Part shown: positions 1 through 64,000 of the stretch, piece by piece
Numbering within the stretch: the first letter of the stretch is position 1
Layout: each line of letters opens with the position of its first letter
From: Candidatus Nomurabacteria bacterium
Lineage (GTDB): Bacteria; Patescibacteriota; Minisyncoccia; Phycocordibacterales; UBA9973
Direction of reading: 5' to 3'
Length of the DNA stretch: 64,000 bases
Assembly (NCBI GenBank): GCA_026395965.1
Contig: JAPLXS010000012.1
Location: 115,977 to 179,976, forward strand
The notes under the pieces: generated by a model
Told to the model about the DNA's origin: nothing
What the model saw: the letters and a program-made list of their open reading frames with translations, nothing else
Database searches by the model: none
Translations under genes and position numbers: made by a program

Positions 1-1225
1 TTTCTATTAGTTTTGTAGATACACCACCAAGAGTTTCAATACCAAGAGATAAAGGTATCACATCAAGAAGAAGAACATCTTTAACATCACCTTGTAGTAC
101 TCCTGCTTGAACTGCAGCACCAAGAGCTACAACTTCATCTGGGTTTATACTTCTATTTGGTTCTTTTCCAAACAAAGCTTTTACTGCTTCAACAATAGCT
201 GGCATTCTTGTTTGACCTCCAACCATAATTATTTCATTAATCTCACTCATTTTAAATGGTGAAGCTTCCATAGCACGCTTTGTGATTTCTATTGAGCGGT
301 CTACATATTCTTGCGCCAAACTCTCAAGAGTCGCACGAGTTATCTTGATAAGGAAATGTTTTGGACCAGAAGCATCTGAAGTGATAAATGGAATATTTAC
401 TTCTGTTTCTGGTGTTGTTGAAAGCTCTATTTTTGCTTTTTCTGCAGCTTCATCTAAACGCTGAAGAGCAAGTGGGTCTTTTGTAATATCAATACCTGAT
501 TCTTTTTTGAATTCTCCAGCTAACCAATTTATTATTTTTTCATCTATATCACGACCACCCATGTGTGAGTCGCCATCTGTAGATTTTACTTCTATAACAT
601 CATTTGAAACCTCAAGAACTGATACATCGAAAGTACCTCCTCCGAAGTCGTAAACTACTATTTTTTCTTCTTTCTTTGTATTAAATCCATAAGCGAGAGC
701 TGCTGCTGTAGGCTCGTTGATAATACGCATTACATCAAGACCTGCGATAGCACCAGCATCTTTTGTTGCTTTTCTTTGTGCATCATTAAAATATGCAGGA
801 ACAGTAATAATAGCCTGAGTAACTTTTTCTCCAAGTTTTGCTTCAACATCAGCTTTTATTTTTGAAAGAATCATAGCAGATATTTCTTCTGGACGAGACC
901 ATTTATCACTGATATTTACTTCTACACCTCCATCTGTACCACCTTGAATTTTAAAGGGTGCAGTTTTTTGTGTTTTTTGTATTTCAGGATCAGCGAAATT
1001 GTGACCCATAAAACGCTTAATACCATAGATTGTATTTTGTGGGTTTGTAACTGCTTGACGCTTTGCAAGTTGACCAACTAAACGGTCGCCATTTTTTGCT
1101 ATCGCCACAATAGACGGAGTTGTTCTTGTTCCTTCTATATTTTCTATTATTTTTGGTTGACCACCTTCAATGATTGCAACCGCACTATTTGTTGTACCTA
1201 AATCGATACCGATAATTTTTGACAT
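1..1225 (-). CDS. dnaK: Molecular chaperone DnaK (Hsp70), N-terminal part; C-terminus lies beyond the window start
   Basis: Reverse translation from the ATG at 1225-1223 gives [18 protein letters not shown]... followed by canonical Hsp70 ATPase-domain motifs (DLGGGTFD-like region further in). Confidence 0.93.
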
Positions 1226-1342
1226 ATATTTTTATATTTAATTAATAATTGATAATAAAATATTAAATATTTTAAATAAATCGTATTATTTAAAATATAT
1301 AAAAATATTATATACTATGAAATATAATTATACAAGCATTTC

Positions 1343-1945
1343 GTGCTCACGAAACTATTGTATAATATCAAATATAGTGTTAATATACTCAACATGATAA
1401 AGAAACCTTCTATCCAAAGGGCAATATTTAAAACTTTAGCTGGTAAAAATGCTGTTTCTTTTGAATCTCTTAAAAATGACGTTGAGAATACTATAAAAGA
1501 TATATATAAAGGTAAAAATAAGCCAGAATATGCAATATCTAGATCTATAAAGAACCTAGCTGAAGATGGATTAGTAGAGTGTTTTCAGTCCGAATATCAA
1601 CAATATTTCCGGTTGTCTACTGAAGGTAAAAAACGTTTCAATAATAGTACATTAGACAATGATACAGGACTTATTTCTAATGAATGGGATGGATACTGGA
1701 GAATGATAATACTTGATCTTCCAGAAGACCGTAAAAATGAACGCGAAGCTCTTCGTTATTTACTAAAGAAAGCAGGGTTTATTTGTATAAAAAATTCAGT
1801 ATGGATTTCTATGTACCCTTATGAGCATTTATTCACGAACATAAAAAAAGATCTTGGTCTAAAAACTGAAATGATGATAATAGTTACAGACAAAGTAGAC
1901 TCTGAAACTGAAAATGAATTTTTCTTAATTTGTAAAGCAAAATAA
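1343..1945 (+). CDS. Hypothetical winged-helix regulator, PaaX-like; the real start may be the internal Met near 1394
   Basis: 200-aa ORF. C-terminal region WDGYWRMIILDLPEDRKNEREALRYLLKKAGF resembles the PaaX C-terminal domain. Sits between grpE and dnaK on the opposite strand. Confidence 0.4.
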   Translation: MLTKLLYNIKYSVNILNMIKKPSIQRAIFKTLAGKNAVSFESLKNDVENTIKDIYKGKNKPEYAISRSIKNLAEDGLVECFQSEYQQYFRLSTEGKKRFNNSTLDNDTGLISNEWDGYWRMIILDLPEDRKNEREALRYLLKKAGFICIKNSVWISMYPYEHLFTNIKKDLGLKTEMMIIVTDKVDSETENEFFLICKAK

Positions 1946-2062
1946 ATTTATTAAAATTATTTATCACAGAGGAAACATTTGATATAAAAAAAATAAAATC
2001 ATTCTGATAAATAAAAACATCCAATATCTATAGGAATAGATGTTGGATATTTTTATTTCAAT

Positions 2063-2647
2063 TTATTTTTTATATTCGTAAATATTTACTCTCGCTGGTC
2101 GTATAACTCTATCACCTATTTTGTATCCTGCTTGAATTATTTTTTCAATAGTGTGATCTTTGCTTTCATCATCAGTAGCAACACTTTCCATAGACTGGTG
2201 AATATTTGGGTCAAAAGAAATATTACTTTTATCAATCTTTTCAACACCAGAGTCAGATAAACTATTTATAAATTGCTGATATATATACTCAACACCTACA
2301 CGCCAATTTTGATCAACTTTTTCCCATGCATCTTTATTTGCAAATGCCATATCAAAACTATCAAGAGCAGGCAAAAGATTTTCAACTATTTTTTCTTTAG
2401 TAAGCAATGATGTATTTGCACGAACTTGATCCATTTCTTTTTGTAAATTTACATAATCTGCTTTTGCTCTTTGCCAACCTGTGAGATATTCTTCTTTGTC
2501 AGAGCGTACTTGTTTTAAATCTTCACGTAATTTTTTGACTACATCTTTTGTGGGCAAAGCTTCACCGTCTTCATTGCTGTCTACATAAGATATATCTGAT
2601 TCAATAGATTCTTCTGTTGTTTTATTTATTATTTCTTCATCATTCAT
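2063..2647 (-). CDS. grpE: Nucleotide exchange factor GrpE
   Basis: 194 aa with an acidic N-terminus, a coiled-coil region (DYVNLQKEMDQVRAN) and a C-terminal beta-domain ending ...GDRVIRPARV, typical of GrpE. Confidence 0.85.
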   Translation of the reverse strand: MNDEEIINKTTEESIESDISYVDSNEDGEALPTKDVVKKLREDLKQVRSDKEEYLTGWQRAKADYVNLQKEMDQVRANTSLLTKEKIVENLLPALDSFDMAFANKDAWEKVDQNWRVGVEYIYQQFINSLSDSGVEKIDKSNISFDPNIHQSMESVATDDESKDHTIEKIIQAGYKIGDRVIRPARVNIYEYKK

Positions 2648-2680
2648 AATATATATTATACAATTATTTATTAAATAAAC

Positions 2681-2703
2681 AAAAAGCCCCCTAAGGGGCT
2701 TTT
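2681..2703. terminator. Bidirectional rho-independent terminator hairpin downstream of rpsI
   Basis: aaaaaGCCCCcTAAgGGGGCttttatt is a GC stem flanked by an A-run and a T-run. Confidence 0.6.
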
Positions 2704-2704
2704 A

Positions 2705-3115
2705 TTAACGCTTACTCCATTGTGGAGCCTTACGAGCTTTCTTGAGTCCGAATTTTTTACGTTCAACTTGACGAGGATCGCGTTTAAGCATTTTAGCCTT
2801 CTTAAGAACACCACGAAGTTCTCCATCTTGTAGAACAAGAGCACGAGATATACCGTGACGAACTGCTTCAGCTTGGGAATGTATTCCTCCGCCTTTAGTA
2901 GTTACAACAACTTCAAATTTCTCAGCTGGTGTTGCAGTTTCAAAAGCAGAAGTCACAATCTTTTTTAGGTCAGCAGTTTTAAAGTATTCAGTTAAATCCT
3001 TTCCATTTATTGAATAAGTATTTTTTGAAGCCTTGTAAAGACGAACAACAGCTGTAGCAGTCTTGCGACGACCGATGGCTCTGAAATATTCTTTTGTTGT
3101 TGATTTTTTTTCCAT
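2705..3115 (-). CDS. rpsI: 30S ribosomal protein S9
   Basis: YFRAIGRRKTATAVVRL...GGGIHSQAEAVRHGISRAL...PQWSKR is the canonical S9 sequence. Confidence 0.93.
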   Translation of the reverse strand: MEKKSTTKEYFRAIGRRKTATAVVRLYKASKNTYSINGKDLTEYFKTADLKKIVTSAFETATPAEKFEVVVTTKGGGIHSQAEAVRHGISRALVLQDGELRGVLKKAKMLKRDPRQVERKKFGLKKARKAPQWSKR

Positions 3116-3120
3116 GTTAT

Positions 3121-3471
3121 TTAATCTTTTATTGTTAAACGCTTCATCATTAGAGGTCTAAGCTTGTTTGCTGGAAGCATTCCGTATACTGCTAATTCGT
3201 ACAAACCTTGCCATCCCTTTTTGTCTATAATCTTGGCATTTGTTTTTGTTTTGAATCCGCCTGGATGTCCTGAGTATGTTTCGTGTAGTGTTTCTTTCAT
3301 GCGGCGTTCTGACATTTTTGTCTTACCTGCATTTGTGATTGTGACGATAACATCAGCAACCTTGTTTGGAACATAGTCTATAGAAGTTTTACCCATAAGG
3401 ATTTTTGCGGCTGCACTTGAAACAAATCCTAGTGTCTTACCTTCTGCATCAATTGTATGTCTAGTAGTCAT
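3121..3471 (-). CDS. rplM: 50S ribosomal protein L13
   Basis: MTTRHTIDAEGKTLG...VYGMLPANKLRPLMMKRL matches L13. Confidence 0.9.
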   Translation of the reverse strand: MTTRHTIDAEGKTLGFVSSAAAKILMGKTSIDYVPNKVADVIVTITNAGKTKMSERRMKETLHETYSGHPGGFKTKTNAKIIDKKGWQGLYELAVYGMLPANKLRPLMMKRLTIKD

Positions 3472-3476
3472 ATATA

Positions 3477-3830
3477 TTATATAAATTCGATAATTGCCAT
3501 TTTACTTGCATCTCCTTGTCGACGTGGGAGTTTGGTAATGCGAGTATAACCGCCGGCTTGTCCTTTGTATTTTGGTGCAATCTCATCAATAAGTTTATTT
3601 GCTTCAGCAGTAAGATTGTATAAACGTGAAATAACTAAACGTCTTGAAGCAAGAGTTCCAACATTTGCCTTTGTAACCATCTTTTCTATAGTAGGACGTA
3701 GTTCCTTTGCTTTAGCTTCTGTTGTTTGTATCTTTCCGTGAGCAATAAGCGCTAACATAAGACCCTTTAGTAGGGCGTGGCGCTGACTCTTGTCTCTCCC
3801 AAATTTTCGTACATTATTACCGTGTCTCAT
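3477..3830 (-). CDS. rplQ: 50S ribosomal protein L17
   Basis: MRHGNNVRKFGRDKSQRHALLKGL...GGYTRITKLPRRQGD matches L17. Confidence 0.92.
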   Translation of the reverse strand: MRHGNNVRKFGRDKSQRHALLKGLMLALIAHGKIQTTEAKAKELRPTIEKMVTKANVGTLASRRLVISRLYNLTAEANKLIDEIAPKYKGQAGGYTRITKLPRRQGDASKMAIIEFI

Positions 3831-3858
3831 ATATTATTACTTATTACTAAATTACTAA

Positions 3859-4836
3859 TTATTTAAGTGTTATTCCGTAAACACCAAGGACTTTTTTAAT
3901 TTCTTGGATACCTTTATCTCCAATTCCTTCAATTTCTAATAAATCTTCTTTCTTTTTTCTAGCAATACCTCCTATTGTTCGGATATTTGCACCAGTCAAA
4001 GAATTCAAAGTACGAGTAGACAAATCTAGAGTATCGATTCTTGTTTTTAGAATATCTGTAAATTCACTACTTTCTTCTTTTTCAGAATCATCTTTTTTAT
4101 CAGTTACTTCTTCTTTTTCTATTTCTTTTCCGATAACTCGGTGAGAAACAGTAAATCCTACAATTGCTTGTAATTGTTCTACCATAACAGTGATAGCTCT
4201 TTCAAGTGCCTCACGGGGTGTTAGAGTTCCATCTGTTTCGATAGTCATACGTAAACGATTGTGGTTTGTTTTGTCTCCAACACGCATATTTTCTACTTCG
4301 TATGATACGCGACGTATTGGAGTGAATATAGCATCAAGAGATATAACACCAACTTCATTCTTGTTTTTCTGGTGCATTTCTTTTGGCATAAAACCTAATC
4401 CTTTTTCTACTGTCATTTCAATAGAAAGAGCATTTTTTCCAGTTACTTCTGCTATATATAAATCACCATTTAAAACTTCAACTTGTCCTGAAGTTTCTAT
4501 ATCACTTGCTGTTATTTGTTTTGGTCCTTTAACTTGAAGCTTAACAGTTTGTGGCTCATCAGTATTTAAACGAAAACGAACCTGTTTAAGATGAAGCAGG
4601 ATTGTTATAACATCTTCTTTTACACCATCAATAACAGAAAATTCATGATCTACGCCATCTATTTTAATAGATGTAATAGCAGCACCTGTCAAAGATGACA
4701 AGATAATACGACGAAGAGAATTACCCAAGGTATGTCCATACCCAGGATAAAGACCGTCTATTTCATAAACACCATTTGTACCTACCTCGGAAACGATAGA
4801 TAATTTTGATGGAAGTATAATATTTAAATCAGACAT
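3859..4836 (-). CDS. rpoA: DNA-directed RNA polymerase subunit alpha
   Basis: 325 aa with an N-terminal dimerisation domain ([22 protein letters not shown]-like: [18 protein letters not shown]) and a C-terminal CTD with an HhH; sits in the conserved rpsD-rpoA-rplQ order. Confidence 0.93.
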   Translation of the reverse strand: [325 protein letters not shown]

Positions 4837-4905
4837 AGTTATATGATGTTGGAAAGCTTTATGCTTTCATAATTATTTATTAATAAAAATTAACCATAAG
4901 CTAAT

Positions 4906-5514
4906 CTAACGACTGTAGAATTCTAATACGGTATTTAGATCAATGTATCCTTCAGTGTTTTTAGGTTTACCTTGTATTTTTCCAGAAAGACTTTCAGCAT
5001 TGAACATTAACCAGTTTGGACATGTGTAATCTTTCATTTTATTTACCATATCTCCAAATAATACACTCTTTTTACTACCTTCACGAATAGCTATTATATC
5101 TCCAACTTGTACTCTTTGTGAAGCTACTGTTGTCTTTTTTCCGTTTACGAGAATATGACCATGAGAGACCATCTGACGTGAAAGACGACGTGAATTTGTA
5201 AGTCCTAATCTGTATACAACATTGTCTAGTCTATTTTCTAACAATTCAAAAAGATAATCAGTTGCAATAGTACCTTTATGGTTTACAACTTCTTTGATGT
5301 AATTTGAAAATTGCTTTTCACTTATTCCATACATAAAACGAACCTTCTGCTTTTCTATGAACTGAGTTGCATAGCCAGAAAGAGGTTTTGGTCTTTTCTT
5401 TTTAGAATTTTTAGCATGGCGAGCTTCTGATGCAGCAAATTTGGCTGTTTGACATTTTTCAAACACACCTGGACCTAATCTTCTGCAAATTTTATATTGT
5501 TGGACTGTTTTCAT
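4906..5514 (-). CDS. rpsD: 30S ribosomal protein S4
   Basis: N-terminal C4 zinc-ribbon region (CRRLG...KC) and an S4 RNA-binding domain (RLDNVVYRLGLTNSRRLSRQMVSHGHILVNGKK). Confidence 0.9.
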   Translation of the reverse strand: MKTVQQYKICRRLGPGVFEKCQTAKFAASEARHAKNSKKKRPKPLSGYATQFIEKQKVRFMYGISEKQFSNYIKEVVNHKGTIATDYLFELLENRLDNVVYRLGLTNSRRLSRQMVSHGHILVNGKKTTVASQRVQVGDIIAIREGSKKSVLFGDMVNKMKDYTCPNWLMFNAESLSGKIQGKPKNTEGYIDLNTVLEFYSR

Positions 5515-5519
5515 AATTT

Positions 5520-5966
5520 TTATACTCTACGAGGCTTCTTAGGTTTAGGACCGTTGTGAGGAACCGGTGTTACGTCATTTACTCCTGTGATTTCTATATC
5601 ATAAGCCATAAATGCACGAATGGTAGGCTCACGACCACTACCTACTCCTTTAACTTTTACATCAACTTCTTTGATTCCCAATGCTTTTGCTTTTTCTCCT
5701 ATTATAGATCCTGCTTTTGAAGCAGCAAAAGGTGTACCTTTCTTTGCTCCTTTGAAGCCCAATGCTCCAGCGGATGTCCAGAATAATGTATTACCTTCTT
5801 TATCAGATAAAACGATTTTTGTATTATTAAAAGTGGCCTCTACGTGTAGAGTGCCAGCGATAATTTTCTTCTTAGGAGTTTTACCACCTGTTTTAGGTGT
5901 TTCAACAACTTTGTCTGAAATTTCTTTTTTATCTTCTTCTTTTGTTGTAATTTTTATCTTTCCCAT
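5520..5966 (-). CDS. rpsK: 30S ribosomal protein S11, with a Lys-rich N-terminal extension
   Basis: ...HVEATFNNTKIVLSD..GNTLFWTSAG...REPTIRAF...GVNDVTPVPHNG is conserved S11. Confidence 0.9.
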   Translation of the reverse strand: MGKIKITTKEEDKKEISDKVVETPKTGGKTPKKKIIAGTLHVEATFNNTKIVLSDKEGNTLFWTSAGALGFKGAKKGTPFAASKAGSIIGEKAKALGIKEVDVKVKGVGSGREPTIRAFMAYDIEITGVNDVTPVPHNGPKPKKPRRV

Positions 5967-6038
5967 ATTTTTAATTAGTTTCTAGTAATTAGTTTCTAGT
6001 TTCTAGTAAGTCCAGAATTTGGAATCTAGAATCTAATC

Positions 6039-6419
6039 CTAAGTCTTTTCAGCTTTTCTTCTACCACTACCCATGGTCTTTCTAACATTTCCACGAACAG
6101 TACGTGAATTAGTTTTTGTTCTTTGACCATTAACAGGAAGACGGCGCATATGTCTAATACCTCTGTATGCTTTGATATCTTTTAGTCTTTTTATGTTTGA
6201 AGCAACTTCACGCTTTAAAGTACCTTCTATAGACATACCTTCTATGATTTTACGAATTGTATTTTCCTGATCAACAGTAAGAACATCTCCTTTTATAGTT
6301 CTTTCAATACCAGCTTCGTCTAAAATCTTTCTTGAACGTGATAGACCAATACCATAAAGGACTGTTAATCCTACGTCTAAATGTTTATTGTTTGGGATAG
6401 TAATACCGAGAATTCTCAT
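6039..6419 (-). CDS. rpsM: 30S ribosomal protein S13
   Basis: MRILGITIPNNKHLDVGLTVLYGIGLSRSRKILDEAGI... matches S13. Confidence 0.92.
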   Translation of the reverse strand: MRILGITIPNNKHLDVGLTVLYGIGLSRSRKILDEAGIERTIKGDVLTVDQENTIRKIIEGMSIEGTLKREVASNIKRLKDIKAYRGIRHMRRLPVNGQRTKTNSRTVRGNVRKTMGSGRRKAEKT

Positions 6420-6425
6420 ATAAAA

Positions 6426-6536
6426 TTATTGTTTTTGTTTATGTTTAGGATTATCGCAAATAACACGAAGATGACCACTTCGCTTGATTAACTTACATTT
6501 TGTACAAATTTTCTTTACTGCAGATTTAATTTTCAT
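6426..6536 (-). CDS. rpmJ: 50S ribosomal protein L36
   Basis: Not in the ORF track because it is under 60 aa. Reverse translation gives [36 protein letters not shown], the canonical L36 with its C3H zinc ribbon, between rpsM and infA. Confidence 0.88.
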
Positions 6537-6643
6537 ATTTTATCTATAATGCTAAAGAAAAATATATAGGGTTTCTACCCTGTATATTTATTACATAAGC
6601 ATATATCCTTTTATAGTACACTACTTTAATAAAATAAGCAAGA

Positions 6644-6859
6644 CTAGTTTCTTTTAATAATTCTTCCTTTGCCACCGTATGGATCAAGTAGAACTTCTAC
6701 TTTGTCACCTAACAATACTTTTATTCTATGCATGCGCATTTTGCCTGCAAGATAAGATAGTATTATTTTACCATCCCCTATATCAACTCTAAAAAGAGTG
6801 TTAGGAAGGGCTTCCGTAACAGTTCCGATAACAGTGTTTTTGTCGTCTTTTTGATTCAT
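6644..6859 (-). CDS. infA: Translation initiation factor IF-1
   Basis: 71 aa; GTVTEALPNTLFRVDIGDGKIILSYLAGKMRMHRIKVLLGDKVEVLLDPYGGKGRIIKR is the S1-like IF-1 sequence. Confidence 0.92.
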   Translation of the reverse strand: MNQKDDKNTVIGTVTEALPNTLFRVDIGDGKIILSYLAGKMRMHRIKVLLGDKVEVLLDPYGGKGRIIKRN

Positions 6860-7019
6860 TAATGCTTTTACAATATAACAAAAATTATATTTTTAGTCAA
6901 ATTATTTATGTATTTTTTTATACCGATGAGTAAAAGTCGATACTTATTTTTAATTTTTAAAATAAAAATATATTATTTTACTCAGAATCCACTAAATTTT
7001 ATATAAATATATACAATAT

Positions 7020-8375
7020 TTATTTTAAAATTATATTTATTTTTGATAAATCATTTGGAATAGATTTTTGCCATATTGGGAAAATGTTTATTAGAGCAGA
7101 CGATACTCCTGGGTCTTGTCTAAAAATCGATGGTGCATTTCCCTTGTTAATTCCTATTAGTTTAGTTTTAAGCAATTCAACATCTGGATTCCACATAGCA
7201 TCTAAGCTTCCTGATAAATAAAATGAAACTGAGCTAATATCTTTTGAAATAACTTGGTCTTTATTTATAAAATTAAAAGTAAGCTTACTTAAGTCAGAAA
7301 TATTTATTTCTTTTAACTCAACTCCTGTGATTTGTGATAATGAAATTTTAATTATATTATTTATTAGACTTTTTTCTTTAATTAAAATAACAGACAAAGT
7401 ACCTTCAATCTGAACTTCTGATTCAGGGGTTTTGGATAAATTATTATCTAGAACTTTATAAGAAAATGTCGATGCATCTGGATACAAAATATATCCTGGG
7501 TAAACAGAAGATTGAACTTTTTTAAATATATCATTTCTTAGAGAAGTTTTAGCTAATTCATCGATATTTTTAATATCCATATCACTAAAAGTATAAACTG
7601 TTCCGAGAGCACCACCTACAAATGGGGATTTTAATTTACCATAAATTTTATTATATTTTGTAGTCCCCTTGTATGACGTAATATAAAAATCTGTTGGTGA
7701 TCCATTGTAAGTATCTCCAGGGAGAAAAGCACTAAGATTTATAGTTATTTGACCGGGTATATTCTTTTTATTTTCAGTAGTATAACCTGGAATAGTAATA
7801 GCACTTTCAGTTTTATATGTTTTACCTTCGTTATCTGCAATAAATGTACCAGATGGTATCTTTTGAGGTTTTGCACTAAATTCATTATATAAAACAACAC
7901 TACCAGCAGATTTTACAGATACATCTTTTGGCTCTGTTAGAATCATTTTTTTGGATACCTTATCTGTATATATCATAACCATAATATCATCTGTCTCTCC
8001 ATTTGATTCTTTTAAAATATTAAAAGGCTTATTATTATAATTTATAAGTTGATGTTTAGGAGTTATTGTTATATCAGCTTTTTGGAAATAAATACCACCA
8101 AAATAAACAAGGACAGCAATAAATATAAATCCCAAAAAGACATATAGTAATCTATTTGACCCACCTATCTTATTTTTTAAATACGGAGTTCTTCGAATTT
8201 TTTGTTTTACAGGAGACTTTTTATTAAAATAATTATCAAATTTAGAATCTTTTAGATTATCGGCATTAAAATCTTTTTGAATATTTTTTGTCTCAATAAA
8301 AATTGGCTCTTCTTTTTTAGGAAGAACTTTTTTTTTATTATTTAATTTTATATCTTCTAAGATAATTCTCGGCAT
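7020..8375 (-). CDS. Hypothetical bitopic membrane protein (Lys-rich cytoplasmic N-terminus, one TM helix, ~350-aa extracytoplasmic domain)
   Basis: 451-aa ORF. The hydrophobic segment LLYVFLGFIFIAVLVYFGGIYF follows a basic N-terminus. No recognisable catalytic motifs. Confidence 0.5.
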   Translation of the reverse strand: MPRIILEDIKLNNKKKVLPKKEEPIFIETKNIQKDFNADNLKDSKFDNYFNKKSPVKQKIRRTPYLKNKIGGSNRLLYVFLGFIFIAVLVYFGGIYFQKADITITPKHQLINYNNKPFNILKESNGETDDIMVMIYTDKVSKKMILTEPKDVSVKSAGSVVLYNEFSAKPQKIPSGTFIADNEGKTYKTESAITIPGYTTENKKNIPGQITINLSAFLPGDTYNGSPTDFYITSYKGTTKYNKIYGKLKSPFVGGALGTVYTFSDMDIKNIDELAKTSLRNDIFKKVQSSVYPGYILYPDASTFSYKVLDNNLSKTPESEVQIEGTLSVILIKEKSLINNIIKISLSQITGVELKEINISDLSKLTFNFINKDQVISKDISSVSFYLSGSLDAMWNPDVELLKTKLIGINKGNAPSIFRQDPGVSSALINIFPIWQKSIPNDLSKINIILK

Positions 8376-8379
8376 ATTA

Positions 8380-9564
8380 TTACTTTACTATTTTTCTCAT
8401 AACTGAGATAGATTCGATCATTATAAATGGATCACAGATACCATCACCAACACTGCACATATTTAAAAATTCTGATCCTTCGATAGCAACAATTTTAAAT
8501 TTACGGCTTGAAAATTTAGATTTTAAATATTTTTCATTATTTAAAATCTGCGTAAACCAATGCATAATATCATTATCTGCTGTAAAAAAAATTGTATTGG
8601 ATAAAACGAGATCAGATGGCAATGAACCAATACATTGATTAAAAGAATCATTCCATGATTTCTCTATTGATTCAATAACTAAGTCTAACTTTTTAGTATG
8701 TTCTTTGGATAGGTTTTTGTCATTGTAAAGATTAAATAATTCTTTTGCATCTCTTAATTCTATATTCATTTTAGAACAAATCTGTTTAAAAACTGTTCTT
8801 TTTCCAAAAGGAAAAGATAAAACAGTTTTTAAAACTCCTTTTGACACTATTCCTATATCTGTTATTTCTCCACTCACATCTAAGAGTAAATACGAATCTT
8901 CGGTTACATATCTATCTCGTACTGCTAGATATGTAGCCATAGTAAAAGAAGAAAAACTAACATTAGTACTGTGATATATTTTTGATAATTCTTCGCGCAT
9001 TTTATCAAGATAGATTTTGGGTACCAACGATACCAACATATTCATTTCAAGAGATTTACACCTTTTACCCAAAGGCTCTTCTTCTACAGAGTCATCAAGA
9101 CTCACTGACATTATATTTTGCTCTATTATTTCAGGTAAGCCTTCTGATTCTCCGTATTTATTTTTAAATATTTGAACAAGATTAGATACTTCGTTTTTAA
9201 TTAGTTTAGTTGCCAAACTTTTTGAAAATATAAATGGATTTTCTTTCTTTAGCTTTATAACTCTTGTTTCAGATAAGTACCAAGGTGATGCCATTACGCA
9301 AAATATTTCATCTGGAGCACCTGATTTTTTATCATGTAAAGATTTGGCTGCAGAATAAAGAGCTGAATTCATATCCAGCATCATCAAATCAAAATCTAAA
9401 TTCTCACGAAATTTTATCTCAACATTTTTAATAGATTTTATTATCTCAGGTACTATTTTCCCATCTAAAGGTATTCGAACAATAGCTCCACCAATACTAT
9501 CTGACCCGATATCAAATATTGCAACAATGCGTTCTTTCTTTTTTGATGTAAATAAAAATCCCAT
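8380..9564 (-). CDS. Actin-like (ASKHA) ATPase, PilM/FtsA-like
   Basis: N-terminal phosphate-1-like IVAIFDIGSDSIGGAIV and a later LLLDVSGEITDIGIV (phosphate-2-like). Length 394 aa. Confidence 0.45.
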   Translation of the reverse strand: MGFLFTSKKKERIVAIFDIGSDSIGGAIVRIPLDGKIVPEIIKSIKNVEIKFRENLDFDLMMLDMNSALYSAAKSLHDKKSGAPDEIFCVMASPWYLSETRVIKLKKENPFIFSKSLATKLIKNEVSNLVQIFKNKYGESEGLPEIIEQNIMSVSLDDSVEEEPLGKRCKSLEMNMLVSLVPKIYLDKMREELSKIYHSTNVSFSSFTMATYLAVRDRYVTEDSYLLLDVSGEITDIGIVSKGVLKTVLSFPFGKRTVFKQICSKMNIELRDAKELFNLYNDKNLSKEHTKKLDLVIESIEKSWNDSFNQCIGSLPSDLVLSNTIFFTADNDIMHWFTQILNNEKYLKSKFSSRKFKIVAIEGSEFLNMCSVGDGICDPFIMIESISVMRKIVK

Positions 9565-9615
9565 AGTATATATTATACTACAGGATTAATAAAAAGTTTA
9601 ACAAATTTGGAAATA

Positions 9616-11409
9616 TTAGATTAGATTTGCTTTTATTCGACGAATACCAGCAGCTACGGCTTCTTCTTTTTGAATTTTAAATTGACCCAATTCTTTAGTA
9701 TTTTTTACATGAGGTCCACCACAAAATTCTTTTGAAATAGCCAACCCTTTTTCATCTTCAACTATATACACAGATACTATGTCTGGATATTTTGCACCAA
9801 ATTCCATCTGAGCTCCTATCTTTTCTGCTTCAGATAGTGGCATCTCATGACGAACAACACTAAGACCTCTATTTATTTTATCATTAACCCAAGCTTCTAC
9901 ATTTATCTTCTCTTCATCTGTAAGTTTATGATCACATATAAAATCCATACGTAACCGCTCTTCTGTAATATTACTACCACGTTGTTTTATGTCTTTACTT
10001 ACTATTTCTTGTAACCCAGCCAAAAGTAGATGATGAGCAGTATGTAGTTTTATTGTTTTGTCGTTGTGATTTGCGAGTCCTCCTTTGAACATACCAGCAG
10101 AAGCAGTTTGAGAAAGTTTTTGATGTACTTTCATTTCTATATTAAATTTTTCAATATCATCAGAATTAAAATAAATGCCTTTTTCTTTTAAAAATTCTAC
10201 TATTAATTCTACAGGAAACCCATACGTTGTATATAATACAAATGCATCATATCCAGTGATTTTTTTATTTTCATTAAGTAAAACATTAAAATGTTTTACA
10301 CCATCATGAAGAGTTTTTCTAAATTTTATTTCTTCATTATTTATTTCTTCAAGAATTTTTTTAGAATTTAATTCAATATCATTATAAAAAGTTTTGTATT
10401 TAGATATTACAGTTTCAGCAATAAGCATCAAAGAATTATTTTTGAATCCTAGCTGATCAGCAAATCTAACAGCTCTTCTTAAAAGTCTTCTTAGTACATA
10501 ACCTCTATCTGAATTTGATGATATAACTCCATCATTTATCATAAAAACGCTTGATCTTACGTGATCAGCGACTATACGTCTTTCTCTTAGATTATCAATA
10601 TTTACATTGCTTGATAATGAATTGATTTGATTCATAATTTCTTCAAATAAATCAGTATCATATGCCGTACGCTTATTTTGCATAATAGCAGTCATTCTCT
10701 CTACTCCTGCTCCAGTATCTACATTTTTTTGTTTTAATTTACCTATAACTTCTCCATCCTTTTTTTCATATTCCATAAAAACATCATTCCAGATTTCTAT
10801 TAAATCTTCTGTTTTTACAGCATTGATAAATTCATCTTTTGATAAATCTCCAACTTTATTTTCTGTCATATCATAAAACATTTCACTGCATGGGCCGCAT
10901 GGTCCATTTTCCCCGGGGCTCCACCAGTTATCATCAGCTTCTAAAAAATAAATACGGCTCTCAGGAATTCCAAGGCTTTTCCATATTTCAAATGATTCAA
11001 TATCTCGTGGTGCATTTTTGTCACCTTCAAAACAAGTGATATAGAGTAAATTTGGATTTAAACCCAATCCCTCTTCTTTGGAAGTTAAAAATTCATAACT
11101 CCAAGTAATAGCTTCGTTTTTAAAATAATCTCCGAGTGACCAGTTCCCCATCATTTCAAAAAATGAAAAATGTCTATTGTCTCCAATACTATCTAGATCC
11201 CCTGTTCTGACACATTTTTGGATATTAGCTATTTTTTTACCCATTGTATGCTCCTGCCCAAGTAAATAAGGCACCAATGGTTGCATACCAGCTGTATTAA
11301 ATAAAACAGATGGGTCATTATCTGGCAAAAGAGAAGCGGAGTGGATTATATTGTGACCCCGTTTTTCGAAAAATTTTAAAAACCTTGTTCGTATTTCACT
11401 TGAGTGCAT
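9616..11409 (-). CDS. alaS: Alanine--tRNA ligase, short form lacking the C-terminal C-Ala/DHHA1 region
   Basis: N-terminal MHSSEIRTRFLKFFEKRGH...FNTAGMQP class II catalytic core. Editing-domain HxxxH (HTAHHLL) and the CGGPHV Zn motif are present. Only 597 aa versus ~870 typical. Confidence 0.85.
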   Translation of the reverse strand: MHSSEIRTRFLKFFEKRGHNIIHSASLLPDNDPSVLFNTAGMQPLVPYLLGQEHTMGKKIANIQKCVRTGDLDSIGDNRHFSFFEMMGNWSLGDYFKNEAITWSYEFLTSKEEGLGLNPNLLYITCFEGDKNAPRDIESFEIWKSLGIPESRIYFLEADDNWWSPGENGPCGPCSEMFYDMTENKVGDLSKDEFINAVKTEDLIEIWNDVFMEYEKKDGEVIGKLKQKNVDTGAGVERMTAIMQNKRTAYDTDLFEEIMNQINSLSSNVNIDNLRERRIVADHVRSSVFMINDGVISSNSDRGYVLRRLLRRAVRFADQLGFKNNSLMLIAETVISKYKTFYNDIELNSKKILEEINNEEIKFRKTLHDGVKHFNVLLNENKKITGYDAFVLYTTYGFPVELIVEFLKEKGIYFNSDDIEKFNIEMKVHQKLSQTASAGMFKGGLANHNDKTIKLHTAHHLLLAGLQEIVSKDIKQRGSNITEERLRMDFICDHKLTDEEKINVEAWVNDKINRGLSVVRHEMPLSEAEKIGAQMEFGAKYPDIVSVYIVEDEKGLAISKEFCGGPHVKNTKELGQFKIQKEEAVAAGIRRIKANLI

Positions 11410-11437
11410 TTATACATAATACATCAAAAAGCTTAAT

Positions 11438-11470
11438 TTAAAAAGCCCTCCGGGGATTTCTCGGAGGGCT
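11438..11470. terminator. Rho-independent terminator hairpin (bidirectional) downstream of the MgtC-family gene
   Basis: aaaaAGCCCTCCGgggatttctCGGAGGGCTttttttt. Confidence 0.65.
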
Positions 11471-11474
11471 TTTT

Positions 11475-11957
11475 TTAATTAGTATCTAATGATGTATTTT
11501 CTTTAAAATACTTTGTTTTTTTAAGTTGTTGTTCTACAAACCATAATATTGTAAAAATAAACAATGTAAAAGTAGTCGCAATAATAGCAATACTGTAAAG
11601 TTTAAAACCTGCAGCCATTCCAATACCTGCTGATACCCACAAACCAGTCGCAGTAGTAAGACCTATCATTTTTGATTCTTTAGAAAAAATTAAACCTGAA
11701 CCAATAAAACCAACACCAACAACTATTTGTGCAATAATCATAAGTGGGTTAAGACCTGAAAATCCAGCGTAGTATCTAACCATTTCATTTGATACGATAA
11801 CAAATAAAGCAGAACCCATAGAAACAAGAGCATATGTTCTCATGCCTGCTGTTTTGTGCGCCCATACACGTTCAATTCCGATAATCATACCTAAAGACAA
11901 AGCTACACCTAGACGAACCATAATATCAATTGTTGTTATATCAAATATTTTTTCCAT
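11475..11957 (-). CDS. MgtC/SapB-family membrane protein
   Basis: 160 aa with 4-5 TM helices. N-terminal RLGVALSLGMIIGIERVWAHKTAGMRTYALVSMGSALF matches the MgtC family signature. Confidence 0.7.
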   Translation of the reverse strand: MEKIFDITTIDIMVRLGVALSLGMIIGIERVWAHKTAGMRTYALVSMGSALFVIVSNEMVRYYAGFSGLNPLMIIAQIVVGVGFIGSGLIFSKESKMIGLTTATGLWVSAGIGMAAGFKLYSIAIIATTFTLFIFTILWFVEQQLKKTKYFKENTSLDTN

Positions 11958-11981
11958 ATGTAATATAGTATATCAAATTAT

Positions 11982-13058
11982 TTAAATAACTACACCACCA
12001 CCCAAACAAATATTGTCATTAAAAATAACAATTGACTGACCACTAGATACCAATATAGATTTATCAAAATTTACTAATGCGCAATTATCTTTTAGAATAC
12101 TTAACGTACAATTAACAATTTCTCCATGATAACGAATCTGAGCAGTATACTTTTTGCCATCTTCTGGTTTATTATTTATCCAGTTTGTATTTATTAAATT
12201 ATATTTACTAAATTTTTCACTTATTGTATTTATATGAATATCAGAAACAGTAATAGTATTTTCTTTTATATCTTTTGCAACAACATAAAATGGTTTACTG
12301 TTATTTGCATGTTTTGTAAGCATAAAACCATGCCTTTCTCCCAGTGTAAAAAATACCGCTCCGTCGTGGACGCCTACGATTTTACCTTTATTATTTAAAA
12401 CATTACCTTTTTTTGATTCAATATAATGACCGAGAAAGTCTTTCATATCTAATGGTCCCAAGAAACACACACCCTGACTATCTTTTTTTGTAGCTGTAGG
12501 TAGATTATATTTCAATGCTTTTTTTCTAACTTCTGTTTTTTCTAGATGTCCTACCGGAAACAAAGTATGAGCCAAGTCATCCTGAGTCAAAGTCCATAGG
12601 AAATATGATTGATCTTTAGATAAATCTTTTCCTTTTTTTAATTCGTAATTCTTATTTTTTAATTCATAATCATTCTGAGCATAGTGACCTGTTGCGATAA
12701 AATCTGCACCATTGTCTTTTGCAAATTTCAAAAATACCCCAAACTTTACTTCGCGATTACACATAACATCTGGATTTGGAGTATTACCTTTTCTATATTC
12801 TTCTATCATATAATCAGCTACTCCTTCCTTATATTCTTTTTCAGCGTCGCATTCTAAAAATGGTATTCCAAGGTGTGCGCATACACGCATAGCATCGCGT
12901 CGTTCATCTTGCCAAGTACATTTTATAAAGTCTGGTGTCCAAGTGCGTATAAAAACACCAACGACAGTATATCCTTGTTCTATTAAAATCGCAGCTGAGA
13001 CAGACGAATCTACTCCTCCTGATACTCCTACAAATACTGTTTTATTATTTTTAATCAT
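11982..13058 (-). CDS. mnmA: tRNA-specific 2-thiouridylase MnmA
   Basis: PP-loop VGVSGGVDSSVSAAIL. Conserved Cys residues (C..C..FLG) and C-terminal barrel; 358 aa. Confidence 0.88.
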   Translation of the reverse strand: MIKNNKTVFVGVSGGVDSSVSAAILIEQGYTVVGVFIRTWTPDFIKCTWQDERRDAMRVCAHLGIPFLECDAEKEYKEGVADYMIEEYRKGNTPNPDVMCNREVKFGVFLKFAKDNGADFIATGHYAQNDYELKNKNYELKKGKDLSKDQSYFLWTLTQDDLAHTLFPVGHLEKTEVRKKALKYNLPTATKKDSQGVCFLGPLDMKDFLGHYIESKKGNVLNNKGKIVGVHDGAVFFTLGERHGFMLTKHANNSKPFYVVAKDIKENTITVSDIHINTISEKFSKYNLINTNWINNKPEDGKKYTAQIRYHGEIVNCTLSILKDNCALVNFDKSILVSSGQSIVIFNDNICLGGGVVI

Positions 13059-13119
13059 TTTAAATTAGCTATTTTAAAAAACAAAGAACTTATTTTATAA
13101 CCTAATTCTTAATTCTTAA

Positions 13120-14001
13120 TTAAATTTTGCTCCATCTTGCGAAAATTCCACAAGGAAGAAGTCTTTCTTCATTACTTTCTTCTATTACAAGTTCACCTAT
13201 TTCTATTTCACCTTTATATTCTTTCATTATATCCTTTAGATTATTTTCATAAGCAATAGATGAATATCCTGCTGTATAACCATTTATTATTATAAACAAT
13301 GGATCATCTGAAAGCACCTCTTTACATAATTTCATTAACAACAGGAAGTGTTCTTCAATCTTCCAAAGTTCATCTTTAGGCCCATGACCAAAAGACGGAG
13401 GATCCATTATTATAGCATCATATTTTCTTCCTCTTTTTATTTCTCTTTTTAAAAACACTAAAACATCATCTACTATCCATCTTATAGGTGCGTTTTCTAA
13501 TCCTGAAAGTTGCGCATTTACACGAGCCCACTCTACTGCTGTTTTAGAACCGTCTACATGACACACTTCTGCTCCAGCTTTTGCAGCTGCGAGTGTAGCT
13601 CCTCCGGTATATCCAAACAAATTTAAAACACTAACTTTTTTTTCATTATTATTTTTTAATTGATGACCTTTAATCATCTTAAGAGTCCATTGCCAATTTG
13701 GAAGTTGCTCAGGAAAAAGACCAGTATGTTTAAAAGAAGTAGGACGAATAGAAAAATTTAAGTCACCAAATAATATATTCCAATTTCTAGGTGTTCCTTC
13801 TTTTGTTATCCATTTAGTTTTATTATTATTTCGTACAAACCGTAGTTCTGCTTTATCCCAAAATAATAAATTGTGTCTTTTTTCCCATAGTGCTTCTGGA
13901 TCTGGACGTCTTAAAATATATGGACCATATCTTTCCAATTTTTCACCATTACCACTATCTAGTAATTCATAGTCTTTTTGTTTTTTTGTTTTTAAAATCA
14001 T
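13120..14001 (-). CDS. Class I SAM-dependent (rRNA) methyltransferase, RlmI/RlmK-like
   Basis: SAM-binding motif VLNLFGYTGGATLAAAKAGA and catalytic IIMDPPSFG (DPP motif). Confidence 0.7.
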   Translation of the reverse strand: MILKTKKQKDYELLDSGNGEKLERYGPYILRRPDPEALWEKRHNLLFWDKAELRFVRNNNKTKWITKEGTPRNWNILFGDLNFSIRPTSFKHTGLFPEQLPNWQWTLKMIKGHQLKNNNEKKVSVLNLFGYTGGATLAAAKAGAEVCHVDGSKTAVEWARVNAQLSGLENAPIRWIVDDVLVFLKREIKRGRKYDAIIMDPPSFGHGPKDELWKIEEHFLLLMKLCKEVLSDDPLFIIINGYTAGYSSIAYENNLKDIMKEYKGEIEIGELVIEESNEERLLPCGIFARWSKI

Positions 14002-14002
14002 A

Positions 14003-14941
14003 TTATTTAAGATAATTGTTTATATTTCGTTTGTGTTCTTCGAATGTCTTTGCATAATGTACATTACCATTTTTATCATGAAGATAATATAGATATACTG
14101 AATCTATAGGATTCACAGCAGCTTCAATAGAAGATAAACCTGGATTATTTAAGGGTTTTACGGGAAGTCCCTTTGAGGTATAAGTAGATTTTTCGATATC
14201 TACTTGTAGCGGCATTCCAATAGAAATTCTTTTCCATAAAATTCCAGATATAATACCAATATCTTCTTTTCCATTTGCTTCACCTTCCAATATTGAAGCC
14301 ATTATTACTACCGATGATAGATTTTTATTACTAAATGCTAAATATGAATTTATTTTCTTTGTTCTACTATAAAAATTATTTGATAATTTATTTATTATTT
14401 CATCTGTAGTATCAAGTGGAAATAGAAAATATGTATCTGGGAATAAATATCCTTGCTTGTCTTCTACTTTAGATAGAAAATCTTCTATTTTAAAAACAGA
14501 CAATTTACCTGAGAGTAAATTTGCAATCTCAATATTTGTTAATCCCTCACGAATTGTAATTTTGATAGGTTTTATGTTGTGATAACCCCTACCCACTTGA
14601 AGAGCTACTTCCCACACTGATGAGTTTTTAAAAATCAAATAATCCCCAGAAACAACTCCTTGGCCAGATTTTAAAATTTTAATAAATAATTTTAAAACAA
14701 ATTCATTTCTAATTATATTTTTATTATGTAATTCTTGTGCTACATAATCCACAGAATCACCATCTTTGATATGTATAACAATATCTTTACTACTAAAAGG
14801 AGCAGACAAAAATAAAAAAATAATTAAAATAGAAAAAAATGAAATTAAAACAACTTTCCATTTTTTATTTTTATTTATTTTATTTGTATCTATTATTTCA
14901 TCAACATTATCCATCCTATATTTTAAAAAATAAATTATCAA
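14003..14941 (-). CDS. mltG: Endolytic murein transglycosylase MltG (YceG family)
   Basis: N-terminal TM helix, then a YceG-like domain including ...GLPVKPLNNPGLSSIEAAVNP and a conserved catalytic Glu region (LEGEAN). Confidence 0.75.
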   Translation of the reverse strand: MIIYFLKYRMDNVDEIIDTNKINKNKKWKVVLISFFSILIIFLFLSAPFSSKDIVIHIKDGDSVDYVAQELHNKNIIRNEFVLKLFIKILKSGQGVVSGDYLIFKNSSVWEVALQVGRGYHNIKPIKITIREGLTNIEIANLLSGKLSVFKIEDFLSKVEDKQGYLFPDTYFLFPLDTTDEIINKLSNNFYSRTKKINSYLAFSNKNLSSVVIMASILEGEANGKEDIGIISGILWKRISIGMPLQVDIEKSTYTSKGLPVKPLNNPGLSSIEAAVNPIDSVYLYYLHDKNGNVHYAKTFEEHKRNINNYLK

Positions 14942-14963
14942 TTAACCTTTTTACCTATATAAA

Positions 14964-16304
14964 TTATATAGGTAAATTTGAAGGTGGTTTTGCTATCTTT
15001 GACTCTATACGTTTAAAGCTTGGAGTTTCAGAAACCATACCTGGGAAGTGAAATATAGTAGCAAGTTCTTCTGTTGAAAGAACAATAATCTCAGGCTTAT
15101 GTGAGGGAAAAAATATCGAAAAGATTGCTGGATACTTTATACTATTTTGTAATGGCGGATGGAAGAATGTTCTTAAGCGATAAAAATCTAGCATACGTTT
15201 CTTTACTTTATCAAGAGCAAGCCCTGTGGGATCAGACCACGGTGCATCAAACTGAGTAGCGTTTATACGATTAAATTCATTTGAGAAAGGTTGAGAATAT
15301 TGACGAAATATTAAACGAGCTGAGCGTCTTAGATTGTTAAATTGTTCTTCAGTACAAAGTCTCTTGTCTGAAAGAGTCATAACTCGTATTCCAGTATCAA
15401 AGTGTATCAACCCCAAATGATCTGTAACAGCTTTAATAACTGGCTCCAATTGCTTTGGTATAGCTGTCATTTTTCCAAATCTACCAGCATCACTATCATC
15501 TTTTAATCCACGAGTATAAGGGGCAAGAATTTTATCCATGAATTCATTTGCTGCATCGTAAAAATCTACATGCTTACCAGTATGATGACTATGGTACATT
15601 TTAATATTTTGTCTTACTATTATTTGTATCCACATTTGCTGTCCTTTTGGAAGAGAACCTAGAAATTCAATAGTAGGAGTAATAGGGTCGATTTTAAATT
15701 CTTCTTTTATACCAGTTTTCATATCATCACCAAAATTTTTGTAGGTACGAATAGGCAAAAAATCTTCCTTTTTTTTATTAAATTCACATCCCCAAATATT
15801 CCAATCTCCGTCTTTTTTATATTGAGGAATATTAAAAGCATAATCATCTACTTCAATAACTTTTGCTTGAGGATACTGAGCATAAATCTGTGTTTCTACT
15901 AGGTCACGTATTCTAGATGGTGTACGAACATAAAAATGCACTCTTCCATCAACAGAAACCATCTCAAGAGAAAACCACATCCAAGGAGCACCTATTATAA
16001 ATTGCTCCCAAAATCCTTTTTTGCTTTGATGATAAAAAGCGTTAGTAAAAATAAGCTCCATAGCTGCAGGACTTTTTATAACATCACGTGGTACCTGTAT
16101 TTCCAATAAAACCCATTTTATACCCATTATAAAACGCTCAGTTCTGTAGTGATGCCATAGCTGGAAAGCAATATAAGCAAGAGGAATAGGCATCAAATAA
16201 CCAATAGTTACTAATAGTAATTGAATGGCATTAAAATTATTTGTGTTCAAAAAATCTTGTATCATATAGTTACTGATTAGTAAAAAGGCCAATGAGTATA
16301 GCAA
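14964..16304 (-). CDS. Hypothetical membrane protein (two N-terminal TM helices)
   Basis: 446-aa ORF with no recognisable motif. Confidence 0.45.
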   Translation of the reverse strand: MLYSLAFLLISNYMIQDFLNTNNFNAIQLLLVTIGYLMPIPLAYIAFQLWHHYRTERFIMGIKWVLLEIQVPRDVIKSPAAMELIFTNAFYHQSKKGFWEQFIIGAPWMWFSLEMVSVDGRVHFYVRTPSRIRDLVETQIYAQYPQAKVIEVDDYAFNIPQYKKDGDWNIWGCEFNKKKEDFLPIRTYKNFGDDMKTGIKEEFKIDPITPTIEFLGSLPKGQQMWIQIIVRQNIKMYHSHHTGKHVDFYDAANEFMDKILAPYTRGLKDDSDAGRFGKMTAIPKQLEPVIKAVTDHLGLIHFDTGIRVMTLSDKRLCTEEQFNNLRRSARLIFRQYSQPFSNEFNRINATQFDAPWSDPTGLALDKVKKRMLDFYRLRTFFHPPLQNSIKYPAIFSIFFPSHKPEIIVLSTEELATIFHFPGMVSETPSFKRIESKIAKPPSNLPI

Positions 16305-16387
16305 TAAAAATTAATCCGAGCACTATCATAAGTATATTGATAAAACCTTTCTGCATATTATGGTATTGTATCATATAATAAATAAAA

Positions 16388-16416
16388 AAACCCTCCAAGT
16401 TTTACTTAGAGGGATT
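16388..16416. terminator. Rho-independent terminator hairpin downstream of the 16420..17451 gene
   Basis: aaaaaaaCCCTCcaagttttacttaGAGGGattttttt. Confidence 0.6.
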
Positions 16417-16419
16417 TTT

Positions 16420-17451
16420 TTAGGCTATCGCGTATTCTCCTGTTTTATTCTTTTTGAAATATTTAGCATTTTGTAGATTAACAAGAATTGTATTTTTCTT
16501 TAAATATCTTTCTTTCATAACTTGTTCTACTATATCCTCTTTTGTCATTGGACCATTCTTTTTTATAAGTTCTTTTATTACATCACGGACTACTCCAGTT
16601 TTGTAACCCCATTCTGACAAAGCGTATATGCCTCTACCCACTAACACAAACCTTGAATCTTTTATAAGTTCGTTGTGACAAGTTGCAATGTGACATTTTT
16701 TATCAAATGTATTTGCCACTGCTTTAGCAACTTCTCTAAAATGCATAGGACTTCCATGTTTTCTCATCATCAAAAATGCATAATCCTTTACTCCTCTAGT
16801 CTTTATACTTGAAGATGTTGATTTACCCCATTCTCCTAGTGGATTTTTGCTAATCTTTTTTGATATAGAAAGCCAACGCTTAGCTATTTCTTCATTTTTG
16901 TATTGTTCAGCCAAACCTTTTACTTCATCTAGGAATCGAGCTACCAACTCACCTTCTGGAATTAATTCATCTTCAGACAAGTTTTCAAAAAGACTTTTTA
17001 ATGATTTGTGAATATTATCCGCAACATCATTATCTACACTCCAACGAGTTTTAAAATGTTCGTCTTCTTTATGTTTAGTAAATTCATCACCTAATGTTAG
17101 GTATAAATGTATATGATTTTGAGTTAGTTTATCTTTAGATAAATGACTAAGAAGCTCTTGCTCTCCTACTACTCCACCCAATGTATGTATTAGTTTTTTT
17201 AATTCCTCAAAAACATCTTTTTCGGATTTAAAAGATTCGGACTTACGAATAAGTGCTAATGCTGTATTTTCTATCTGACGAACACGCTCACGAGTAATAC
17301 CGTATTTTTGACCGATCGCTTCTAGTGTTTTTCTTTGAGTATCATCAGTAAGACCAAATCGATTAACAATCACTTCATGAGCACGTGAAGGTAAACCTGA
17401 AAGCATACGCTTAGTAACTTGTTTTGTTTTAAATGTAACTGTATTAGCCAT
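16420..17451 (-). CDS. Sigma-70 region-4-like HTH domain protein
   Basis: N-terminus LSGLPSRAHEVIVNRFGLTDDTQRKTLEAIGQKYGITRERVRQIENTALALIR is a textbook sigma-70 region 4.2 HTH. The rest (about 270 aa) is uncharacterised. Confidence 0.6.
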   Translation of the reverse strand: MANTVTFKTKQVTKRMLSGLPSRAHEVIVNRFGLTDDTQRKTLEAIGQKYGITRERVRQIENTALALIRKSESFKSEKDVFEELKKLIHTLGGVVGEQELLSHLSKDKLTQNHIHLYLTLGDEFTKHKEDEHFKTRWSVDNDVADNIHKSLKSLFENLSEDELIPEGELVARFLDEVKGLAEQYKNEEIAKRWLSISKKISKNPLGEWGKSTSSSIKTRGVKDYAFLMMRKHGSPMHFREVAKAVANTFDKKCHIATCHNELIKDSRFVLVGRGIYALSEWGYKTGVVRDVIKELIKKNGPMTKEDIVEQVMKERYLKKNTILVNLQNAKYFKKNKTGEYAIA

Positions 17452-17560
17452 TTTTATTTAAAGTTTATACTAATTAATTGATTATTTCTTTTTTTATAAT
17501 ATCATTACTATTGAATAAAGTCAAATTATTTTTGACTTTATCCGCAAAGCCCTTGTAATA

Positions 17561-19369
17561 TTACTTCTTCGATGCAACCTTGGCCTTTGATCTATTCATT
17601 TCTGTTAGTTGTTTTTTTCTTAAACGAACATTTTTGGGTGTAATTTCTAGATATTCATCATCAGCCATTATTTCTAAACCTCTTTCAATAGACAGTTTGT
17701 ATGATGGTTTAACATTTACGGCTTCGTCTGTACCAGATGAACGCATATTTGATAGCTGTTTACCTTTTGTTGGGTTTACTGCCATTTCTTCACCTTTTGT
17801 AACGTTACCAATAACCATTCCTTCGTAAACTTCATCTCCGTGCTCTACATACAATATACCTCTTTCTTGGAGTGTCCATAGTGAAAATGCAACAACTTTT
17901 CCAGAAACCATTGATGTCATTGAACCAACATCACGTTTTTTTATTTCTCCAGCATAATCCTTGAAACCTATAAATCTTGAAGCAAGTATTCCTTCGCCTT
18001 TTGTATCTACTACAAACTGACCACGATATCCAAGCAATCCTCTTGTTGGCATTTCTATAAGCATACGAACTATTCCTTCTTTTTCGTGCATGCTTGTTAT
18101 AAGACCTCTACGTGCAGTAAGTTTTTCGATAACAGCACCAGAAAATTCATTGCGGACATCTATAGTAACTTCTTCGTATGGTTCTAATTTTTTACCATTT
18201 TCTTCTTTTATAATTACGTGAGGTTGTGACACTTGAAGTTCATATCCTTCGCGACGCATATTTTCAAGCAAAATAGCAATATGTAATTCTCCACGTCCGT
18301 AGACTAGGTAACCTTCTTGAACTTCTTCTTCATCTGTACCATCAAAATTTATTTTTAGTCCTACGTTTATTTCAAGTTCTTTTTCTAAGCGCTCTCTTAT
18401 TTGTCTACTTGTTACATACTTACCCTCACGTCCACAAAAAGGAGAATCATTAACAATAAAATTCAAAGAGATAGTAGGTTCATCAATAGCGATAGATGCA
18501 AGTGCTGGAGTAGAAGCATCTGTACAAAAAGTTTCTCCTATAAATACATCTGGAATTCCAGAAACAATGGCAATATCACCAGTATTTAATACTTCTGCTT
18601 CTTTTCTTTTTATTCCATCAAAAGTAAACATTTTAGTAATTTTTGATGGACGAGAATTACCATGTGAATCCTTTACTATTATAGTAGAGCCTGTATTTAC
18701 AGAACCGGCATATGCACGAACAATAGCCAAACGTCCTAAAAAGTTGTCATAACCCAAGTTAAATACTTGTGCTTGGAAAGGTTTTTCTTTGTTTACAGAA
18801 GCTTCTTTGACTTCAGAAAGTATAAGATCAAACAATGGAGTTAAATCTTTTGAATCATCTTCTAAGTTGGTCTTTGCAATACCTTGTCTGCCGATAGCAT
18901 ACATAACTTTGAAATCTATCTGGTCTTCAGAAGCACCAAGCTCCAAAAATAGTTCCAGTATTTCATCGTGAACACGATTTGGATTTGCAGCTGGTTTATC
19001 TATTTTGTTTATTATAACAATAGGTTTAAGTCCTAATTCAAGTGACTTTTTTAAAACGAAGCGAGTTTGAGGCATAGGACCTTCTTGAGCATCAACAAGC
19101 AATAGGACTGAATCAATAGCACGAAGAACACGCTCAACTTCAGATCCGAAGTCCGCGTGGCCTGGAGTGTCAACTATATTTATCTTTGTACCTTTATATA
19201 CAACAGAAGTATTTTTTGAATAAATAGTAATACCACGTTCCAACTCTAAAGCATTTGAGTCCATAGTTACTCCTTCTTCTACCATTCCACATTGCTTCAT
19301 CATCTGGTCAGTAAGTGTTGTTTTACCATGGTCAACGTGTGCTATTATTGCGATGTTTCTTATTTCCAT
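17561..19369 (-). CDS. typA: Translational GTPase TypA/BipA
   Basis: [20 protein letters not shown]1 motif, DTPGHADF G3 motif, NKIDK G4 motif; 602 aa with a BipA-specific C-terminal domain. Confidence 0.92.
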
Positions 19370-19557
19370 ATAATAATTTGTTTACTAATAATTAAATATT
19401 TCTTAATTTGTTTTTTGTCTAAATAAAAAAATATCCGCCTGAGCGGACCAGTACTAAACTGGATATCGCCATGAGCGAATGTGTTATTATAATATCATAG
19501 ATTATCCATGATGTAAACTCCCTATTTTTATTTATGGACAACAATACTCCACTAAAA

Positions 19558-19590
19558 AATCCATAGGTTTTTCCTACGGATTTTTAGTTA
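19558..19590. terminator. Terminator-like hairpin downstream of rseP
   Basis: aaaaATCCATAGGtttttCCTACGGATttttag. Confidence 0.45.
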
Positions 19591-19604
19591 AATACTATTT
19601 TATA

Positions 19605-20711
19605 TTAAAGTAATTTAATAATATCGTGGTAGGTTATCACAACCATAAGAATCATTAAAATACCAAAACCTACCATATTTATAGTATTTGCAATTTGTGG
19701 CTTTATTGGTGAACCTTTTATTTTTTCTATAAGCAAAAACAAAAGTCTTCCTCCATCTAGTGCTGGAAATGGAATTAGATTTATAACTGCAAGGTTAATA
19801 GATATAAGAGCTGTAAATGATAAAAGGTATATAAATCCAAATTTAGCTGCATCTCCTACAACCCCCACTATACCCACAGGACCAGTAAGTGATGACATAT
19901 TTCCTTGCCCAATGATTGCATTATGTATTAGATTATAAAATCCTAGTATGGTTGATACCATAATACTACAAGTTAATTTCAATCCCTCCCAGAAAGCTTT
20001 ATGTATTGGTAGTCTTAGAGTTCCTATTGTATCCATTGAAATACCTATCATTGCTACATCACTTTTGGTATTTATCTTTGGTGTTACAAGTATCTCTTTT
20101 GATTCTTTTCCTCTTACAATAGATACTTTTATTTCTTCATTTCCATGTTTTTTTATAAATGATTGTAATTCCTCAGATGAGAGATTTGATGGGGAAAATA
20201 AAACGGAATCGGCTTTAGTTACAAGTGAAGATATTTTATCTCCAACTTTTAGACCTCCTAGTGATGCAGGAGAATTTGTTAAAACACTTGTGATGGTTAG
20301 TGCTTGATTTTCAATAGTAGCACCAGCTGGTACTGAACCAAGTGAAGTAGGAAGACCCGACATAAAACCTACAGAGAGAAGCAACCATGCTACTAAAAAG
20401 TTCATAGTAACTCCAGCAAATAAAACTGCAGCTTGTATATATCTAGGTTTGTTTATAAAACTTCTTTTACTATCTGGTCCATTTAAAGACTCTTCATCTG
20501 GATTCTCTCCAAATATTTTTACATAACCACCTACTGGTAATAGATTGAAATTATATGTTGTTTCCCCTATTTTTTTACCAAAAAGTTTTGGTGGAAATCC
20601 AAAAGAAAATTCATCTACTCTTATTCCTGATTTTTTAGCAACTATAAAATGACCAAATTCATGAGAAACTACTAAAACAAGTAATATTGTAATAAAAATT
20701 ATTATACTCAT
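19605..20711 (-). CDS. rseP: Site-2 protease RseP (zinc metalloprotease)
   Basis: HEFGHFIVAK (HExxH) in the first TM helix, a PDZ domain and a C-terminal LDGG motif (PALDGGRLL). Confidence 0.9.
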   Translation of the reverse strand: MSIIIFITILLVLVVSHEFGHFIVAKKSGIRVDEFSFGFPPKLFGKKIGETTYNFNLLPVGGYVKIFGENPDEESLNGPDSKRSFINKPRYIQAAVLFAGVTMNFLVAWLLLSVGFMSGLPTSLGSVPAGATIENQALTITSVLTNSPASLGGLKVGDKISSLVTKADSVLFSPSNLSSEELQSFIKKHGNEEIKVSIVRGKESKEILVTPKINTKSDVAMIGISMDTIGTLRLPIHKAFWEGLKLTCSIMVSTILGFYNLIHNAIIGQGNMSSLTGPVGIVGVVGDAAKFGFIYLLSFTALISINLAVINLIPFPALDGGRLLFLLIEKIKGSPIKPQIANTINMVGFGILMILMVVITYHDIIKLL

Positions 20712-20713
20712 AC

Positions 20714-21247
20714 TTAATTCATTATATCTATTTCTTTTTTAGCAAAAATAGCTTCTAGGTTATTATTTGATTCATCAACAGCTTTTTGTATATCATCTTT
20801 TCCGCGCTTTACTTCATCTTCAGAGAGATCAGTAAGTTTTTCCATTTCAGCTTGTCTTTCTTTTCTAACACTTATACGAGCATCTTCAAGCTTTTCTTTT
20901 AATACTTTTACAAGCTTAGAACGGTTTTCAGTAGTAAGCATTGGGAAAATAACGCGCACACCATCACTATCAGATACGATAGATAAGCCTAAATCAGCAG
21001 CACCTATAGCATTTTCTATTTCTTTTATCTGTTTTTTATCCCAAGGAGCCACTCTTAGAGTTTTTGTATCTTCAATAGTAATTGAAGCGATGTTTTTTAT
21101 AGGCATATGACTACCATAGCTTTCAACCATAACACTATCAAGAACAACAGGAGTAGCACGCCCTGTATGAACTTGTGAATACTCTTTACTTAACCATTCT
21201 TCTACTTTCTTTAGTTCAGTTTTAAAATTTTGTGTATTGTATGCCAT
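20714..21247 (-). CDS. frr: Ribosome recycling factor
   Basis: 177 aa; ...VHTGRATPVVLDSVMVESYGSHMPIKNIASI... canonical RRF. Confidence 0.9.
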   Translation of the reverse strand: MAYNTQNFKTELKKVEEWLSKEYSQVHTGRATPVVLDSVMVESYGSHMPIKNIASITIEDTKTLRVAPWDKKQIKEIENAIGAADLGLSIVSDSDGVRVIFPMLTTENRSKLVKVLKEKLEDARISVRKERQAEMEKLTDLSEDEVKRGKDDIQKAVDESNNNLEAIFAKKEIDIMN

Positions 21248-21365
21248 ATGTTGTGTTGTAAAAATGAAATAAATTATTTTATAAAAATGCCTAGCCGGTT
21301 TCCAAAAAAATTTGAAGAGGAAATACGAATAATTTTTTAGAATATAATTTATGTAATTTTTTATT

Positions 21366-21449
21366 AATAATTCTTAATTCTTAATTCTTAATTCTTAATT
21401 CTTAATTCTTAATTCTTAATTCTTAATTCTTAATTCTTATAATTATACC
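21366..21449. repeat. Tandem heptanucleotide array (TAATTCT), about 11-12 copies
   Basis: Direct reading of aattcttaattcttaattctt... between the holB stop and the frr start. Shorter copies occur at 13101-13126 and 22150-22162. Confidence 0.9.
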
Positions 21450-22144
21450 ACAAGAGCTAAGTGTTCTAAAATCATCTTAACAGCTGCTCCTGGTGTACTT
21501 AGATATTCACGACTTTTTTGTAATTCATTTAAGATAAATTTTATATTTTCATCATTTCTATTTTTCTTAAATTTTTCATAAAATACAATTTCTAATTCAT
21601 TTATAAATGACGTAGCATAAAATCTGAGTTGCCCACTATTTTCTTCATTTTTATTTTTCTTAATAATAGTTATAAGTGAGTTTACTCTATCACTAGGTGA
21701 AGAAGATATAAACAATAAAACATCTTTTTTTATATCTATATTATTATTTTGATATTCTTTTGTTTTAATAACATGTACTCTTGAGATAATAGTATCGCAC
21801 AATACAGAAACATCTGGAACAATAATAAAATAGTGTGTATTGATACCAGGCTCTTCAAGGATTTTCAAAAAAGTTTGTTCTGCTTCGCGGTTTATAAATT
21901 TGGTTGCAATAATACAAATCTTTTTGTTTTTAGTAATACCATTATTACTATTCCATTCTTTTATTTGACTTACATCTTTCATGGTAAATGATTCATATAC
22001 CTGACATAAAACATCTGGACTTTTACTTTCTACTTCCCCTTTAGATTCAAGATAACGAAGCAAAATATCACCCATTGTTTCTGGATTTCCTTCTATCACA
22101 TAACTATGATATAAATCTTTTGGTAAAAATTGTTCAAAATCCAT
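21443..22144 (-). CDS. holB: DNA polymerase III delta' subunit-like (clamp-loader AAA+ fold, short form)
   Basis: ...LKILEEPGINTHYFIIVPDVSVLCDTIISRVHV resembles the sensor-1/SRC region (T..SR) of HolB; 233 aa. Confidence 0.65.
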   Translation of the reverse strand: MDFEQFLPKDLYHSYVIEGNPETMGDILLRYLESKGEVESKSPDVLCQVYESFTMKDVSQIKEWNSNNGITKNKKICIIATKFINREAEQTFLKILEEPGINTHYFIIVPDVSVLCDTIISRVHVIKTKEYQNNNIDIKKDVLLFISSSPSDRVNSLITIIKKNKNEENSGQLRFYATSFINELEIVFYEKFKKNRNDENIKFILNELQKSREYLSTPGAAVKMILEHLALVV

Positions 22145-22167
22145 AAATATAATTCTTAATTATTTTA

Positions 22168-23247
22168 TTATTGTACTCCAATTGGATAAATATCAGAAAG
22201 TTCTCCAGAATAATAAAATTCATACGCTATATCCCCAAAAGTATAGTCTACGTTATTTATATTTATTATTGATCCACCAATCTCTGGATTATCTTTTGGT
22301 ACAGAATAAAAGAAACCGAGATTGTAAAGGGTTGCCAATATCTCTGGACGCTCGTTTAAGTTGTATCCCTTCTTTTGCCATTGAGCTATAATCTCTTTCA
22401 TATATAAACCTGAATATAAGTAAGAGTAATATGGATATTTTGCATTTGTTATTCTACTTAATCTTTCAGAATCAACATCTACATTGGGAGGATAGTCTGC
22501 TACATGTTCCATATCAGGACCTAAATAAAATTCTGAATTTACATCTTTTAGATTACTTTCTATAGTAGCTACTGTTTTAGGTTTTAGACCAGCTATACCA
22601 AAAGATATCTGAGACAATGATGCTAATATTTTCATTGGTTCAAAATAACTTTTGAATATTTCGCGTTTACTATTATTAAAAAATCTAAATTGTTCACCTA
22701 TAACTCCACTCAATATAATTCGTGGAGATATACCAGAATCATGAGCAGCTCTTTTAATAGTTTCTTTGTCACGAGTAAATACTTCTTTCATCAAATTCCA
22801 TTGATCAGTGTCAGCCCAATAATATGCTGAAATAGGAATATTTAATTGTTGATTTAAATCACTTGAAGTCTTACATTTTTCTATAGACAAATTATAAAGA
22901 TAATCATTTTTAAAACGAAGAGAAGCCATTTCTATCATTTTATTCAAAAGCTCATCATTTGCTCCATTTGTCATAGTTTTAGATATATTTACAGAAGTTA
23001 AAGGAGCAAATTTACTAAGTACATTTATTTTACATATAATTTCTAGATTGCTATCTGTACTACTATTTTTTTGTGAATTTTTATTTACATTAAAATATGA
23101 ATTTCTTTCTGAAACAGACCCTTTTACATTTAACCATCCAAACTGCATTGAGATAAAAACAACAAAAAAAACAAATCCTGTGAGGGCAAACCCGAACAAC
23201 AAAACACGAACGGAATTTCGTTTAATTTTTTTAAAATTTATAGACAT
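22168..23247 (-). CDS. Hypothetical membrane-anchored protein immediately downstream of mreB
   Basis: 359 aa with one N-terminal TM helix and no recognisable motifs. It occupies the position where mreC normally lies. Confidence 0.45.
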   Translation of the reverse strand: MSINFKKIKRNSVRVLLFGFALTGFVFFVVFISMQFGWLNVKGSVSERNSYFNVNKNSQKNSSTDSNLEIICKINVLSKFAPLTSVNISKTMTNGANDELLNKMIEMASLRFKNDYLYNLSIEKCKTSSDLNQQLNIPISAYYWADTDQWNLMKEVFTRDKETIKRAAHDSGISPRIILSGVIGEQFRFFNNSKREIFKSYFEPMKILASLSQISFGIAGLKPKTVATIESNLKDVNSEFYLGPDMEHVADYPPNVDVDSERLSRITNAKYPYYSYLYSGLYMKEIIAQWQKKGYNLNERPEILATLYNLGFFYSVPKDNPEIGGSIININNVDYTFGDIAYEFYYSGELSDIYPIGVQ

Positions 23248-23248
23248 A

Positions 23249-24262
23249 TTATCTTTTACTTAAAATACTTTTTTTATAGGTTTCTAAATGATTCAATGCT
23301 TCTCCTGTACCTTTTACAACACATAACAAAGGTTCATCTGCTACGCGTGCCTTTACTCCAGTACGACGATATATCAAGTCTGCCAAATTTCTAATCTGTG
23401 ATGAACCACCTGTCATGATAATACCTCCATCTATAATATCTGCAGCAAGCTCTGGTGGAGTTTGAGACAGAACATCTTTAACAGCACCTATCATTGTACG
23501 AAGCTCTTTGTCTATAGCTCTTACTATTTCATTGGTTGATATTTGAGCTGTACGAGGTAAACCTTGTATAAAATCTCGGCCCTTGATAGTGATAGTTATT
23601 TCTTCTTCAAGTGGAACAGCAGCTCCAATTTTTACTTTTATAGCTTCTGCTGTTTTGTCTCCAATAGCTAGGTTGAAGGTTTTCTTTATATAGTCAGTAA
23701 TAGCTTGGTCTATCTTATCTCCTGCACATTTTACAGAAGTAGAAGCAACTATTCCACCTAAAGCAATTACGGCTACATCTGTAGTTCCTCCTCCAATATC
23801 CATAATCATATAGCCACGTGACTCTTGAATAGGTATACCTGCTCCTATAGCTGCCAATATGGGCTCTTTTACAACGTAAGCATTTTTTGCACCAGCTCTT
23901 ATTGCTGCTTCCACTACAGCTCTTCGTTCAGTCGAAGTTATTCCAGCAGGAACAGAAACCATAACATCAGGTTTAAATAAATTGTATTTACCCAGAGTTT
24001 TTGAAATAAAATACCGAAGCATTGCTTCTGTAACTCTATAGTCTGCAATAACACCATTTTTCATGGGACGATAGACTATAATATTATCGGGAGTTTTTCC
24101 TATCATATCCTTAGCCTCTAAACCAATAGCCAAAATAGTATTATCTTGTTCTGATACAGCAACTACAGAAGGTTCATTTAAAACAACCCCTTTTCCAGGA
24201 AGATATACTAGTGTATTTGCAGTACCTAAGTCTATGCCGAGTTTTTTAGAAAAAATAGCCAT
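23249..24262 (-). CDS. mreB: Rod-shape-determining protein MreB
   Basis: LGIDLGTANTLVY phosphate-1 motif, MDIGGGTTDVAVI phosphate-2 motif; 337 aa. Confidence 0.92.
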   Translation of the reverse strand: MAIFSKKLGIDLGTANTLVYLPGKGVVLNEPSVVAVSEQDNTILAIGLEAKDMIGKTPDNIIVYRPMKNGVIADYRVTEAMLRYFISKTLGKYNLFKPDVMVSVPAGITSTERRAVVEAAIRAGAKNAYVVKEPILAAIGAGIPIQESRGYMIMDIGGGTTDVAVIALGGIVASTSVKCAGDKIDQAITDYIKKTFNLAIGDKTAEAIKVKIGAAVPLEEEITITIKGRDFIQGLPRTAQISTNEIVRAIDKELRTMIGAVKDVLSQTPPELAADIIDGGIIMTGGSSQIRNLADLIYRRTGVKARVADEPLLCVVKGTGEALNHLETYKKSILSKR

Positions 24263-24324
24263 AATTTATATAAATAACATAGTTATCATAACACACAATT
24301 ATTGTTTTATAAAATAAATAAATT

Positions 24325-26310
24325 GTGTTTATTTTATACACTTATGGTACGATAATAAGTATGTATATTGCTACTGTTATACCTCTTATAAAAGGACCGC
24401 AAAAAGAATATTTAACGTATTTTTCTATGACAGATATTCATGTTGGAAGTATCGTGTCAATTCCCATTCGTTCTAGAATTGTTGATGCTATTGTTATAAA
24501 TACAGAAGAAGCTAGAAATATAAAATCTGATATAAAAAAAGCAGAATACCAACTAAAAAAAATAATTAAAATAAAAGGAGAATCTCCATTTAATGGAAAT
24601 TTTTTTATTGCATGTCAAAAAATGAAAAATTATACAGTGAGCAACACTGGAACTATTATTAAAAATCTTTTACCTGCTGCATTTGTTGACAATATAAATC
24701 ATCTCGACAAAGCACAGGAATCAAACGAGCAATCGCCCAAAAATATAGCTCACGAAAAATTAATATTTCAAGCTACTCCATCTGACCGTTTAGCTTTTTA
24801 CAAAACTTTAATCCGTGAAGCATTTGCAAAAAAAGAATCTATTTTTATGTGTGTTCCAAATCATTATGATATAGACTACTACAGCAAAGAACTTACTCGA
24901 GGTATTGAGCAATACGTATTTACATTTCATTCTGATATGACAAAAAAAGCCTTGATAAATATGTATAATTCTGCGGTTAGTGCTACACACCCAGTACTTA
25001 TTATTGGTACTGGAATATTTCTATCTATTCCTCGCCATGACATTAAAACAATCATACTAGAACATGAAAGTTCTGATACATATAAACAAATAAGTAGACC
25101 TTATGTTGATATAAGAAGCTTCGCTGAAATATTATCATCAATTCAAAAAATTAAATTAATTTATGGAGACACATTGCTTCGACCTGAAACATTACATAGG
25201 CATGAAATAGGTGAATTTGGAGAAGTATCTTCCCCTTTATATCGTCTTCCTCTAACTGAAAATCAAACCGTAGTAGATATGAAAGATGAAGTTAGTGATA
25301 CCGGTAAGAAAATATTTACTAGTATCTCAGTTGCAACAAAAAAAATGATAGAGCAATCTATACTAGAAAATAAATCTGTTTTTTTATTTTCTGCTAGAAA
25401 AGGTTTAGCTCCTATAACTGTTTGTAATGATTGCAGTAATACCCTTTTATGTCCATCTTGTTCTACTCCAATAGTTTTATATGGAACAAGACAAATAGCA
25501 GCAAACAAATCAACTACTCCTCGCATATTTATGTGTAATAAATGTGGAAGAAAAGAAAAAACAGAGGTCAGCTGTCCAAAATGTTCAAGTTGGAATCTAA
25601 CACCACTAGGAATTGGAACAGACAAAGTATATGAGGAAATCAAAAATTTATTTCCAAAAACAAAAATTTATCAAATAGACAAAGAAGCTACAAGTACAAA
25701 TAAAGAAGCTCGCGATGCAATATCAGAATTTAATAAAAATCCAGGAAGTATTCTAATTGGTACGGAAATGGTTTTTTCATATTTACAAAATAAAGTTTCA
25801 AGTAGTGCGATTATTTCTCTTGATGGATTATTTTCAATTCCAAGTTTTAATATTACTCAAAAAATATTGCATATAATTGAAAAGCTACACAACATAACTA
25901 CAGATAATTTAATAATCCAAACTCGTATACCTGAAAATAAAATTTTACAAAACATACTTAGTGGCAATGTATTACCACTTTGTCGTGAAGATTTAAAAGA
26001 ACGCAAAGATTTTGGATATCCACCATTTAAAAGACTTATAAAAATTACATTTGAAGGTTCAGCTGATGAAACTGAAAAAGCAAGAAATTTTATTGAAAAA
26101 ACTCTTGGGGAGTACGAGCCACAGATATTTAGTGCATTTACTAGTAAAATAAAAGGTAAATACATAACAAATACTGTAATAAAGGTTGATCCTACAACAT
26201 GGCCGCTATTAGTCGACGAAAAACGACAGTTAGATCACAATCTACTGCAAAACCTTGCTCAACTTACTCCATCATTTTCAATAAATGTAGACCCAGAAGA
26301 CTTGCTATAG
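24325..26310 (+). CDS. priA: Primosomal protein N' (PriA) homologue with a degenerate Walker A/B
   Basis: N-terminal 3'-DNA-binding region (VGSIVSIPIRSRIVDAIV). Cys-rich Zn-binding insertion (CNDCSNTLLCPSC...CNKCG...CPKCSS). The position aligned to the PriA Walker A reads QATPSDRL, not GVTGSGKT. Confidence 0.7.
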   Translation: MFILYTYGTIISMYIATVIPLIKGPQKEYLTYFSMTDIHVGSIVSIPIRSRIVDAIVINTEEARNIKSDIKKAEYQLKKIIKIKGESPFNGNFFIACQKMKNYTVSNTGTIIKNLLPAAFVDNINHLDKAQESNEQSPKNIAHEKLIFQATPSDRLAFYKTLIREAFAKKESIFMCVPNHYDIDYYSKELTRGIEQYVFTFHSDMTKKALINMYNSAVSATHPVLIIGTGIFLSIPRHDIKTIILEHESSDTYKQISRPYVDIRSFAEILSSIQKIKLIYGDTLLRPETLHRHEIGEFGEVSSPLYRLPLTENQTVVDMKDEVSDTGKKIFTSISVATKKMIEQSILENKSVFLFSARKGLAPITVCNDCSNTLLCPSCSTPIVLYGTRQIAANKSTTPRIFMCNKCGRKEKTEVSCPKCSSWNLTPLGIGTDKVYEEIKNLFPKTKIYQIDKEATSTNKEARDAISEFNKNPGSILIGTEMVFSYLQNKVSSSAIISLDGLFSIPSFNITQKILHIIEKLHNITTDNLIIQTRIPENKILQNILSGNVLPLCREDLKERKDFGYPPFKRLIKITFEGSADETEKARNFIEKTLGEYEPQIFSAFTSKIKGKYITNTVIKVDPTTWPLLVDEKRQLDHNLLQNLAQLTPSFSINVDPEDLL

Positions 26311-26406
26311 ATAGGGGTCCAACCCCTATCTGACTTTAGGGGTTGGACCCCTAAAATATAGCCCAGGGACTTGCTTCAAATAAAAAGGTGTGATAATATA
26401 TCAAAC

Positions 26407-26658
26407 ATGATTACCGTTATAGAAGTAAAGAAAAATGCAAACGAAAGCAATATGAATCTTATTCGCAGATTTACACGTAAAGTGCAAGAATCTGGAATTA
26501 TTCAGAAAGTTAAAAGTAAGCGTTACAATAAAAGAGCTGACTCTAAAATAAAAGTTAAAGTAGCTACTCTTAAAAGATTGACTCGTAAGAAAAATCTTGA
26601 AAAACTTATTAAACTTGGTAAAGCAACTAAATTCACTAAGAAAAGAGGTCATAAATAA
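26407..26658 (+). CDS. rpsU: 30S ribosomal protein S21 (may start at the upstream Met at 26371)
   Basis: MITVIEVKKNANESNMNLIRRFTRKVQESGIIQKVKSKRYNKR... matches the S21 pattern (V.VrenE..d.alRRFkr..ek.G.l.e.r.r..yeKP). Confidence 0.75.
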   Translation: MITVIEVKKNANESNMNLIRRFTRKVQESGIIQKVKSKRYNKRADSKIKVKVATLKRLTRKKNLEKLIKLGKATKFTKKRGHK

Positions 26659-26663
26659 AAATT

Positions 26664-27050
26664 ATGGTAGATATAGGTTTCTGTACTATTACAAATAAAA
26701 CAAAAGGCAAGCTTCCACGCTTGCCTTTTGTTTCGATTAAAAATAAAATACTTGGCCCTGAATACGAATTAGGTATGAGTATATTAACTCCTTTAAAACA
26801 GAAACAAATCAATTTTAAATATCGTGGTAAAAATGAAACAACAAATATCCTATCATTTCCACTTTCTGAAACATCTGGTGAAATAACTATTGACCCTATA
26901 AAAGTAAAGAAAGATGCTCCTCTTTTTGATATGAATTATACTCAATTTTTTAAATATTTATTTATCCACGGATTATTACATTTGAAAGGTTTTGAACATA
27001 GTAGTACAATGGAAAAAGAAGAAAAAAAATATCTTAAAATGTTTTCATAA
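26664..27050 (+). CDS. ybeY: Endoribonuclease YbeY
   Basis: HGLLHLKGFEH is the H..LH..G.(D/E)H zinc-binding signature of YbeY; 128 aa. Confidence 0.85.
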   Translation: MVDIGFCTITNKTKGKLPRLPFVSIKNKILGPEYELGMSILTPLKQKQINFKYRGKNETTNILSFPLSETSGEITIDPIKVKKDAPLFDMNYTQFFKYLFIHGLLHLKGFEHSSTMEKEEKKYLKMFS

Positions 27051-27113
27051 AATATTATATTTCTTACTTTTATAGTATACTTTAAAAAGTAGACACCATT
27101 ATTTTTATATAAA

Positions 27114-28289
27114 ATGAAAAACAATAATTATACTTGCGGCATAGATATAGGAACTCAGTCTACAAAAGTTGTAGTTATGGTTTTTGATAAGATAAAGAAA
27201 GAAAATATTATTGTAGCAACAGGAATATCTCCTACACTTGGTATGCGTTTCGGATACATTACAAATGTAGATACTGTAGCTGCGAGTATAAAAAAAGCAG
27301 TAGGACAAGCTGAAAACATCTTAGGGTTTAAAATCCGAAAAGCTTTTATTTCTGTTGGTGGAGTTAGTCTTAGCTCTGTTACATCAACAGGGTCAGTTAT
27401 GATTTCAAAAGCTGATCAAGAAATAACAAATCTAGATGTACAAAAAGTTTTAGCCAATAGTGAAGAAAACCTTGATATTGTAAACAAAAAAATAATTCAT
27501 ATTATTCCAATTGGATATAAACTTGACGGCAAAGAAATATACGCAAGACCAGAAGGGTTAAAAGGAATCAAATTAGAAGTAAAAACTCTTTTTATTACTT
27601 GTTTAAAACAAAATATAGAAGACCTTATAACGGCACTCACTTTAGCCAAAATAGATATTGAAGAAATAATAGCATCACCTTTTGCTACTGGAAATGTACT
27701 TGTAAACAACCAACAAAAAATTGCTGGTTGTGTTCTTGTAGATATAGGTGCTGAGACTGTATCTACTGTAGTCTTTGAAAATAGTCTACCATTATCAATA
27801 TCTGTGTTTCCTATAGGTAGCATGGACATAACAAAAGATATCGCATTAGGTCTAAGGCTTTCTCTCGAAGAGGCTGAGAGTATAAAGCTTGGTAGTGTTA
27901 CTGGCGGCGATTACTCAAAGAAAAAAGTAGATGAAATAATAGAAGCAAGATTAGGAGATATATTTGAACTTGTCGGAAACCAACTCAAAAGATTAAAACG
28001 CAATGAACTTCTTCCTGCTGGTATTATTATAACTGGTCATGGTTCTTCTACAAATAATATTTGTGAGATAGCTCGTACACAATTAAAACTTCCAGCTAAA
28101 ATAGGAGTAATAGATTCATCCTTAAACAATAAATTAAAAGTTCGTGACTCATCATGGTACACAGCACTTGGATTAGCACTTTCATCAAATAGTGAATCTT
28201 TTAATAATCAAGCAATCGATTCTATTGGTGTAAATATAAAAGAAATGAAAAGATTCTTTAAAGATATCCTAAAACAACTACTTCCTTAA
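27114..28289 (+). CDS. ftsA: Cell division protein FtsA
   Basis: CGIDIGTQSTKVVV phosphate-1, VLVDIGAETVSTVVF phosphate-2; sits directly upstream of ftsZ. Confidence 0.9.
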   Translation: MKNNNYTCGIDIGTQSTKVVVMVFDKIKKENIIVATGISPTLGMRFGYITNVDTVAASIKKAVGQAENILGFKIRKAFISVGGVSLSSVTSTGSVMISKADQEITNLDVQKVLANSEENLDIVNKKIIHIIPIGYKLDGKEIYARPEGLKGIKLEVKTLFITCLKQNIEDLITALTLAKIDIEEIIASPFATGNVLVNNQQKIAGCVLVDIGAETVSTVVFENSLPLSISVFPIGSMDITKDIALGLRLSLEEAESIKLGSVTGGDYSKKKVDEIIEARLGDIFELVGNQLKRLKRNELLPAGIIITGHGSSTNNICEIARTQLKLPAKIGVIDSSLNNKLKVRDSSWYTALGLALSSNSESFNNQAIDSIGVNIKEMKRFFKDILKQLLP

Positions 28290-28401
28290 GTATATAGTGA
28301 AACATAATAAAATCTAGTCAATATGTTCCCTTTTTATTAATTTCTGGTATTATGTATTTACATAAATTTATTATTAATGAAAGACTTTTGTCTACAAATA
28401 T

Positions 28402-29589
28402 ATGCCTAAATTAAACCCAGACATTGAATCATTCGCAAGAATTAAAGTTATCGGAATTGGTGGATCAGGAAAAAACGCTCTTAATCACATGATTAACTCC
28501 AAAGTCAGAGGAGTAGAATTTATAGTGATGAATACTGATACTCAAGATTTACATAATTCTTTGTCTGAAAAAAAGGTTCATCTAGGAAAAAATCTAACTA
28601 AAGGACTAGGTGCTGGTATGAATCCTGAAATAGGAAGACGTGCAGCAGAAGAAACAAAAGCTGAAATACAAGATGTAATAAAAGGAGCAGATATGGTATT
28701 TATCGCCTGTGGTATGGGTGGTGGTACAGGAACAGGAGCCGCTCCTATCGTTGCTCAAGCTGCGAAAGAACAAGGTATACTTACTGTTGCAGTTGTAACT
28801 AAGCCATTTTCATTTGAAGGAAACCAAAGAATGAAACTTGCTGATATGGGATTAGCTGAATTAGAAAAAGAAGTTGATGCTATTTTAGTTATTCCAAACG
28901 ACAGACTAATAATTATTTCTGGAAAAGACGTTGGATTTAGACAAGCATTCGCAATGTGTGATGAAGTACTAAAACAAGCTGTTGAAGGTATTTCTGAATT
29001 AATCACAACTCCAGGTATGATAAACGTAGACTTTGCAGATATAAAATCAGTAATGTCTGACGCAGGATCAGCTCTGATGGGAGTAGGTATTGCAGCTGGT
29101 GAAGGACGCGCTGAAAAGGCAGCTACTATGGCTATCAATTCCCCTCTTCTAGATCTTTCTATTTCTGGTGCTCGTGGAGTATTATTTGCCATATCGGGTG
29201 GAGACGACTTAACTATTCATGAAATACAAGATGCTGCAAAAATAATAACAGAATCTATAGATAAAGATGCAAAAGTTATTTTTGGAACAATTAAAGATGA
29301 AAAACTTAAAAAGGGAGAGATGAAAGTTACTGTTATAGCAACAGGATTTCCTACTGATATGCCAAAGCGTTCACTTTTCCAAATGGGCCAACATCAGAGT
29401 AGAATGCTTGAGCCAACAGTAGTAAATTCAACAAAAGAAGAGATTATACAAGTTGTAAAAAAAGAACTTCCTAAAAATGAATCTGATGATTATATAAAGA
29501 AAACAGAAAAAATCGAAGATGATTTATTTATAGACGATACAGATGACTGGAGTACAGTACCAGCATTTCTAAGAAGAAACAAAAAATAG
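28402..29589 (+). CDS. ftsZ: Cell division protein FtsZ
   Basis: GIGGSGKNALNHM and the tubulin signature GGGTGTGAAP; T7 loop NVDFADI. Confidence 0.95.
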   Translation: MPKLNPDIESFARIKVIGIGGSGKNALNHMINSKVRGVEFIVMNTDTQDLHNSLSEKKVHLGKNLTKGLGAGMNPEIGRRAAEETKAEIQDVIKGADMVFIACGMGGGTGTGAAPIVAQAAKEQGILTVAVVTKPFSFEGNQRMKLADMGLAELEKEVDAILVIPNDRLIIISGKDVGFRQAFAMCDEVLKQAVEGISELITTPGMINVDFADIKSVMSDAGSALMGVGIAAGEGRAEKAATMAINSPLLDLSISGARGVLFAISGGDDLTIHEIQDAAKIITESIDKDAKVIFGTIKDEKLKKGEMKVTVIATGFPTDMPKRSLFQMGQHQSRMLEPTVVNSTKEEIIQVVKKELPKNESDDYIKKTEKIEDDLFIDDTDDWSTVPAFLRRNKK

Positions 29590-29715
29590 TAAACAAGAGC
29601 TAGCGACTAGCTTTAAATACTGTTATACTAAGAAAACTATAAACAAATGTTTATGGTTTTCTTTTATCAACCTTATTCTTTAGCTACTAATACTAGTTGC
29701 TAAATACATAATTAT

Positions 29716-30642
29716 ATGTATGATTTATTAATTTTAGGAGGAGGTCCAGGAGGTACTGCTGCTGCAGTATATGCTGCACGAAAACAATTAAAAACTGCTA
29801 TTATCACAAATGAATTTGGTGGTCAGTCTATAGTTTCTGAAACAATATACAACTGGATAGGTACACCCGAGATTTCTGGATCTGAACTTGGAGCAAATTT
29901 TAAAAAACATATTCTTTATTATAAGGGTCCGTTTTTAGATATTATTGAAGGAGAAAAAATAGTAGAAATAACTAAAAATAATGACACTTTTATAGTAAAA
30001 TCAGAAACTAGTAAAACATTCGAAACAAAGGCTATTATAATAACAACTGGAAGTAGTAGACGAAAACTAGAAGCTATCAATGCCGATAAATTTGAGCACA
30101 AAGGTATTACTTATTGTGCATCATGTGATGGTCCTATGTTTGGAAACCAAGATGTGATAGTGATAGGAGGAGGTAATGCTGGATTCGAATCATCTGCTCA
30201 GTTGCTTGCTTATTGTAAGAGTGTGACTATGATACACAGAAATAATGATTTCAAGGCTGACCAAATAACAGTTAAAAAAGTTTTAGAAAATCCAAAATTT
30301 AAAGTTATTACCAATGCAGATGTATTAAAAATAGATGGAGAACAATTTGCAAACTCACTAACATATAAAGATAAAACTACGGGTATTGAAAATACAATTC
30401 CTACGGCTGGAATTTTCGTAGAAATAGGACAAATTCCAAATACTAGTTTTGTTAAAAATCTAGTAAACATAGATGAGATTGGCAAAATAATAGTAGACCC
30501 AATGACTCAAATGAGCTCAATCCCTGGTATTTGGGCAGCTGGTGATTGTACAAATGGTAAATATCATCAAAATAATATTGCTACTGGAGATGCAGTAAAA
30601 GCATTAGAAGACGCATATATTTGGATACATAAAAATAAATAA
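29716..30642 (+). CDS. trxB: Thioredoxin reductase
   Basis: FAD-binding GGGPGGTAAAVYAAR, redox-active CASC(DG), NAD(P)-binding GGGNAGFESSAQL, C-terminal GDCT motif. Confidence 0.9.
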   Translation: MYDLLILGGGPGGTAAAVYAARKQLKTAIITNEFGGQSIVSETIYNWIGTPEISGSELGANFKKHILYYKGPFLDIIEGEKIVEITKNNDTFIVKSETSKTFETKAIIITTGSSRRKLEAINADKFEHKGITYCASCDGPMFGNQDVIVIGGGNAGFESSAQLLAYCKSVTMIHRNNDFKADQITVKKVLENPKFKVITNADVLKIDGEQFANSLTYKDKTTGIENTIPTAGIFVEIGQIPNTSFVKNLVNIDEIGKIIVDPMTQMSSIPGIWAAGDCTNGKYHQNNIATGDAVKALEDAYIWIHKNK

Positions 30643-30648
30643 AATAAA

Positions 30649-30697
30649 AAATAGACGTTGGTCGCTAGTTATAGCAAATGACCAACGTCTATTTTTT
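30649..30697. terminator. Long dyad-symmetric hairpin (bidirectional terminator) between trxB and the glmU-like gene
   Basis: aaaaaTAGACGTTGGTCgctagttatagcaaatGACCAACGTCTAttttt. Confidence 0.6.
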
Positions 30698-30700
30698 TAT

Positions 30701-31462
30701 TTATATTAAATCTTGATTAGCAATCAAACCTTCAAGTATCTCTAACTCTTCTTTTGTATTTGGCTGAAAACCTTCTATTATATTTTTAACTGAAACAGCT
30801 TCTATGTGCTTACCTTCTTGACTTGCTATTTTTACTAAATCAGTTAAATAATATTCACATTGAGCATTCTCATTTTTTAATTTATCTATATTTTTCCAAA
30901 GCCATACAGAGTCAAATGCGTATAAAGCAGGATTCACTTCATGTATTTCTTTTTCTTTATCATTTGCATCTTTGTATTCTACTATACCTGATACCTTACC
31001 ATTTTTATCTCGCAATACTCTGCCAAAATTTATTAGCCCAGCTCGCCAATCCTTAAAATCGGGAAGAACAACAGTCCCTAGGGTAATAATTGCATTTGTA
31101 TTTTTATGTGTATTTATAATATCTTGAATTGTATCCTTTGATATCAAAGGTTGATCAGTAGATAATATAACAATTATTTTATGGTCTGGATGAGTAGAAT
31201 CTTTAGCACAAAGAACAGCATGTCCTGTTCCAAGTTGATCCTCTTGATTAGCATAGTTATGACCATGTCCCAATACATCAAAAATACGCTGTTTCTTATG
31301 ACCTACAACTATAACTGGATCTATCTCTAAATTTAAATGAGATACTGTATCTAATATATGCTTTAAAAAAGGCTTACCCGCAAGCATAGCAAGTGCTTTA
31401 GGATCATCTGATTCCATTCTTTTACCTTTACCTGCTGCTAATATAATTATTTGTGTATTCAT
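30701..31462 (-). CDS. Sugar-1-phosphate nucleotidyltransferase, GlmU N-terminal-domain-like (no LbH acetyltransferase domain)
   Basis: [32 protein letters not shown] matches the GlmU/RmlA G-x-G-x-R-M NTP-transferase signature; 253 aa. Confidence 0.75.
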
Positions 31463-31639
31463 AGAAAAATTGAGATAAAATTTTAATTAAAAAGATGGAG
31501 AATTCATACAGAACCGCAATTAAGCAGGTAGAACCCTGTGTATGATTTGAATACTACCTATTCGGGTACTTTTCAATTTGCAAAGCAAATAATGAAAAGT
31601 CTTTCAAATCCCTCACGCATGTGAAGCAGTTCACATGCT

Positions 31640-31679
31640 ACCGCGCACAAAAATTGCATTAGCAATTTTTGTGCGCGGT
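31640..31679. terminator. Perfect 18-bp hairpin that includes the tRNA-Val 3' acceptor strand plus its trailer
   Basis: ACCGCGCACAAAAATTGC-atta-GCAATTTTTGTGCGCGGT. Confidence 0.5.
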
Positions 31680-31744
31680 GAGGGATTTGAACCCCCGACA
31701 TCGTCAACGTCAATGACGCGCTCTACCAACTGAGCTAACCGCGC
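31672..31744 (-). tRNA. tRNA-Val (anticodon GAC)
   Basis: Reverse complement folds as a cloverleaf: GCGCGGT-TA-GCTC-AGTTGGTA-GAGC-G-CGTCA-TTGACGT-TGACG-ATGTC-GGGGG-TTCAAAT-CCCTC-ACCGCGC-A, 73 nt, no encoded CCA. Confidence 0.85.
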
Positions 31745-31842
31745 AAGCTTTTATATTTTAAATGAAATTATAATTTTAAACTACACTACAATGCTTTTTC
31801 CACCAAGACAGCATAACCGCGCAAACTTATTCTTTACAAAGC

Positions 31843-31929
31843 GGAGGGTACAGGATTTGAACCTGTGATCCTCTTACGAGGATTACGCTTTTCGAAAGCG
31901 GTGCATTCAACCTCTCTGCCAACCCTCCG
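31843..31929 (-). tRNA. tRNA-Ser (anticodon CGA), type II with long variable arm
   Basis: Reverse complement GGAGGGT-T-G-GCA-GAGAGGTTGAA-TGC-A-CCGCT-TTCGAAA-AGCGT-AATCCTCGTAAGAGGATC-ACAGG-TTCAAAT-CCTGT-ACCCTCC-G, 87 nt, G73 discriminator. Confidence 0.8.
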
Positions 31930-32118
31930 CTTTATACAGGATGAAAGCAGTATATTCAATTTATCAATCATTCAATCTTAAATATACTTTCTTAAGTATA
32001 CAAGAAATTTATTATATACTCAACACATTTAGACGTTGGACATCTAGAAAAATAAAATATAAACCCTTATAAAATAAGGATAATTATCTCTTAGACGTCC
32101 AACGTCTAAGAGATAATA

Positions 32119-33627
32119 CTATTTTACAAGACTCTCCCCTGTCATATCTATTGGTTTTTTTAGTCCAAATATTTGCAAAATAGTAGGTGCAACATCCGCC
32201 AGTATTCCAGTATCTTTTAGTTTAATATTCATATCTGTACAAATAAATGGAACTGGATCACTAGTATGAGAAGTATGCCTAAGTCCTGAAATCGGGTCGA
32301 TATTTATTTCAGCATTTCCATGATCAGCTGTTATACAAGCTACTCCTCCATTTATAGTAAGTGCTTCTAGGATTCTACCCAATTCTTTATCTATTTCCTC
32401 TACTGCAGTTATAATAGCTGGCACTTCTGCGGTGTGTCCCACCATATCTGCATTTGCAAAGTTTACCAAAATAAAATCAGTACCGTTTTTAATTTGTTCT
32501 ATAACTTTATCTGCTATTTGTTCTGCTCCCATTTTGGGAGCCAGATCATAGGTTTTTATGTCTTTGCGGCTAGGTATTAGAATATGCTCTTCTCCTTTAT
32601 AGCAACCTTCGGCACCACCATTAAAGAAATATGTAACATGTGCAAATTTCTCTGTTTCTGCGATGTGTGCTTGTTTTAGACCAGATTCAGAAATCTCTTT
32701 TGCTAAAGTTGTATTTATTTTGATTGGTGGATAAGCTACCAATGTAGGGTATTCCTCACCATAATTTGTCATTGTAGCAAAACAAATATTTTCTTCTTTT
32801 TGTTTTTCAATTATTTTTGAGGTAAGTTGTCTTGACCTATCTGCTCTATAGTTAAAAAAGAATACTCCGTCATTTTTTTGTAAAAAATATTTTTCACCAT
32901 TTTCCCCTTCACAAACAAATGGAACTAGGTATTCATCTACTTTTCCTTCCTTATATAAATTTTCTACATATAAAGATGGTTCGATATTACAAATATCTCC
33001 CTTCCCTTCAAAAATAACTTCTTCTGCTTTTTTTAATCTATCCCAATTTTTGTCTCTATCCATAGCATAGAAACGACCAGAAACTGAGGCAATATTTCCC
33101 ACTCCTATTTCTTTTATTTTATCTTCTAATTCTTTTATATATAAAGCAGCGCTCTGTGGTGGAGTATCTCTTCCATCAGTAAATACATGTACTGCTACTT
33201 TTAAAACATTCTTTTCTTTTGCTGCCTTTAAAAAAGCAAATAAATGTGACATGTGACTATGAACACCTCCATCAGAAAGAAGCCCCATCACATGCAGAGT
33301 AGAGTTATTATTTTTTACATGGTCAAAAAGAGTTTCAAAAACAGTATTTGAATAAAATGAACCATCGTTGATATCTTTATAAATCCTGACTAAATCTTGG
33401 TCTAAAACTTTGCCTGCTCCCATGGCCATATGACCTACTTCACTATTTCCCATTTGACCATCAGGAAGCCCTACAGCAAGCCCAGAAGCGCTCAAAAGAG
33501 CATGTGGGTAAGTATTCCACAGATTGTCATATATCGGCTTTTTTGCCTGAAAAATCGCATTATCTTTATGTTCTTCTCTGTATCCCCAACCATCTAGAAC
33601 AATAAGAGCTACTTGTTTTTTATTCAT
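32119..33627 (-). CDS. gpmI: 2,3-bisphosphoglycerate-independent phosphoglycerate mutase
   Basis: 502 aa. N-terminal LIVLDGWGY and the conserved metal-binding His/Asp of the iPGM family (ADHGNAE). Confidence 0.9.
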   Translation of the reverse strand: MNKKQVALIVLDGWGYREEHKDNAIFQAKKPIYDNLWNTYPHALLSASGLAVGLPDGQMGNSEVGHMAMGAGKVLDQDLVRIYKDINDGSFYSNTVFETLFDHVKNNNSTLHVMGLLSDGGVHSHMSHLFAFLKAAKEKNVLKVAVHVFTDGRDTPPQSAALYIKELEDKIKEIGVGNIASVSGRFYAMDRDKNWDRLKKAEEVIFEGKGDICNIEPSLYVENLYKEGKVDEYLVPFVCEGENGEKYFLQKNDGVFFFNYRADRSRQLTSKIIEKQKEENICFATMTNYGEEYPTLVAYPPIKINTTLAKEISESGLKQAHIAETEKFAHVTYFFNGGAEGCYKGEEHILIPSRKDIKTYDLAPKMGAEQIADKVIEQIKNGTDFILVNFANADMVGHTAEVPAIITAVEEIDKELGRILEALTINGGVACITADHGNAEINIDPISGLRHTSHTSDPVPFICTDMNIKLKDTGILADVAPTILQIFGLKKPIDMTGESLVK

Positions 33628-33777
33628 TATGTTTAATGCAGGTCAATGCTAGTTTAAAACTAACTTAAATCTACTATTGTTAAATTAATCATATATTCCA
33701 TATTATTTACAATAACTTATGTATATAATCGGATTTGTAAGACTATTATAACAAATTATATGATTTTTGTATTTAGA

Positions 33778-34719
33778 TTATTTTTTAAAAAATAATTCTC
33801 TTAAATCGTTTATTTCTTTTTTTAATTGGGATATTTTTAAAACATTGCTTGACAAGTTTTTATTAATTTTTTCTAATTCTTTTGTTTTTGAGATAAGTTG
33901 TTCTTGTATATTGATTTTTGATTCATTTGTTTTATTTAATATGTCCTCAAACATATTTTTTAATTCCCCAATTTCATTATCACTAGAAGGAAAGATTTCC
34001 AAATTTTTTTCATTTTGCAACATATTCGATAAAGACAATATAGAAGTAGAGATTACTTTATTTAAACGTAACCCAACCAAAGTTGCCAATAATCCAGACA
34101 ATAAAAAGATAATCAGATATATTGCAAATATGCTTTTTTCTTTACTTACAATATCTGATGCTTTTATATCTATACCCAACACACCCTCTATTTTACCGTC
34201 TTTATCATAAAATGGAGCATATCCAGAATACCATGTACCCCATTTATCAGTTGTAAAATTATCTTCTGTTACTGTATTTTTAATAGTTGAAAAATTATTT
34301 TTGAGAAATGGACTAGCGTCATCGTAAACATCACCAAGATGAGAAACATTTATTGGGCTTTCTTCTGCATCCACAATAAAAGATACATCTTTATTTTCAT
34401 TCTCACGCATTGTATATATATAATAAATATCTTTAGAACTATTGCGTATTTTTTGGAGAGTTGTCTTTATATCTTTATATGCTTGAGTACTTTCATCGGC
34501 TCTTGTTTTTAGTGAGCTATGTTTTTCTGCATCAACTTGCAATACTGCCATACTTACCATAGTAGATAAATGCATTTTTAGATCTTCTCTGCTAACTTTT
34601 AGAAAATATGAATAAGAAAAAAAAGAAATTAGACCCATTAATATTATAGAAGATAGTATTAAAGTAATTGTAATTTTTGTTCTAATCTTAAAGTATTTTT
34701 TAAGTTTTAAATTTTCCAT
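33778..34719 (-). CDS. Membrane sensor-like protein: TM, Cache-like extracytoplasmic domain, TM, HAMP-like segment and coiled coil, with no output domain
   Basis: 313 aa. The extracytoplasmic GVLGIDI motif is typical of Cache domains. After TM2 comes the HAMP-like DNEIGELKNMFEDILNK. The C-terminus is a heptad coiled coil. Confidence 0.45.
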   Translation of the reverse strand: MENLKLKKYFKIRTKITITLILSSIILMGLISFFSYSYFLKVSREDLKMHLSTMVSMAVLQVDAEKHSSLKTRADESTQAYKDIKTTLQKIRNSSKDIYYIYTMRENENKDVSFIVDAEESPINVSHLGDVYDDASPFLKNNFSTIKNTVTEDNFTTDKWGTWYSGYAPFYDKDGKIEGVLGIDIKASDIVSKEKSIFAIYLIIFLLSGLLATLVGLRLNKVISTSILSLSNMLQNEKNLEIFPSSDNEIGELKNMFEDILNKTNESKINIQEQLISKTKELEKINKNLSSNVLKISQLKKEINDLRELFFKK

Positions 34720-34892
34720 ATTTATTTATTAGATATATTATATATCTAAATTTAGCGAATAAAATAAAAAGTAATAACATTAATATTATACACCCGTCAA
34801 ATTTATAAATAAAGCATAATATACACCACAATATGGTAAAAAATAAAAGCTGATTTGCTACGCAAATCAGCTTTTTGATTTAAGTAATTTAT

Positions 34893-35153
34893 TTAAATTA
34901 CCTTTTTTTGTTTTTTGATATAATTTAAAAATAATATTATTGTTAAAATAAAAAATATAACTACAATAATTTTATTATCTTTAAATATATTCAATAAAGG
35001 AGCAAGGATTTCAATTTTTTCTTTTGAAGTTATATAAACAAGAATATACAAGAAGCATACACCTGCCATACTACCCAAAATAAAAATATTAACAAATACG
35101 AATAAAAGTTTTGTAATACCTACAAAACAGTTATATATTTTTATTAAATTCAT
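34893..35153 (-). CDS. Small hydrophobic protein (3 predicted TM helices)
   Basis: 86-aa ORF composed almost entirely of hydrophobic segments. Confidence 0.3.
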   Translation of the reverse strand: MNLIKIYNCFVGITKLLFVFVNIFILGSMAGVCFLYILVYITSKEKIEILAPLLNIFKDNKIIVVIFFILTIILFLNYIKKQKKVI

Positions 35154-35333
35154 AATATCAAGTTTTATTAGTTAATTTGAGCAATAGATACCTTGTATCT
35201 GTTATTCAAATTAACCAATATTCCATAATACACTTTTTATTATATTATCACACATATAGTAATGTGTCAAAATAATTTAATCAAAAAAATAATATAAAAA
35301 TTAAATCCCCTACTTATGTAAGGGATTTTTTGT

Positions 35334-35996
35334 TTAACAAATTTTAATTTTTTCGTTTTTATTAAAAAATGAAAAAATAAATTTATCTTTAATTTCTTCT
35401 TTTTGCTTCGAAGTAATAACACCAGGAAAGATATTGCAATATTGGTCTAATATGAACTTATTATAACAATAAAATTTAATTGAATGATCACTTACCATAT
35501 TTGTTATACGCATAAGCAAATCCAATCTTTGATAAGTAGACATTGGAATATGCTTAAGTAAAGAGCAATAAAGATTACAAATTAAATTAGGTTGAAATAA
35601 CGATAAACCGCTCCAGATATATTTTGATTTTTTATTATAATCTAATAATGATTTATATATCCCTTCAATAAAAGGAATATAGTAATCGCAGGGCTTAGTC
35701 GAATTTTGCAAATGATAATCAAATATATCTGCAATATTACTATAAATACTAACATCATATACATGACCACTACTTTTATAATTTGAATCTTTCAAGCTAT
35801 TTTCGAGCAATTTTTCACCTCCAGCATATGATAATATCAACAATTCAATATGTTCTGGTTTCAGAGAGTCGCTATTTAAAATTGATTTTATTTTATTTTT
35901 ATTATTTTGAGATAGACCTACAAAAGGACTCTCAAAAAGAACGCATTTTTCTAACTCAACCATAGCTATCTCGTGGTTTTCTATTTTTTCTATCAT
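35334..35996 (-). CDS. Hypothetical protein
   Basis: 220-aa ORF followed by a terminator-like hairpin (aATCCCTacttatgtaAGGGATttttt at about 35303-35330). Confidence 0.45.
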   Translation of the reverse strand: MIEKIENHEIAMVELEKCVLFESPFVGLSQNNKNKIKSILNSDSLKPEHIELLILSYAGGEKLLENSLKDSNYKSSGHVYDVSIYSNIADIFDYHLQNSTKPCDYYIPFIEGIYKSLLDYNKKSKYIWSGLSLFQPNLICNLYCSLLKHIPMSTYQRLDLLMRITNMVSDHSIKFYCYNKFILDQYCNIFPGVITSKQKEEIKDKFIFSFFNKNEKIKIC

Positions 35997-36059
35997 TTTC
36001 TATATTTTTAAATTTTGATTTATATTACAAATAAAATAGAGTCATGTCAAATTATACAT

Positions 36060-36182
36060 AATATAGACAAGCTTTTCGATTCTCCTCACGGTTCGATTTA
36101 CTAATCGCCGGATGAGAAGCAAGCAGTTGCTTCTCATAGGGCCACAAAAGAAAAGAGCCCCACATTCGTGGGGCTCTTTTTC
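36060..36182 (+). ncRNA. Candidate small RNA: 43-nt conserved module, GCAG-loop hairpin and an intrinsic terminator
   Basis: Module 36072-36114 is identical to 38061-38103. Hairpin GAGAAGCA-agcagt-TGCTTCTC at 36114-36135. Terminator GAGCCCCACattcGTGGGGCTCttttt at 36155-36181. The element lies upstream of both flanking genes, so it is not their terminator. Confidence 0.4.
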
Positions 36183-36187
36183 TACGC

Positions 36188-36589
36188 GTGAGCCTAGTCG
36201 AGATGCGACCATGGAATTCATTATCGTGTAAGGCTTGTTTTAACTATTTGCTATTATATATTTACCCTTCTCGAGAGATAAAATTAATTAAAAGTATAAT
36301 TATATTGCTATATTGTTGTTACTTTTATATAATTATGAATATGGAAAAGTTTAAACCACAAATAAATAATAATATTGAAAATAAAGAATCGCCGGAAGAA
36401 AAACATTCAAAATGGAAAAAAGAAGCGAGGGTATTATTAGAAGGTATTGGATTTTCTACTGGTGTTATTGTGTCATTAAGTCTTATTGAAAGATATTTTG
36501 GAATTGATTTAACATCGAATGCAATAAATTTATCTGCTGTTATATCATCTATGACATATATGGGTATTAGACGCGAAAATTTGAAATAA
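36188..36589 (+). CDS. Hypothetical small membrane-associated protein
   Basis: 133-aa ORF. Its stop overlaps the next start (ATGA), suggesting a translationally coupled pair. Confidence 0.4.
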   Translation: MSLVEMRPWNSLSCKACFNYLLLYIYPSREIKLIKSIIILLYCCYFYIIMNMEKFKPQINNNIENKESPEEKHSKWKKEARVLLEGIGFSTGVIVSLSLIERYFGIDLTSNAINLSAVISSMTYMGIRRENLK

Positions 36590-36590
36590 A

Positions 36591-36881
36591 ATGATAAATA
36601 TAAATGAAATTAAAATAAAATTAAAAGAATTAGGTTTTAAAGATGAAAGTGTCGATACTATTATTTATGATGTCATTCAAGTTATTTTAGCTAAGTCGTT
36701 TGGATCATGTCTCTTGAAATTTCCGGAGAATGAGCAGTCTAAATTAAAGAAATTTTCAATAAATGAATTTGAAGAATATATAGAAAAGAATAAGGATAAA
36801 TTACCAGAATTTTCAGGTGAAGAATTTAAAAATATTTATAATGAAACTTGGAAAAACTATTTTGATACTATCTCAAAATAG
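36591..36881 (+). CDS. Hypothetical protein
   Basis: 96-aa ORF coupled to the upstream gene. Confidence 0.4.
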   Translation: MININEIKIKLKELGFKDESVDTIIYDVIQVILAKSFGSCLLKFPENEQSKLKKFSINEFEEYIEKNKDKLPEFSGEEFKNIYNETWKNYFDTISK

Positions 36882-36935
36882 TTTTAAATCGTCCAAATTT
36901 TAGCCTTATCGAGAGCTCGAATTAGCTTTCGACTT

Positions 36936-36952
36936 GGTGACCCTACCGGGAA
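36936..36952. repeat. 17-nt direct repeat identical to the 3' end of tRNA-Glu (candidate distal att site)
   Basis: ggtgaccctaccgggaa = 50502-50518. Confidence 0.7.
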
Positions 36953-37092
36953 CGGCATTAGCCTTATCTCCCTCGACTAAAACTTTTTATCAAAAAAGTT
37001 TTGTCTGGGCACCAGCTCATCTATTTTTCTTACTAGAAAAATATGATTCCGCTGTTCGATTCCCGAACACAAGCAAAGCAGTTTGCTTGCTC

Positions 37093-37146
37093 AGGGTCAC
37101 AAATTAAAAAATCTGCCTTACAGCAGATTTTTTAATTTGTGACCCT
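37093..37146. repeat. 24-bp perfect palindrome (bidirectional terminator-like) with an A6/T6-flanked stem
   Basis: AGGGTCACAAATTAAAAAATCTGC-cttaca-GCAGATTTTTTAATTTGTGACCCT. A variant copy at 38325-38371 has a different inner stem. Confidence 0.8.
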
Positions 37147-37346
37147 AGGGAGTTCAAATTGGAATCTTATTGTATATCAGATAAAGGGTTTTAAGGATAT
37201 TCTCGCCTGTTTATTAGATAAAACCTGAGTTTGTATCAATACAATAATAGATATTTTGGAAAATAAAAAAATCTGATCAATTTGATCAGATTTTAAAATA
37301 CTCTTTTTTCACGAACCAAGATAACATATTGTAGTACCAATAGGAT

Positions 37347-37895
37347 TTAATATAGATTTAACAATATATATATATTAGGAATTATAGTTTTAGAAAAACC
37401 ATTTATTTCTAAGAGAGTTTTTAAGGACTTCTTAGGAGTGAAAGATATATCATTTACTTTGACAATATCTATTCTTTCTTTCCAATCTACTTCATGAATC
37501 CAATCATAAAAACAATTCCTACGATAATGTTTATAAGCGAAATAACTTCTAGTTTCTTTTTGTTCATCTTCCTTGTATGGATTAAGTAGGACAGTTTCAA
37601 GTAAATACATAACATTTGGTATGTATTCATCAAGTTTTTTAAAGGTTCCTTGATACTCAAGATTAACTTGGTTATCATTTCCATATTCCTTATTTAAAGT
37701 TTCCATCATAATCTTTATTAAACTTTTACTATCTAAATAGGATTGATTCTCTTCCAAATCAATACCAAGAAAAATAAAATAATAAGATAAGGGTCCTTCT
37801 GTGGATTGGAGATGTAATAATTTTATTTCTGAAGGATCAAAAAATAAACCTAAAGACTTCGTAAGTTTAGTTGTAATATTTTCTTTTATTTTCAT
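37347..37895 (-). CDS. Hypothetical protein
   Basis: 182-aa ORF between the two tRNA-Glu-derived repeats. Confidence 0.4.
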   Translation of the reverse strand: MKIKENITTKLTKSLGLFFDPSEIKLLHLQSTEGPLSYYFIFLGIDLEENQSYLDSKSLIKIMMETLNKEYGNDNQVNLEYQGTFKKLDEYIPNVMYLLETVLLNPYKEDEQKETRSYFAYKHYRRNCFYDWIHEVDWKERIDIVKVNDISFTPKKSLKTLLEINGFSKTIIPNIYILLNLY

Positions 37896-38019
37896 CTTCT
37901 TATATTTAAATTGGTTATCACAAATCTCCTAAAAGACCTCTGATAACCAATCAAATATAAATTTGAAAGAACAGTAACATTAAGCAAACAATAACATTAT
38001 TATATATACTCGTCAATCT

Positions 38020-38034
38020 GTGACCCTACCGGGA
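38020..38034. repeat. 15-nt direct repeat matching the tRNA-Glu 3' end (candidate internal or older att site)
   Basis: gtgaccctaccggga. Confidence 0.65.
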
Positions 38035-38546
38035 TATCTTTCTCTACGAGAACAGTATACCTTTTCGATTCTCCTCACGGTTCGATTTACTAATCGCCGG
38101 ATGCGAGACCGGGACCGTGAGTACACTTATCGAACCTTACAGGTTCAGTACACCTTTTCCGTTCGTGAGTACACTCATAATGAAGAACTTTTTAACTCCC
38201 GGGAACCATGATTACATGTTCGGTCGCTCATAATTTTCTGCTGAAAATTTGTGCGACCCCGCCTCAGCTCGTCAGCTTCCGGCTTTCGATTTTTTAAAAT
38301 ATAAATACTTTTATATTTTAAAATCACAAATTAAAAAACCCGACCTTTCAGTCGGAGCTTTTTAATTTGTGAACGTTTAAGTAATAGAACCCATGCAATT
38401 TATTACCCCGCAAGGTTGTTTTTAATAATCTGACTTTTACATTTTAACCCTTCTCGTGCGACTATAAAAAGTGACAAAAGTGACACATCTTGAGATATAA
38501 TTATTACACCCAGGTGTCACTTTATTTAATATGATATAATGAAAAT

Positions 38547-39329
38547 ATGGAAAAATTACCTCAAAAAGTACATGAAAATAAAGATTTGGCGGTACATCTT
38601 GTAAGACATGCGAAAGCATTATATATACAAAATGAATGGGATGATATTGAAACAGCTAATGATATTGGTTCTCCAGAAGGGAAAAAACATGAATTAGACA
38701 AAATTAAAGCTACCGCAGAAAAGATAGCTTCTCTTGTTGAGAAAGGTGAAGAAATAGCTATTTGGGCTTCTCCTACAGGAAGGACTCTTGAAACAGCCAA
38801 GACTCTTAGTTTAGAGTTAAAGAATTTTGGGGTTGAAATAAGAGATGCCAAAAACTCTTATGGTGTAAATATTTTTGATCAAATAGGAGAAGTAAAAAAT
38901 TTTTCTCATGAAATATTTATGAAGTTTGTTAATGGTGGTACTATTAAAATGGAAGGAAATGATATTTTTTTAGAAAAGAAATATACTAATCCTGATAATT
39001 TACCACCTAATATTTATTTTCAACAAGATGCAATACATAATATAGATAAAAAATATAAGGATAGTTTACCCAATATACTACAGGAAGGTGTAGGTAATAT
39101 CGAAAAGTTTTATGAAGTAACAAATAGAATACAATCTGTTCTTAAAAGACTTAATAATTTACATGACAAAAAATACAGAATAATAATAGTAACACATGAT
39201 GCTCTTACTAGTTATTTAGTTAATGAATTTACTAGTGGAGATAAACAAGGAATAGATCCAGCCGAGATGGTTTCATTACTTAGAGAAAATGGCACACTAA
39301 AAGTGTGGTCAATAACTTCAAATGATTAA
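38547..39329 (+). CDS. Histidine phosphatase family (PGAM/SixA-like) protein
   Basis: N-terminal VHLVRHAK (RHG-type motif) and C-terminal IIIVTHDALTSYL (the second catalytic His region). Confidence 0.5.
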   Translation: MEKLPQKVHENKDLAVHLVRHAKALYIQNEWDDIETANDIGSPEGKKHELDKIKATAEKIASLVEKGEEIAIWASPTGRTLETAKTLSLELKNFGVEIRDAKNSYGVNIFDQIGEVKNFSHEIFMKFVNGGTIKMEGNDIFLEKKYTNPDNLPPNIYFQQDAIHNIDKKYKDSLPNILQEGVGNIEKFYEVTNRIQSVLKRLNNLHDKKYRIIIVTHDALTSYLVNEFTSGDKQGIDPAEMVSLLRENGTLKVWSITSND

Positions 39330-39733
39330 GCTCTGAATTCGTTTAGCCCATCAGAATATCCTTCAACAACTTTAATTAAAATAGGTTTTTCAAAGTATTC
39401 GATAAGACCATTGTCGAACGCCTTTTGTAATAACTCATTTGAATATAGAGGATCTAAGTTTTTAATACAGGAGAGAGTGATATGCGGGAATTTATTTTTT
39501 GATTTTATGTTTTCGACTAAAAGAGCATCTCCCTTTTCATCAGTAGCTCTACCTAAAATTTTAATATCGTATATTTCTCCAACATTTATATCATTTAAAT
39601 TATTTGGTTTAAACTCAATAGTAGAATGGTCACCAAAAACCGCTTCGTGTTTAGGTGAAAAAATTTCTAAGATTCTGTTAATATCAATTACAAATAACGC
39701 AGTGCACAAAATTTCTTTATTATCCATACTCAT
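39326..39733 (-). CDS. Hypothetical protein
   Basis: 135-aa ORF convergent with, and overlapping, the neighbouring gene end. Confidence 0.35.
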   Translation of the reverse strand: MSMDNKEILCTALFVIDINRILEIFSPKHEAVFGDHSTIEFKPNNLNDINVGEIYDIKILGRATDEKGDALLVENIKSKNKFPHITLSCIKNLDPLYSNELLQKAFDNGLIEYFEKPILIKVVEGYSDGLNEFRA

Positions 39734-39790
39734 TATTATACTATATATGTTTATTGCTTTAAAAGATATTTTGTTCTATTATCTTTATAT

Positions 39791-40342
39791 ATGATATTAA
39801 ATTCACATACAATAATTTCACCTTATACTAATGAATGGAAGGATAAATTTAGCACTGAAAAAGACTTAATTCTTGATTTATTAAAGGATAAAATTCTTGC
39901 AATAGAACATATTGGAAGTACTTCTATTCCAGGACTTTCAGCTAAACCTATCGCTGATATAGCTATCATAGTGAATGAATTTGAACCAGCAGATGTATTT
40001 AGTAAAGATTTAAGTAAGTTGGGGTATAAATACAATTCATCTAGTACTGAAAGACATTTTTATATAAAAGGAGATCCTGAGAGTTTTCATTTGTCTATTT
40101 CCTTTGCTAATAGAGGGGGTTTTTGGGTTAGACAAATACTTTTCAGAGACTACTTGAGAAATAATCCTGAATCAAAGAAAGAGTATGAGGAATTAAAAAA
40201 GAAACTTTTAACTGAAGACCCTACTGGGGTAAATTCTTATTTTGCAGGAAAAGATGCTTTTGTTAAAAAGATATTAACTTTAGCAAATTGGAAAGAAAAT
40301 CAATTGTATTCAGATTACATGAAAGATAAAAAGTTAAATTAG
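39791..40342 (+). CDS. GrpB-family (UPF0157) nucleotidyltransferase-fold protein
   Basis: IEHIGSTSIPGLSAKPIADIAIIV is the GrpB signature. Confidence 0.7.
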   Translation: MILNSHTIISPYTNEWKDKFSTEKDLILDLLKDKILAIEHIGSTSIPGLSAKPIADIAIIVNEFEPADVFSKDLSKLGYKYNSSSTERHFYIKGDPESFHLSISFANRGGFWVRQILFRDYLRNNPESKKEYEELKKKLLTEDPTGVNSYFAGKDAFVKKILTLANWKENQLYSDYMKDKKLN

Positions 40343-41409
40343 TTCAGTTTAATTGTTTTATATTGTATAAATGTATCTTCTGGTTTAGATTGTTTATATA
40401 TAAAAATCTCTTTAACTTCCATTTTTGTATTTTTTATTTTAAGGAGTTCACTTTCGATATCTTTTTTTATTATATCTGAGTAGAAACCTTTTTTAAATTG
40501 GATTAATGTAGTATGTGGTATGTATTGTGAACCTTCAAAATATCTTGATTTTAACTCAGGACTACAATTTAGCTTATTGATTAATTTATTATGCATATCA
40601 ATTAAAATTTTTGAATCTGATTCTAGATATAAAACTGAATTGTTAAATACGCCAATATTTTTAAATGAAAGTCTAAAAGATTTATAATTTTTAATTATCT
40701 CTTCAAAATTTGCAATCCATAATTCATTGGGTAATAACCCCCCAGGTGCTTTTATCGTAATATGAGGTTCAGCAAGTAATAAAACTGAGTCCAGAGAGTA
40801 TATCTTATGAATATTTAATACTAAATCTTTAACTTGTCCCAATATTGGGATCGCGATGAAATATTTTTCCTGTATAATTTGATCTTCTGAAAAGTCTAAT
40901 ATTTTTTTAACAAATTCTGTTTTTCCTGAATTATAAACTTCACCTAGAGAGAGGTCCACGAATTCTTTTTCTGGTGTAATTTTTAAATTATTTTCTTTTA
41001 AATTTTGATATTCTAAAATATGCTTCGGGTTATTAATTAAATAATCACGAAAAAGAATCTGTCTTCTCCAGAATGAAAATTTTGGAGAAGACACAGAAAG
41101 ATGATATTCTACAGGGTCACCTTTTCTACAAAAAATTCTTTCAGCTGATGACATTTTTGGATAATATACATATCCTAATTCCTGTATAAGATTAATAATA
41201 GGATCAATGTTGTCTATCGAGTTTACAAGAACGGCTATATCTATAATAGGCTTGGCTGAGAGCCCAGGGATGGAAGTACTTCCAATATGCTCAATATTTA
41301 GAACATCATATTTATTCTCAAAAGTTTTTGTTATTTTTTCTTTTTCTATTTCAAACTTGGTTTTCCAAAATTCTTGATATTTTGTGAAAAATTGATGATT
41401 ATTTTCCAT
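40339..41409 (-). CDS. GrpB domain fused to a 2H phosphoesterase (LigT-like) domain
   Basis: N-terminal IEHIGSTSIPGLSAKPIIDIAVLV (GrpB). C-terminal half has two H-x-T-x motifs (HITI and HTTL) about 85 aa apart. Confidence 0.6.
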   Translation of the reverse strand: MENNHQFFTKYQEFWKTKFEIEKEKITKTFENKYDVLNIEHIGSTSIPGLSAKPIIDIAVLVNSIDNIDPIINLIQELGYVYYPKMSSAERIFCRKGDPVEYHLSVSSPKFSFWRRQILFRDYLINNPKHILEYQNLKENNLKITPEKEFVDLSLGEVYNSGKTEFVKKILDFSEDQIIQEKYFIAIPILGQVKDLVLNIHKIYSLDSVLLLAEPHITIKAPGGLLPNELWIANFEEIIKNYKSFRLSFKNIGVFNNSVLYLESDSKILIDMHNKLINKLNCSPELKSRYFEGSQYIPHTTLIQFKKGFYSDIIKKDIESELLKIKNTKMEVKEIFIYKQSKPEDTFIQYKTIKLN

Positions 41410-41412
41410 ATA

Positions 41413-42204
41413 TTATTCGTTTTTCTTATTTTTAAATGATAATAAATTACTGTCCTCAGAATATATAAAGGTTATGTTTGGATATTTTTTTAATGAATAT
41501 TCATAAACCGCTGTATTCTTATAATAAGAGTTAGGATACATTATAACTTTTTTACCCAACATTGTACTGGCAATAGCTATGTGCAATCTGTCTGTTCTTA
41601 TTTCTTCATATTTAGATATTTCTTCTAAAAAATCTTTAATTGGTTTTTTGCAATATCCATTTTTTGAAATATCAAAATTATTTTTAGGTTTTATTTTTTT
41701 TATAGATTCGCAATCTTCTCTAAAAGCATTCAAAATACCAGTCCCATTTTTTTTGTATGAATCAAAATTATTATAAAATGCACAATCGTGCCATATATAA
41801 ACTTGGCAATTTTTGGCATATTCTTTGACGAAATCATAACTAATCATATCTCTGCAAAATATCGTGACATTATTATTTAGGGTTTCTAGTAATGATTTTT
41901 GTTTTTCTCCGTTAATTGTATGTGGTAGTATTATAACTTCTTTGTATTGTTGATTTTTTTTAATCAAAAAATCTCTAACATCAAAATAATAATCTACAAA
42001 ATTACCACCTCCATCTATAAAAAGAACATTATTATGTACACCATCTTCGGTGTTGACATATTTTAAATTTATAGATAGTTCCTCCATTAATTTTAATGTT
42101 CCATGCCATATTAAAGAATCACCATAATTACCATTGAATCTATAAAAATCAACTTCTGTATTTGAGAATCTTTTTAAATATTTTTTTAAATCCATTTCTT
42201 TCAT
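41413..42204 (-). CDS. Polysaccharide pyruvyl transferase-like protein
   Basis: N-terminal GNYGDSLI and C-terminal TDRLHIAIAS resemble the pyruvyl-transferase family. Confidence 0.45.
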   Translation of the reverse strand: MKEMDLKKYLKRFSNTEVDFYRFNGNYGDSLIWHGTLKLMEELSINLKYVNTEDGVHNNVLFIDGGGNFVDYYFDVRDFLIKKNQQYKEVIILPHTINGEKQKSLLETLNNNVTIFCRDMISYDFVKEYAKNCQVYIWHDCAFYNNFDSYKKNGTGILNAFREDCESIKKIKPKNNFDISKNGYCKKPIKDFLEEISKYEEIRTDRLHIAIASTMLGKKVIMYPNSYYKNTAVYEYSLKKYPNITFIYSEDSNLLSFKNKKNE

Positions 42205-42213
42205 AAAATAATT

Positions 42214-43893
42214 TTATATATTGTTTTTAATAACCTCAAAGACAAAATTAGGTATAATTTTGTCAAAACAAAATTCTTCACAGCAATCAATTTCTTCTTG
42301 TCTCTTTGTGTGGTTACATAATATATGCCTATTTTTGTTGTATATAGATATGGTTTCTTTATTTAAATTTAGATATTTAGGATGAGTTGCCCCAAATATC
42401 ATAAAAGACTTCTTTTTAAAACTTTGAGCTATAATGGCAGGACCAGAATCATTACCTATAAAAAACTCACAATACTTTATTAAAGATAACATTTCTTTAA
42501 AACTATTGCTGTCATCTAGAAAAATTACCTTGACTCTAAGTTCTTCTATTATTAGAAATGAAAGATCTTTATAATTTTTAATACCCCAATTTCTTTTATT
42601 TTCTTGCCACGAGCTAGTGTTCGGAGCTATTAAAACATACTTTTCTTTCATTAATACATCATGTTTATCATTAAGGAAAGGTAAATTATTAATATTTTCA
42701 TCTATTCCTGCTGATTCAGCAAATCCCTGGATATAAGTTTTGTCATTTCGTGAATTTTCATAATTTAATTTTATTTTTATATCTACACCATCAAAATCAT
42801 TTATGTCTGAATAATTTATAATTCCATCATAAGCGGGAAGTAAGTTATTGATGTTATTTATATTTGTGGCTAAGTAAACTTTATTAACGTATTTATGTAA
42901 ATATCTAGCAATGGGTTCTGTCATTATTACATCACCAAGATTTCCTTTTCTTATTAGGCAGATGGAATTAATTTCCCTGTTTTTTATTTTATTAATAAAA
43001 TATGTTTTATACCAAAAGTTTAAAGTATTATCAGTTATTATTTTATTTTTTTCTATAACTGTTCCCCAAAATGTTCTATGCTCAGAAAACCACATTTCAT
43101 TTACTTTTTCTAAATTATCTTTAAATTCGATCACGTAATTTTTAATGGTTTGTATCCTCTCAAGCCAAGGAGAATTATCATTTGAACTAGAGTCTCTTTC
43201 ATATTTTGCTAGTTTTTTCCATTTTTCATAAATCATTTTTGCTGTATTCCTGAATTCATAATGTAGTAACTTGGCTTCGTTGTAAGGAATTATAAAAGGA
43301 TTACTTGTATATGTACCAAAAAAATCAGGATTATTTCTAGACTTCACATAATGTCCACCAACCACAATTTCGATATTCTTATGATTCTTGATTATAGCTT
43401 TTCTGAAATGGCCAAACTCTTGCCATGGTTTTTCTGGCCATGGTAAATAATAACAATTTGTATCTATTGGAGTAGCTTGTGCACGACTGCATTCAAATAA
43501 TGCGTTTGCCCATCCGATAGTTGCATACACGATACCAGCTTTTTCTAGTCGATCAATAAAAGCATGAATTGTCTTATCTTTCATACTTACAAATTCATCT
43601 GCATCCAGCATAAAAAACCAATCCACTTTAAAATTTTTATTTGCAAATGAAAGTAGTTTATTCGCAATTTTTGCATGGTCAAAAACAGGGTCTTCTTCTT
43701 TGATTACAATTATTCTTTTGTCCGCATTGTAGCTTTCCAGGATATCGTTTGTTTTATCTGTTGAACAATGGTTAGCTATAAAAATATAATCAAAACCAAT
43801 ACTAAGGTGATATGATATATTCAAGTCAATAAAACTCTCCTCATTTCTAACTACCATCAAAATAGCAATTTTATTATCTGTTTTGTTCTCCAT
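42214..43893 (-). CDS. Two-domain glycosyltransferase: GT2-like N-terminus plus GT9 (heptosyltransferase-like) C-terminus
   Basis: N-terminal MVVRNEESFIDLNISYH (GT2 family). C-terminal CLIRKGNLGDVIMTEPIARYL and FIGNDSGPAIIAQSF (GT9 signature). Confidence 0.55.
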   Translation of the reverse strand: MENKTDNKIAILMVVRNEESFIDLNISYHLSIGFDYIFIANHCSTDKTNDILESYNADKRIIVIKEEDPVFDHAKIANKLLSFANKNFKVDWFFMLDADEFVSMKDKTIHAFIDRLEKAGIVYATIGWANALFECSRAQATPIDTNCYYLPWPEKPWQEFGHFRKAIIKNHKNIEIVVGGHYVKSRNNPDFFGTYTSNPFIIPYNEAKLLHYEFRNTAKMIYEKWKKLAKYERDSSSNDNSPWLERIQTIKNYVIEFKDNLEKVNEMWFSEHRTFWGTVIEKNKIITDNTLNFWYKTYFINKIKNREINSICLIRKGNLGDVIMTEPIARYLHKYVNKVYLATNINNINNLLPAYDGIINYSDINDFDGVDIKIKLNYENSRNDKTYIQGFAESAGIDENINNLPFLNDKHDVLMKEKYVLIAPNTSSWQENKRNWGIKNYKDLSFLIIEELRVKVIFLDDSNSFKEMLSLIKYCEFFIGNDSGPAIIAQSFKKKSFMIFGATHPKYLNLNKETISIYNKNRHILCNHTKRQEEIDCCEEFCFDKIIPNFVFEVIKNNI

Positions 43894-44632
43894 AAATAAT
43901 TTTATTTAAGTCCAATTTAAAACGATAAAAAGCTGGATGTTCTGGCCATGTTGCATGAAAAAGATCTATGTTATCTAAAGATTTAATTTCTAAATTTTGG
44001 TGATCACTTATTAAAGCATATTTTTCTTTCGGTAAAATTAATAGACTCCCATTCCTTAGGTATGGAGTAAGAGCAATAGCTAAAGATCCTTGTTCGTCGT
44101 GGTGGGTTTGGTTCTTGTATGAAATATTTTTCAGCCACCACTCAAATTCTCGAGCAAGATCTGGTGTTATGTCATAATTTTTCTTTTGAATAAATAATCC
44201 TGCATTTATAAAAGGTGTATCGGGTGAAGCTTTAACTTTCATTGCTCCATGTTGCCAACTTTCACCTTCAAATTCATCTAGAATTGCGAAATGTAAACTA
44301 TCATCGTTTAAAAAATTTTCAATTTCTTTTGGGTATTTTACAAGAAATACATCTGAATCTATATAAAATTCTGTCTCATCAATGTTTATTCTAGATTTGG
44401 GACACCATTTCAACCAAGTTGCTTTTGATTTAACGTCAAACATGCTTTTATTTTCTGAAAAAAAAGATTTAACTTGAGCTATGTTTTTTAAGCTTACTGG
44501 TATTGATTCAACATTGTCGGTGTATAAAATATATTTATGAGAATCACCGTACCATCTTTTAAAAGAAGAAATGCTGTATTCTAACATTTCATAATTTTTA
44601 TTATCTCCCCATATTGACCATCTAAATATCAT
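43874..44632 (-). CDS. Hypothetical nucleotide-sugar transferase-like protein (DxD motif)
   Basis: YIDSDVFL DxD-like motif; 252 aa; overlaps the neighbouring genes as in an operon. Confidence 0.35.
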   Translation of the reverse strand: MIFRWSIWGDNKNYEMLEYSISSFKRWYGDSHKYILYTDNVESIPVSLKNIAQVKSFFSENKSMFDVKSKATWLKWCPKSRINIDETEFYIDSDVFLVKYPKEIENFLNDDSLHFAILDEFEGESWQHGAMKVKASPDTPFINAGLFIQKKNYDITPDLAREFEWWLKNISYKNQTHHDEQGSLAIALTPYLRNGSLLILPKEKYALISDHQNLEIKSLDNIDLFHATWPEHPAFYRFKLDLNKIIYGEQNR

Positions 44633-45903
44633 ATATTTTCTAGAAAATTAATTAAGTTATTTGAATAATCAAAATCTTTTACTGAATTTTCATTAAGTTT
44701 TGACATATTTTTCCGATTGTCTATTGTGGTGTTAGATGCAATATAAAGAGTTTCAGCAAACATATCTATATTTAAAGGATCTACAAGGTAGCATTCATTT
44801 TTTTCAAAAGAATCTTTGACCCCATCTTTATCACTGGCAACTATTACATAGTTCATATCCTTCATAAATAGTTTAGCTTCTATGGGGGTATGTGGATTTG
44901 GATCCATTAACGATGGTAAACAAACTATATCTGTATTTTTATATCTCAAAATAGATTTCCAAATATTTTGATTAAAGTTGTTTACAACAACTACCCGAGG
45001 TAAAACATTAGCCATTTCTATTAATTTTGAATAGTATTCATCTTCTCCTGAATTATTTGGGGCTTGTAAAATAAGGAAGTGATTGGACAGTTTGTTGTTT
45101 ATTATCGCCCATGCATCAATTAATTCTTTGAAACCTTTGGCGACCGAACATCTACCCCAACTAAATATAATTTTTGACCCACTGTTTAAGTTTTGATTTA
45201 AATAGCTAATATCTTCAAATTTTGTATTCATTTTTAATGACTCTGCGTATTCACTAAATGATAATCCATTTTTAAGATAATCATTCATTGTAAAGCGTAA
45301 TCCATAATTATCGAATAAATGCTCACCGAAACTATTTCCTGTAGCTATCACTCTAGAATTTTTATCTTGATTTATTAAAGTAAAACATTCTTTTTCTATG
45401 TGAACTCTCTCATCTCTCCATATTTTATTTCCAAATACATGATTTAATCCACTACTATGTGGTAAATAATAACATTTAAGATTTTTATTAATCACTTGAT
45501 CTTTAAATTTTGAAAATAACAAAAATGGAGTATCGTGTAACATTAATATGTTTTCTTCATCTTCTTTAAGAATGAGATTTAAACTTGTGGCAAGAGAAGC
45601 GGATACATAATTCCATTCTGGAAAACTTCTCCACATATCCCACTCTGTTAGCCCCTTTGTTCCATTACACAATGGAACCATAAAGCCTTGAGTTTTGTTT
45701 ACCAGAGAGAGGCTTTTACTGTAACTTTCTTTGCTGTATGCTTTGCCTTCAGGGCTAGCTGTAATATAGGCAATACTTACCCTTATATTATTATCTTTGG
45801 CGTAATTATTTAGTGTTGCAACAGTATTTTTAGCTATTGTTCCTACTCCACAATAAAAAGTAGATAGTCCATCATATGACGCTATAATAATATGCTTTTT
45901 CAT
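44629..45903 (-). CDS. Putative glycosyltransferase (GT-B-like)
   Basis: 424-aa first gene of the glycosyltransferase operon. Weak GT4-like C-terminal features. Confidence 0.35.
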   Translation of the reverse strand: MKKHIIIASYDGLSTFYCGVGTIAKNTVATLNNYAKDNNIRVSIAYITASPEGKAYSKESYSKSLSLVNKTQGFMVPLCNGTKGLTEWDMWRSFPEWNYVSASLATSLNLILKEDEENILMLHDTPFLLFSKFKDQVINKNLKCYYLPHSSGLNHVFGNKIWRDERVHIEKECFTLINQDKNSRVIATGNSFGEHLFDNYGLRFTMNDYLKNGLSFSEYAESLKMNTKFEDISYLNQNLNSGSKIIFSWGRCSVAKGFKELIDAWAIINNKLSNHFLILQAPNNSGEDEYYSKLIEMANVLPRVVVVNNFNQNIWKSILRYKNTDIVCLPSLMDPNPHTPIEAKLFMKDMNYVIVASDKDGVKDSFEKNECYLVDPLNIDMFAETLYIASNTTIDNRKNMSKLNENSVKDFDYSNNLINFLENI

Positions 45904-46082
45904 ATGCTATTTATAATAACACATAATTTATGACTTAGCAATTGTTAATTAAATAATAACACTTCGACCTTGTTATTAAAAGTTTATTGTATCGCAGACG
46001 CTTGAAATCATAGAGGAAGTTACCAACATGTTGCCAACAATTAATGCCTTAGCAAAAGATTAAATTTCTGGCATCATTAGGT

Positions 46083-47399
46083 ATGGAGACAACCAATATA
46101 GGTCTTATTTATAACCCAATAATAGCAACTGAAACAAGGATCAAATACGTGCTGTATGCACGTAAATCGACTGAATCTGACGAGCAACAAGCATTGTCGA
46201 TAGATTCTCAGATTAAGGAAATGACCACCATAGCAGAGCGTTTAAAGCTTAATGTAGTAGCAATCAAAAGAGAGTCTCATTCAGCTAAAGCTTCAGGACA
46301 AAGACCTGTATTTAAAGAATTATTAGAGGAGATTAGCAAAGGTATCTATAACGGAATCTTAACATGGGCACCAGATAGACTTTCAAGAAATGCGGGAGAT
46401 CTAGGTACTGTTGTTGATTTTATGGATGAAAAGAAATTAATTCATATACAAACCTTTGGACAAACTTTTTCTAATTCACCGAATGAAAAATTTCTTTTAA
46501 TGATTTTATATTCTCAGGCAAAACTTGAAAATGATAATAAAAGTATAAATGTTAAACGAGGTCTAAGAGCAAGAGTAGAGATGGGATTATGGCCATGTAA
46601 ACCTCCAACTGGTTACACTAAGTTTAAAAGAATGGATCAAAAGTGTGAAGCAATAATTGATCCAGTCCGTGCACCCATCATAAAACAAATATTTGAAAAA
46701 GTTGGTTATCAAAATTGGAGTGGCAGAAAAGTATTTCATTGGTTGAAGCAAGATATAGATTTTAAAACTGAAAATAATATACATCTTAGTTTAGGAAATT
46801 TATATGTAATAATATCAAATACTTTCTATTACGGAAGATTTGAATTTCCAAAAGGTTCAGGTAATTGGTATAACGGAGCACACGAGCCAATCATATCAAA
46901 AGAACTTTTTGATTTAGTTCAAACACAAATTAAAAGTCAGATAATGGAACCGAGATCAAAACAAAAAGAATTTGCTTTCACTAGAATTATGACTTGCGGA
47001 TTGTGTAGTTCTGGAATTACGGCAGATGAAAAATTTAAAAAGCACAAAGACGGAACAGTGAGCCGTTACGTATATTATAAATGTACTAGAGTAAAAGATT
47101 CTAAATGTAAAAGTGGTTACATAAATGAAGATGACTTAATTAGACAGCTTCAAAATCTTATTGATGATCTTGAGATTCAAACAGTCCCAATGAGAGAGAA
47201 AATAACAAGTGAAGTTAAACGATTTAAGAGTTTTGAAAAAATGTTGTTAGGAAGAAAAAGCCCTGTAATTATTAAAGATATAGATATTCGTAATTATGCT
47301 AAGTTTATACTCCAAGAAGGATCAATGGACGAAAAACGAGAGTTTTTAAGGTGTTTAAATAGTAAAATTTTTTTAAATGGGAAAAAAGTAATTATTTAA
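46083..47399 (+). CDS. Large serine recombinase (resolvase/invertase catalytic domain, recombinase domain and zinc ribbon)
   Basis: N-terminal YARKSTESDEQQALSIDSQ with the catalytic Ser. Later ...APDRLSRN. C-terminal Cys cluster CGLCSSG...YYKC. 438 aa. Confidence 0.8.
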   Translation: METTNIGLIYNPIIATETRIKYVLYARKSTESDEQQALSIDSQIKEMTTIAERLKLNVVAIKRESHSAKASGQRPVFKELLEEISKGIYNGILTWAPDRLSRNAGDLGTVVDFMDEKKLIHIQTFGQTFSNSPNEKFLLMILYSQAKLENDNKSINVKRGLRARVEMGLWPCKPPTGYTKFKRMDQKCEAIIDPVRAPIIKQIFEKVGYQNWSGRKVFHWLKQDIDFKTENNIHLSLGNLYVIISNTFYYGRFEFPKGSGNWYNGAHEPIISKELFDLVQTQIKSQIMEPRSKQKEFAFTRIMTCGLCSSGITADEKFKKHKDGTVSRYVYYKCTRVKDSKCKSGYINEDDLIRQLQNLIDDLEIQTVPMREKITSEVKRFKSFEKMLLGRKSPVIIKDIDIRNYAKFILQEGSMDEKREFLRCLNSKIFLNGKKVII

Positions 47400-50300
47400 T
47401 AATTGCTTCTATTAATTTATAAGAGGTGGATTCTAGTATTTCTTTTATTTTATCTTTTGGAGTAATTAATAATTGTTCTTTTGTTTTTATTCCTGCTTTG
47501 ACTAATGCTAAATATTCTTCACGAGACATTTCAATATTTATATTTAAAAGACCAAAGCATTCTGATGGAATTCCTGTTTCTAGACTCTTAAGTAAATCTT
47601 CAAATATTTTATCTTCTAACATTTCGCCAGGAAAAATAATTGTAGCAATTTTATGAACTGACCTAAGTTGGAATCTAGTAAAATCAGCAAAGGTTCTTAT
47701 GTTGCCATAAGCGATATTACCCATATAAGGATTGTTTGATTTGAACGTTTCTTCAATATCTGGGGTTGGAATACCATTAATCCAATCAAACAGAACTGAT
47801 GCTTTTTTACATCGAGCATAATATTTAAATTCATCGCCATTTGTAAATCTTTGTAGTAATCTAACAATTTCAGGTCCAAAACGTTGAGATGCCTCTCTAG
47901 GTCGCTTAGATTCAGATGTCCCTTTTTTAAACATAGGGGTATATGTATTGTCTGATTCTGGAAGTATTTGTACTATAGCCATTAATTCATTTGCACTCAA
48001 AGAAGGGTTTTTATAATCCTTTAATAATTCAACAAGACGTAATGCTGATCTAAAAGACAATACTGATTCTCCGCATACCTTACCTAAAATAGTTAAATGA
48101 ACTAAACCATTTTCTTCTTCTGCAATACCCAATCTGACCATTTCATTATATAAATTTTCAAGCTCTTGTCTCATTTTCTTTTCCCACTCCGGATCTTTTT
48201 TATTAGCGACATAACCACCATACGTATTTGCTAGAAGATTAAATAGGTCATTTTTATGAACATCTTTTACTTGAACTAAAAGTTTTATTACCCAAGTATC
48301 AAGATCTGAAATATCAAAAGATGATATTAATGGTTCAGGTTTGCCTAAGACATATTTGTTGAACAAAAAATCTGGACTGCTTCCATTATCTGCTAAAATA
48401 ATTGCTTTTCCTTTTTCATTAAATCCTACACGACCAGCTCGTCCAGCCATATTTTTATATTCAGCAATAGTAAATATTCGTCCATTTTCACCAACAAATT
48501 CTTGTTCCGCTAAAATTGCAGTAGAAGCGGGTGTATTAATCCCCGCAGCAACTGTGGTTGTTGCTACAAGAACTTTAATTTTACTATTCGTATCACGGAA
48601 TACGCGTTCTACAATTCGTCGTTCTTCTCTGCTTAGGTTTGAATTATGAAATGCTGTTCCACCCTCGAAGCAAGTTCTAAGTTTAGAAGAAGTAGAAGAT
48701 GATGCATATCTAGGAAGCATATTAACTTCATCTAAAGCTGGAGGTAATCCAATATCAGTAGCAAGATAATTAGCAGCTCCTTCTGTTAATCCTTTTTGAT
48801 TACGAAAAATTATAATTTTTTCTCCCTTTTCAACTAGACTTTTTACAAGTGGAACAATCATATCTTGTTGACTTGGCTTGTCCTTACGTTGAACAATTTC
48901 ATGATACGGAACTAGCTGTTCCATCTTTATTTCTCCATTTTCTGAAAGATATTTAAATTGACCGTTTCTACCCATAACTCCTTCTATTAATGGAATTGGC
49001 CTTTTAGTCGTTAAAAGTTTTCTACATCCTAACCAATCTTCAAAATTATTACTATCACCAATAACTGCTGATAAAATAACTAATTGAGGATTAACACCTC
49101 GTGTTCTTACGGCAATAAGATTCGTTAACAGTAATTCTACAGATATTCCTCTGTTTAAGTCAGTGATAAATTGGGCCTCATCAAGAACTACTAAACCAAT
49201 TTGATTTAAAACAGAAGGTAATGAAATACTTAAATTTAAAAACATTTCATATGTAAAAAGTGCAATATCATACTTACCCTTAATAAATTCATTATTTTGA
49301 TCTAAATAATCTCCTGTACAACGTATTACTCTATAACCAAGTTTATTTTGATACAGATCAATAAATTGATCATATTTTTCATTAACTAATGCTTTGTAGG
49401 GAAAGAGAAAAACTGATTTTTTCCCCATGGAAACAGCCTTAGCACTGGCTAATTCACCTACAAAAGTTTTTCCAGAACTAGTCGGTGCAATTACAAGGAC
49501 TGATTCGTTCTCTAAAATTCTATATTCATTTATTGCTTCAAGTTGTAAATCATTTAATCCGTTTTTAAATAATTGGCCCCATTCTTTTGTTAATTCTTCA
49601 GGGATCCCGAATTTATTTAGCTCTTCAATTTTATTTGAAATCTTTACTCCTCTTTTTTGAGGAAAGGCATTAAAATAATTTTTTCCAGGTATAAGTTTGG
49701 GAAGTGTTAATCCTCCTGTGACATGATTTAATAAAACTGGAGTTTGAATTACTCCTATTCTACTTGCTTCAGCTCTTACAATATCCATTATGTCTCCCAT
49801 TGCCGACAACATGTTTATAGTCTCATCTTTAGATAAAGTTAGTATATCAATAAGAGCTTTTGTTAAAATTCCATGTCCTGTTGACGGTAATTCATATGAG
49901 GGTTCATCAAAATTTGAGGCAGCAATAATAAATCTTCCTTCTCCAGACAATGAATCAAGGGGGTTACCTATATTACGAGGGATAGGACTATCTTCCAAAA
50001 CTTTAGCTGGAGCACCTCCACTAAAACAACAGTCAAGTATACACAAAATATTTTTTGCTTTACTTTGCTTGAAAAGATCAGCAATCCCTTGCATGGGGAA
50101 AGTAGTTTTTTCTATGTTTATGATTTCTGTATCAAAACCAGTTATTCTGTGATCTTTAGACCCATGTCCAGAATAGAAAAAAATAATGGTATCATTTTGA
50201 GTTGCAATAGATAAGCTTTCTTCTAATGCTTTTTTAATATTATAAATATTGGCGTTAGTTCCAGTAATAATTTCACCAATAATTTCTTTATCTAACGTAT

Positions 50301-50409
50301 CAATAAAAAGATTTCCTAATGCTAATGCATCATTTTTTGCTCCACTTAAGTCTCGTATTGATGGATCTTTGTATTTATCTACTCCAATGAATTTAGCTAT
50401 TATTGCCAT
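47392..50409 (-). CDS. Caspase-like (peptidase C14/CHAT-like) domain fused to a Ski2/Hel308-like SF2 helicase; candidate defence protein
   Basis: Caspase His in IIFFYSGHG (~aa 82) and Cys in CILDCCFSGG (~aa 127). Helicase motif I VLVIAPTSSGKT (~308), motif II VVLDEAQF (~410), motif III SAV, motif VI NMAGRAGRVG. 1005 aa. Confidence 0.75.
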   Translation of the reverse strand: MAIIAKFIGVDKYKDPSIRDLSGAKNDALALGNLFIDTLDKEIIGEIITGTNANIYNIKKALEESLSIATQNDTIIFFYSGHGSKDHRITGFDTEIINIEKTTFPMQGIADLFKQSKAKNILCILDCCFSGGAPAKVLEDSPIPRNIGNPLDSLSGEGRFIIAASNFDEPSYELPSTGHGILTKALIDILTLSKDETINMLSAMGDIMDIVRAEASRIGVIQTPVLLNHVTGGLTLPKLIPGKNYFNAFPQKRGVKISNKIEELNKFGIPEELTKEWGQLFKNGLNDLQLEAINEYRILENESVLVIAPTSSGKTFVGELASAKAVSMGKKSVFLFPYKALVNEKYDQFIDLYQNKLGYRVIRCTGDYLDQNNEFIKGKYDIALFTYEMFLNLSISLPSVLNQIGLVVLDEAQFITDLNRGISVELLLTNLIAVRTRGVNPQLVILSAVIGDSNNFEDWLGCRKLLTTKRPIPLIEGVMGRNGQFKYLSENGEIKMEQLVPYHEIVQRKDKPSQQDMIVPLVKSLVEKGEKIIIFRNQKGLTEGAANYLATDIGLPPALDEVNMLPRYASSSTSSKLRTCFEGGTAFHNSNLSREERRIVERVFRDTNSKIKVLVATTTVAAGINTPASTAILAEQEFVGENGRIFTIAEYKNMAGRAGRVGFNEKGKAIILADNGSSPDFLFNKYVLGKPEPLISSFDISDLDTWVIKLLVQVKDVHKNDLFNLLANTYGGYVANKKDPEWEKKMRQELENLYNEMVRLGIAEEENGLVHLTILGKVCGESVLSFRSALRLVELLKDYKNPSLSANELMAIVQILPESDNTYTPMFKKGTSESKRPREASQRFGPEIVRLLQRFTNGDEFKYYARCKKASVLFDWINGIPTPDIEETFKSNNPYMGNIAYGNIRTFADFTRFQLRSVHKIATIIFPGEMLEDKIFEDLLKSLETGIPSECFGLLNINIEMSREEYLALVKAGIKTKEQLLITPKDKIKEILESTSYKLIEAIIK

Positions 50410-50500
50410 AATAAATAAATATTAGCACTAATAGCTATTAGATGATAGTTATAATAACAAAAAACATATTTTCATATATGCTTCTCGTGCTAGCACGTGA

Positions 50501-50575
50501 TGGTGACCCTACCGGGAATCGAACCCGGATTACCGGCTTGAAAAGCCGATGTCCTAACCGTTAGACGATAAGGCC
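50501..50575 (-). tRNA. tRNA-Glu (anticodon TTC), CCA encoded
   Basis: Reverse complement GGCCTTA-TC-GTCT-AACGGTTAG-GACA-TCGGC-TTTTCAA-GCCGG-TAAT-CCGGG-TTCGATT-CCCGG-TAGGGTC-A-CCA. Confidence 0.85.
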
Positions 50576-50609
50576 AATATTAAAACATTCTTTTAAAATG
50601 CAAATAACT

Positions 50610-50668
50610 TTACTGTACGGCTTTTACGCCGATGTCCGCTGTATCTAACTTGGTTAGACAACAAGGCC
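50610..50668 (-). pseudogene. Degenerate tRNA-Glu-like 5' fragment (no T-arm or acceptor 3' strand)
   Basis: Reverse complement GGCCTTGTTGTCTAACCAAGTTAGATACAGCGGACATCGGCGTAAAAGCCG aligns with the 5' half of the adjacent tRNA-Glu (GGCCTTATCGTCTAACGGTTAGGACATCGGC...). Confidence 0.55.
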
Positions 50669-50762
50669 AATAAATACCGAATCAGTATAGCATTTTTATC
50701 AAAAAAATCAAATATTCAATATTTTTTACTTATAATATATAAGTATTTTAATATCATTAAAC

Positions 50763-50792
50763 TTGACAAATAGGCGTAGTATGTGATATAAT
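50763..50792 (+). promoter_or_regulatory. Consensus sigma70-type promoter (TTGACA, 18 nt, TATAAT) upstream of the 50956 gene
   Basis: cTTGACAaataggcgtagtatgtgaTATAATa. Confidence 0.5.
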
Positions 50793-50955
50793 ACAAGATA
50801 GATAAGTAGTTTTTTGACAAAATATTGTTATTTATATTGGTTTGTCCATTTTAGTGGTCAATCACCCTTTATGTATGCCATTTACTATTAAAATGGATAA
50901 ACCAATAACTAATTAATAACAAAAATAAAAAAAACAGCCATGGAGGGCTGACAAA

Positions 50956-51906
50956 ATGAAAAAAAATCAAGTAATACCAAACACTAAGACACCAACTGTG
51001 GTCTATTTAATTCTATTAATGATAATATTAATATTCGGCACAATTTTTTATTCCTTATTTGGAATATGGGGGATAATTATTTTCTTTATTATTTTAGCGT
51101 ACTTTACGTCACTATTTTTAGAAGATGATATTCCTATGTTCCATGCACTAATAATGAGAGGTGGCACAGGAAAAATGCGAGTACTATTTCCAGGAGTTTT
51201 TAATTTTAAATTACCCTGGGAACAAGCACACGAAGAAAACGGTGCTAAGAAATACATCGATCTTAGGGTTGAAACTGGTGAAATATGTAATGATACATAT
51301 CCATCAAAAGACACCTTAATGAAAACACAATATGTGTATTCATTAAGACCTGATCTTAGAAAAAGTAATAACGGAACTATTGAAGAAAATATTATAAAAT
51401 TTTCTTCATTTGAGATTTCTGCAATTAGAGAGAAGGCTAAAGCATTATTTTCAATGTTACTTTCTGATTGGTATGCGAACAAGAGTGGTGATGATTTAAA
51501 AAATAAATCATTAATCAACAAAAAACTTTTTGGAACAAAAGACAAGCCATCTAATGCTGTCACCGAATTTGAAAAAGAACATGGCGTTGAAATTTCTGTT
51601 CGACTTGTCGACAGTGATTTTAATGACAATGTTCAAGAATACCGTGATAAAATCGCTGGTGCAAAAACCATCAATGAAATACGAAATATTTTAATGAAGG
51701 ACGACATTCACGAAGATGGAACTGTAGCAAAAGGAGTTAGTCCTGAAGTCGCAGATCAAATGATTAAATTTATGGAGTTTGGCAACTACTCAGAAAAAGT
51801 TGTAAATCTAAACATCAAAGCACCAGACCTTGGAAATCTACAAAATGTAAATTTATTAGGTGGAACAGGAATCACTGGTGATGAAAAAAAAGAAGGTAAA
51901 AAATGA
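50956..51906 (+). CDS. Membrane protein, possibly SPFH/band-7-like
   Basis: Two N-terminal TM helices, then ...IMRGGTGKMRVLFPGVFNFKLPW, which resembles the start of SPFH domains. Lys/Gly-rich tail. Confidence 0.35.
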   Translation: MKKNQVIPNTKTPTVVYLILLMIILIFGTIFYSLFGIWGIIIFFIILAYFTSLFLEDDIPMFHALIMRGGTGKMRVLFPGVFNFKLPWEQAHEENGAKKYIDLRVETGEICNDTYPSKDTLMKTQYVYSLRPDLRKSNNGTIEENIIKFSSFEISAIREKAKALFSMLLSDWYANKSGDDLKNKSLINKKLFGTKDKPSNAVTEFEKEHGVEISVRLVDSDFNDNVQEYRDKIAGAKTINEIRNILMKDDIHEDGTVAKGVSPEVADQMIKFMEFGNYSEKVVNLNIKAPDLGNLQNVNLLGGTGITGDEKKEGKK

Positions 51907-52364
51907 GTACAAATGAAAAAGTATCAGGCCGCACATTATTTAAATGGATAGCCTTAGGAATTGCAATTTTCTTATTTTTAATTGCAATTAGTACATTTAT
52001 TAAATCCTTTAAAACGGATTTATTTAATGGAAAAAATGAAACTGAATCAACTAATCAAAATGGTGTTAATTCTTCTAACCAAAATAATTATATTTGGGTT
52101 GAAAAAGATGTAAAATATATACCACTGAATAGCGAATTCGGGAATAAGTACAATCTCTTACATGGAGATGGATTTAGTTTTGAGAATTCTACTGTACCAT
52201 ATTGTGTGATTAATGGAAATAATCATTCTGAATGCGGTACAATTAATGAAGATTTATCTTCAAAATTTGGAAAAGAAATTGCTAATGATGAATTAAGATT
52301 CAAAAGCAATAACTCCCAAAATGGAATATTAAAACTAGTTATTTGGGAAAAAAAATTCAAATAA
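51903..52364 (+). CDS. Hypothetical membrane-anchored protein
   Basis: 153 aa with one N-terminal TM helix. Translationally coupled (ATGA) to the upstream gene. Confidence 0.4.
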   Translation: MSTNEKVSGRTLFKWIALGIAIFLFLIAISTFIKSFKTDLFNGKNETESTNQNGVNSSNQNNYIWVEKDVKYIPLNSEFGNKYNLLHGDGFSFENSTVPYCVINGNNHSECGTINEDLSSKFGKEIANDELRFKSNNSQNGILKLVIWEKKFK

Positions 52365-52422
52365 TAAATAAAACAAAACACGCTTCCAAATGGAAAGCGT
52401 GTTTTTATTTTGTTTAAATTAT

Positions 52423-52758
52423 CTATTGACCAATGGTTATATCGGTACTATTTACTTTGATATTGGTAACACCTAAAGTATTTAAAAGTATATTCATAAT
52501 CCCAAATACTGATATCATTATAAACATTCCAATGACTCCCCATATCATGAGTGATTTACTTGATTTTCGTATCTCTTCATTGTCTGGAGATAAAAGATAT
52601 CTAGTAAGCCCATAAAGGAAGTAAACAACAGCAAGAGCAAATAAAAGTACTATAAGAGGGTTTATAATAACCTTGTCTACTGCTTTCATTAGAGTTGCTA
52701 CACTTGCCTCTGCTGTTGGGATAATTCCAAAATTCATATAATTATTAACAATTTGCAC
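52423..52758 (-). CDS. T4SS-pilin-like small 2-TM protein (paralogue 1)
   Basis: 111 aa with a signal/TM helix, a short loop and a second TM helix. Paralogous to the next three genes (shared ...W(G)(V/L)I..F....SV/A...G motifs). Confidence 0.55.
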   Translation of the reverse strand: MQIVNNYMNFGIIPTAEASVATLMKAVDKVIINPLIVLLFALAVVYFLYGLTRYLLSPDNEEIRKSSKSLMIWGVIGMFIMISVFGIMNILLNTLGVTNIKVNSTDITIGQ

Positions 52759-53113
52759 CCATGTTGTTTTGAGAAGTAGGAATACAAGGTGTTATATTTT
52801 GACCTGTTACATTTCCTATTCCAAATGTATTTTTAACTACTGCAATAATTCCCCAGAAAGCTACGATAACAAACAAACCAATAAGACCATTTATGATCTT
52901 TGTACGGCCCATTTTCTTTGCTTCTTCATCAGATGAAGTCATAAATGAGATAACTCCCCAGATAAAGTAAACAACAGCTACAGTTATAAGTGCAGGAACG
53001 ATGTAGTTTAAGTAACCTACAAGCTGTGCGATAATACCACCTATTTGATCTGCTGCAAAAGCCATAAAAGGAACTGAACTCAAAACCAAACCAAAAGAAA
53101 TAATTTTTTTCAT
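52745..53113 (-). CDS. T4SS-pilin-like small 2-TM protein (paralogue 2)
   Basis: 122 aa. Signal peptide MKKIISFGLVLSSVPFMAFA followed by two TM helices, as in the TrbC/VirB2-type pilin topology. Confidence 0.55.
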   Translation of the reverse strand: MKKIISFGLVLSSVPFMAFAADQIGGIIAQLVGYLNYIVPALITVAVVYFIWGVISFMTSSDEEAKKMGRTKIINGLIGLFVIVAFWGIIAVVKNTFGIGNVTGQNITPCIPTSQNNMGANC

Positions 53114-53256
53114 ATTTTTAAAAACTAATTTTAAATCTAATAAACTTTAATAATATAACAATACTTTGTTAAATCCTATCGACATAGGAAATAAAAAATC
53201 AAATGTATAATTGTATTATATCAACAAGACGTGATATACACAATATTTTACTACTC

Positions 53257-53601
53257 TTACTGTGGAAGATTTGGAATAACAGCACTACCTCCGGGTATGA
53301 ATGTTGAAGACAATATTCCCACCAATCCCCAAATACTTACCATTACAAACAAAGTAATCAATCCCCATATCATATAACTCTTTCCAGCTTTTCTCTTTTC
53401 TTCATTCTCTGGATTTAGGAAAAATTGAATAATCCCATAGATGAAAGCTGTGACAGCTAAAGACATCAAAAGAGGTACCACTGCATTCATGAGTGTACAG
53501 GTAAAGTAATTTATAAAACTTGTTAGGTTTGTGATTCCTCCCCCACAAGATATACCTGCTACACTATTTGTACTTGCTGCATAAGCAATCATTGTATTCA
53601 T
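53257..53601 (-). CDS. T4SS-pilin-like small 2-TM protein (paralogue 3)
   Basis: 114 aa with the same architecture. Confidence 0.55.
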   Translation of the reverse strand: MNTMIAYAASTNSVAGISCGGGITNLTSFINYFTCTLMNAVVPLLMSLAVTAFIYGIIQFFLNPENEEKRKAGKSYMIWGLITLFVMVSIWGLVGILSSTFIPGGSAVIPNLPQ

Positions 53602-53610
53602 ATAATTATA

Positions 53611-54102
53611 CTATGCTGAACTTTTAATTTCGTCGACCGTTTTACCAATAGCATTTGCTATTACAAATGCGCCAAGCAGAAGTGCGGCACCTATCAGGGT
53701 ATACATCAGGGCATTTTTTGCTTTTGAAATTTCTTCGGGGTTACCTTGAGCTTTCACAAAAAGGAATCCTGTATAAATGATAGCAAGGACAACGATAGGT
53801 ATTCCAACAATAAGAACAATGTTTATAACTGCTTCAATAAACTTTGGTATAGAATCTATATTCTTACCTAATGGATTTGTGATTGTATTTTTAATACCTG
53901 TTATATTTGCTGATCCTGTTTCACTACCAACTTGCCCTCCTGGACCACCACCAACTTGCCCTCCTGGACCACTTTCTACTCCTCCAAGAGCCCAAACTTT
54001 AGGTATTATTAATATAAATGCAAATACAAAAACAAAACTATACTTTAAAATATTTGATAAAATGCTATATTTTTTTTTCTTAAAAATTTTCATATGATTC
54101 AT
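53611..54102 (-). CDS. T4SS-pilin-like 2-TM protein with a Gly-rich tandem repeat (paralogue 4)
   Basis: 163 aa. GPGGQVGGGPGGQVG is encoded by a 21-nt direct DNA repeat at ~53930-53985. Same two-TM topology. Confidence 0.55.
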   Translation of the reverse strand: MNHMKIFKKKKYSILSNILKYSFVFVFAFILIIPKVWALGGVESGPGGQVGGGPGGQVGSETGSANITGIKNTITNPLGKNIDSIPKFIEAVINIVLIVGIPIVVLAIIYTGFLFVKAQGNPEEISKAKNALMYTLIGAALLLGAFVIANAIGKTVDEIKSSA

Positions 54103-54135
54103 TAAAAAATGCTGTGCATAATTTATTATTAATAA

Positions 54136-55464
54136 TTAACCCAAAAATGTAGGACCAGTAAAACCTAAGCTGAAAAGAATAGTCTTTACTATAAGCCAAG
54201 CAGCTAGAGCTATAACATATCCAATGACTGCATTTTTCAATATCTCCTTTGCGTGTTTTATATTTTCAGAACTTCCCATATCACTAAGATACAACCATCC
54301 GACATAGATTATAATAAGTGCAAACAATGGAGTAGCAAGTGTAACAAGTAAGAAATTAATAACTTTATTGATTATTGCTATTACCATATTAAAATCACAA
54401 GCATTTGAATAAACTCCATTTACAATATTGCCAGTATTACATTCGGGGACTAAACCATGCCATTTTACTGAACTAGAAGAATTACTAATACTACCAGAAC
54501 CTGTATTAGAAGTACCATTTTGATTATTGTTATCGGTACCAGTACCAGACCCTGAAGCAGAAATTACTTTAAATGGTGTGTCACTAAGTGCTGTGGTACC
54601 ATCTATCATCAAAAGAGATACAACTCCAGTGGTAGCACCAGCTGGTACATTGACTGTTATCTCTGTGGGAATACTAGTCTTAGTAATTGCTTTTTTAGTG
54701 TTAAAAAATACATTATTTAAACCTGTTGATCCAGTAAGATATTCCCCTGAAATAGTCACAAGATCTCCTACTTTTCCTTCTTTAGGAGAAATATCAAATA
54801 TTTTTGAAAAATTACCAGTGCTCGCATCTGTTGTAATCTTAAAGTTAATATCACTAATAGCAGGTGTATCACTACTTGTTGTTACGGTAATAACTCCATC
54901 ATTTGCACCAGATGGTACTTTGACTATTATTTGTGTATCGCTACTACTTACTACTTCTCCTTTTTTTGAAAAAGGAAAATATACATTTTGTAAAGTATTA
55001 AAATTTGATCCTTTTATAGTGACGACATCACCCACTTTGCCTTTTATAGGAGACACACTTGTTATTTTGGGAATTGTATTTGTACTGGATCCTTGAGTTA
55101 AATCTGAGTTTGCTGTAGATGTATCACCGACAGTAAAGTCAATAACTCCTATTTCAGTAGAACTATTGTTTGAATAATCCAATACATAACCTTGGTATTT
55201 TGCACCAGTTATCAAAGAATCAAATGTATGTTCAGCGATTCCACTGCTGTCTGTTTTTACTCCGATAACAATATTGTCTAAATTAGATCCAATTTTTCTA
55301 ACACCAAGACCGATTGATTTTGAAAACAAACCACTGTCTACATTTAGGGTTACAGAATTGGACTGAGGGTTTTTTATTTTAATAACAACATTTGCATAAG
55401 CACTATTTATATTTAAACATAGTAATGCTAAGAAAAAAATATATCCGAAAAGTTTTTTATTCAT
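54136..55464 (-). CDS. Secreted protein with three IPT/TIG repeats fused to a C-terminal pilin-like 2-TM domain
   Basis: Signal peptide. Three repeats of the pattern ITSVSPIKGKVGDVVTIKGSNF / ISPKEGKVGDLVTISGEYL. The C-terminal ~90 aa resemble the neighbouring pilin-like proteins. Confidence 0.55.
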   Translation of the reverse strand: MNKKLFGYIFFLALLCLNINSAYANVVIKIKNPQSNSVTLNVDSGLFSKSIGLGVRKIGSNLDNIVIGVKTDSSGIAEHTFDSLITGAKYQGYVLDYSNNSSTEIGVIDFTVGDTSTANSDLTQGSSTNTIPKITSVSPIKGKVGDVVTIKGSNFNTLQNVYFPFSKKGEVVSSSDTQIIVKVPSGANDGVITVTTSSDTPAISDINFKITTDASTGNFSKIFDISPKEGKVGDLVTISGEYLTGSTGLNNVFFNTKKAITKTSIPTEITVNVPAGATTGVVSLLMIDGTTALSDTPFKVISASGSGTGTDNNNQNGTSNTGSGSISNSSSSVKWHGLVPECNTGNIVNGVYSNACDFNMVIAIINKVINFLLVTLATPLFALIIIYVGWLYLSDMGSSENIKHAKEILKNAVIGYVIALAAWLIVKTILFSLGFTGPTFLG

Positions 55465-55468
55465 CTTA

Positions 55469-56791
55469 TTATTTTAACAAAAGATCAAGTTGTCCTTGAG
55501 CTTTATTTATGGATTCACTTAATGATAATCTATTTGATAAAATATTTTCTACCATTTCTCCAAAAATTAAATCAGTTTTTGCTCTATCTGGATCAAGCCA
55601 TGATCTTGATATAAGCGCTGAGCTAAAAAATGTTGAAAGAAAATTGGATCCTTGGCCTGTTGGTTTTTCAGAGACAAGTAATGCTTTAGATGCGGGAGGC
55701 AGTGATGTTTCTACAGAAATACTTTTTGCACTTTCTCCTTGACTTAGCTCCCCTGCTATTTGAAATGCTGAAGTAATGTTTGTAGATTTTTTACTTACAA
55801 CAATAGCGTATATTTCTCCGAGAGTACGCTTTTTGGGAGTATCTTTCATTTGTGGAATTTGTGTTACATCAAAACTCAAATTATAATTTACATTTTGAAT
55901 ATTAAACAATTCACTTGCACGTCCTATATAAAATGCACTTTTGCTTTGAGTAAACATATCCACAGAATTAGGCAATGACCTATTCCAAGAATAAGCTGTA
56001 TCTGTTGGGTTTGAAAATTCAACAAAAAACTTTAGTATTGCCTCTATTGGAGCAACAATAGAATTTGAATTATTGTCGGTTAACACAGAACTAAAACCAA
56101 GATCAGTTCTTTTGACTATAGGATTATCATTTTGAACAAGCAAAGTTGCTAGTATATCTTTTGCATTATTTATATTGGTATACTGACCAAGAGCAATCAT
56201 ACTCTGGCTTATAGCCCCAGCATTATCTCTTTTAGTCAAAACAGGATTCATGGTGAAAAATTGATCCCAACTTAAATACGAAGATGGATCAATGATTATA
56301 TTTTCATTTGTTAAGATATCTTTGTTGTAATACAAAACCATCGGGTCTACAATCAACGGCATACCAATAACCCCTGCTTTATCTAGATAAATATTTGCAC
56401 CATCTATAAATGTATCAGTAAATGTTTTTTCTGGATAACTTGCATAGGGTATTTTATAAATAAAATTATCATTCTTTTTAATCATATCTGTAGTTATTAT
56501 AAAAAGATCAGGACCTACTCCGTTTGCAAATGCTTCTATCAAATCCTGTTGGTAAGTAACTTGATTTTGTTTTCTATATATTACACTTACATTTTTATTT
56601 GCTGCACTTATAGCATCTATTGAGTTTTTGAAAACAGAATTTTGAAAAGTTCCCCAAACAACAACTTTGCCTTGAGCTTGATTAGTACTACTTGATGTAC
56701 CACCTATATTTATAGCTCCAGAAAATATCAAAACAGCAAACACAAAGAAGGATACAAAAATTGCTACAAAAATTGTCTGAAAATTATTCAT
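55469..56791 (-). CDS. Extracellular solute-binding protein (ABC transporter SBP family 1-like)
   Basis: 440 aa with an N-terminal TM/signal anchor. The overall periplasmic-binding-protein-like pattern (GKVVVWGTF...) is typical of sugar SBPs. Confidence 0.5.
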   Translation of the reverse strand: MNNFQTIFVAIFVSFFVFAVLIFSGAINIGGTSSSTNQAQGKVVVWGTFQNSVFKNSIDAISAANKNVSVIYRKQNQVTYQQDLIEAFANGVGPDLFIITTDMIKKNDNFIYKIPYASYPEKTFTDTFIDGANIYLDKAGVIGMPLIVDPMVLYYNKDILTNENIIIDPSSYLSWDQFFTMNPVLTKRDNAGAISQSMIALGQYTNINNAKDILATLLVQNDNPIVKRTDLGFSSVLTDNNSNSIVAPIEAILKFFVEFSNPTDTAYSWNRSLPNSVDMFTQSKSAFYIGRASELFNIQNVNYNLSFDVTQIPQMKDTPKKRTLGEIYAIVVSKKSTNITSAFQIAGELSQGESAKSISVETSLPPASKALLVSEKPTGQGSNFLSTFFSSALISRSWLDPDRAKTDLIFGEMVENILSNRLSLSESINKAQGQLDLLLK

Positions 56792-57311
56792 ATCTAAAAA
56801 TTATACCATAATGATGGTCACTTATAGCAATACTTTCTTCAAATTTAAAACCTCTTTTTTCAAATAATTCTTTTGCTAAACTTTGGTTTATAATATGTTT
56901 AAAATCTGGACCCATACCTTTAAATGAATCACTCCATTCTATAAATAAAACCTTGCCATCTGTCTTCAAAACTCGACGTGCTTCATCTATAACCCCAATC
57001 CTGTCTTCTGCTTGAAATAAAACATTTGAAATAATAACAGTATTTACAGAGTGATCAGATATCTTGGTACCATTATAAGTTTCTATATTACCCCAAATAC
57101 ATTCTATATTTGAAATTCCCCAATCATTTATTTCGCTTTCAAGTTTTTTTACTAAATCTTTTTGTACTTCTATCGCATACACTTTACCAGAATACCCAAC
57201 ACGCATACTACATGCCCTAGAATAGAAACCAGTACCTGCACCAAAGTCTGCAACTCGCATGCCTTCTTTTAGGCCTAAGTGTAAGATATTTTTTTCTGGT
57301 TTAGTAAACAT
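56784..57311 (-). CDS. Class I SAM-dependent methyltransferase
   Basis: VADFGAGTGFYS (motif I) and VLKTDGKVLFIEW (motif post-II). Confidence 0.7.
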   Translation of the reverse strand: MFTKPEKNILHLGLKEGMRVADFGAGTGFYSRACSMRVGYSGKVYAIEVQKDLVKKLESEINDWGISNIECIWGNIETYNGTKISDHSVNTVIISNVLFQAEDRIGVIDEARRVLKTDGKVLFIEWSDSFKGMGPDFKHIINQSLAKELFEKRGFKFEESIAISDHHYGIIFRYE

Positions 57312-57393
57312 ACTGATATATTATACTCCCAATTTATATAACATCAAAGTATTTTAATCAAAAATATTTTGATGTAGCTATAAAAATTAAATA

Positions 57394-59853
57394 TTACAAA
57401 AAAGTAATAGAAGCTATGTTGTCACCTGATCTTAGTTTCATTACAGTCACACCTTGAGTCTGACGACCAGATGTAGGTATAGAATCTAAACTTACTCTTA
57501 TAACTTGTCCTTTTTGAGATACAGCAATAATCTCTGTTTCATCTTTTACTATTTTTGCAACAATAAGATTTCCTGTTTTAGCAGTAACTTTAGCTGTCTT
57601 TATACCTGAACCTCCCCGTTTTTGAGTTTTATATTCTTTTATATTTGTCTTTTTTCCAAGGCCATTTGAAGAAAGAGTTAAAATAGAAAGTGAATTTTCT
57701 CCTTTTGGAACTTTATCAACTCCAATAACAAAATCTCCCTTGCCAAGTTTTATGGCTCTGACACCTCCTGCTCCACGCCCCATCTCTCTGACATCATTTT
57801 CTTTAAAACGTATAGATTGTCCCAATGTCGTAGCAAGCATAACATCATCTCCTTTTAAAACAGCTAGTACAGCTTGAAGCTCATCGTCCTTGTCTAGTTT
57901 GATAGCAATAAGACCGCTTCTACGCACATCCTTAAAGCTTTCTGCGCTTACTTTTTTTGTTATACCCATTTTGGTAACCATCATTAGATTTTCTATGGTC
58001 TTTTTTGTTTCTTTATCTATTGGGAGTATTGAGGTTACTTTTTCTTCTGCACCTAAAGATATGAAATTCATTATTGATTTGCCTTTTGTTGCACGCTTTC
58101 CTTCTGGTATGTCGTACATTTTTATCTGATATGCCTTACCAAGATTGGTAAAGAACAACAAATCACTATGTGTATTTGCAGATATCATCATAGTTACAAA
58201 ATCTTCTTCTTTGGGTTCTATGTCTATCACTCCCACACCTCCGCGCTTCTGTGCATGATATTCAGATGGGTCTGTACGTTTTACATATCCACCTTTAGTA
58301 AATACTAAAACAGATTCTTTTTCAGGAATAAGATCTTCTTCGTTTATAGCTTTTACTCCTCCTTTTATAATACGAGTTCTTCTTGTATCACTGTATTTTT
58401 CTCTAATTTCTTTAAGTTCATCAGAAATTATCTTCATCATCTTTTTAGGATTTGCAAGTAATGCTTCTAATTCTTTTATAAGTTCTTGTTTTTCTTTCAA
58501 CTCAAGTTCTACATTTTTACGTTCAAGACCTGCAAGCTTTTGAAGCTTCATTTCTAAAATAGCCACAGCTTGTATTTCTGAAAATTTAAATTCTTTCATC
58601 AAATTAAACTTGGCAATAGCTGTATCTTTGGAACCACGTATAACAGTTATAACTCTATCTATGTGATCAAGTGCTTTTTTAAGACCCAAAAGAATATGTT
58701 CTCTGTCTTTTGCTTTTCGTAAATCGTATTCTGTACGACGACGAACAACAATAACTCTATGAGAAATAAATTCTCCTAGTAAACTCTTGAGTGACAAAGT
58801 TTGTGGTACTCCGTCTACCAATGCAACAATGTTGAAGTTAAATGATTGTTCTAGCTGAGTGTGTTTGTAAATATAATTTAAAACTTTTTGCGGTATTACT
58901 CCACTTTTTAGATCAATAACAACACGTATGTCTCTTGTGGATTCATCACGAAGACCCTTTATACCTTCAAGTTTTTTCTCTTGAATAAGAGTAGCTATTG
59001 ATTCTATGAGAGCAGATTTATTTACTCTGTATGGAATAGAAGTGATTATTATTTGGAAAGTTCCACTTTTTTGCTCTGCTATTTCTGCTTCACCACGAGT
59101 TACAACTCCACCGCGTCCAGTAGAGTAAGCATGCAATAAATCAGCTTGACCATAAACTACACCTCCCACAGGAAAATCTGGACCTTTTATAAACTGCATC
59201 AAGTCTTCTGTGGTTGCTTCTTTGTTTTCAATAAGATGTACTGTCGCATCTATAACTTCGGCCAAGTTGTGTGGTGGAATATTTGTAGCCATACCAACAG
59301 CAATTCCTAAAGTTCCATTTAAAATCAAACTTGGGACAGAAGTAGGAAGTATTGCAGGTTCTTTTCTAGTTTGATCATAGTTTGATCTAAAATCAACTGT
59401 TTCTTTTTCTAAGTCTAAAAGCAACAAAGAAGATACTTTTGACATCTTTGCTTCTGTATAACGCATAGCAGCAGCATTGTCTCCATCAATAGAACCAAAG
59501 TTTCCTTGACCATGAATAAGTGGATATCTATAAGAAAAATCTTGTGCCATATTTACCATAGAATCATAAACAGCAACATCACCGTGTGGATGGTATTTTC
59601 CGAGCACATCTCCGACTACTGCCGCACTTTTACGAAAACGTCCTTGGTGAGTAAGACCCATTTCATGCATGGCATACAAAATACGTCGATGAACTGGCTT
59701 AAGACCATCACGAACATCAGGAAGTGCACGGTCGGTAATAACCGACATAGCATAGTCTATAAATGATTCTTTCATTTCTGTACTTATATCAACAGAAACC
59801 ACATTTACATGATCATCTTTTATTTCTTCTACTATTTCTTTTTCTTTAGCCAT
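57394..59853 (-). CDS. gyrA: DNA gyrase subunit A
   Basis: [14 protein letters not shown], an active-site Tyr region (AAMRYTE) and a C-terminal beta-pinwheel; 819 aa. Confidence 0.9.
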
Positions 59854-59957
59854 TCCGTATAAAGAGAGTCTCGGTTGTTATTATCTTATAACTCACCAAT
59901 CCTACAAATCTAATTTATAATAATTTTATTTTCCACACCTTTAGCAAAAATTTTTAT

Positions 59958-60332
59958 TTATTCTGTCTTAGGTTCTACAACAATAAGATCTATCTGTTTC
60001 CCCTTTTTCACTTCAGGAATATTTTCTTCTTTTTGTTTACCGAGTGATGAAATATTTCCTACACTAGCAGTTACATTTTTGTACGCATCTGAAATAGTTT
60101 TACTAAAAAGAGAAAAAGGTTTTACATCTTCTTTTGCTTTAACAGAATTTTCGTCATTAAATTTAGAACTAAAACTATTTATCCAAATAAATCCAACAAA
60201 AGACATACAAACAATCAAAGAACCTATCAGTATTTGTTTTCGTGTATCTTCAGATTTTGATTTTATTTTATTTATATATTTTCGCATATAATCTTGATAA
60301 TTATGATGATAAAACGATGATTTCTCCTTCAC
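59958..60332 (-). CDS. Hypothetical membrane-anchored protein
   Basis: 124-aa ORF with one TM helix. Confidence 0.35.
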   Translation of the reverse strand: MKEKSSFYHHNYQDYMRKYINKIKSKSEDTRKQILIGSLIVCMSFVGFIWINSFSSKFNDENSVKAKEDVKPFSLFSKTISDAYKNVTASVGNISSLGKQKEENIPEVKKGKQIDLIVVEPKTE

Positions 60333-60927
60333 GACCAGCCAATTCTTTTGATTTGATCGTAAGCTTATCTAATGGTGTTATTTTTTCTTGGCCAGCCTCT
60401 TTCAAAAAAGCCTTGAGTGTTGTGTCGTCATAATCCATAGGAACGATAATCTTTGGTTCAAGAGATACCGCTAACTTATATGCTTCTGCGGGGCTCAATA
60501 ATTCTTTGTTTCCAATAGGAATAAATAATATATCAGGAGATGATATCTCGCCACGAGTAGCTACGTTGAATTTTTCATTTGAAATTGCTCCAAGGAAACA
60601 CAATGAAATATTTTCAATAGACAATGAATAAATAGTATTTATATATTTTTTACCAGAAATTTCTGAATCTGTTTTAATACCTTTTATAAAAATATCTTTT
60701 ATTTCATAGTCTCCTGGGCCACTTATCTCAAAAGGAACTGCATCTCCATGAGATACCATATCAAAACCATTATAATCAGGATGATTTGTAGTAGAAAGAG
60801 CGATATCAGAACCAAATTTTGATATTTTTTCAGAATATTTAGAATCCTTACTTATAGGATTAAAGGCTACGGTCAAACTACCCTGCCCGATTTTAAAGAA
60901 TTGTTTTCCTAAATATGTGATAATCAT
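60301..60927 (-). CDS. Metal-dependent hydrolase (UPF0173/MBL-fold-like)
   Basis: MIITYLGKQFFKI...start and His-rich motifs consistent with the beta-lactamase fold; 208 aa. Confidence 0.5.
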   Translation of the reverse strand: MIITYLGKQFFKIGQGSLTVAFNPISKDSKYSEKISKFGSDIALSTTNHPDYNGFDMVSHGDAVPFEISGPGDYEIKDIFIKGIKTDSEISGKKYINTIYSLSIENISLCFLGAISNEKFNVATRGEISSPDILFIPIGNKELLSPAEAYKLAVSLEPKIIVPMDYDDTTLKAFLKEAGQEKITPLDKLTIKSKELAGREGEIIVLSS

Positions 60928-61179
60928 GTTTTTATTATATCATCCTGCAGTAAATTTTGAAAGTTTTTAAATAATAAAAGTTACAACTTAAACTATTTTT
61001 AAATTTATAAAGACATATCAAATTTAAAGTAACAAAATATGCTTGATTAATAATTAAAAATGTAGTATATTTATATGTATTATAAGCTCGGTTTGAAGTT
61101 TAACCCTTTTTGTGTTTAGTTTAGAAAACAAAGAGATCTTCTGCTGTGCCGCGAGACGCGGTTTTTTTAGTAAAAAATT

Positions 61180-62310
61180 ATGAAAAAAGACAATAAAAGT
61201 GATATAGACAATATCGCAGAAAATGCAAAAATAGAACTTACTGGTATTGGTAAAATGTTGGACAAAGTAGAGCTTCCACCTCAAGTAGATGCACTTATAG
61301 AAGGTCCAGTTATATTAATCCAAAAATCATCTGTATATATCGACCTAGCACCATTTGGTACAGGTATCATATACGGACGTGAATTTATAAATGCTAAAGA
61401 CATAATCAAAAAAGTAAGTATTGGTGATGTTGTTAAAGCAAAAGTTGTTTCAACTGACAATGAAGAAGGTTATATAGAATTATCTTTGAAAGAAGCTAAG
61501 CAAGCTCTTATTTGGAGTGAAGCTGATAAAGCTATTAAATCAAAGATGCCTCTTGAACTTACTGTTAAAGAAGCAAACAAAGGTGGACTTATCTTAGATT
61601 GGCAAGGTATTGCTGGATTTCTTCCTGCAAGTCAACTAAAGAGCGAGCACTATCCAAGAGTTGAAGATTCAGACAAAGACAAGATATTAAAAGCATTAAA
61701 AATGCTTATCGGTAAACGTATTAGTGTTGTTATGATTTCAGCTTTACCTAAAGAAGGTAAACTAATCTTCTCAGAGAAAGATAACAACCCAGAAGAAAGA
61801 CAAGAAATTGTTGGTAAATACGCTGTAAACGATGAACTAGAATGCACTATTGCAGGAATCGTAGACTTTGGTATCTTCTTAAAATTAGAAGAAGGCCTTG
61901 AAGGTCTAGTTCATATATCTGAAATAGATTGGGGTCTAGTTGAAGATCCAAGAACTATGTTTAAGGTTGGAGATAAAGTTAAAGCTAAAATAATTGAAAT
62001 CAAGGATGGTAAAATATCTCTTTCAATCAAGGCTCTAAAAGAAAATCCATGGAAAGAATTTGAAAACACTCTAAAGAAAGGAGATATCGTTTCTGGAGTT
62101 GTAATAAAATTCAATAAACACGGTGCTTTAGTTTCTATAAAACAAGGTGTTGCAGGTCTTGCTCACAATTCAGGATTTGGTTCTGAGGAAAAGCTAAAGA
62201 AGACTTTGGAACTAGGTAAAACTTACAATTTCCAAGTAACTCTATTTGAACCAAAGGATCAAAGAATGACTTTAGTTTACTTAGAAGATGCATCAAAGAA
62301 AGTTGAATAA
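61180..62310 (+). CDS. rpsA: 30S ribosomal protein S1 (4 S1 domains, short form)
   Basis: Repeated S1/OB motifs (GDVVKAKVV..., GKYAVNDELECTIAGIVDFGIFLKL..., GDKVKAKIIEI..., GDIVSGVVIKFNKHGALVSI). Confidence 0.85.
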   Translation: MKKDNKSDIDNIAENAKIELTGIGKMLDKVELPPQVDALIEGPVILIQKSSVYIDLAPFGTGIIYGREFINAKDIIKKVSIGDVVKAKVVSTDNEEGYIELSLKEAKQALIWSEADKAIKSKMPLELTVKEANKGGLILDWQGIAGFLPASQLKSEHYPRVEDSDKDKILKALKMLIGKRISVVMISALPKEGKLIFSEKDNNPEERQEIVGKYAVNDELECTIAGIVDFGIFLKLEEGLEGLVHISEIDWGLVEDPRTMFKVGDKVKAKIIEIKDGKISLSIKALKENPWKEFENTLKKGDIVSGVVIKFNKHGALVSIKQGVAGLAHNSGFGSEEKLKKTLELGKTYNFQVTLFEPKDQRMTLVYLEDASKKVE

Positions 62311-62322
62311 TAAAACAAATAA

Positions 62323-62351
62323 AAAATCCCTCATTTATGAGGGATTTTTTA
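62323..62351. terminator. Bidirectional terminator hairpin between rpsA and pth
   Basis: aaaaaATCCCTCAtttaTGAGGGATtttttatttg. Confidence 0.65.
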
Positions 62352-62903
62352 TTTGCTGTTAAATTTATTCATTGCAATCTCTTTTCCTTCTAAAATAATT
62401 GATTGTATAACCTCATGAATATTTGGAGATATTTTTTCTTTTATAATTTCTAAATCATTTTTTGAAAAAGCACCTAGAACATCTGGCTTACGCAAAATAT
62501 TATTTTCATCCAAGATAGAAACTCCGACTCTAATACGGATAAATGATTGAGATTTTAAATGATTCATTATTGATTTTATTCCATTATGACCACCATCTCC
62601 TCTATCGTAAGAAATTTTTATTTGATTAAAAAGTAAATCTATATCATCATGAATTACAATAATATCTTGAGAATTTAATTCGTACTTTTTTTGAATATAA
62701 GAAACAGATAAACCAGATTCATTCATAAAAGTTTGCGGTTTAATATACTCAATACCATCATCACGATGGTATAAAAGTTTACCTTTTGAACTTTTTTCCC
62801 AATTAATATTTTTTAAAATATTATCAAGAATAATCCAACCAATATTATGGCGAGTATTTTTATATTCTATTCCTGGATTTCCAAGTCCTACTATTAATAT
62901 CAT
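62349..62903 (-). CDS. pth: Peptidyl-tRNA hydrolase (start taken at the internal Met MILIVGLGNPG)
   Basis: LIVGLGNPGIEYKNTRHNIGW and catalytic His/Asp regions (HDDID); the ORF track extends 11 codons further upstream. Confidence 0.85.
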   Translation of the reverse strand: MILIVGLGNPGIEYKNTRHNIGWIILDNILKNINWEKSSKGKLLYHRDDGIEYIKPQTFMNESGLSVSYIQKKYELNSQDIIVIHDDIDLLFNQIKISYDRGDGGHNGIKSIMNHLKSQSFIRIRVGVSILDENNILRKPDVLGAFSKNDLEIIKEKISPNIHEVIQSIILEGKEIAMNKFNSK

Positions 62904-63022
62904 TAATTTATAATACCACATATACCACTTACTCAAAATAGTTTATATTAACCACAAAAAATAAACACAACACACAAAACCCTATTCTGTCAATAGTATT
63001 TGTATGATAAAATATATGCTAT

Positions 63023-63643
63023 ATGGAAAATATAAACACCAAAATTGGAAATGAAAAATCTCCAGTTAAATCAAAATTTAAAGAAGGTCTTGAAAATTTT
63101 TGGGAACTTGTTAAGTTTGCAATAGTTGCACTCATAATAGTTATACCTATAAGAATGTTCGTAGCACAACCATTTTTAGTAAGCGGAGATTCTATGTTCC
63201 CTACTTTTCACAATGGAGAATATTTAATTGTCGATGAACTATCTTATATTATAGGTAGTCCTCATCGTGGAGATGTTATAGTTTTTCGTTATCCTGGTGA
63301 TACAAAAAGATTTTTCATTAAAAGAATTATAGGTTTGCCAAATGAAGAAGTTTCTATTAAGGACGGCATAGTTACAATAATAAACAAAGAAAACCCAAAA
63401 GGATTTACACTGGTTGAACCATATATAGATGAAAAATTTAACACAACAGACAATTACAAAACTGGAGATGGTGAATACTTTGTAATGGGAGACAATAGAA
63501 ACAGGAGCTCTGATTCTCGTGTATGGGCTGAACCGAACACAACTAAACTAACAAATAAATTAATAATAGGTAGAGCTTATTTAAGACTCTTACCACTCCA
63601 AAATATTTCTTACCTACCAGGATATTTTAAAGAAAATAAATAA
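63023..63643 (+). CDS. lepB: Signal peptidase I
   Basis: Catalytic Ser box VSGDSMFPTF and Lys box (RGDVIVFRYP...KRIIGLPNE). Confidence 0.88.
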   Translation: MENINTKIGNEKSPVKSKFKEGLENFWELVKFAIVALIIVIPIRMFVAQPFLVSGDSMFPTFHNGEYLIVDELSYIIGSPHRGDVIVFRYPGDTKRFFIKRIIGLPNEEVSIKDGIVTIINKENPKGFTLVEPYIDEKFNTTDNYKTGDGEYFVMGDNRNRSSDSRVWAEPNTTKLTNKLIIGRAYLRLLPLQNISYLPGYFKENK

Positions 63644-63657
63644 TTTTATATAAATAT

Positions 63658-64000
63658 ATGGAAAATAAAAAAACAAAAAAAGAACCTCTAACATCAGTAA
63701 AAGGAATGCGTGATATTATTGATGCACAATATTATCAATTTCAAGGTTTTTTTGAAAAAGCTCAAGAGATAGCTGTGTATTATGGTTTTAAACCAATAGA
63801 GACCCCTATAGTAGAACAAGAAGATGTATTCACCTCTTCGATAGGTATAGGCACTGATATCATAGATAAGGAAATGTATACCTTAAAAACAAAAGGTGGT
63901 GATCATTTAGCTCTTCGACCTGAACATACTGCTGGAATAATGCGTAGTTATATTGAAAATGGAATGCAATCTTTACCACAGCCAGTTATGTTTTACAGCT
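63658..64000 (+). CDS. hisS: Histidine--tRNA ligase, N-terminal part (runs off the window end)
   Basis: Translation from the ATG at 63658 gives MENKKTKKEPLTSVKGMRDIIDAQ...LALRPEHTAGIMRSY, class II motifs 1 and 2 of HisS. Not in the ORF track because no stop is reached. Confidence 0.85.
   Translation, partial: MENKKTKKEPLTSVKGMRDIIDAQYYQFQGFFEKAQEIAVYYGFKPIETPIVEQEDVFTSSIGIGTDIIDKEMYTLKTKGGDHLALRPEHTAGIMRSYIENGMQSLPQPVMFYS

Follow-up and report, generated by a model that had tools for sequence, protein, structure and literature searches.

A family of structured noncoding elements adjoining the 3' ends of tRNA and tmRNA genes in CPR/Patescibacteria

The tRNA-Val locus

The stretch of DNA analyzed here, referred to below as the window, is 64 kb long (30.6% GC) and carries on its minus strand a tRNA-Val(GAC) gene followed by an element designated copy A (Table 1). 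The tRNA gene does not encode its CCA end and terminates with ...ACCGCGC-A73-C74. Within copy A, positions 31603-31614 and 31640-31657 together repeat, inverted and without a mismatch, the T-loop of tRNA-Val, the 3' strands of its T-stem and acceptor stem, and the trailer; a 22-nt hairpin splits this inverted copy in two. An inverted-repeat search recovered two pairs of arms, both 100% complementary: 31640-31657 with 31662-31679 (18 nt, 4 nt apart) and 31603-31616 with 31678-31691 (14 nt). The assignment of the right arms to the T-loop, the T-stem and acceptor 3' strands, A73/C74, and the trailer follows from the ARAGORN/Rfam placement of the gene, and the antisense arms of the element match the strand listed as "sense 1" in Table 1. 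The gap between the left arms is exactly 25 nt (31615-31639) and contains a perfect 9-bp hairpin (31617-31638) whose loop reads GCAG on the plus strand and CUGC on the minus strand. A perfect inverted repeat of 30 nt lies well outside what chance would produce, and its recurrence at other loci settles the matter.

The exact inverted copy of the tRNA-Val 3' half described in the initial annotation of this DNA is thus confirmed by both arm pairs. The feature that it delimited (31604-31691) is real but extends further, with T0 (an A-run, a short hairpin, and a T-run) and two conserved hairpins, down to ∼31531. What it took for a 25-nt hairpin insert indeed fills the space between the arms; rather than having been inserted into a duplication, however, this segment is the module with the highest conservation in the element family described below. 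In a search with CM R1, a covariance model of the core of this hairpin (H1), copy A scored 62.1 bits (E = 4e-13). T0 of copy A looks like a terminator but is weak, with no more than 2 G-C pairs; the terminator scan did not flag it. The downstream copy of the tRNA end that closes the element in some other family members (the closing copy) is decayed or foreign here and does not match the arms, so that the only pairing partner of the arms is the 3' half of the tRNA itself. The predicted minimum-free-energy structure of the read-through precursor is, as had been proposed, an extended stem of ∼30 bp with a side hairpin (−108.4 kcal/mol, z = −9.6). Neither ARAGORN nor Rfam RF00005 called a tRNA cloverleaf at 31531-31670 on either strand, even at E ≤ 10.

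The genes neighboring the tRNAs encode FtsZ, a pyridine nucleotide-disulphide (FAD) oxidoreductase, an NTP-transferase, and iPGM, and an integrase adjoining the tRNAs was rejected on these grounds. A search for an exact-protein match of the NTP-transferase from the window on record for sister strains returned none.

Only three hairpins with GCAG/CTGC loops and stems of at least 6 bp are found in the window, all reading GCAG on the same strand: the one in copy A and those at 36112-36137 (11 bp) and 37070-37089 (8 bp). The latter two had been noted earlier as 36114-36135 and 37071-37088; they exist but are longer than that. The hairpin at 37070-37089 belongs to a complete element of the tRNA-Glu type (copy C), orthologous to an element that lies directly behind tRNA-Glu in a related genome, L008. 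The other one belongs to a degenerate relative (copy B) without a complete interior after H1. The presumed original partner of copy C is the tRNA-Glu(TTC) gene at 50501..50575. It is separated from copy C by a 13.4-kb segment that is flanked by TAGGGTCAC and includes a gene for a large serine recombinase.

Table 1. Coordinates of tRNA genes, element copies, and their parts in the window
Feature	Positions	Strand	Evidence or remark
tRNA-Val(GAC)	31671..31744 (start 31671/2)	-	ARAGORN; Rfam RF00005, 68.9 bits
Right arm, T-loop	31685-31691	-	
Right arm, T-stem 3' strand	31680-31684	-	
Right arm, acceptor 3' strand	31673-31679	-	
Right arm, A73	31672	-	
Right arm, C74	31671	-	Followed by trailer
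Copy A, whole element	31531-31670	-	Behind tRNA-Val
Copy A, "sense 1" (T-loop, T-stem 3' strand, acceptor 3' strand, A73, C74)	31671..31691	-	Sequence; inverted repeats I1, I2
Copy A, T0 (palindrome: A-run, short hairpin, T-run), AAAAATTGC-TAAT-GCAATTTTT	31649..31670	-	Sequence
Copy A, antisense arm 1, GTGCGCGGT	31640..31648	-	Watson-Crick complement of acceptor 3' strand + A73, C74
Copy A, H1 module (linker A, 22-nt hairpin 31617-31638, linker GU)	31615..31639	-	CM R1
Copy A, antisense arm 2, GAGGGATTTGAA	31603..31614	-	Complement of T-stem 3' strand + whole T-loop
Copy A, hairpin H2, AGACTTTTCA...TGAAAAGT	31568..31602	-	Identical to H2 of relative L006
Copy A, hairpin H3, CCCGAATAG-GTA-GTATTC	31549..31567	-	GUA-triloop type
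Copy A, closing copy (decayed or foreign), TTCAAATCATACACAGGGTTC	31531..31551	-	No match to arms
Copy B, degenerate relative	36040..36183	-	CM R1, only 19.6 bits, E = 0.06
Copy B, T0	36146-36183	-	
Copy B, GTGGCCCT	36138-36145	-	
Copy B, 11-bp H1, CUGC loop	36112-36137	-	Further on, GGAGAATCGAAAAGCTT
Copy C, complete tRNA-Glu-type element	36935..37146	-	CM R1, 66.8 bits; sequence
Copy C, partial sense AGGGTCAC	37139-37146	-	
Copy C, T0	37101-37138	-	
Copy C, arm 1	37092-37100	-	
Copy C, H1 module	37067-37091	-	
Copy C, arm 2	37055-37066	-	
Copy C, interior hairpins	36953-37054	-	
Copy C, closing copy TTCCCGGTAGGGTCAC+CA	36935-36952	-	
tRNA-Glu(TTC), CCA encoded	50501..50575	-	ARAGORN; no element directly behind

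Architecture of the element family

Two antisense arms enclosing the H1 hairpin form one module of a widespread family of strongly structured noncoding elements of the CPR/Patescibacteria, and the inverted duplication at tRNA-Val is this module. The elements are located in the immediate 3' flanks of tRNA and tmRNA genes. The family unit comprises about 110 to 250 nt (120 to 165 nt in most cases), plus T0. Read on the tRNA strand, the tRNA end (...A73-C74) is followed by T0, arm 1, H1 (preceded by A and followed by GU), arm 2, the hairpins H2 and H3 (sometimes also H4), and, in about a third of the copies, the closing copy of the tRNA 3' end. Arm 1 is the complement of C74, A73, and acceptor nucleotides 72-66; arm 2 is the complement of T-stem nucleotides 65-61 and T-loop nucleotides 60-54. 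H1, with its 9-bp stem and CUGC loop, is placed at the acceptor/T-stem junction: the conserved module A-GC-N5-AA-CUGC-UU-N5-GC-GU always lies exactly between the complements of nucleotides 66 and 65. Together with the tRNA 3'-end strand, the arms form a continuous acceptor+T helix, and, given that H1 emerges exactly where the D/anticodon domain of a tRNA does, the paired element forms a tRNA-like three-way junction.

Similarly to rho-independent (bidirectional) terminators, T0 places an A-run, a G+C hairpin, and a T-run right after the tRNA. Across the family, the A4...T4 pattern is seen in 50 of 61 cases, with a median length of 38 nt and a median ΔG of −16 kcal/mol. Unlike such terminators, T0 is just one module of the unit, and its stem runs unbroken into 21 further bp with the tRNA body. 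The T0 sequences are not conserved between copies, and T0 is missing from those of the compared relatives that lack the element.

Compared with the upstream 21-mer, the arms have 0, 1, and 2 mismatches in 29, 20, and 8 of 106 copies, respectively. At 48 acceptor positions where the tRNA pair is not of the Watson-Crick type, the base in the element is complementary to the 3' strand in 40 cases and equals the 5'-strand base of the tRNA in 5, and T-loop nucleotides 57-60 are complemented in 40 of 53 copies, versus 11 with shuffled partners. The arms are therefore true antisense, with Watson-Crick pairing even where the tRNA itself has G·U or mismatched pairs. The same acceptor counts led to rejection of the possibility that the arm is a copy of the tRNA 5' strand, that is, part of a tRNA duplicate with an inserted cassette.

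The units are predicted to fold as P1-H1-P2[H2,H3], with z scores from −4.9 to −9.4. In an alignment of 17 units, 97.4% of the cells are paired, compared to 71% in shuffles and 29 to 48% in slid controls, and the covariation score is 0.713, versus 0.203 for the shuffles; all five H3 pairs covary in the family. The sense strand is the more stable one in 26 of 34 units, with 62 G·U pairs versus 3 A·C mismatches. These counts and the strand-specific folding energies favor the tRNA-sense strand (minus in the window) as the structured one, and not the plus-strand antisense transcript that had been suggested for this locus. The unit fold is compatible with a tRNA-like RNA that would be processed by RNase P and RNase Z.

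A closing copy with at most 2 mismatches in 14 positions is present in 33 of 106 copies and is partial or absent in the rest, copy A included. Although most copies (62 of 106) have lost it or carry a mismatched one, the interior is equally structured in all classes (median z, −2.7), so a self-contained tRNA-like fold cannot be the whole story. Where a CA (from a CCA end) is seen, it follows the downstream copy more often than the upstream one (7 of 31 versus 4 of 67; for tRNA-Glu, 5 of 11 versus 0 of 13).

Several further structural proposals were discarded. Kissing of the H1 CUGC loop with GCAG/GUAG in the H2/H3 loops was dropped, as the H1 loop variants do not covary with H3; the apparent interaction is explained by simple covariation of the closing pair of H3 (U-A or C-G), which also led to rejection of H3 as an anticodon-like (GUA) loop. 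A hammerhead-like inner junction was rejected because the junction sequences do not fit and there is no Rfam match.

Distribution of the elements

The relatives of the window organism belong to the Paceibacteria/Nomurabacteria within the CPR, and a Bacteroidetes origin, which the low GC content had suggested, was rejected for this reason. The same layout is found behind tRNA-Val in five of them (L001, L005, L006, L007, and L012) and behind tRNA-Glu in six (L002, L008, L016, L017, L022, and L027). The distribution is patchy, with some relatives having the element and others lacking it. Tandem copies occur in L001 and L091; the units of the two tandem arrays that were measured are 141 and 164 nt long. 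Copies from the same genome (for example, the Val and Glu copies of L007 or copies A and C of the window) are old and strongly divergent, not near-identical.

A pattern scan of metagenomes and the search with CM R1 extended the family to hundreds of copies at many tRNAs and at tmRNA; many of the matches come from groundwater sites. Among the matches listed (at least 120 stretches), the 5-nt variable stem is perfect in 110 of 130 instances, where the chance expectation is ∼1 in 1,024, and 33 distinct variable stems were counted in 116 unique copies. A canonical tRNA is encoded upstream in 64 of the 102 listed instances with enough upstream sequence, representing at least 20 anticodon classes, and a tmRNA upstream was confirmed by ARAGORN in 6 of 9 loci checked. 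The carrier genomes range from 27 to 54% GC, and the CUGC loop and the junction sequences are almost invariant among them. The metagenomic sample is biased in that the pattern required GTG, AGC, AACTGCTT, and GYGT and is accordingly restricted to discriminator A; CM matches show the loop variants CTTC, CTTT, and AT-CTGC-AT.

The initial annotation held that absence from close relatives and a lack of other copies would suggest a neutral local duplication. Template switching at quasi-palindromes is a known mutational process and may help to keep the arms complementary. However, a neutral inverted duplication, or a terminator palindrome extended by template switching, with no family and no function behind it, does not account for hundreds of independent copies having the same 25-nt module at the same junction of many different tRNAs. 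As a sole explanation, it is already refuted by the metagenome scan and the variety of tRNAs, and we consider it extremely improbable. The other suggestions made at that stage, a small tRNA-derived repeat element or a relic of integration, pointed the right way, toward a family at tRNA/tmRNA 3' ends with presence/absence polymorphism and duplicated 3' ends.

Gain or loss of the element between near-identical genomes is seen in L005 and L027, which are identical over 103 nt upstream and at 86 of 87 nt downstream. L005 has the element along with a different allele of the T-arm, and L027 has none at that locus. Because the T-stem 5' strand differs as well, the event looks like a replacement by recombination with an element-bearing donor, and the primary insertion junction is not reconstructable from this pair. 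The difference could be an allelic replacement by homologous recombination, not a primary insertion.

Where a relative lacks the element, the tRNA gene directly adjoins the start codon (ATG) of the gene that follows, which indicates cotranscription of the tRNA and the mRNA at this locus. This arrangement is one argument for a cis-acting trailer, in which the arms would invade the acceptor and T arms of read-through precursors, and the resulting 30- to 40-bp hairpin (T0+P1+P2, with H1 as a branch) would control how the tRNA 3' end is formed, remove read-through precursors by destruction or sequestration, or detach the tRNA from the mRNA that follows. A processing structure of this kind was among the roles named in the initial annotation. 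Just that hairpin is the predicted structure of the precursor from the window. Besides, agreement of the arms with the adjacent tRNA is closer and more frequent than with the downstream copy, and the arms complement T-loop nucleotides 57-60, which the downstream copy usually lacks; retention of a structured interior after loss of the closing copy also fits. However, folding of the tRNA precedes transcription of the arms, most transcripts should end at T0 before the arms are reached, sequestering an essential single-copy tRNA would be costly, and close relatives manage without the element. A trailer function, which we regard as rather unlikely, also leaves unexplained the tandem arrays, the closing copy, the conserved hairpins H2 and H3, and copies that do not follow a tRNA, such as B and C.

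No protein gene was found linked to the elements: within 4 kb on either side of 115 copies, only housekeeping families recur, and no recombinase or other mobility enzyme family does. A scan of IMG/VR viral contigs for a phage origin gave 2 random matches, both without the hairpin, and no true ones. Rfam 15, with its riboswitches, ribozymes, group I/II introns, retron msr, and sRNAs, yielded no relevant match at the gathering threshold, nor did it for positions 31000-38000 of the window at E ≤ 10 or for 15 complete-unit loci at E ≤ 0.1, and nothing relevant on such tRNA-flanking elements was found in the literature. Given these results, the element family apparently has not been previously catalogued.

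Comparison with known systems

The 3' ends of tRNA and tmRNA genes are reportedly used as integration sites by genomic islands, with duplicated 3' ends and tandem accretion. The elements described here share with islands, prophages, and CIMEs the location, the proposed supply of a replacement 3' part with the older part pushed downstream, the tandem accretion, and the presence/absence differences between close strains. They differ in being only ∼110 to 250 nt long (plus T0), in lacking a recombinase gene, in their absence from the IMG/VR viral contigs, and in combining a covarying hairpin architecture with a split antisense to the att-like core. The copies could be viewed as scars of ordinary integrase/recombinase islands ("CIME"-like attL/attR remnants), in which the duplicated tRNA end and T0 would come from attP and the rest would be decaying island DNA; the 13.4-kb segment between tRNA-Glu and copy C, with its recombinase gene, agrees with that. 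However, decay would not preserve covarying hairpins, the CUGC loop, and the junctions across genomes of such different GC content, and it offers no reason for an antisense to the att core that is split exactly at nucleotides 65/66; no integrase adjoins the elements either. In the window, the serine recombinase is encoded in the separate 13-kb island, not in the element, and this island appears to have been inserted between tRNA-Glu and an already resident element. Island scars are a quite improbable source of the family.

Like REP/BIME sequences, PATEs, and MITEs, the elements are short, noncoding, repeated, hairpin-rich, strand-specific, and intergenic. Unlike in these small hairpin elements, the target is a 21-nt tRNA end that varies from copy to copy, with the arms matched to it, and no RAYT or TnpA was found nearby. 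A short target duplication combined with terminal inverted repeats, as in MITEs, is also missing (the inverted repeat of the element connects its flank to an internal segment), and copies in one genome differ strongly. The resemblance to IS608 consists in a guide that lies beside a hairpin and pairs with the flanking target; in IS608, such pairing of the guide with the cleavage site has been established. In contrast to IS200/IS605 and PATE, no TnpA (Y1 HUH) or TnpB recurs within 4 kb of the elements, and there is no fixed 4- to 5-nt target.

A single-strand-DNA mechanism like that of IS200/IS605-derived PATEs can nevertheless be envisaged. A transposase supplied in trans would recognize the hairpins on the tRNA-sense DNA strand; the arms beside H1 would be a long guide both to the tRNA end on the left, which would be cleaved after C74, and to the element's own right end (the closing copy); and insertion would take place immediately behind a tRNA end that matches, with no target duplication of the classical kind. 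The left junction right after A73-C74, the CA after the downstream copy, as if the insertion fell between C74 and C75, the strand specificity of the structure, and the IS608 precedent are all in line with such a scheme. GNA-type triloops, such as GUA in H3, are very stable also in DNA, and landing behind the closing copy of a resident element would yield the observed tandem arrays. The absence of a recurrent Y1/HUH transposase or other recombinase near the elements argues against it, as do the length of the guide (21 nt, not 4), the loss of the closing copy from most copies, the variation of T0, which is not expected of transposon ends, and the lower tolerance of DNA hairpins for G·T than of RNA for G·U. 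This type of transposition is an unlikely explanation.

An acceptor-like helix that stacks on a T-like one and bears a side arm at the exit of the D domain is also seen in the tRNA-like RNAs released by tRNA-processing enzymes: mascRNA, the tRNA-like RNAs of gammaherpesviruses, permuted tRNAs, and two-piece tmRNA precursors. The order "acceptor 3' strand - loop - acceptor 5' strand" resembles that of permuted tRNA and tmRNA precursors. Unlike these tRNA-like RNAs, the element has no T-loop/D-loop elbow; its P1 is 9 bp long, including the discriminator; identity pairs, such as G3·U70 of tmRNA, are replaced by Watson-Crick pairs; and ARAGORN and Rfam call it neither a tRNA nor a tmRNA.

The guide-hairpin-guide arrangement, with a three-way junction and a contiguous target strand, is reminiscent of the box H/ACA pocket and of the loops of IS110 bridge RNA. 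However, the element has neither H nor ACA boxes and leaves no unpaired target nucleotides at the junction; to our knowledge, bacteria do not have H/ACA proteins. The guides of bridge RNAs read opposite strands and adjoin a DEDD recombinase; an open reading frame for a DEDD/RuvC-like recombinase, as expected for IS110/IS1111 bridge or seek RNA, was not found by the elements. Likewise, no RT gene adjoins the elements, unlike in the case of retron noncoding RNA, and the "UAGC" after P1 is only a superficial resemblance.

Proposed origin and spread

The best reading of the data, held here with about even confidence, is that of a mobile, or recombinationally spread, structured noncoding element family at tRNA/tmRNA 3' ends. 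The element would be an insertion, spread through recombination at the 3' ends of tRNA genes, that supplies the tRNA with a T-arm and an acceptor 3' strand from the element, as well as the terminator-like T0; with these parts in place, the tRNA gene is proposed to stay functional. The older tRNA 3' end would be displaced downstream as the closing copy. In copy A, that closing copy would have decayed, which would leave the arms paired with the tRNA alone. The three-way junction may be the feature recognized by a trans-acting machinery: either tRNA-end enzymes (such as RNase P, RNase Z, or the CCA-adding enzyme), with the sense-strand RNA as their substrate, or a recombinase or transposase that acts on folded DNA. 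Such recognition would serve processing, propagation, or both. As T0 looks like an efficient intrinsic terminator, transcription of the sense strand of the element would need read-through or another promoter. A point against this reading is that retargeting to a new tRNA requires both arms and the sense copy to change, which it does not explain. Palindrome homogenization through template switching could maintain the complementarity of the arms, in which case the pairing would have no function.

A more specific version, possible but doubtful, treats the arm-H1-arm module as a programmable guide, either as RNA or as folded single-stranded DNA, that would pair with the last 21 nt of the tRNA/tmRNA gene or transcript. 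A trans-acting enzyme of the host or of a mobile element would then recognize the tRNA-like three-way junction and insert or copy the element behind a matching tRNA.

Implications

The elements affect the genomes that carry them in several ways. They turn CCA-encoding tRNA genes into CCA-less ones, put terminator-like sequences ahead of downstream genes, and mark hot spots of island integration, as in the window; they also break contigs, with those of L001 and L006 stopping inside them.

CPR/Patescibacteria represent a large share of bacterial diversity and have tiny genomes that are almost unstudied at the RNA level. Being conserved, covarying, and found behind many tRNAs and tmRNA, the element constitutes either an abundant new tRNA-linked structured RNA or a new, very small mobile element with base-pair-defined targets. 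If the arms act as a guide, its split into 9+12 nt on the two sides of a hairpin would represent a new geometry of targeting, and the family would be a protein-less, guide-bearing mobile element, whose circular or tandem form, in which the closing copy adjoins T0, would be rod-like and base-paired throughout, with a unit length of ∼140 to 170 nt.

A tRNA-associated element behind tRNA-Val

Directly behind tRNA-Val, the AT-rich window (30.6% GC) carries copy A of a small structured noncoding element composed of the modules T0, arm 1, H1, arm 2, H2, and H3. The initial annotation had described an inverted duplication of the tRNA-Val 3' half at this site, and both its layout and its coordinates are correct: a repeat search returned two perfect inverted-repeat arm pairs, one of 18 nt (31640-31657 and 31662-31679) and one of 14 nt (31603-31616 and 31678-31691). 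The 3' end of the gene reads ...TTCAAAT-CCCTC-ACCGCGC-A-C on the tRNA strand. The closing copy, a repeated tRNA 3' end at the downstream end of the element, reads TTCAAATCATACACAGGG... in copy A and is decayed or foreign, so that the arms of copy A can pair solely with the tRNA-Val 3' half. The proposed ~30-bp stem sequestering this half was also recovered, as the predicted minimum free energy structure of the read-through precursor is a 30-bp hairpin with an H1 branch. The two further GCAG-loop hairpins are likewise present (36112-36137 and 37070-37089); along with copy A H1, these are the only GCAG/CTGC-loop hairpins in the window with stems of at least 6 bp, all on one strand.

The genes flanking this locus are housekeeping ones (FtsZ, pyridine nucleotide-disulphide [FAD] oxidoreductase, NTP-transferase, and iPGM). 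A 15-nt direct repeat with one mismatch (31736-31750 and 31814-31828; AAGYTTGCGCGGTTA) comprises the leader and the first 9 nt of tRNA-Val; the space separating tRNA-Ser from tRNA-Val thus holds a tRNA-Val 5'-end stub, which suggests that the tRNA gene was once rearranged or replaced. Between iPGM and tRNA-Ser lies a perfect 16-bp palindrome, ATTATCTCTTAGACGT-CCA-ACGTCTAAGAGATAAT (32083-32117), flagged as terminator-like on both strands, with a related TAGACGTTGGACATCTAG 50 nt from it (partial copy, ~32030-32047).

Coordinates of the features in the window and in related loci (L numbers denote loci of relatives or metagenomes)
Feature	Position	Strand	Description
tRNA-Val(GAC)	31671/2-31744	minus	
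tRNA-Ser(CGA)	31841-31928		
Copy A	31531-31670		T0, both arms, H1, H2, H3 present
Copy A T0	directly after tRNA-Val	tRNA strand	palindrome AAAAATTGC-TAAT-GCAATTTTT
Copy A arm 1	after T0	tRNA strand	GTGCGCGGT, complement of C74, A73, acceptor 3' strand
Copy A H1 module	after arm 1	tRNA strand	25 nt: A + GCATGTGAA-CUGC-UUCACATGC + GU
Copy A arm 2	after H1	tRNA strand	GAGGGATTTGAA, complement of T-stem 3' strand and entire T-loop
Copy B	36040-36183		degenerate: T0, GTGGCCCT, 11-bp H1, arm 2/H2 fragment
Copy C	36935-37146	as tRNA-Glu	complete tRNA-Glu-type element
~50-nt conserved sequence	window 37147-37200; L087 ~1500-1560; L137 ~3110-3170; L173; L005 ~2960-3000	minus (window)	
Large serine recombinase gene	46083-47399		in DNA between tRNA-Glu and copy C
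Caspase-helicase fusion	47392-50409		Peptidase_C14 + DEAD/Helicase_C, 1005 aa, defence-like
tRNA-Glu	50501-50575		

A widespread family at tRNA and tmRNA 3' ends

Searches for other copies of the hairpin and for similar tRNA 3'-half duplications, as the initial annotation had suggested, revealed the same layout in relatives, as well as copies C and B in the window. The element belongs to a widespread, conserved, covarying, and strand-specific noncoding family tied to tRNA and tmRNA 3' ends. The pattern GTG-N6-AGC-N5-AACTGCTT-N5-GYGT occurs in at least 120 stretches of the metagenome collection, on contigs carrying no taxonomy; the invariance of GTG, AGC, AACTGCTT, and GYGT in this sample is partly imposed, as the pattern fixes them. 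A scan of IMG/VR gave two matches, neither with the hairpin. Among the matches listed, the N5/N5 stem is perfectly complementary in 110 of 130 instances (chance, ~1 in 1024), and 33 distinct H1 stems occur in 116 unique copies. A canonical same-strand tRNA ends 3 to 66 nt before the GTG in 64 of the 102 listed instances with enough upstream sequence; these tRNAs fall into 20 anticodon classes (Tyr, Glu, Lys, Arg, Leu, Gly, Phe, Val, Ile, Asp, Met, Ser, and Gln). Of the remaining listed instances, many lie behind the tRNA-like 3' end of a tmRNA, which ARAGORN confirmed at 6 of 9 loci checked, and others lie behind a preceding unit. The listed loci range from 27 to 54% GC. T0, with a median length of 38 nt and a median dG of -16 kcal/mol among the matches listed, has both an A-run and a T-run in 50 of 61 of them and looks like a bidirectional intrinsic terminator; it is absent wherever the element is absent and therefore belongs to the element. 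R1, a covariance model of the H1 core, found copies beyond the reach of the pattern, with loop-closing variants (AT-CTGC-AT) and CTTC or CTTT loops. At locus L081, the tRNA preceding the element was missed by ARAGORN because it is interrupted by a group I intron (843-1084, minus; Rfam RF00028, 82 bits).

Antisense arms, fold, and strand

The arms of the family are antisense to the adjacent tRNA end, and H1 splits them at the natural junction of the tRNA. Compared with the 21 nt directly upstream of T0, the 9- and 12-nt arms match perfectly in 29 of the 106 copies among the matches listed, with one mismatch in 20, and with two in 8. At the 48 acceptor positions that are G.U or mismatched in 33 of the listed tRNAs, the base in the element is Watson-Crick complementary to the 3' strand 40 times and equals the tRNA 5'-strand base only 5 times; the G3.U70 pair of tmRNA becomes A-U in the element pairing. 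The variable T-loop nucleotides 57 to 60 are complemented in 40 of 53 listed copies, versus 11 on average and at most 20 for shuffled partners. H1 always lies between the complements of nucleotides 66 and 65, the point at which the D-arm, anticodon arm, and variable region exit the acceptor/T coaxial stack of a tRNA. H1 also starts with A-G-C and ends with G-C-G, similarly to A9-G10-C11...G24-C25-G26 of the D-arm, a resemblance taken straight from the sequence and only a lead.

Complete units are predicted to fold as P1 (9 bp)-A-H1-GU-P2 (5 to 12 bp) around H2 and H3, with z scores of -4.9 to -9.4. In 17 compact units, standard pairs fill 97.4% of cells (71% in shuffles and 29 to 48% in slid controls). 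Double changes affect 20 of 29 pairs, with a covariation score of 0.713 versus 0.203; sequence selection partly biases the covariation of P1, P2, and H1, and H3, whose 5-bp stem is capped by a GUA triloop and which lies outside this selection, covaries at 5 of 5 pairs. Neutral duplication as the source of these units is hardly credible. In 26 of 34 units, the tRNA-sense strand is more stable than the complementary one; G.U pairs number 62, versus 3 A.C mismatches (10 versus 3 in the alignment). Owing to this better folding and G.U excess, the selected structure appears to be that of the tRNA-sense strand, either as single-stranded DNA or as RNA, which RNase P or RNase Z may process; the earlier plus-strand reading is thus less likely. 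An IS200/IS605-like single-strand-DNA mechanism, in which the arms would serve as a guide, seems rather improbable.

In 33 of the 106 copies among the matches listed, the closing copy (T-stem 3' strand, acceptor 3' strand, and AC, with up to 2 mismatches) lies 112 to 251 nt past the start of arm 1; many other listed copies retain just 5 to 9 nt of it, and the T-loop is rarely included. CA follows, producing a CCA end, in 7 of 31 closing copies versus 4 of 67 upstream copies (for tRNA-Glu, 5 of 11 versus 0 of 13), again among the matches listed. These counts, and the CCA encoded by the element-free tRNA-Glu of the window, fit insertion behind C74 or recombination within the tRNA 3' end, either of which would shift the older end downstream. 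The median z score of the interior is -2.7 in the matches listed, for units with an intact, a partial, and a lost closing copy alike (control, -0.4), so that a self-contained tRNA-like fold is not the sole selected state. The reliably present pairing partner of the arms is the tRNA's own 3' end; that the element is purely a cis-regulatory trailer is unlikely.

Gain and loss among close relatives

The element is gained and lost between close genomes without any linked gene. A homolog search found relatives of the NTP-transferase in Candidatus Paceibacteria/Nomurabacteria genomes of the CPR, in which the order tRNA-Ser, tRNA-Val, NTP-transferase is mostly conserved. Relatives' loci L002, L004, L008, L009, L013, and L027 lack the element behind tRNA-Val, which ends 0 to 7 nt before the ATG; this spacing implies that tRNA-Val and the NTP-transferase gene would be cotranscribed, with tRNA 3' processing freeing a (near-)leaderless mRNA. 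The architecture seen in the window (T0, arm 1, H1, arm 2, H2, H3) is found behind tRNA-Val in L001, L005, L006, L007, and L012. Their H1 stems differ from genome to genome and are always perfectly paired, with CTGC, CTTC, or CTTT loops, and arm 2 tracks each species' own T-stem allele. The same layout, with arms matching tRNA-Glu, follows tRNA-Glu in L002, L007, L008, L016, L017, L022, and L027. The L001 unit is tandemly duplicated, and a direct tRNA 3'-end copy closes the units of L001 and L006.

Between L005 and L027, all 103 nt upstream agree (tRNA nucleotides 1 to 48 among them), as do 86 of 87 nt on the downstream side. In L027, the ATG directly adjoins the common tRNA-Val allele ACAGG-TTCGACT-CCTGT-ATCGCGC, whereas in L005 a differing T-arm/acceptor allele, GGGGG-TTCAAAT-CCCTC-ACCGCGC, precedes a 176-nt element, beyond which lies the old TCCTGTATCGCG. 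The CCCTC/TTCAAAT allele is confined to element-bearing loci (the window, L001, and L005); therefore, the element carries along a tRNA 3' part of its own. Copy A matches L006 exactly in H2 and almost exactly in H3, but the two differ in the H1 stem and both arms, as well as in T0 and the tRNA end, so that a "specificity block" from T-loop nucleotide 57 to its complement has been swapped as a unit.

Another insert behind tRNA-Val, in L010, L017, L022, and L023, and also L020 and L068, consists of T0, a short GTGCGA (a partial complement of the acceptor end), and GCCGGAG...GGGGTCGC...GTGACCACA, without H1 or arm 2; it is similar to the family's "type c" interior and may be an H1-less relative. 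In the two closest relatives, contigs stop inside the element array (L001, 1-310; L006, 1-190), and the repeats appear to break metagenome assemblies.

Copies B and C and the probable island at tRNA-Glu

The ortholog of copy C lies directly behind tRNA-Glu in L008. In the window, copy C sits 13.4 kb downstream of tRNA-Glu, preceded by just ...CCCTAGGGTCAC. The intervening ~13.4-kb segment (37147-50500) has TAGGGTCAC at both borders and also encodes two GrpB proteins, one fused to a 2'-5' RNA-ligase-like domain, glycosyltransferases, and a small ORF with a weak tRNA-ligase CPD-like match. This segment probably represents a genomic island that inserted at the 3' end of tRNA-Glu, and we infer that it came in between tRNA-Glu and its already resident copy C. 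A ~50-nt conserved sequence, AAAxCCCTTATxTxxxxxA...GxTTCCAAT...TAGGGTCAC, takes the place of the tRNA upstream of several Glu-type elements and may be the distal att junction of such islands. Clustering of 535 ORFs neighboring the elements yielded no integrase, transposase, or RT, and the recurrent neighbors are all housekeeping (ParB, SmpB, RelA/SpoT, Clp, FtsH, and MurD); that the elements are island scars is very improbable.

Copy B scores only 19.6 bits with R1. Its hairpin (36112-36137) is closest to a distinct subfamily of 12-bp CUGC-loop hairpins (ATGAAAAGTAAA-CTGC-TTTACTTTTCAT-CCGG) found upstream of tRNA-Ser in L003 (4095-4212), L005 (5432-5547), and L027 (3526-3641); in L003 the hairpin lies within the apparent 5' half of a second tRNA-Ser (GGAGGGTTGGCA/insert/GGTTGAATGCACCGCTT). 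A run of ORFs at 33778-37895 (313, 86, 220, and 182 aa) is without Pfam matches, and two small ORFs (~36336-36589 and ~36591-36881) occupy the opposite strand between copies B and C; these may represent accreted island remnants.

Nature of the element

No family in Rfam 15 matches the element, permissive thresholds included, and neither an Rfam family nor a publication on it was found in the literature and databases searched; the same literature yielded no description of a split antisense forming a tRNA-like junction. The element has some features in common with tRNA-targeting integrative elements, small hairpin repeats (REP/PATE/MITE), and tRNA-like processed RNAs, and departs from each in at least one tested defining feature. 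It can be filed under the broad kind of small structured noncoding insertion elements. With middling confidence, and from sequence comparisons, we infer a nonautonomous insertion element that would spread by recombination at tRNA ends and contribute a T-arm, an acceptor strand, and a terminator of its own to restore the tRNA gene, the tRNA-like three-way junction being the handle by which trans-acting machinery would grip it.

Follow-up and report, generated by a model that had tools for sequence, protein, structure and literature searches.

How did an intergenic stretch of 465 bp (positions 36882 to 37346) come to be filled with pieces of a tRNA gene that lies more than 13 kb away, and what do these pieces form together? 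The stretch belongs to a segment of 64,000 nucleotides, here called the window, with a G+C content of about 30%, and the iPGM gene adjoining tRNA-Ser places the host in the Candidatus Paceibacteria (Patescibacteria), the best matches of this gene in a species-representative collection sharing 78% (L002) and 68% (L003) identity with it; names of the form L002 are our own handles for related genomes and loci. A first-pass annotation had described the region as packed with tRNA-Glu-derived fragments and long palindromes, and had proposed that these were repeated integration and excision scars or, alternatively, a structured RNA cluster. The features that it singled out are all far beyond chance and do not form a random pile of scars. 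The explanation towards which we lean, at somewhat better than even probability, is that the region is a junction in a cassette array which has built up from the 3' end of tRNA-Glu(UUC), and that the modules within this array are non-autonomous, structure-dependent cassettes. With regard to the assembly, Logan contigs from the same sample (SRR20698642) matched the window at 100% identity and ended at positions 36098, 37002, 38057 and 38061, all of which coincide with repeats and hairpins, and no independent contig spans 36099-37001; exact-protein look-ups in the contig index, made for strain variants or an empty site within the same sample, returned matches from that sample only.

Copies of the tRNA-Glu 3' end were located throughout the window, and the sequence TGGTGACCCTACCGGGAA at 36935-36952 was found to be identical to 50501-50518 at 18 of 18 positions, so that the copy previously given as 17 nt (36936-36952) is indeed exact and is one nucleotide longer than had been stated. 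A third copy, absent from the earlier account, is present at 38019-38035 with 15 of 17 positions conserved, and the three matches to the 17-mer of the tRNA-Glu end in the window (with up to three mismatches) compare with an expectation of 0.01. The 9-mer GTGACCCTA has exactly four exact occurrences, at 36937, 37139, 38020 and 50503, all in one orientation. The sense-oriented tRNA 3' half split by a GCAG-loop hairpin was confirmed, as GTTCGATTCCCG (37054-37065) and AGGGTCAC, read on the plus strand, match tRNA-Glu nt 52-63 and 66-73, respectively, with the hairpin CAAGCAAA-gcag-TTTGCTTG between them, and the likeness to the tRNA-Val locus that had been pointed out is borne out by an identical design at 31603-31648. 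The palindrome with perfect 24-bp arms (37093-37116 and 37123-37146) is likewise as described, the tip of its outer arm being the tRNA-Glu end core, while its own tip is a G+C-core hairpin between an A-tract and a T-tract which was not called by a consensus terminator scan because the T-run lies inside the stem. The hairpin at 36975-37005 is real; its stem is composed of 10 + 3 bp with one bulged T, that is 13 pairs rather than the 14 bp reported.

These pieces are parts of a single complete module of approximately 210 nt which runs in the tRNA sense, on the minus strand, from 37147 to 36935 (Table 1), and which consists, in this order, of a 9-nt tRNA-Glu end core, an A/T-rich bidirectional terminator hairpin, the inverted tRNA 3' half with its hairpin H1, a cloverleaf-like body and an 18-nt direct repeat. 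The body is of a type that we designate A, and comprises the PA arm (hairpin 37021-37044), the invariant GGTGCCCAG (on the plus strand CTGGGCACC at 37005-37013), the helix hpB, which is the hairpin at 36975-37005 just mentioned, the motif GATAAG and a mini-hairpin (36954-36963). The tRNA half and the palindrome arm, earlier taken for att scars, are built-in parts of this module and not independent scars. Repeated integration at tRNA-Glu did take place as had been proposed, but most of the 465 bp is an intact, conserved module rather than decayed scar tissue, and what had been described as a structured RNA cluster is one structured unit, which may act as RNA or as DNA.

Table 1. Features of the window that bear on the module and on the array in which it lies.
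Feature	Position	Strand	Basis or remark
Unit behind tRNA-Val, module architecture	31600..31670	minus	Val-specific inverted copies; H1 31617-31638
tRNA-Val	31671-31744	minus	ARAGORN + Rfam
tRNA-Ser	31841-31928	minus	ARAGORN + Rfam
Unit epsilon	36042..36196	minus	next unit outward; repeat and hairpin analysis
Palindromic arm	36903..36934	minus	start of decayed element delta; homologous to element-side arm of L129
Direct repeat TTCCCGGTAGGGTCACCA	36935..36952	minus	last 18 nt of tRNA-Glu including CCA; 3' end of module; putative secondary integration site
Type A body	36953..37052	minus	alignment and consensus fold; 90.5% identity to L099
Inverted T loop and T-stem 3' strand, CGGGAATCGAAC on minus	37053..37065	minus	tRNA-Glu comparison and homologous loci
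Hairpin H1, 8-bp variable stem, loop CTGC (GCAG on plus)	37070..37089	minus	T stem/acceptor stem junction of inverted copy
Inverted acceptor 3' strand, GTGACCCT on minus	37093..37100	minus	tRNA-Glu comparison and homologous loci
A/T-rich hairpin with A-tract and T-tract	37101..37138		bidirectional terminator-like tip of 24-bp palindrome
Core TAGGGTCAC	37139..37147	minus	tRNA-Glu nt 65-73; displaced tRNA end and outer arm tip of palindrome
X arm	37148..37230	minus	degenerate, conserved tRNA-Glu-like sequence lacking the anticodon arm; closes cassette beta
Gene cassette beta	37268..38018	minus	promoter-like site 37988-38016, orf182, terminator hairpin 37268-37294
Relic modules	38019..38372	minus	compared with type B and C bodies
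Island alpha, about 12.1 kb	38373..50500		Pfam, PADLOC, PHROGs
Large serine recombinase (LSR)	46083-47399		in island alpha; Resolvase, Recombinase and Zn_ribbon_recom domains
Caspase-HamB-like helicase	47392-50409		in island alpha; caspase fused to Hachiman HamB-like helicase
tRNA-Glu(UUC)	50501-50575	minus	anchor of array; last 18 nt = repeated core; ARAGORN + Rfam

To what extent the module recurs was established by pattern scans. A loose pattern, GTGACCCT-N-CGGGAATCG, gave 12 hits in viral contigs, all of which were chance matches in high-GC DNA, and a three-block pattern representing the tRNA end, the inverted acceptor and the inverted T arm (AGGGTCAC-N-GTGACCCT-N-CGGGAATCG) was therefore adopted. 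In metagenome contigs this pattern identified 33 loci, 31 of them true instances, where about one chance match had been estimated beforehand. At most of these 31 loci the module lies directly 3' of an intact tRNA-Glu, its orientation is always that of the tRNA, and a terminator-like hairpin of hypervariable sequence is present at every one of them. The closest parallel is L099, where a tRNA-Glu identical to that of the window at 73 of 73 positions has a terminator hairpin and then a type A body immediately behind it, which represents the unoccupied state; in L111 and further loci, too, tRNA-Glu abuts a terminator hairpin and a type A module, and in L099 and L111 the intact tRNA ends at the position equivalent to the 9-nt core of the window. 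Between L099 and the window neither the hairpin nor the outer flanks are conserved, these flanks being unalignable (about 50%). Downstream of tRNA-Glu(CUC) in L003 we observed TAGGGTCAC, an A/T-rich hairpin, inverted GTGACCCTA, a CTGC-loop hairpin, an inverted T arm, a body of about 100 nt and the direct repeat TCCCGGTAGGGTCACCA, an order identical to that of the window module. In these relatives the first hairpin resembles the terminator of the tRNA and the distal 18-nt repeat constitutes a second copy of the tRNA end. Relatives carrying the same intergenic sequence without any island had been named at the outset as the finding that would speak for native structured elements over att scars, and for the module this is what we observed, namely a module behind an intact tRNA-Glu with no island. 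L116 and L126 share a module behind different tRNA-Glu isoacceptors, with terminators of which one is approximately the inverse of the other (own comparison).

The same design was found at eight tRNA types (Glu, Val, Ser, Met, Asp, Thr, Gln and Arg): with copies specific to the local tRNA at tRNA-Val (window, L100) and tRNA-Ser (L098, L100, L114), as five units behind tRNAs Met, Asp, Thr, Thr and Met in L036, behind tRNA-Gln in L009, and as a variant behind tRNA-Arg in L007. At Glu, Val, Ser, Met, Asp and Thr the modules are flanked by direct repeats (10-25 nt) that are particular to the neighbouring tRNA, while the Gln (L009) and Arg (L007) modules possess the inverted copy or the body and no clear distal repeat. 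Three body types recur in modules of about 130-215 nt, type A being marked by the invariant GGTGCCCAG, type B by GAAAAGGTGTACTG, a hairpin and GATAAG, and type C by CGGAG, GAG and GGGGTCGCG; all three occur at one and the same tRNA, and homologous bodies occur at different tRNAs. H1 is invariably placed where T stem and acceptor stem meet, and read in the tRNA sense its loop is mostly CTGC. Tandem arrays as well as truncated units were encountered in L108, L112, L113, L124, L125, L036 and the window, and occupancy differs at orthologous tRNA-Ser and tRNA-Val genes, tRNA-Ser being empty in the window and L002 and occupied in L100 and L114. In the tRNA-Val units of the window and L100 the terminator hairpins are identical and the H1 stems differ at three pairs, all of them compensated. 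The neighbours of the modules are ordinary core genes (TrxB, FtsZ, FtsA, iPGM, pilins), with no gene recurring beside them, be it an integrase, HUH, RT, Cas1 or any other, and pattern scans of the viral collection retrieved neither the module nor the X arm. When the window was compared with Rfam 15 only its three tRNAs reached the gathering score and the module had no match even at E values up to 10, the best sub-threshold matches being to terminator-like sRNA and miRNA models; L036 likewise yielded nothing beyond tRNAs, and no description of the module was found in the literature searched.

The surroundings of the window module differ from those of its relatives in that mobile DNA inserted at the tRNA-Glu end has displaced it by about 13 kb, island alpha and cassette beta now lying between the two. 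From tRNA-Glu outward the order is island alpha, relic C and B units, the 15/17 core copy, cassette beta with its X arm, and the type A module, and the order in L109 (tRNA-Glu, LSR island, type A module, X-arm cassettes) matches it. Besides the two genes listed in Table 1, island alpha carries glycosyltransferases, GrpB/LigT genes and a His-phosphatase, and it terminates distally in a degenerate T-arm-like arm whose last letters are TCAC. The relics behind it consist of a hairpin (38324-38372), a type C body (about 38200-38290), type B pieces (38036-38185) and the degenerate tRNA-Glu end. Orf182 of cassette beta (37347-37895) has no family match. The X arm, of which the window has one copy, is conserved in L109 (four copies), L120, L122 (three copies) and L124, and repeatedly closes cassettes in L109 and L122. 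Further outward, unit epsilon comprises a core-like GTGAGCCTA (36188-36196), a terminator hairpin (36151-36180), an inverted acceptor (36138-36145), H1 (36112-36137) and half a type B body, and shares a 46-nt repeat with the relics (36072-36117 = 38061-38106). The attributes of a tRNA-targeting island are present here: an intact tRNA at the edge, distal repeats in the same orientation (18/18, 15/17 and 9/9), a recombinase inside, and an unoccupied site in relatives. As an LSR island and a cassette separate the module from the tRNA, and as a decayed arm adjoins its distal repeat, the region belongs to an array of cassettes that occupies an integration hotspot at a tRNA gene.

The recombinase of island alpha (438 aa) matches PHROG 95 'integrase', and 33 relatives with 43-60% identity were found in IMG/VR contigs. 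In 13 of these 33 a convergent tRNA gene lies within 4.3 kb of the LSR stop codon, examples being a tRNA-Glu 125 nt away (the prophage locus L129), a tRNA-Asp (L135) and a tRNA-Gln (L158), and the elements encoding such tRNA-associated LSRs lie exactly at tRNA-end cores. The arm at 36934-36903 agrees with the arm next to tRNA-Glu in L129 at approximately 24-27 of 32-33 positions (manual count of the alignment), and on account of this homology the 18-nt copy appears to be the module's distal repeat joined to what is left of an element of LSR type, namely its arm, which suggests that the repeat may have served as a secondary integration site. Serine recombinases exchange strands at a 2-bp core and have no need of an 18-nt identity, and it is therefore probably something other than a serine recombinase that moves the small modules; the module was absent from all 33 LSR-bearing viral loci. 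A scan of the ORFs between 29.7 and 63.6 kb and the precomputed Pfam annotation of 22-30 kb revealed no tyrosine integrase (no Phage_integrase hit), and no free or circular form of the module was seen in the 33 LSR-bearing viral loci or in the pattern scans of the viral collection.

On this explanation the junction contains, in the tRNA sense, the tail of cassette beta (the orf182 terminator, the X arm and the 9-nt core), a complete type A module and the arm of a decayed serine-recombinase element. Each insertion is envisaged to regenerate the tRNA end from element DNA, thereby pushing the old end and everything behind it outward, which would account for the four cores in the same orientation. 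Modules of types A, B and C would insert or recombine at the segment of tRNA genes that extends from the T loop to the 3' end, the folded substrate presumably consisting of the long helix that the repeat taken from the tRNA forms with its inverted copy, together with H1 and the cloverleaf-like body. A non-autonomous recombination cassette is what we infer the module to be, in preference to a small RNA, since the tRNA-specific repeats, the several bodies per tRNA, the tandem and truncated copies, the patchy occupancy and the bodies shared among tRNAs favour a cassette or recombination site, with a structured RNA as the main rival. How one body type obtains inverted and direct copies that match each different tRNA is a point that we count against this explanation, as we do the lack of a recurrent gene beside the small modules, the failure of the scans described above to reveal a tyrosine integrase or a free form, and the 2-bp exchange core of serine recombinases. 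Nor does it readily account for the compensated H1 differences between the tRNA-Val units of the window and L100 or for the inverted terminator hairpin of L095. In a more far-reaching version, which we advance tentatively and consider rather unlikely, Paceibacteria would carry an undescribed class of structured, non-coding 130-215-nt cassettes acting as folded recombination sites, or as RNA-guided or self-templated elements, of a tRNA-anchored integron-like system. Such a cassette would copy the adjacent tRNA 3' half in both directions, as a closing helix plus a variable-stem hairpin, and would fold into the four-way body; since one body is found with ends specific to Glu, Val, Ser, Thr, Asp, Met and Arg, the segments that match the tRNA would serve as interchangeable parts for targeting.

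The fold of the module bears on all of these readings. An alignment of nine type A sequences, including the Asp and Thr units of another genome, yielded a four-way consensus of 46 pairs which is 94.6% paired, and in which the ends are inverted repeats, the tRNA half pairing with its inverted copy. Both sides have changed in a compensated manner at 29 of the 46 pairs, a figure reached by none of 500 shuffles, and slid controls paired at 39-50%. Folded as RNA, the two strands of the 221-nt stretch have z = -10.1 and -11.7 relative to shuffles. The degree of conservation of the body equals that of the tRNA, while the stems of its hairpins turn over. This strong covariation is also what lends weight to the main rival, according to which the module is a structured non-coding RNA made in the direction of the tRNA, by read-through or from a start of its own, with ends imitating the tRNA 3' half (for instance to share its 3' processing, or to act as decoy or sponge) and with arrays that are mere by-products of duplication. 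Conserved loops and junctions (GATAAG, GGTGCCCAG and a tandem GA-type internal loop), the unvarying tRNA orientation, a body 90% conserved between unalignable flanks, the purine content of unpaired positions on the tRNA-sense strand (69%, as compared to 51% of paired ones) and a G-U pair that recurs at one type C helix position in L007, L114, L116 and L036 (own reading) all agree with it. However, a strong terminator-like hairpin precedes the module, for which a conserved promoter was not detected, the stems show no overall G-U excess and no bias of G-U against A-C pairs (347 Watson-Crick, 11 G-U and 7 A-C stem pairs), Rfam offers no counterpart at the thresholds given above, and patchy occupancy, three bodies at one tRNA and tandem or truncated copies are atypical for a housekeeping RNA. 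We regard an RNA as on balance somewhat unlikely. Body conservation alongside stem turnover, the purine-rich unpaired positions and the recurring type C G-U pair do hint at some function of the tRNA-sense strand, possibly as RNA.

If the strand that folds were DNA, the module could be a single-stranded recombination site comparable to the integron attC or the attP hairpin of CTX phage, in which the repeat and its inverted copy rebuild the duplex of the tRNA end and H1 serves as an extrahelical strand marker. The stems, which are almost exclusively Watson-Crick and show rapid, fully compensated turnover (H1 stems covary with almost no non-Watson-Crick pairs), would suit such a site, as would the DNA fold of the same 221 nt (-64.5 kcal/mol, z = -13.7 versus shuffles), the position of units where cassettes meet, within arrays that have a single primary anchor site, and the flip-flop of the terminator hairpin in L095, which is the exact reverse complement of that in L099 (43/43). 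Yet neither the window ORFs examined nor the surroundings of the modules contain an IntI-like or Xer-like recombinase, attC R/L boxes are lacking and no dif-like site was noticed in the region, the cassettes have promoter-like and terminator sites of their own, and no single-stranded element or circle was detected in the viral loci or viral-collection scans, which makes this specific version distinctly unlikely in our estimation. That the region holds nothing other than decaying att scars and functionless pseudo-tRNA debris would agree with the degenerate tRNA-like arms and truncated units nearby (the X arm, the relics at 38019-38372 and the unit at 36042-36196), but is very improbable, as the 210-nt unit is intact and 90% identical to copies in other genomes whose flanks are unalignable, compensatory changes affect 29 of 46 pairs, the design is the same at eight tRNA types, and the diversity of stems argues against recent transfer of one sequence. 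Least credible of all is the derivation of the inverted tRNA 3' half from the remains of a second tRNA gene, convergent with tRNA-Glu and sharing a bidirectional terminator with it: such a palindrome would indeed result from convergent genes whose 3' ends are identical, and the isoacceptors and terminators of L116 and L126 fit it, but the inverted copy ends in every case at T-loop position 53/54, with H1 always at the same junction, a conserved non-tRNA body comes next, inverted copies also exist at Val, Met, Asp, Thr, Gln and Ser, the Rfam tRNA model finds nothing there, and a complete convergent tRNA was present at none of the 31 loci.

tRNA genes are classic landing sites of mobile DNA, and the integration hotspot as such is known; what is new is an unannotated family of structured elements within it that has no match in Rfam 15, a conserved, elaborately folded and gene-free unit repeated behind many tRNAs of a CPR lineage. 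Should the modules be mobile units or recombination substrates, as we favour, they would represent a novel route by which bacteria with tiny genomes assemble cassette arrays, and a possible source of compact, retargetable integration sites; should they be RNAs, they would constitute a new tRNA-linked RNA family. In either case they explain assembly breaks beside tRNA genes in such genomes, and their signature provides a simple search handle for variable islands of Patescibacteria, which here include a Hachiman-like caspase-helicase defence gene.

A number of other element classes were considered and rejected. Hammerhead, twister-type and other small ribozymes, tmRNA, 6S RNA and RNase P had no Rfam match and were also dismissed on inspection. 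The bridge or seek RNA of IS110/IS1111 was set aside as both guide-like segments lie on one strand and there is no DEDD transposase, and a CAST homing spacer as the copy is split by a hairpin and Cas12k and Tns are missing. Introns of group II or IIC are contradicted by the small size of the units and their lack of a domain V; IS200/IS605 ends or REP sequences are contradicted by the lack of a Y1 transposase and by the presence of flanking repeats; the primer binding site of a tRNA-primed retroelement is contradicted by the position of the inverted copy at the 5' edge of the unit and the lack of an RT; and a split or permuted tRNA would require a matching 5' half, of which there is none in register.

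Several known systems resemble parts of the array. Large serine recombinases of the phiC31, Bxb1 and TnpX types are integrases of prophages and integrative elements, and the LSR of island alpha (PHROG 95) shares with them the Resolvase, Recombinase and Zn ribbon domains and a gene position near one element end, convergent to the target gene; the difference is that the targets here are tRNA 3' ends and the tRNA end would be regenerated, the putative att sites being deduced from junction comparison. Bidirectional intrinsic terminators have the same G+C-core hairpin with A-tract and T-tract directly after the tRNA, but in the module the complementarity runs on into acceptor and T-arm sequence of the tRNA. 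CTX-type IMEX employ a folded attP and XerCD/dif, whereas the target here is a tRNA end. Integron arrays consist of small cassettes beside one fixed primary site, with boundary elements conserved in structure and not in stem sequence, and in these respects the present array is alike; it differs in the absence of IntI, in cassettes that have their own promoter-like and terminator signals, and in boundary elements that mimic a tRNA end, the R''/L''-L'/R' boxes of attC (GTTRRRY) being absent and the conserved ends being tRNA-derived (GTGACCCT...CGGGAATCG and TTCCCGGTAGGGTCAC). CIMEs, MITEs and BIME/NIME are short non-coding units flanked by recombination-site repeats which accumulate in tandem and form long hairpins, as the modules do. 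Judged as MITEs, type A units do end in inverted repeats, while their flanking repeats are variable in length and tRNA-specific and no transposase was found beside them; unlike all of these classes, module ends copy the adjacent tRNA 3' half in direct and inverted form, tRNA by tRNA, and enclose a strongly conserved four-way core. In the logic of its array the locus resembles tRNA-anchored islands, in which successive integrations push older elements and partial tRNAs outward, as in the tycheposon islands of Prochlorococcus, where an intact tRNA lies at one edge, partial copies in the same orientation separate the elements, newer insertions displace older ones whose degraded remnants stay, and the integrase can be an LSR (bioRxiv 10.1101/2020.12.28.424599). 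In contrast to those islands, the repeats here are situated in a conserved, covarying non-coding module with an inverted tRNA half and an inserted hairpin, and there are many gene-free units of 130-215 nt, in a CPR host and with no replication module seen. It is the combination of inverted tRNA half, inserted hairpin, four-way body and distal tRNA-end repeat that sets the module apart from tycheposon islands, attC sites, CTX-type attP hairpins and MITE, CIME or mosaic repeats.

The intergenic region some 13 kb behind tRNA-Glu(UUC), which holds one type A module (a hairpin-rich non-coding unit of the kind found behind tRNA genes), is enclosed by a 46-nt direct repeat whose two copies are 98% identical and which delimits a segment of 1,943 bp. 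These copies represent overlapping halves of a single type B module resembling that of the related contig L114, and the Logan contigs, which derive from an independent assembly of the same sample, end exactly at them. Recombination between the two copies would release a circle of 1,989 bp carrying an intact module together with cassettes beta (the orf182 gene cassette), gamma and delta (a decayed recombinase-type element).

Coordinates of the features described in this part
Feature	Location	Position	Strand
46-nt direct repeat, first copy	window	36072-36117	
46-nt direct repeat, second copy	window	38061-38106	
Degenerate copy of tRNA-Glu 5' half	window	50600-50668	minus
9-nt copy of tRNA-Val 5' end, tRNA-Ser to tRNA-Val spacer	window	31814-31822	
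GrpB/RNA ligase gene cluster	window, island	39326-41409	
Caspase-helicase fusion gene	window, island	47392-50409	minus
T4SS-pilin-like genes	window	52423-55464	
Single-gene cassette array	L122	300-3400 (tRNA-sense)	
Single-gene cassette array	L109	9700-12800	
Variant unit behind tRNA-Arg(CCT)	L007	11840-11975	minus

Single-gene cassettes of 0.6-1.3 kb each are arrayed in two relatives (L122 and L109), where every cassette is closed by an X arm, a degenerate tRNA-Glu-like sequence that has no anticodon arm, and where type A and type B modules are interspersed; by eye alone, one cassette ORF looks hydrolase-like and another PAS-like. A variant unit was located in L007, a more distant Paceibacterota genome, where the palindrome behind the tRNA is tipped by a hairpin that is similar to H1 (the variable-stem hairpin of the module) and has the loop CTGA; a type C body comes next, with no distal repeat after that body.

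Comparison of the terminator hairpins that separate the tRNA end from the inverted copy of that end established that those of L095 and L099, both from metagenome Ga0172379, are exact reverse complements (43/43), which amounts to a palindrome flip-flop. An identical module and flank but different tRNA-Glu isoacceptors are found in L116 and L126, and by our own comparison the hairpin of one is approximately the inverse of the hairpin of the other.

The stretch upstream of tRNA-Glu carries, between a promoter-like site, TGcTATACT, and the real tRNA, a degenerate version of the tRNA's 5' half (GGCCTTGTTGTCTAACC...CATCGGCGTAAAAGCCG), so that the tRNA transcript would open with an imitation of that half; a similar leader is kept in L095, L096, L103 and L118. 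The 5' end of tRNA-Val is likewise copied (GCGCGGTTA) 70 nt upstream of the true start, and a partial start resembling this copy is also present in L096.

Further upstream of tRNA-Glu, five consecutive genes encode T4SS-pilin-like domains, one of them also with TIG domains; this run was assigned to the core flank and not to the island, the insertion of approximately 12 kb between tRNA-Glu and the module. Within the island, a cluster encoding GrpB, a fusion of GrpB with a 2',5' RNA ligase (LigT-like), a small protein that weakly matches tRNA-ligase CPD and a His-phosphatase may represent RNA-end repair or modification cargo. Directly adjoining tRNA-Glu is a gene for a 1005-aa protein in which a caspase domain (Peptidase_C14) is fused to a DEAD helicase similar to HamB of Hachiman; this gene, for which no HamA partner was seen, has the appearance of a defence gene.

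Follow-up and report, generated by a model that had tools for sequence, protein, structure and literature searches.

Genes and Features of the Locus

The window analysed here is a stretch of 64,000 nt from Candidatus Nomurabacteria bacterium (assembly GCA_026395965.1, contig JAPLXS010000012.1, positions 115,977-179,976 of the forward strand). It contains an intact tRNA-Glu gene whose 3' end, at the low coordinate, faces an island of accessory genes and whose CCA is encoded (TGG on the plus strand). Its features are collected in Table 1. The initial annotation of this DNA had listed a serine recombinase, a caspase-helicase, a histidine phosphatase, two GrpB genes and a polysaccharide cluster, and Pfam confirms this gene content, with the pyruvyl transferase and three glycosyltransferase-type genes spanning 41413-45903.

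Table 1. Features at the 3' side of tRNA-Glu, in window coordinates (LSR, large serine recombinase)
Feature	Position	Strand	Evidence and remarks
Low-GC (23%) block, three ORFan genes	33651-36070	-	Between iPGM and array
Left edge of array	36072-36187		Second M1 copy 36072-36117; minus-strand terminator 36151-36180
LSR-less miniature element, subtype v2	36188-36901	+	Partial left module 36188-36280 (starts GTGAGCC), nhmmer E=2.5e-12
Putative relic attR of second LSR subtype	36902-36952	+	Degenerate motif v2 AGCCTTATCGAGAGCTCGAATTAGCTTTCGACT (36902-36934), then 18-nt tRNA end
Perfect 24-bp hairpin and decayed tRNA-Glu fragment	37093-37153	+	Arms 37093-37116 / 37123-37146
Putative relic unit with one 182-aa ORF	37154-38019		ORF 37347-37895, minus strand
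15-nt putative relic tRNA-Glu 3' segment	38020-38034	+	Without CCA, cut in T-loop, no right-end motif before it
Putative relic unit between 15-nt repeat and LSR element	38035-38368		46-nt repeat M1 (38061-38106), terminator hairpin
Left-end module, attL-like	38369-38489	+	Starts with core GTGA (38369-38372); nhmmer profile E=1e-22
His_Phos_1 gene	38547-39329	+	Pfam
135-aa ORF	39326-39733	-	
GrpB	39791-40342	+	Pfam
GrpB fused to 2'-5' RNA ligase domain	40339-41409	-	Pfam
Polysaccharide pyruvyl transferase	41413-42204	-	Pfam
GT2/GT9 fusion	42214-43893	-	Pfam
252-aa ORF without assigned function	43874-44632	-	
GT1	44629-45903	-	Pfam
LSR, 438 aa	46083-47399	+	Resolvase + Recombinase + Zn_ribbon_recom; inside island
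Caspase (Peptidase_C14) and DEAD/HamB-like helicase fusion, 1005 aa	47392-50409	-	Pfam; between LSR and right end
Right junction, attR-like	50481-50506	+	Motif v1 CTTCTCGTGCTAGCACGTGA (50481-50500), TG, core GTGA (50503-50506, tRNA nt 71-74)
tRNA-Glu(UUC), intact	50501-50575	-	ARAGORN + Rfam RF00005 (63 bits)

The earlier proposal of a composite island built at the tRNA-Glu 3' end by successive events is supported. The enclosed DNA is accessory in character: gene order shared with relatives stops precisely at the tRNA, the cargo genes almost never recur at other loci, and the suggested composition check gives a mild deviation. In the relative that carries a 100% identical tRNA in the syntenic place (locus L008), this tRNA is without encoded CCA, right-end motif or LSR and is followed by unrelated DNA; this relative is distant (47% amino acid identity), and the precise empty site was not found there. 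Searches for an empty site or a circular junction of the 12.1-kb element described below found neither.

The cargo lies on both sides of the recombinase gene and, differing between hosts, looks like defence and surface-modification genes. The block at 38547-45903 has nothing in common with the other LSR loci except GrpB in one of them (L053). The caspase-helicase (PADLOC HamB 1e-32, caspase 1e-16; PHROG 6819 1e-66) is a candidate defence gene, and large helicase/NTPase genes occupy the same position in other family members (for example, L092). No match to HamA, its partner in Hachiman, was found among the island proteins scanned, and the gene is not classed as part of a Hachiman system.

The Large Serine Recombinase Family and Its Linkage to tRNA

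The LSR has an N-terminal resolvase domain (PF00239, E=8e-20, residues 23-168) and a C-terminal part matching PF07508 (E=2e-12) and a zinc ribbon (PF13408, E=2e-6). Its nearest solved relatives are SPbeta SprA/YokA and also TP901-1 integrase; its YARKS motif lines up with the SPbeta SprA catalytic region, and a second aligned stretch covers residues 263-389. Its best PHROG match is PHROG 95, "integrase" (4e-60), and it is presumed to be the integrase of the 12.1-kb element. Relatives are abundant: the family comprises more than 120 clusters at 74-94% identity, and species-representative genomes contain at least 565 of its loci, frequently several apiece. Copies 92-94% identical in other genomes sit with wholly different cargo, and the smallest members span only about 2.6 kb (L044). 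A literature search found no published account of a tRNA-linked LSR family or array, and this large family in Patescibacteria is apparently undescribed.

The initial annotation had cautioned that tRNA targeting is typical of tyrosine integrases. Here, however, the serine recombinase family itself is systematically tied to tRNA 3' ends. In 80 genome loci, each oriented on its LSR, the nearest rightward tRNA is a minus-strand gene in 45 cases and never a plus-strand one (binomial p = 6e-14). The other 35 have no tRNA within the available right flank, many of these flanks being short but about 15 reaching the full 10 kb. Right-side minus-strand tRNAs reach a density of 0.97 per 10 kb, whereas the other three combinations of strand and side give 0.10-0.24, and the same arrangement is seen in 13 of the 33 IMG/VR viral contigs that carry relatives of the LSR. 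In addition, LSR subclades match tRNA identity (Glu, Gln, Arg, Lys, Ser, Trp, Gly) as well as the right-end motif variant.

Conserved Ends of the Intact Element

Comparison of 113 loci with related LSRs reveals two conserved ends, namely a left module of about 120 nt at 38369-38489 and a right motif at 50481-50500 that abuts the tRNA. GTGA alone is common to both junctions, and this delimits an element of 12.1 kb, 38369-50506. In related LSR loci the right-end motif v1, 20 nt from the tRNA 3' end, is found regardless of tRNA type. A CTCG/GTCG motif occurs downstream of 41 of 45 LSR-linked tRNAs versus 7 of 40 other tRNAs; tRNAs without an LSR link are followed by plain terminators and no right-end motif.

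In the left module, GTGA is followed by a tRNA-like arm of about 25 nt, the boxes GCCCTGTAAGG and GAC-CCTTCTCG-TGCG and the near-invariant AAAAAGTGACAAAAGTGACAC, and promoter-like sequence runs from the module to the ATG at 38547. Forty-two full copies were found in related loci, all 42 on the LSR strand and 40 upstream of the LSR; in six minimal elements, 112 nt separate the end of the module from the LSR ATG. Compared between genomes, homologous modules lose their flanking similarity precisely at the core GTGA. No consensus RNA fold of the module was found. Its first nucleotides track the cognate tRNA (GTGA.. for Glu, GCTGG.. for Gln, GCGGAG for Ser/Trp and GTGCCCC for Lys/Arg), and over the first ~25 nt its identity to the cognate tRNA is 13.9/25, compared with 11.1/25 for non-cognate tRNAs (p = 3e-7).

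The left module is fused directly to the right-end motif in 9 of the 42 copies, a configuration predicted to be attP or a tandem junction. Dyad symmetry of the predicted attP covers 11-14 of 26 positions, which is not above the 95th percentile of random sites, and therefore the central dinucleotide cannot be fixed from it. The motifs in the two attP arms repeat in both direct and inverted orientation, an uncommon arrangement for an LSR site.

Copies of the tRNA 3' End and Putative Older Units

The exact, co-oriented copies of the tRNA-Glu 3' terminus on which the initial annotation built are real and non-random. The window contains exactly three copies of the 15-mer GTGACCCTACCGGGA, always on the plus strand (36937-36951, 38020-38034 and 50503-50517), a number reached in 0 of 100 dinucleotide-preserving shuffles (mean 0.02). 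The 15-nt copy stands as listed there; the left copy, TGGTGACCCTACCGGGAA at 36935-36952, is an exact match of 18 nt rather than 17, because it extends through the encoded CCA, and a repeat search adds a fourth, degenerate copy that had been missed (GTGACCCTAGGGAGT, 37139-37153).

The interpretation of these repeats as attL and attR of the element with the recombinase is not supported, since homologous elements start at the GTGA at 38369 and end at the motif abutting the tRNA, and since long tRNA-end repeats are rare in 45 related loci. The 15- and 18-nt fragments lie 335 nt and 1.4 kb, respectively, outside the boundary of the conserved mobile unit, where only GTGA is repeated, and are best read as relic tRNA 3' segments of older insertions.

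Several neighbouring features fit such a reading. Each of the two modules in the window has a minus-strand terminator just to its left, where a former tRNA trailer would be expected: the hairpin at 38339-38356 ends just before GTGA, and the terminator at the left edge of the array ends 7 nt before it. The 3' arm of the perfect hairpin runs into the degenerate copy, and the two together appear to be a fourth tRNA-end relic with its terminator; their homologue in locus L090 (1690-1749) lies directly before a left module, and 38035-38368 has partial homology to the same locus (1573-1662). The 18 nt at 36935-36952 comprise the tRNA 3' end including CCA and are cut in the T-loop, and in BLASTN and the right-end alignment 36902-36952 matches the right-motif/tRNA junction of v2-type loci (L069, L073, L084). 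The miniature element to its left has two small ORFs (36341-36589 and 36591-36881), and its start matches the modules of L084, L092 and L076. Locus L129 holds a comparable LSR-less mini-element. The 182-aa ORF has no family match.

Farther left, the low-GC block may, by its composition, be older foreign DNA; its genes gave no family matches, and the only match to a 220-aa ORF in it is that ORF itself. In the two M1 copies, the Logan contigs from this sample are broken. Because the relatives are all MAGs or metagenome contigs, misassembly at the repeats is possible.

Proposed History and Alternatives

We consider it probable that insertions at the tRNA-Glu 3' end form a tandem array over 36.07-50.5 kb and that the one nearest the tRNA is the intact 12.1-kb integrative element. 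The LSR would recombine an attP, composed of right-end motif, core (TG)GTGA and left module, with an attB composed of the tRNA trailer/terminator, GTGA (tRNA nt 71-74) and the acceptor/T-arm, the element-side arm beside the core mimicking the tRNA arm. Integration would duplicate only about 4 nt, and the tRNA would stay intact and gain an encoded CCA. The insertion nearest the tRNA would be the newest, whereas the 18-nt, decayed ~15-nt and 15-nt fragments would be the stranded 3' ends of earlier tRNA versions, displaced as later elements inserted beside the tRNA body. The 18-nt fragment would still be joined to the right-end motif of a different LSR subtype whose recombinase has been lost. The older copies, cut in the T-loop, do not fit a crossover at GTGA. 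We infer that the LSR catalyses this reaction, and the element may be excised and may be mobile and active today.

The repeats might instead be true att cores, bounding elements at 38035-50500 and 36953-38019 that were inserted through T-loop crossover by the resident recombinase or by a tyrosine integrase since lost. We regard this as unlikely. In its favour, the repeats are exact, non-random and of one orientation, with the T-loop as the end point of both; longer tRNA fragments are found close to the tRNA at a few related loci (L024, L025, L092), and the fragments require some T-loop-type event. However, the homologous mobile unit elsewhere begins at 38369 and not at 38035, and the 334 nt that separate the 15-nt repeat from the module resemble an independent relic having its own tRNA-type terminator; moreover, no tyrosine integrase was found in 36-50.5 kb, and most related LSR loci are without a tRNA-end repeat of at least 12 nt up to 10 kb left of the LSR.

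Less probable again is that local segmental duplication, deletion or unequal crossing-over in one old island generated both the fragments and the duplicated modules. The two left modules and two right motifs belong to different LSR subtypes (v2 and v1) that match different foreign loci, the comparison of modules suggests that the two nest in different clades, and the genes behind the two modules are unrelated, even though the 46-nt M1 copies at 36072 and 38061 share 98% identity, two similar hairpins (TCACAAATTAAAAAA...) lie at 37097 and 38324, and the order M1, terminator, left module, gene occurs twice. A decayed Patescibacteria prophage with the LSR as its phage integrase is the most improbable of these accounts: relatives of the LSR on viral contigs, its PHROG match and a 92%-identical copy beside a terminase-like gene (L090) point in that direction, but no capsid, portal, tail or terminase gene was found by PHROG or Pfam among the island proteins scanned (38.4-50.5 kb), the cargo consists of glycosyltransferase, GrpB, RNA-ligase and caspase-helicase genes, and minimal family members span only about 2.6 kb.

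Beyond the tandem array itself, Patescibacteria may possess a serine integrase family of very large size whose attB is the acceptor/T-arm end of tRNA genes, which switches tRNA species via a co-evolving, tRNA-mimicking attP arm and which constitutes a main route for the exchange of defence and surface genes; we give this wider proposition about even chances. Apparently new here is a conserved LSR family tied to tRNA 3' ends, in which subclade, right-end motif and tRNA-like arm co-vary as a readable specificity signature. This is relevant to the question of how Patescibacteria, whose genomes are tiny and have few known mobile elements, gain variable defence and cell-surface genes. It also yields explicit attP/attB predictions testable in vitro and points to integrases with target sites, the ends of tRNAs, that many hosts have in conserved form. 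The wider proposition, if true, would provide ready-made integrase/att-site pairs for genetics in organisms that now have no tools.

Comparison With Known Systems

Islands linked to tRNA genes are textbook knowledge and are credited to tyrosine integrases. Such tRNA/tmRNA islands (Islander/TIGER type; PMC4383910) resemble the present locus in 3'-side tRNA insertion, displaced tRNA fragments that apparently mark old ends, internal integrase and accessory cargo. Repeated use of one tRNA builds arrays in both, and in both the element provides the end that the tRNA would otherwise lack and so keeps it functional. They differ in that a tyrosine integrase duplicates a 15-50-nt stretch of the tRNA, whereas here an LSR would act on a core of about 4 nt at the extreme 3' end (nt 71-74), and the ends of the element are conserved, family-specific modules.

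SCCmec with its Ccr LSRs likewise targets the 3' end of a conserved housekeeping gene, which is not inactivated, forms tandem composites with several integration-site copies, and has a helicase gene beside the recombinase and variable cargo. It differs in its target, which is rlmH (orfX) and not a tRNA, in direct repeats of about 15-18 bp and in its staphylococcal hosts.

The tycheposons of Prochlorococcus (bioRxiv 10.1101/2020.12.28.424599) also combine a streamlined genome, cargo, tRNA-adjacent integration, partial tRNA copies and tandem junctions. Of these elements, 27 of 937 have a large serine recombinase and 910 of 937 tyrosine recombinases, and many encode replication modules, in a cyanobacterial host; the text consulted describes no conserved left module or right-end motif like these.

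Phage serine integrases insert inside protein-coding genes or intergenic sites, usually disruptively. The integrases of phiC31, Bxb1, TP901-1 and SPbeta (SprA) share the domain architecture of the present LSR and a very short attL/attR core, and very short repeats and insertion inside genes are described for serine-recombinase elements in a review of mobilizable elements (PMC5704250). A systematic survey of LSRs nowhere mentions tRNA. Unlike in the phage systems, the target here would be the 3' end of a tRNA, with one arm of attP mimicking that tRNA.

The Recombinase Family and Its Link to tRNA Genes

The 438-aa large serine recombinase (LSR) of the element downstream of tRNA-Glu has the complete large-serine-recombinase domain set, and among solved structures SPbeta SprA is the closest to it. 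Relatives form more than 120 protein clusters at 74-94% identity, and a scan with a single genome for each species yielded at least 565 confirmed loci, mostly in MAGs labelled as Patescibacteria, with two or three copies in several genomes. LSR copies that are 92-94% identical have entirely different neighbour genes, one of them accompanying a 1603-aa UvrD/STAND-type protein. A 92%-identical copy (L090; GCA_038249055.1, contig JBBRWS010000001.1) is found beside Thoeris ThsA/ThsB, an N6/N4 methyltransferase and a terminase-like gene, in the same MAG as an unoccupied tRNA-Glu that is located elsewhere (locus L008), and there is no tRNA in the 10 kb to its right.

With each of the 80 retrieved genome loci oriented by its recombinase, the nearest tRNA on the right is a minus-strand gene in 45, pointing towards the recombinase just like that of the window, and a plus-strand gene in no locus (binomial p = 6e-14). 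The tRNA density is 0.97 per 10 kb in this class versus 0.10-0.24 in the other three strand/side classes, and the same arrangement occurs in 13 of 33 IMG/VR contigs carrying more distant relatives, where the tRNA frequently lies at the end of the contig. Clustering of the recombinases shows a correspondence between subclade and tRNA: members of the window's clade (72-94% identity) are associated with tRNA-Glu, those of another clade (~60% identity) with tRNA-Glu and in one case Gly, and distinct clades with the tRNAs for Arg, Lys, Ser, Trp, and Gln. The initial annotation had cautioned that tRNA targeting is typical of tyrosine integrases; the recombinase is indeed of the serine type, but it belongs to an LSR family linked to tRNA 3' ends and is the key to the locus rather than an anomaly.

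Features of the tRNA-Glu locus and its flanks (window coordinates)
Feature	Position	Strand	Remarks
Block of low GC content	33651-36070	minus (ORFs)	three ORFs of 313, 86, and 220 aa, no family match
M1, two copies	36072-36117; 38061-38106		46 nt, 98% identical
Left module, partial copy	36188-36280		nhmmer
Left copy of tRNA-Glu 3' end	36935-36952		18-nt match, encoded CCA included
Decayed copy of tRNA-Glu 3' end	37139-37153
Middle copy of tRNA-Glu 3' end	38020 (start)		15-nt match, without CCA
Left module, full copy	38369-38489		nhmmer
AAAAAGTGACAAAAGTGACAC of left module	38465-38485
Cargo cluster	38547-41409		histidine-phosphatase, CPD-like (weak tRNA_lig_CPD match), GrpB, GrpB-2'5'-RNA-ligase genes
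LSR	46083-47399	plus	438 aa
Caspase-helicase	47392-50409		single 1005-aa protein; N-terminal caspase (Peptidase_C14), HamB/Hel308-like DEAD helicase
Right-end motif	50481-50500
tRNA-Glu(UUC)	50501-50575	minus	ARAGORN and Rfam agree
316-aa protein	50956-51906		NTU81_03675
T4SS_pilin (PF18895) genes	52423-55464		five successive genes

Conserved Ends of the Element

A clade-specific motif around CCTTCTCG or CCTCTCGG always lies directly downstream of the LSR-linked tRNA (CTTCTCGTGCTAGCACG in Glu form v1, CTTCTCGAGTGCTCGAACTAGCNCTCGA in v2), with 2-4 nt between the motif and the tRNA end. Among 45 LSR-linked tRNAs, 41 have CTCG/GTCG in the 36 nt downstream, compared with 7 of 40 other tRNAs of the same loci (Fisher p = 3e-12), and the latter, without an LSR link, are typically followed by plain terminators. 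The CCTTCTCG box occurs three times per element (at the right end, the module start, and the module interior), always in direct orientation.

At the other end, an nhmmer profile seeded with window 38361-38505 revealed a non-coding left module of ~120 nt in 42 full copies, every one on the recombinase strand and 40 upstream of the recombinase. The module ends exactly 112 nt before the LSR start codon in six minimal elements and lies 0.7-9.5 kb upstream of the LSR in other elements, with cargo between. It terminates in a near-invariant AAAAAGTGACAAAAGTGACAC, which is almost unchanged across LSR subclades targeting different tRNAs, followed by a -10-like sequence; from this sequence we infer that the module end is the element's outward promoter region, and the AAAAAGTGACAAAAGTGACAC and CCTTCTCG boxes may be protein-binding sites. 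Two other identities for the module were ruled out, namely a structured RNA, as no consensus fold was obtained on either strand, and an invertible promoter, as the orientation to the LSR is the same in all 42 copies.

The first nucleotides of the left module follow the 3' end (plus strand) of the cognate tRNA: GTGAGCC or GTGAACG against GTGACCC for Glu, GCTGGCC against GCTGGGG for Gln, GCGGAG against GCGGAG or GCGGGC for Ser/Trp, and GTGCCCC against GTGCCCC for Lys/Arg. This resemblance runs for ~25 nt into the T-arm (...GA.TAGAAC versus GAATCGAAC), with a module identity of 13.9/25 to the cognate tRNA versus 11.1/25 to non-cognate tRNAs (p = 3e-7). Right up to the core, the sequence left of homologous modules is unrelated between genomes and is usually a terminator hairpin; minus-strand terminators end just before both left modules of the window, as would be expected of a former tRNA trailer. 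Furthermore, (TG)GTGA is all that separates 9 of the 42 left modules from a right-end motif fused to them, and this sequence could be either the expected attP or the joint of two tandem elements.

Comparison of these junctions suggests that attP would consist of right motif, core, and left module, and attB of trailer, core, and tRNA, where the core for the Glu type would be GTGA (tRNA nt 71-74). In the window, attL is predicted at 38369 and attR at 50503, giving an element of 12.1 kb. The element would supply C75 and A76 of tRNA-Glu, so that the gene encodes CCA, unlike the unoccupied gene in L008. The predicted circle (attP) junction is ...CTTCTCGTGCTAGCACGTGATG-GTGA-ACGTTTAAGTAATAGAACC..., and the predicted empty site is ...GTCGGAGCTTTTTAATTT-GTGA-CCCTACCGGGAATCGAACC... 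A symmetry centre recurs in the predicted attP, but its dyad scores (11-14/26) are not above chance, and therefore a central dinucleotide GA is suggested by inference only.

Copies of the tRNA End and Probable Older Insertions

The initial annotation had taken 15- and 17-nt direct repeats of the tRNA-Glu 3' end as attL/attR of a composite island. These repeats are real: the 15-mer GTGACCCTACCGGGA has three same-orientation copies in the window (36937, 38020, and 50503), against an average of 0.02 matches after shuffling. The left repeat is an exact copy, although its length needs correction to 18 nt, and an additional decayed fourth copy is present. In an Rfam search of the entire window and a permissive scan covering 36.0-38.7 kb, the only matches were the three tRNAs and terminator-like noise. 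Searched with exact and relaxed matching, 45 related loci proved to contain few long repeats of the tRNA end, which argues against long att cores. The 15- and 18-nt repeats are not the bounds of the active element, whose conserved ends are at 38369 and at the right motif abutting the tRNA. Overall, the island interpretation is right in outline, including the gene content listed, but errs in its choice of repeats as limits of the active element.

AGCCTTATCGAGAGCTCGAATTAGCTTTCGACT, a decayed v2 right-end motif, stands before the 18-nt copy and matches the right-motif/tRNA junction in three related loci (L069, L073, and L084). Because a v2-type left module also starts at 36188, 36188-36952 is a miniature element of the other Glu subtype; it lacks a recombinase and remains joined to 18 nt of former tRNA sequence. 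A similar mini-element is found in locus L129. The decayed copy at 37139 lies at the base of a perfect 24-bp hairpin, with a homologous arrangement just before a left module in L090, and the 15-nt copy has no right-end motif and is followed by a 334-nt unit with the repeat M1 and a terminator abutting the present attL. The window holds six tRNA-end versions (36188, 36935, 37139, 38020, 38369, and 50501), which we read from left to right as an oldest-to-newest series, because insertion always takes place beside the tRNA body. The T-loop cuts in three of these ends may reflect either elements with a T-loop crossover or deletions.

One M1 copy lies upstream of each left module. The repeat includes a T-loop-like GGTTCGATT and is related to part of L090 (1570-1662); a host trailer and a small mobile unit are both candidates for it. 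The ORFs behind the two left modules are unrelated by protein comparison. Exact-protein look-ups in the source sample for alternative junctions returned the same contigs only, and same-sample Logan contigs break at ~36.10 and 38.06 kb, inside the M1 copies; these breaks are due to the two repeats and not to presence/absence variation. In addition, locus L092 (JGI Ga0153915_10000115, 17847-18036) has a right-end motif with a 25-nt tRNA-Glu fragment, then a ~70-nt mini-unit (CCTTCTCGAGAGG... with a v2 right-end motif) and an intact tRNA-Glu(CUC), which we take as layered relics like those of the window.

Flanks, Composition, and Cargo

The source is a Candidatus Nomurabacteria (Patescibacteria/CPR) MAG. 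Right of the tRNA, the gene order (316-aa and 153-aa proteins, five T4SS-pilin genes, solute-binding protein, methyltransferase, and GyrA) is kept in relatives at 47-66% protein identity. One of the pilin genes is fused to IPT/TIG repeats, and their order is kept in all relatives examined. In L008 (GCA_038249055.1), synteny ends exactly at an unoccupied, 100% identical tRNA-Glu in the same syntenic place, and no homologue of any window gene from 28-50.5 kb is present in that locus. The composition of the element deviates mildly: for 38.4-50.5 kb the GC content is 0.292 versus 0.301-0.313 in core 12-kb windows, and the tetranucleotide correlation to the core is 0.979 versus 0.993-0.996. L008 also contains, at 9461-9728, a second copy of the 5' 46 nt of tRNA-Glu (9678-9728, 98% identical) beside the intact tRNA; the ~145-nt insert between them partly resembles window 38220-38260, and the duplication concerns the 5' side of the tRNA, opposite to the usual 3' fragments.

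On the left, the array extends to about 36.07 kb. A 2.4-kb block of 23% GC separates it from the phosphoglycerate mutase gene; this block may be older foreign DNA and is without any tie to the tRNA. Its 220-aa protein is an ORFan with no homologue but itself in 5.8 billion proteins, and therefore the left host boundary cannot be fixed by synteny.

By tblastn, the island genes are essentially unique among the 113 LSR-carrying loci and the other fetched loci, and every functional reading of the cargo is conjecture. The caspase-helicase fusion gives HamB-like and caspase matches in PADLOC, which detected no HamA-like partner nearby; it is possibly a stand-alone defence gene. The glycosyltransferase and pyruvyl-transferase block may modify surface polysaccharide, and the cluster next to the left module is a possible set for RNA-end processing, repair, or modification.

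Comparison with Known Systems

The literature searched contained no paper on an LSR family devoted to the ends of tRNA genes or on its left and right modules. In SCCmec, an LSR targets the 3' end of a housekeeping gene, the function of the gene is preserved, and composite arrays occur; the present locus works in a similar way. Its logic is also that of tRNA-linked genomic islands (PMC4383910); a 4-nt core and family-specific ends set it apart from tyrosine-type tRNA islands. Tandem arrays like those at this locus are found in tycheposons, only 27 of 937 of which have an LSR (bioRxiv 10.1101/2020.12.28.424599). Finally, the usual serine-recombinase elements insert inside genes (PMC5704250), whereas the element described here is placed at a tRNA end.
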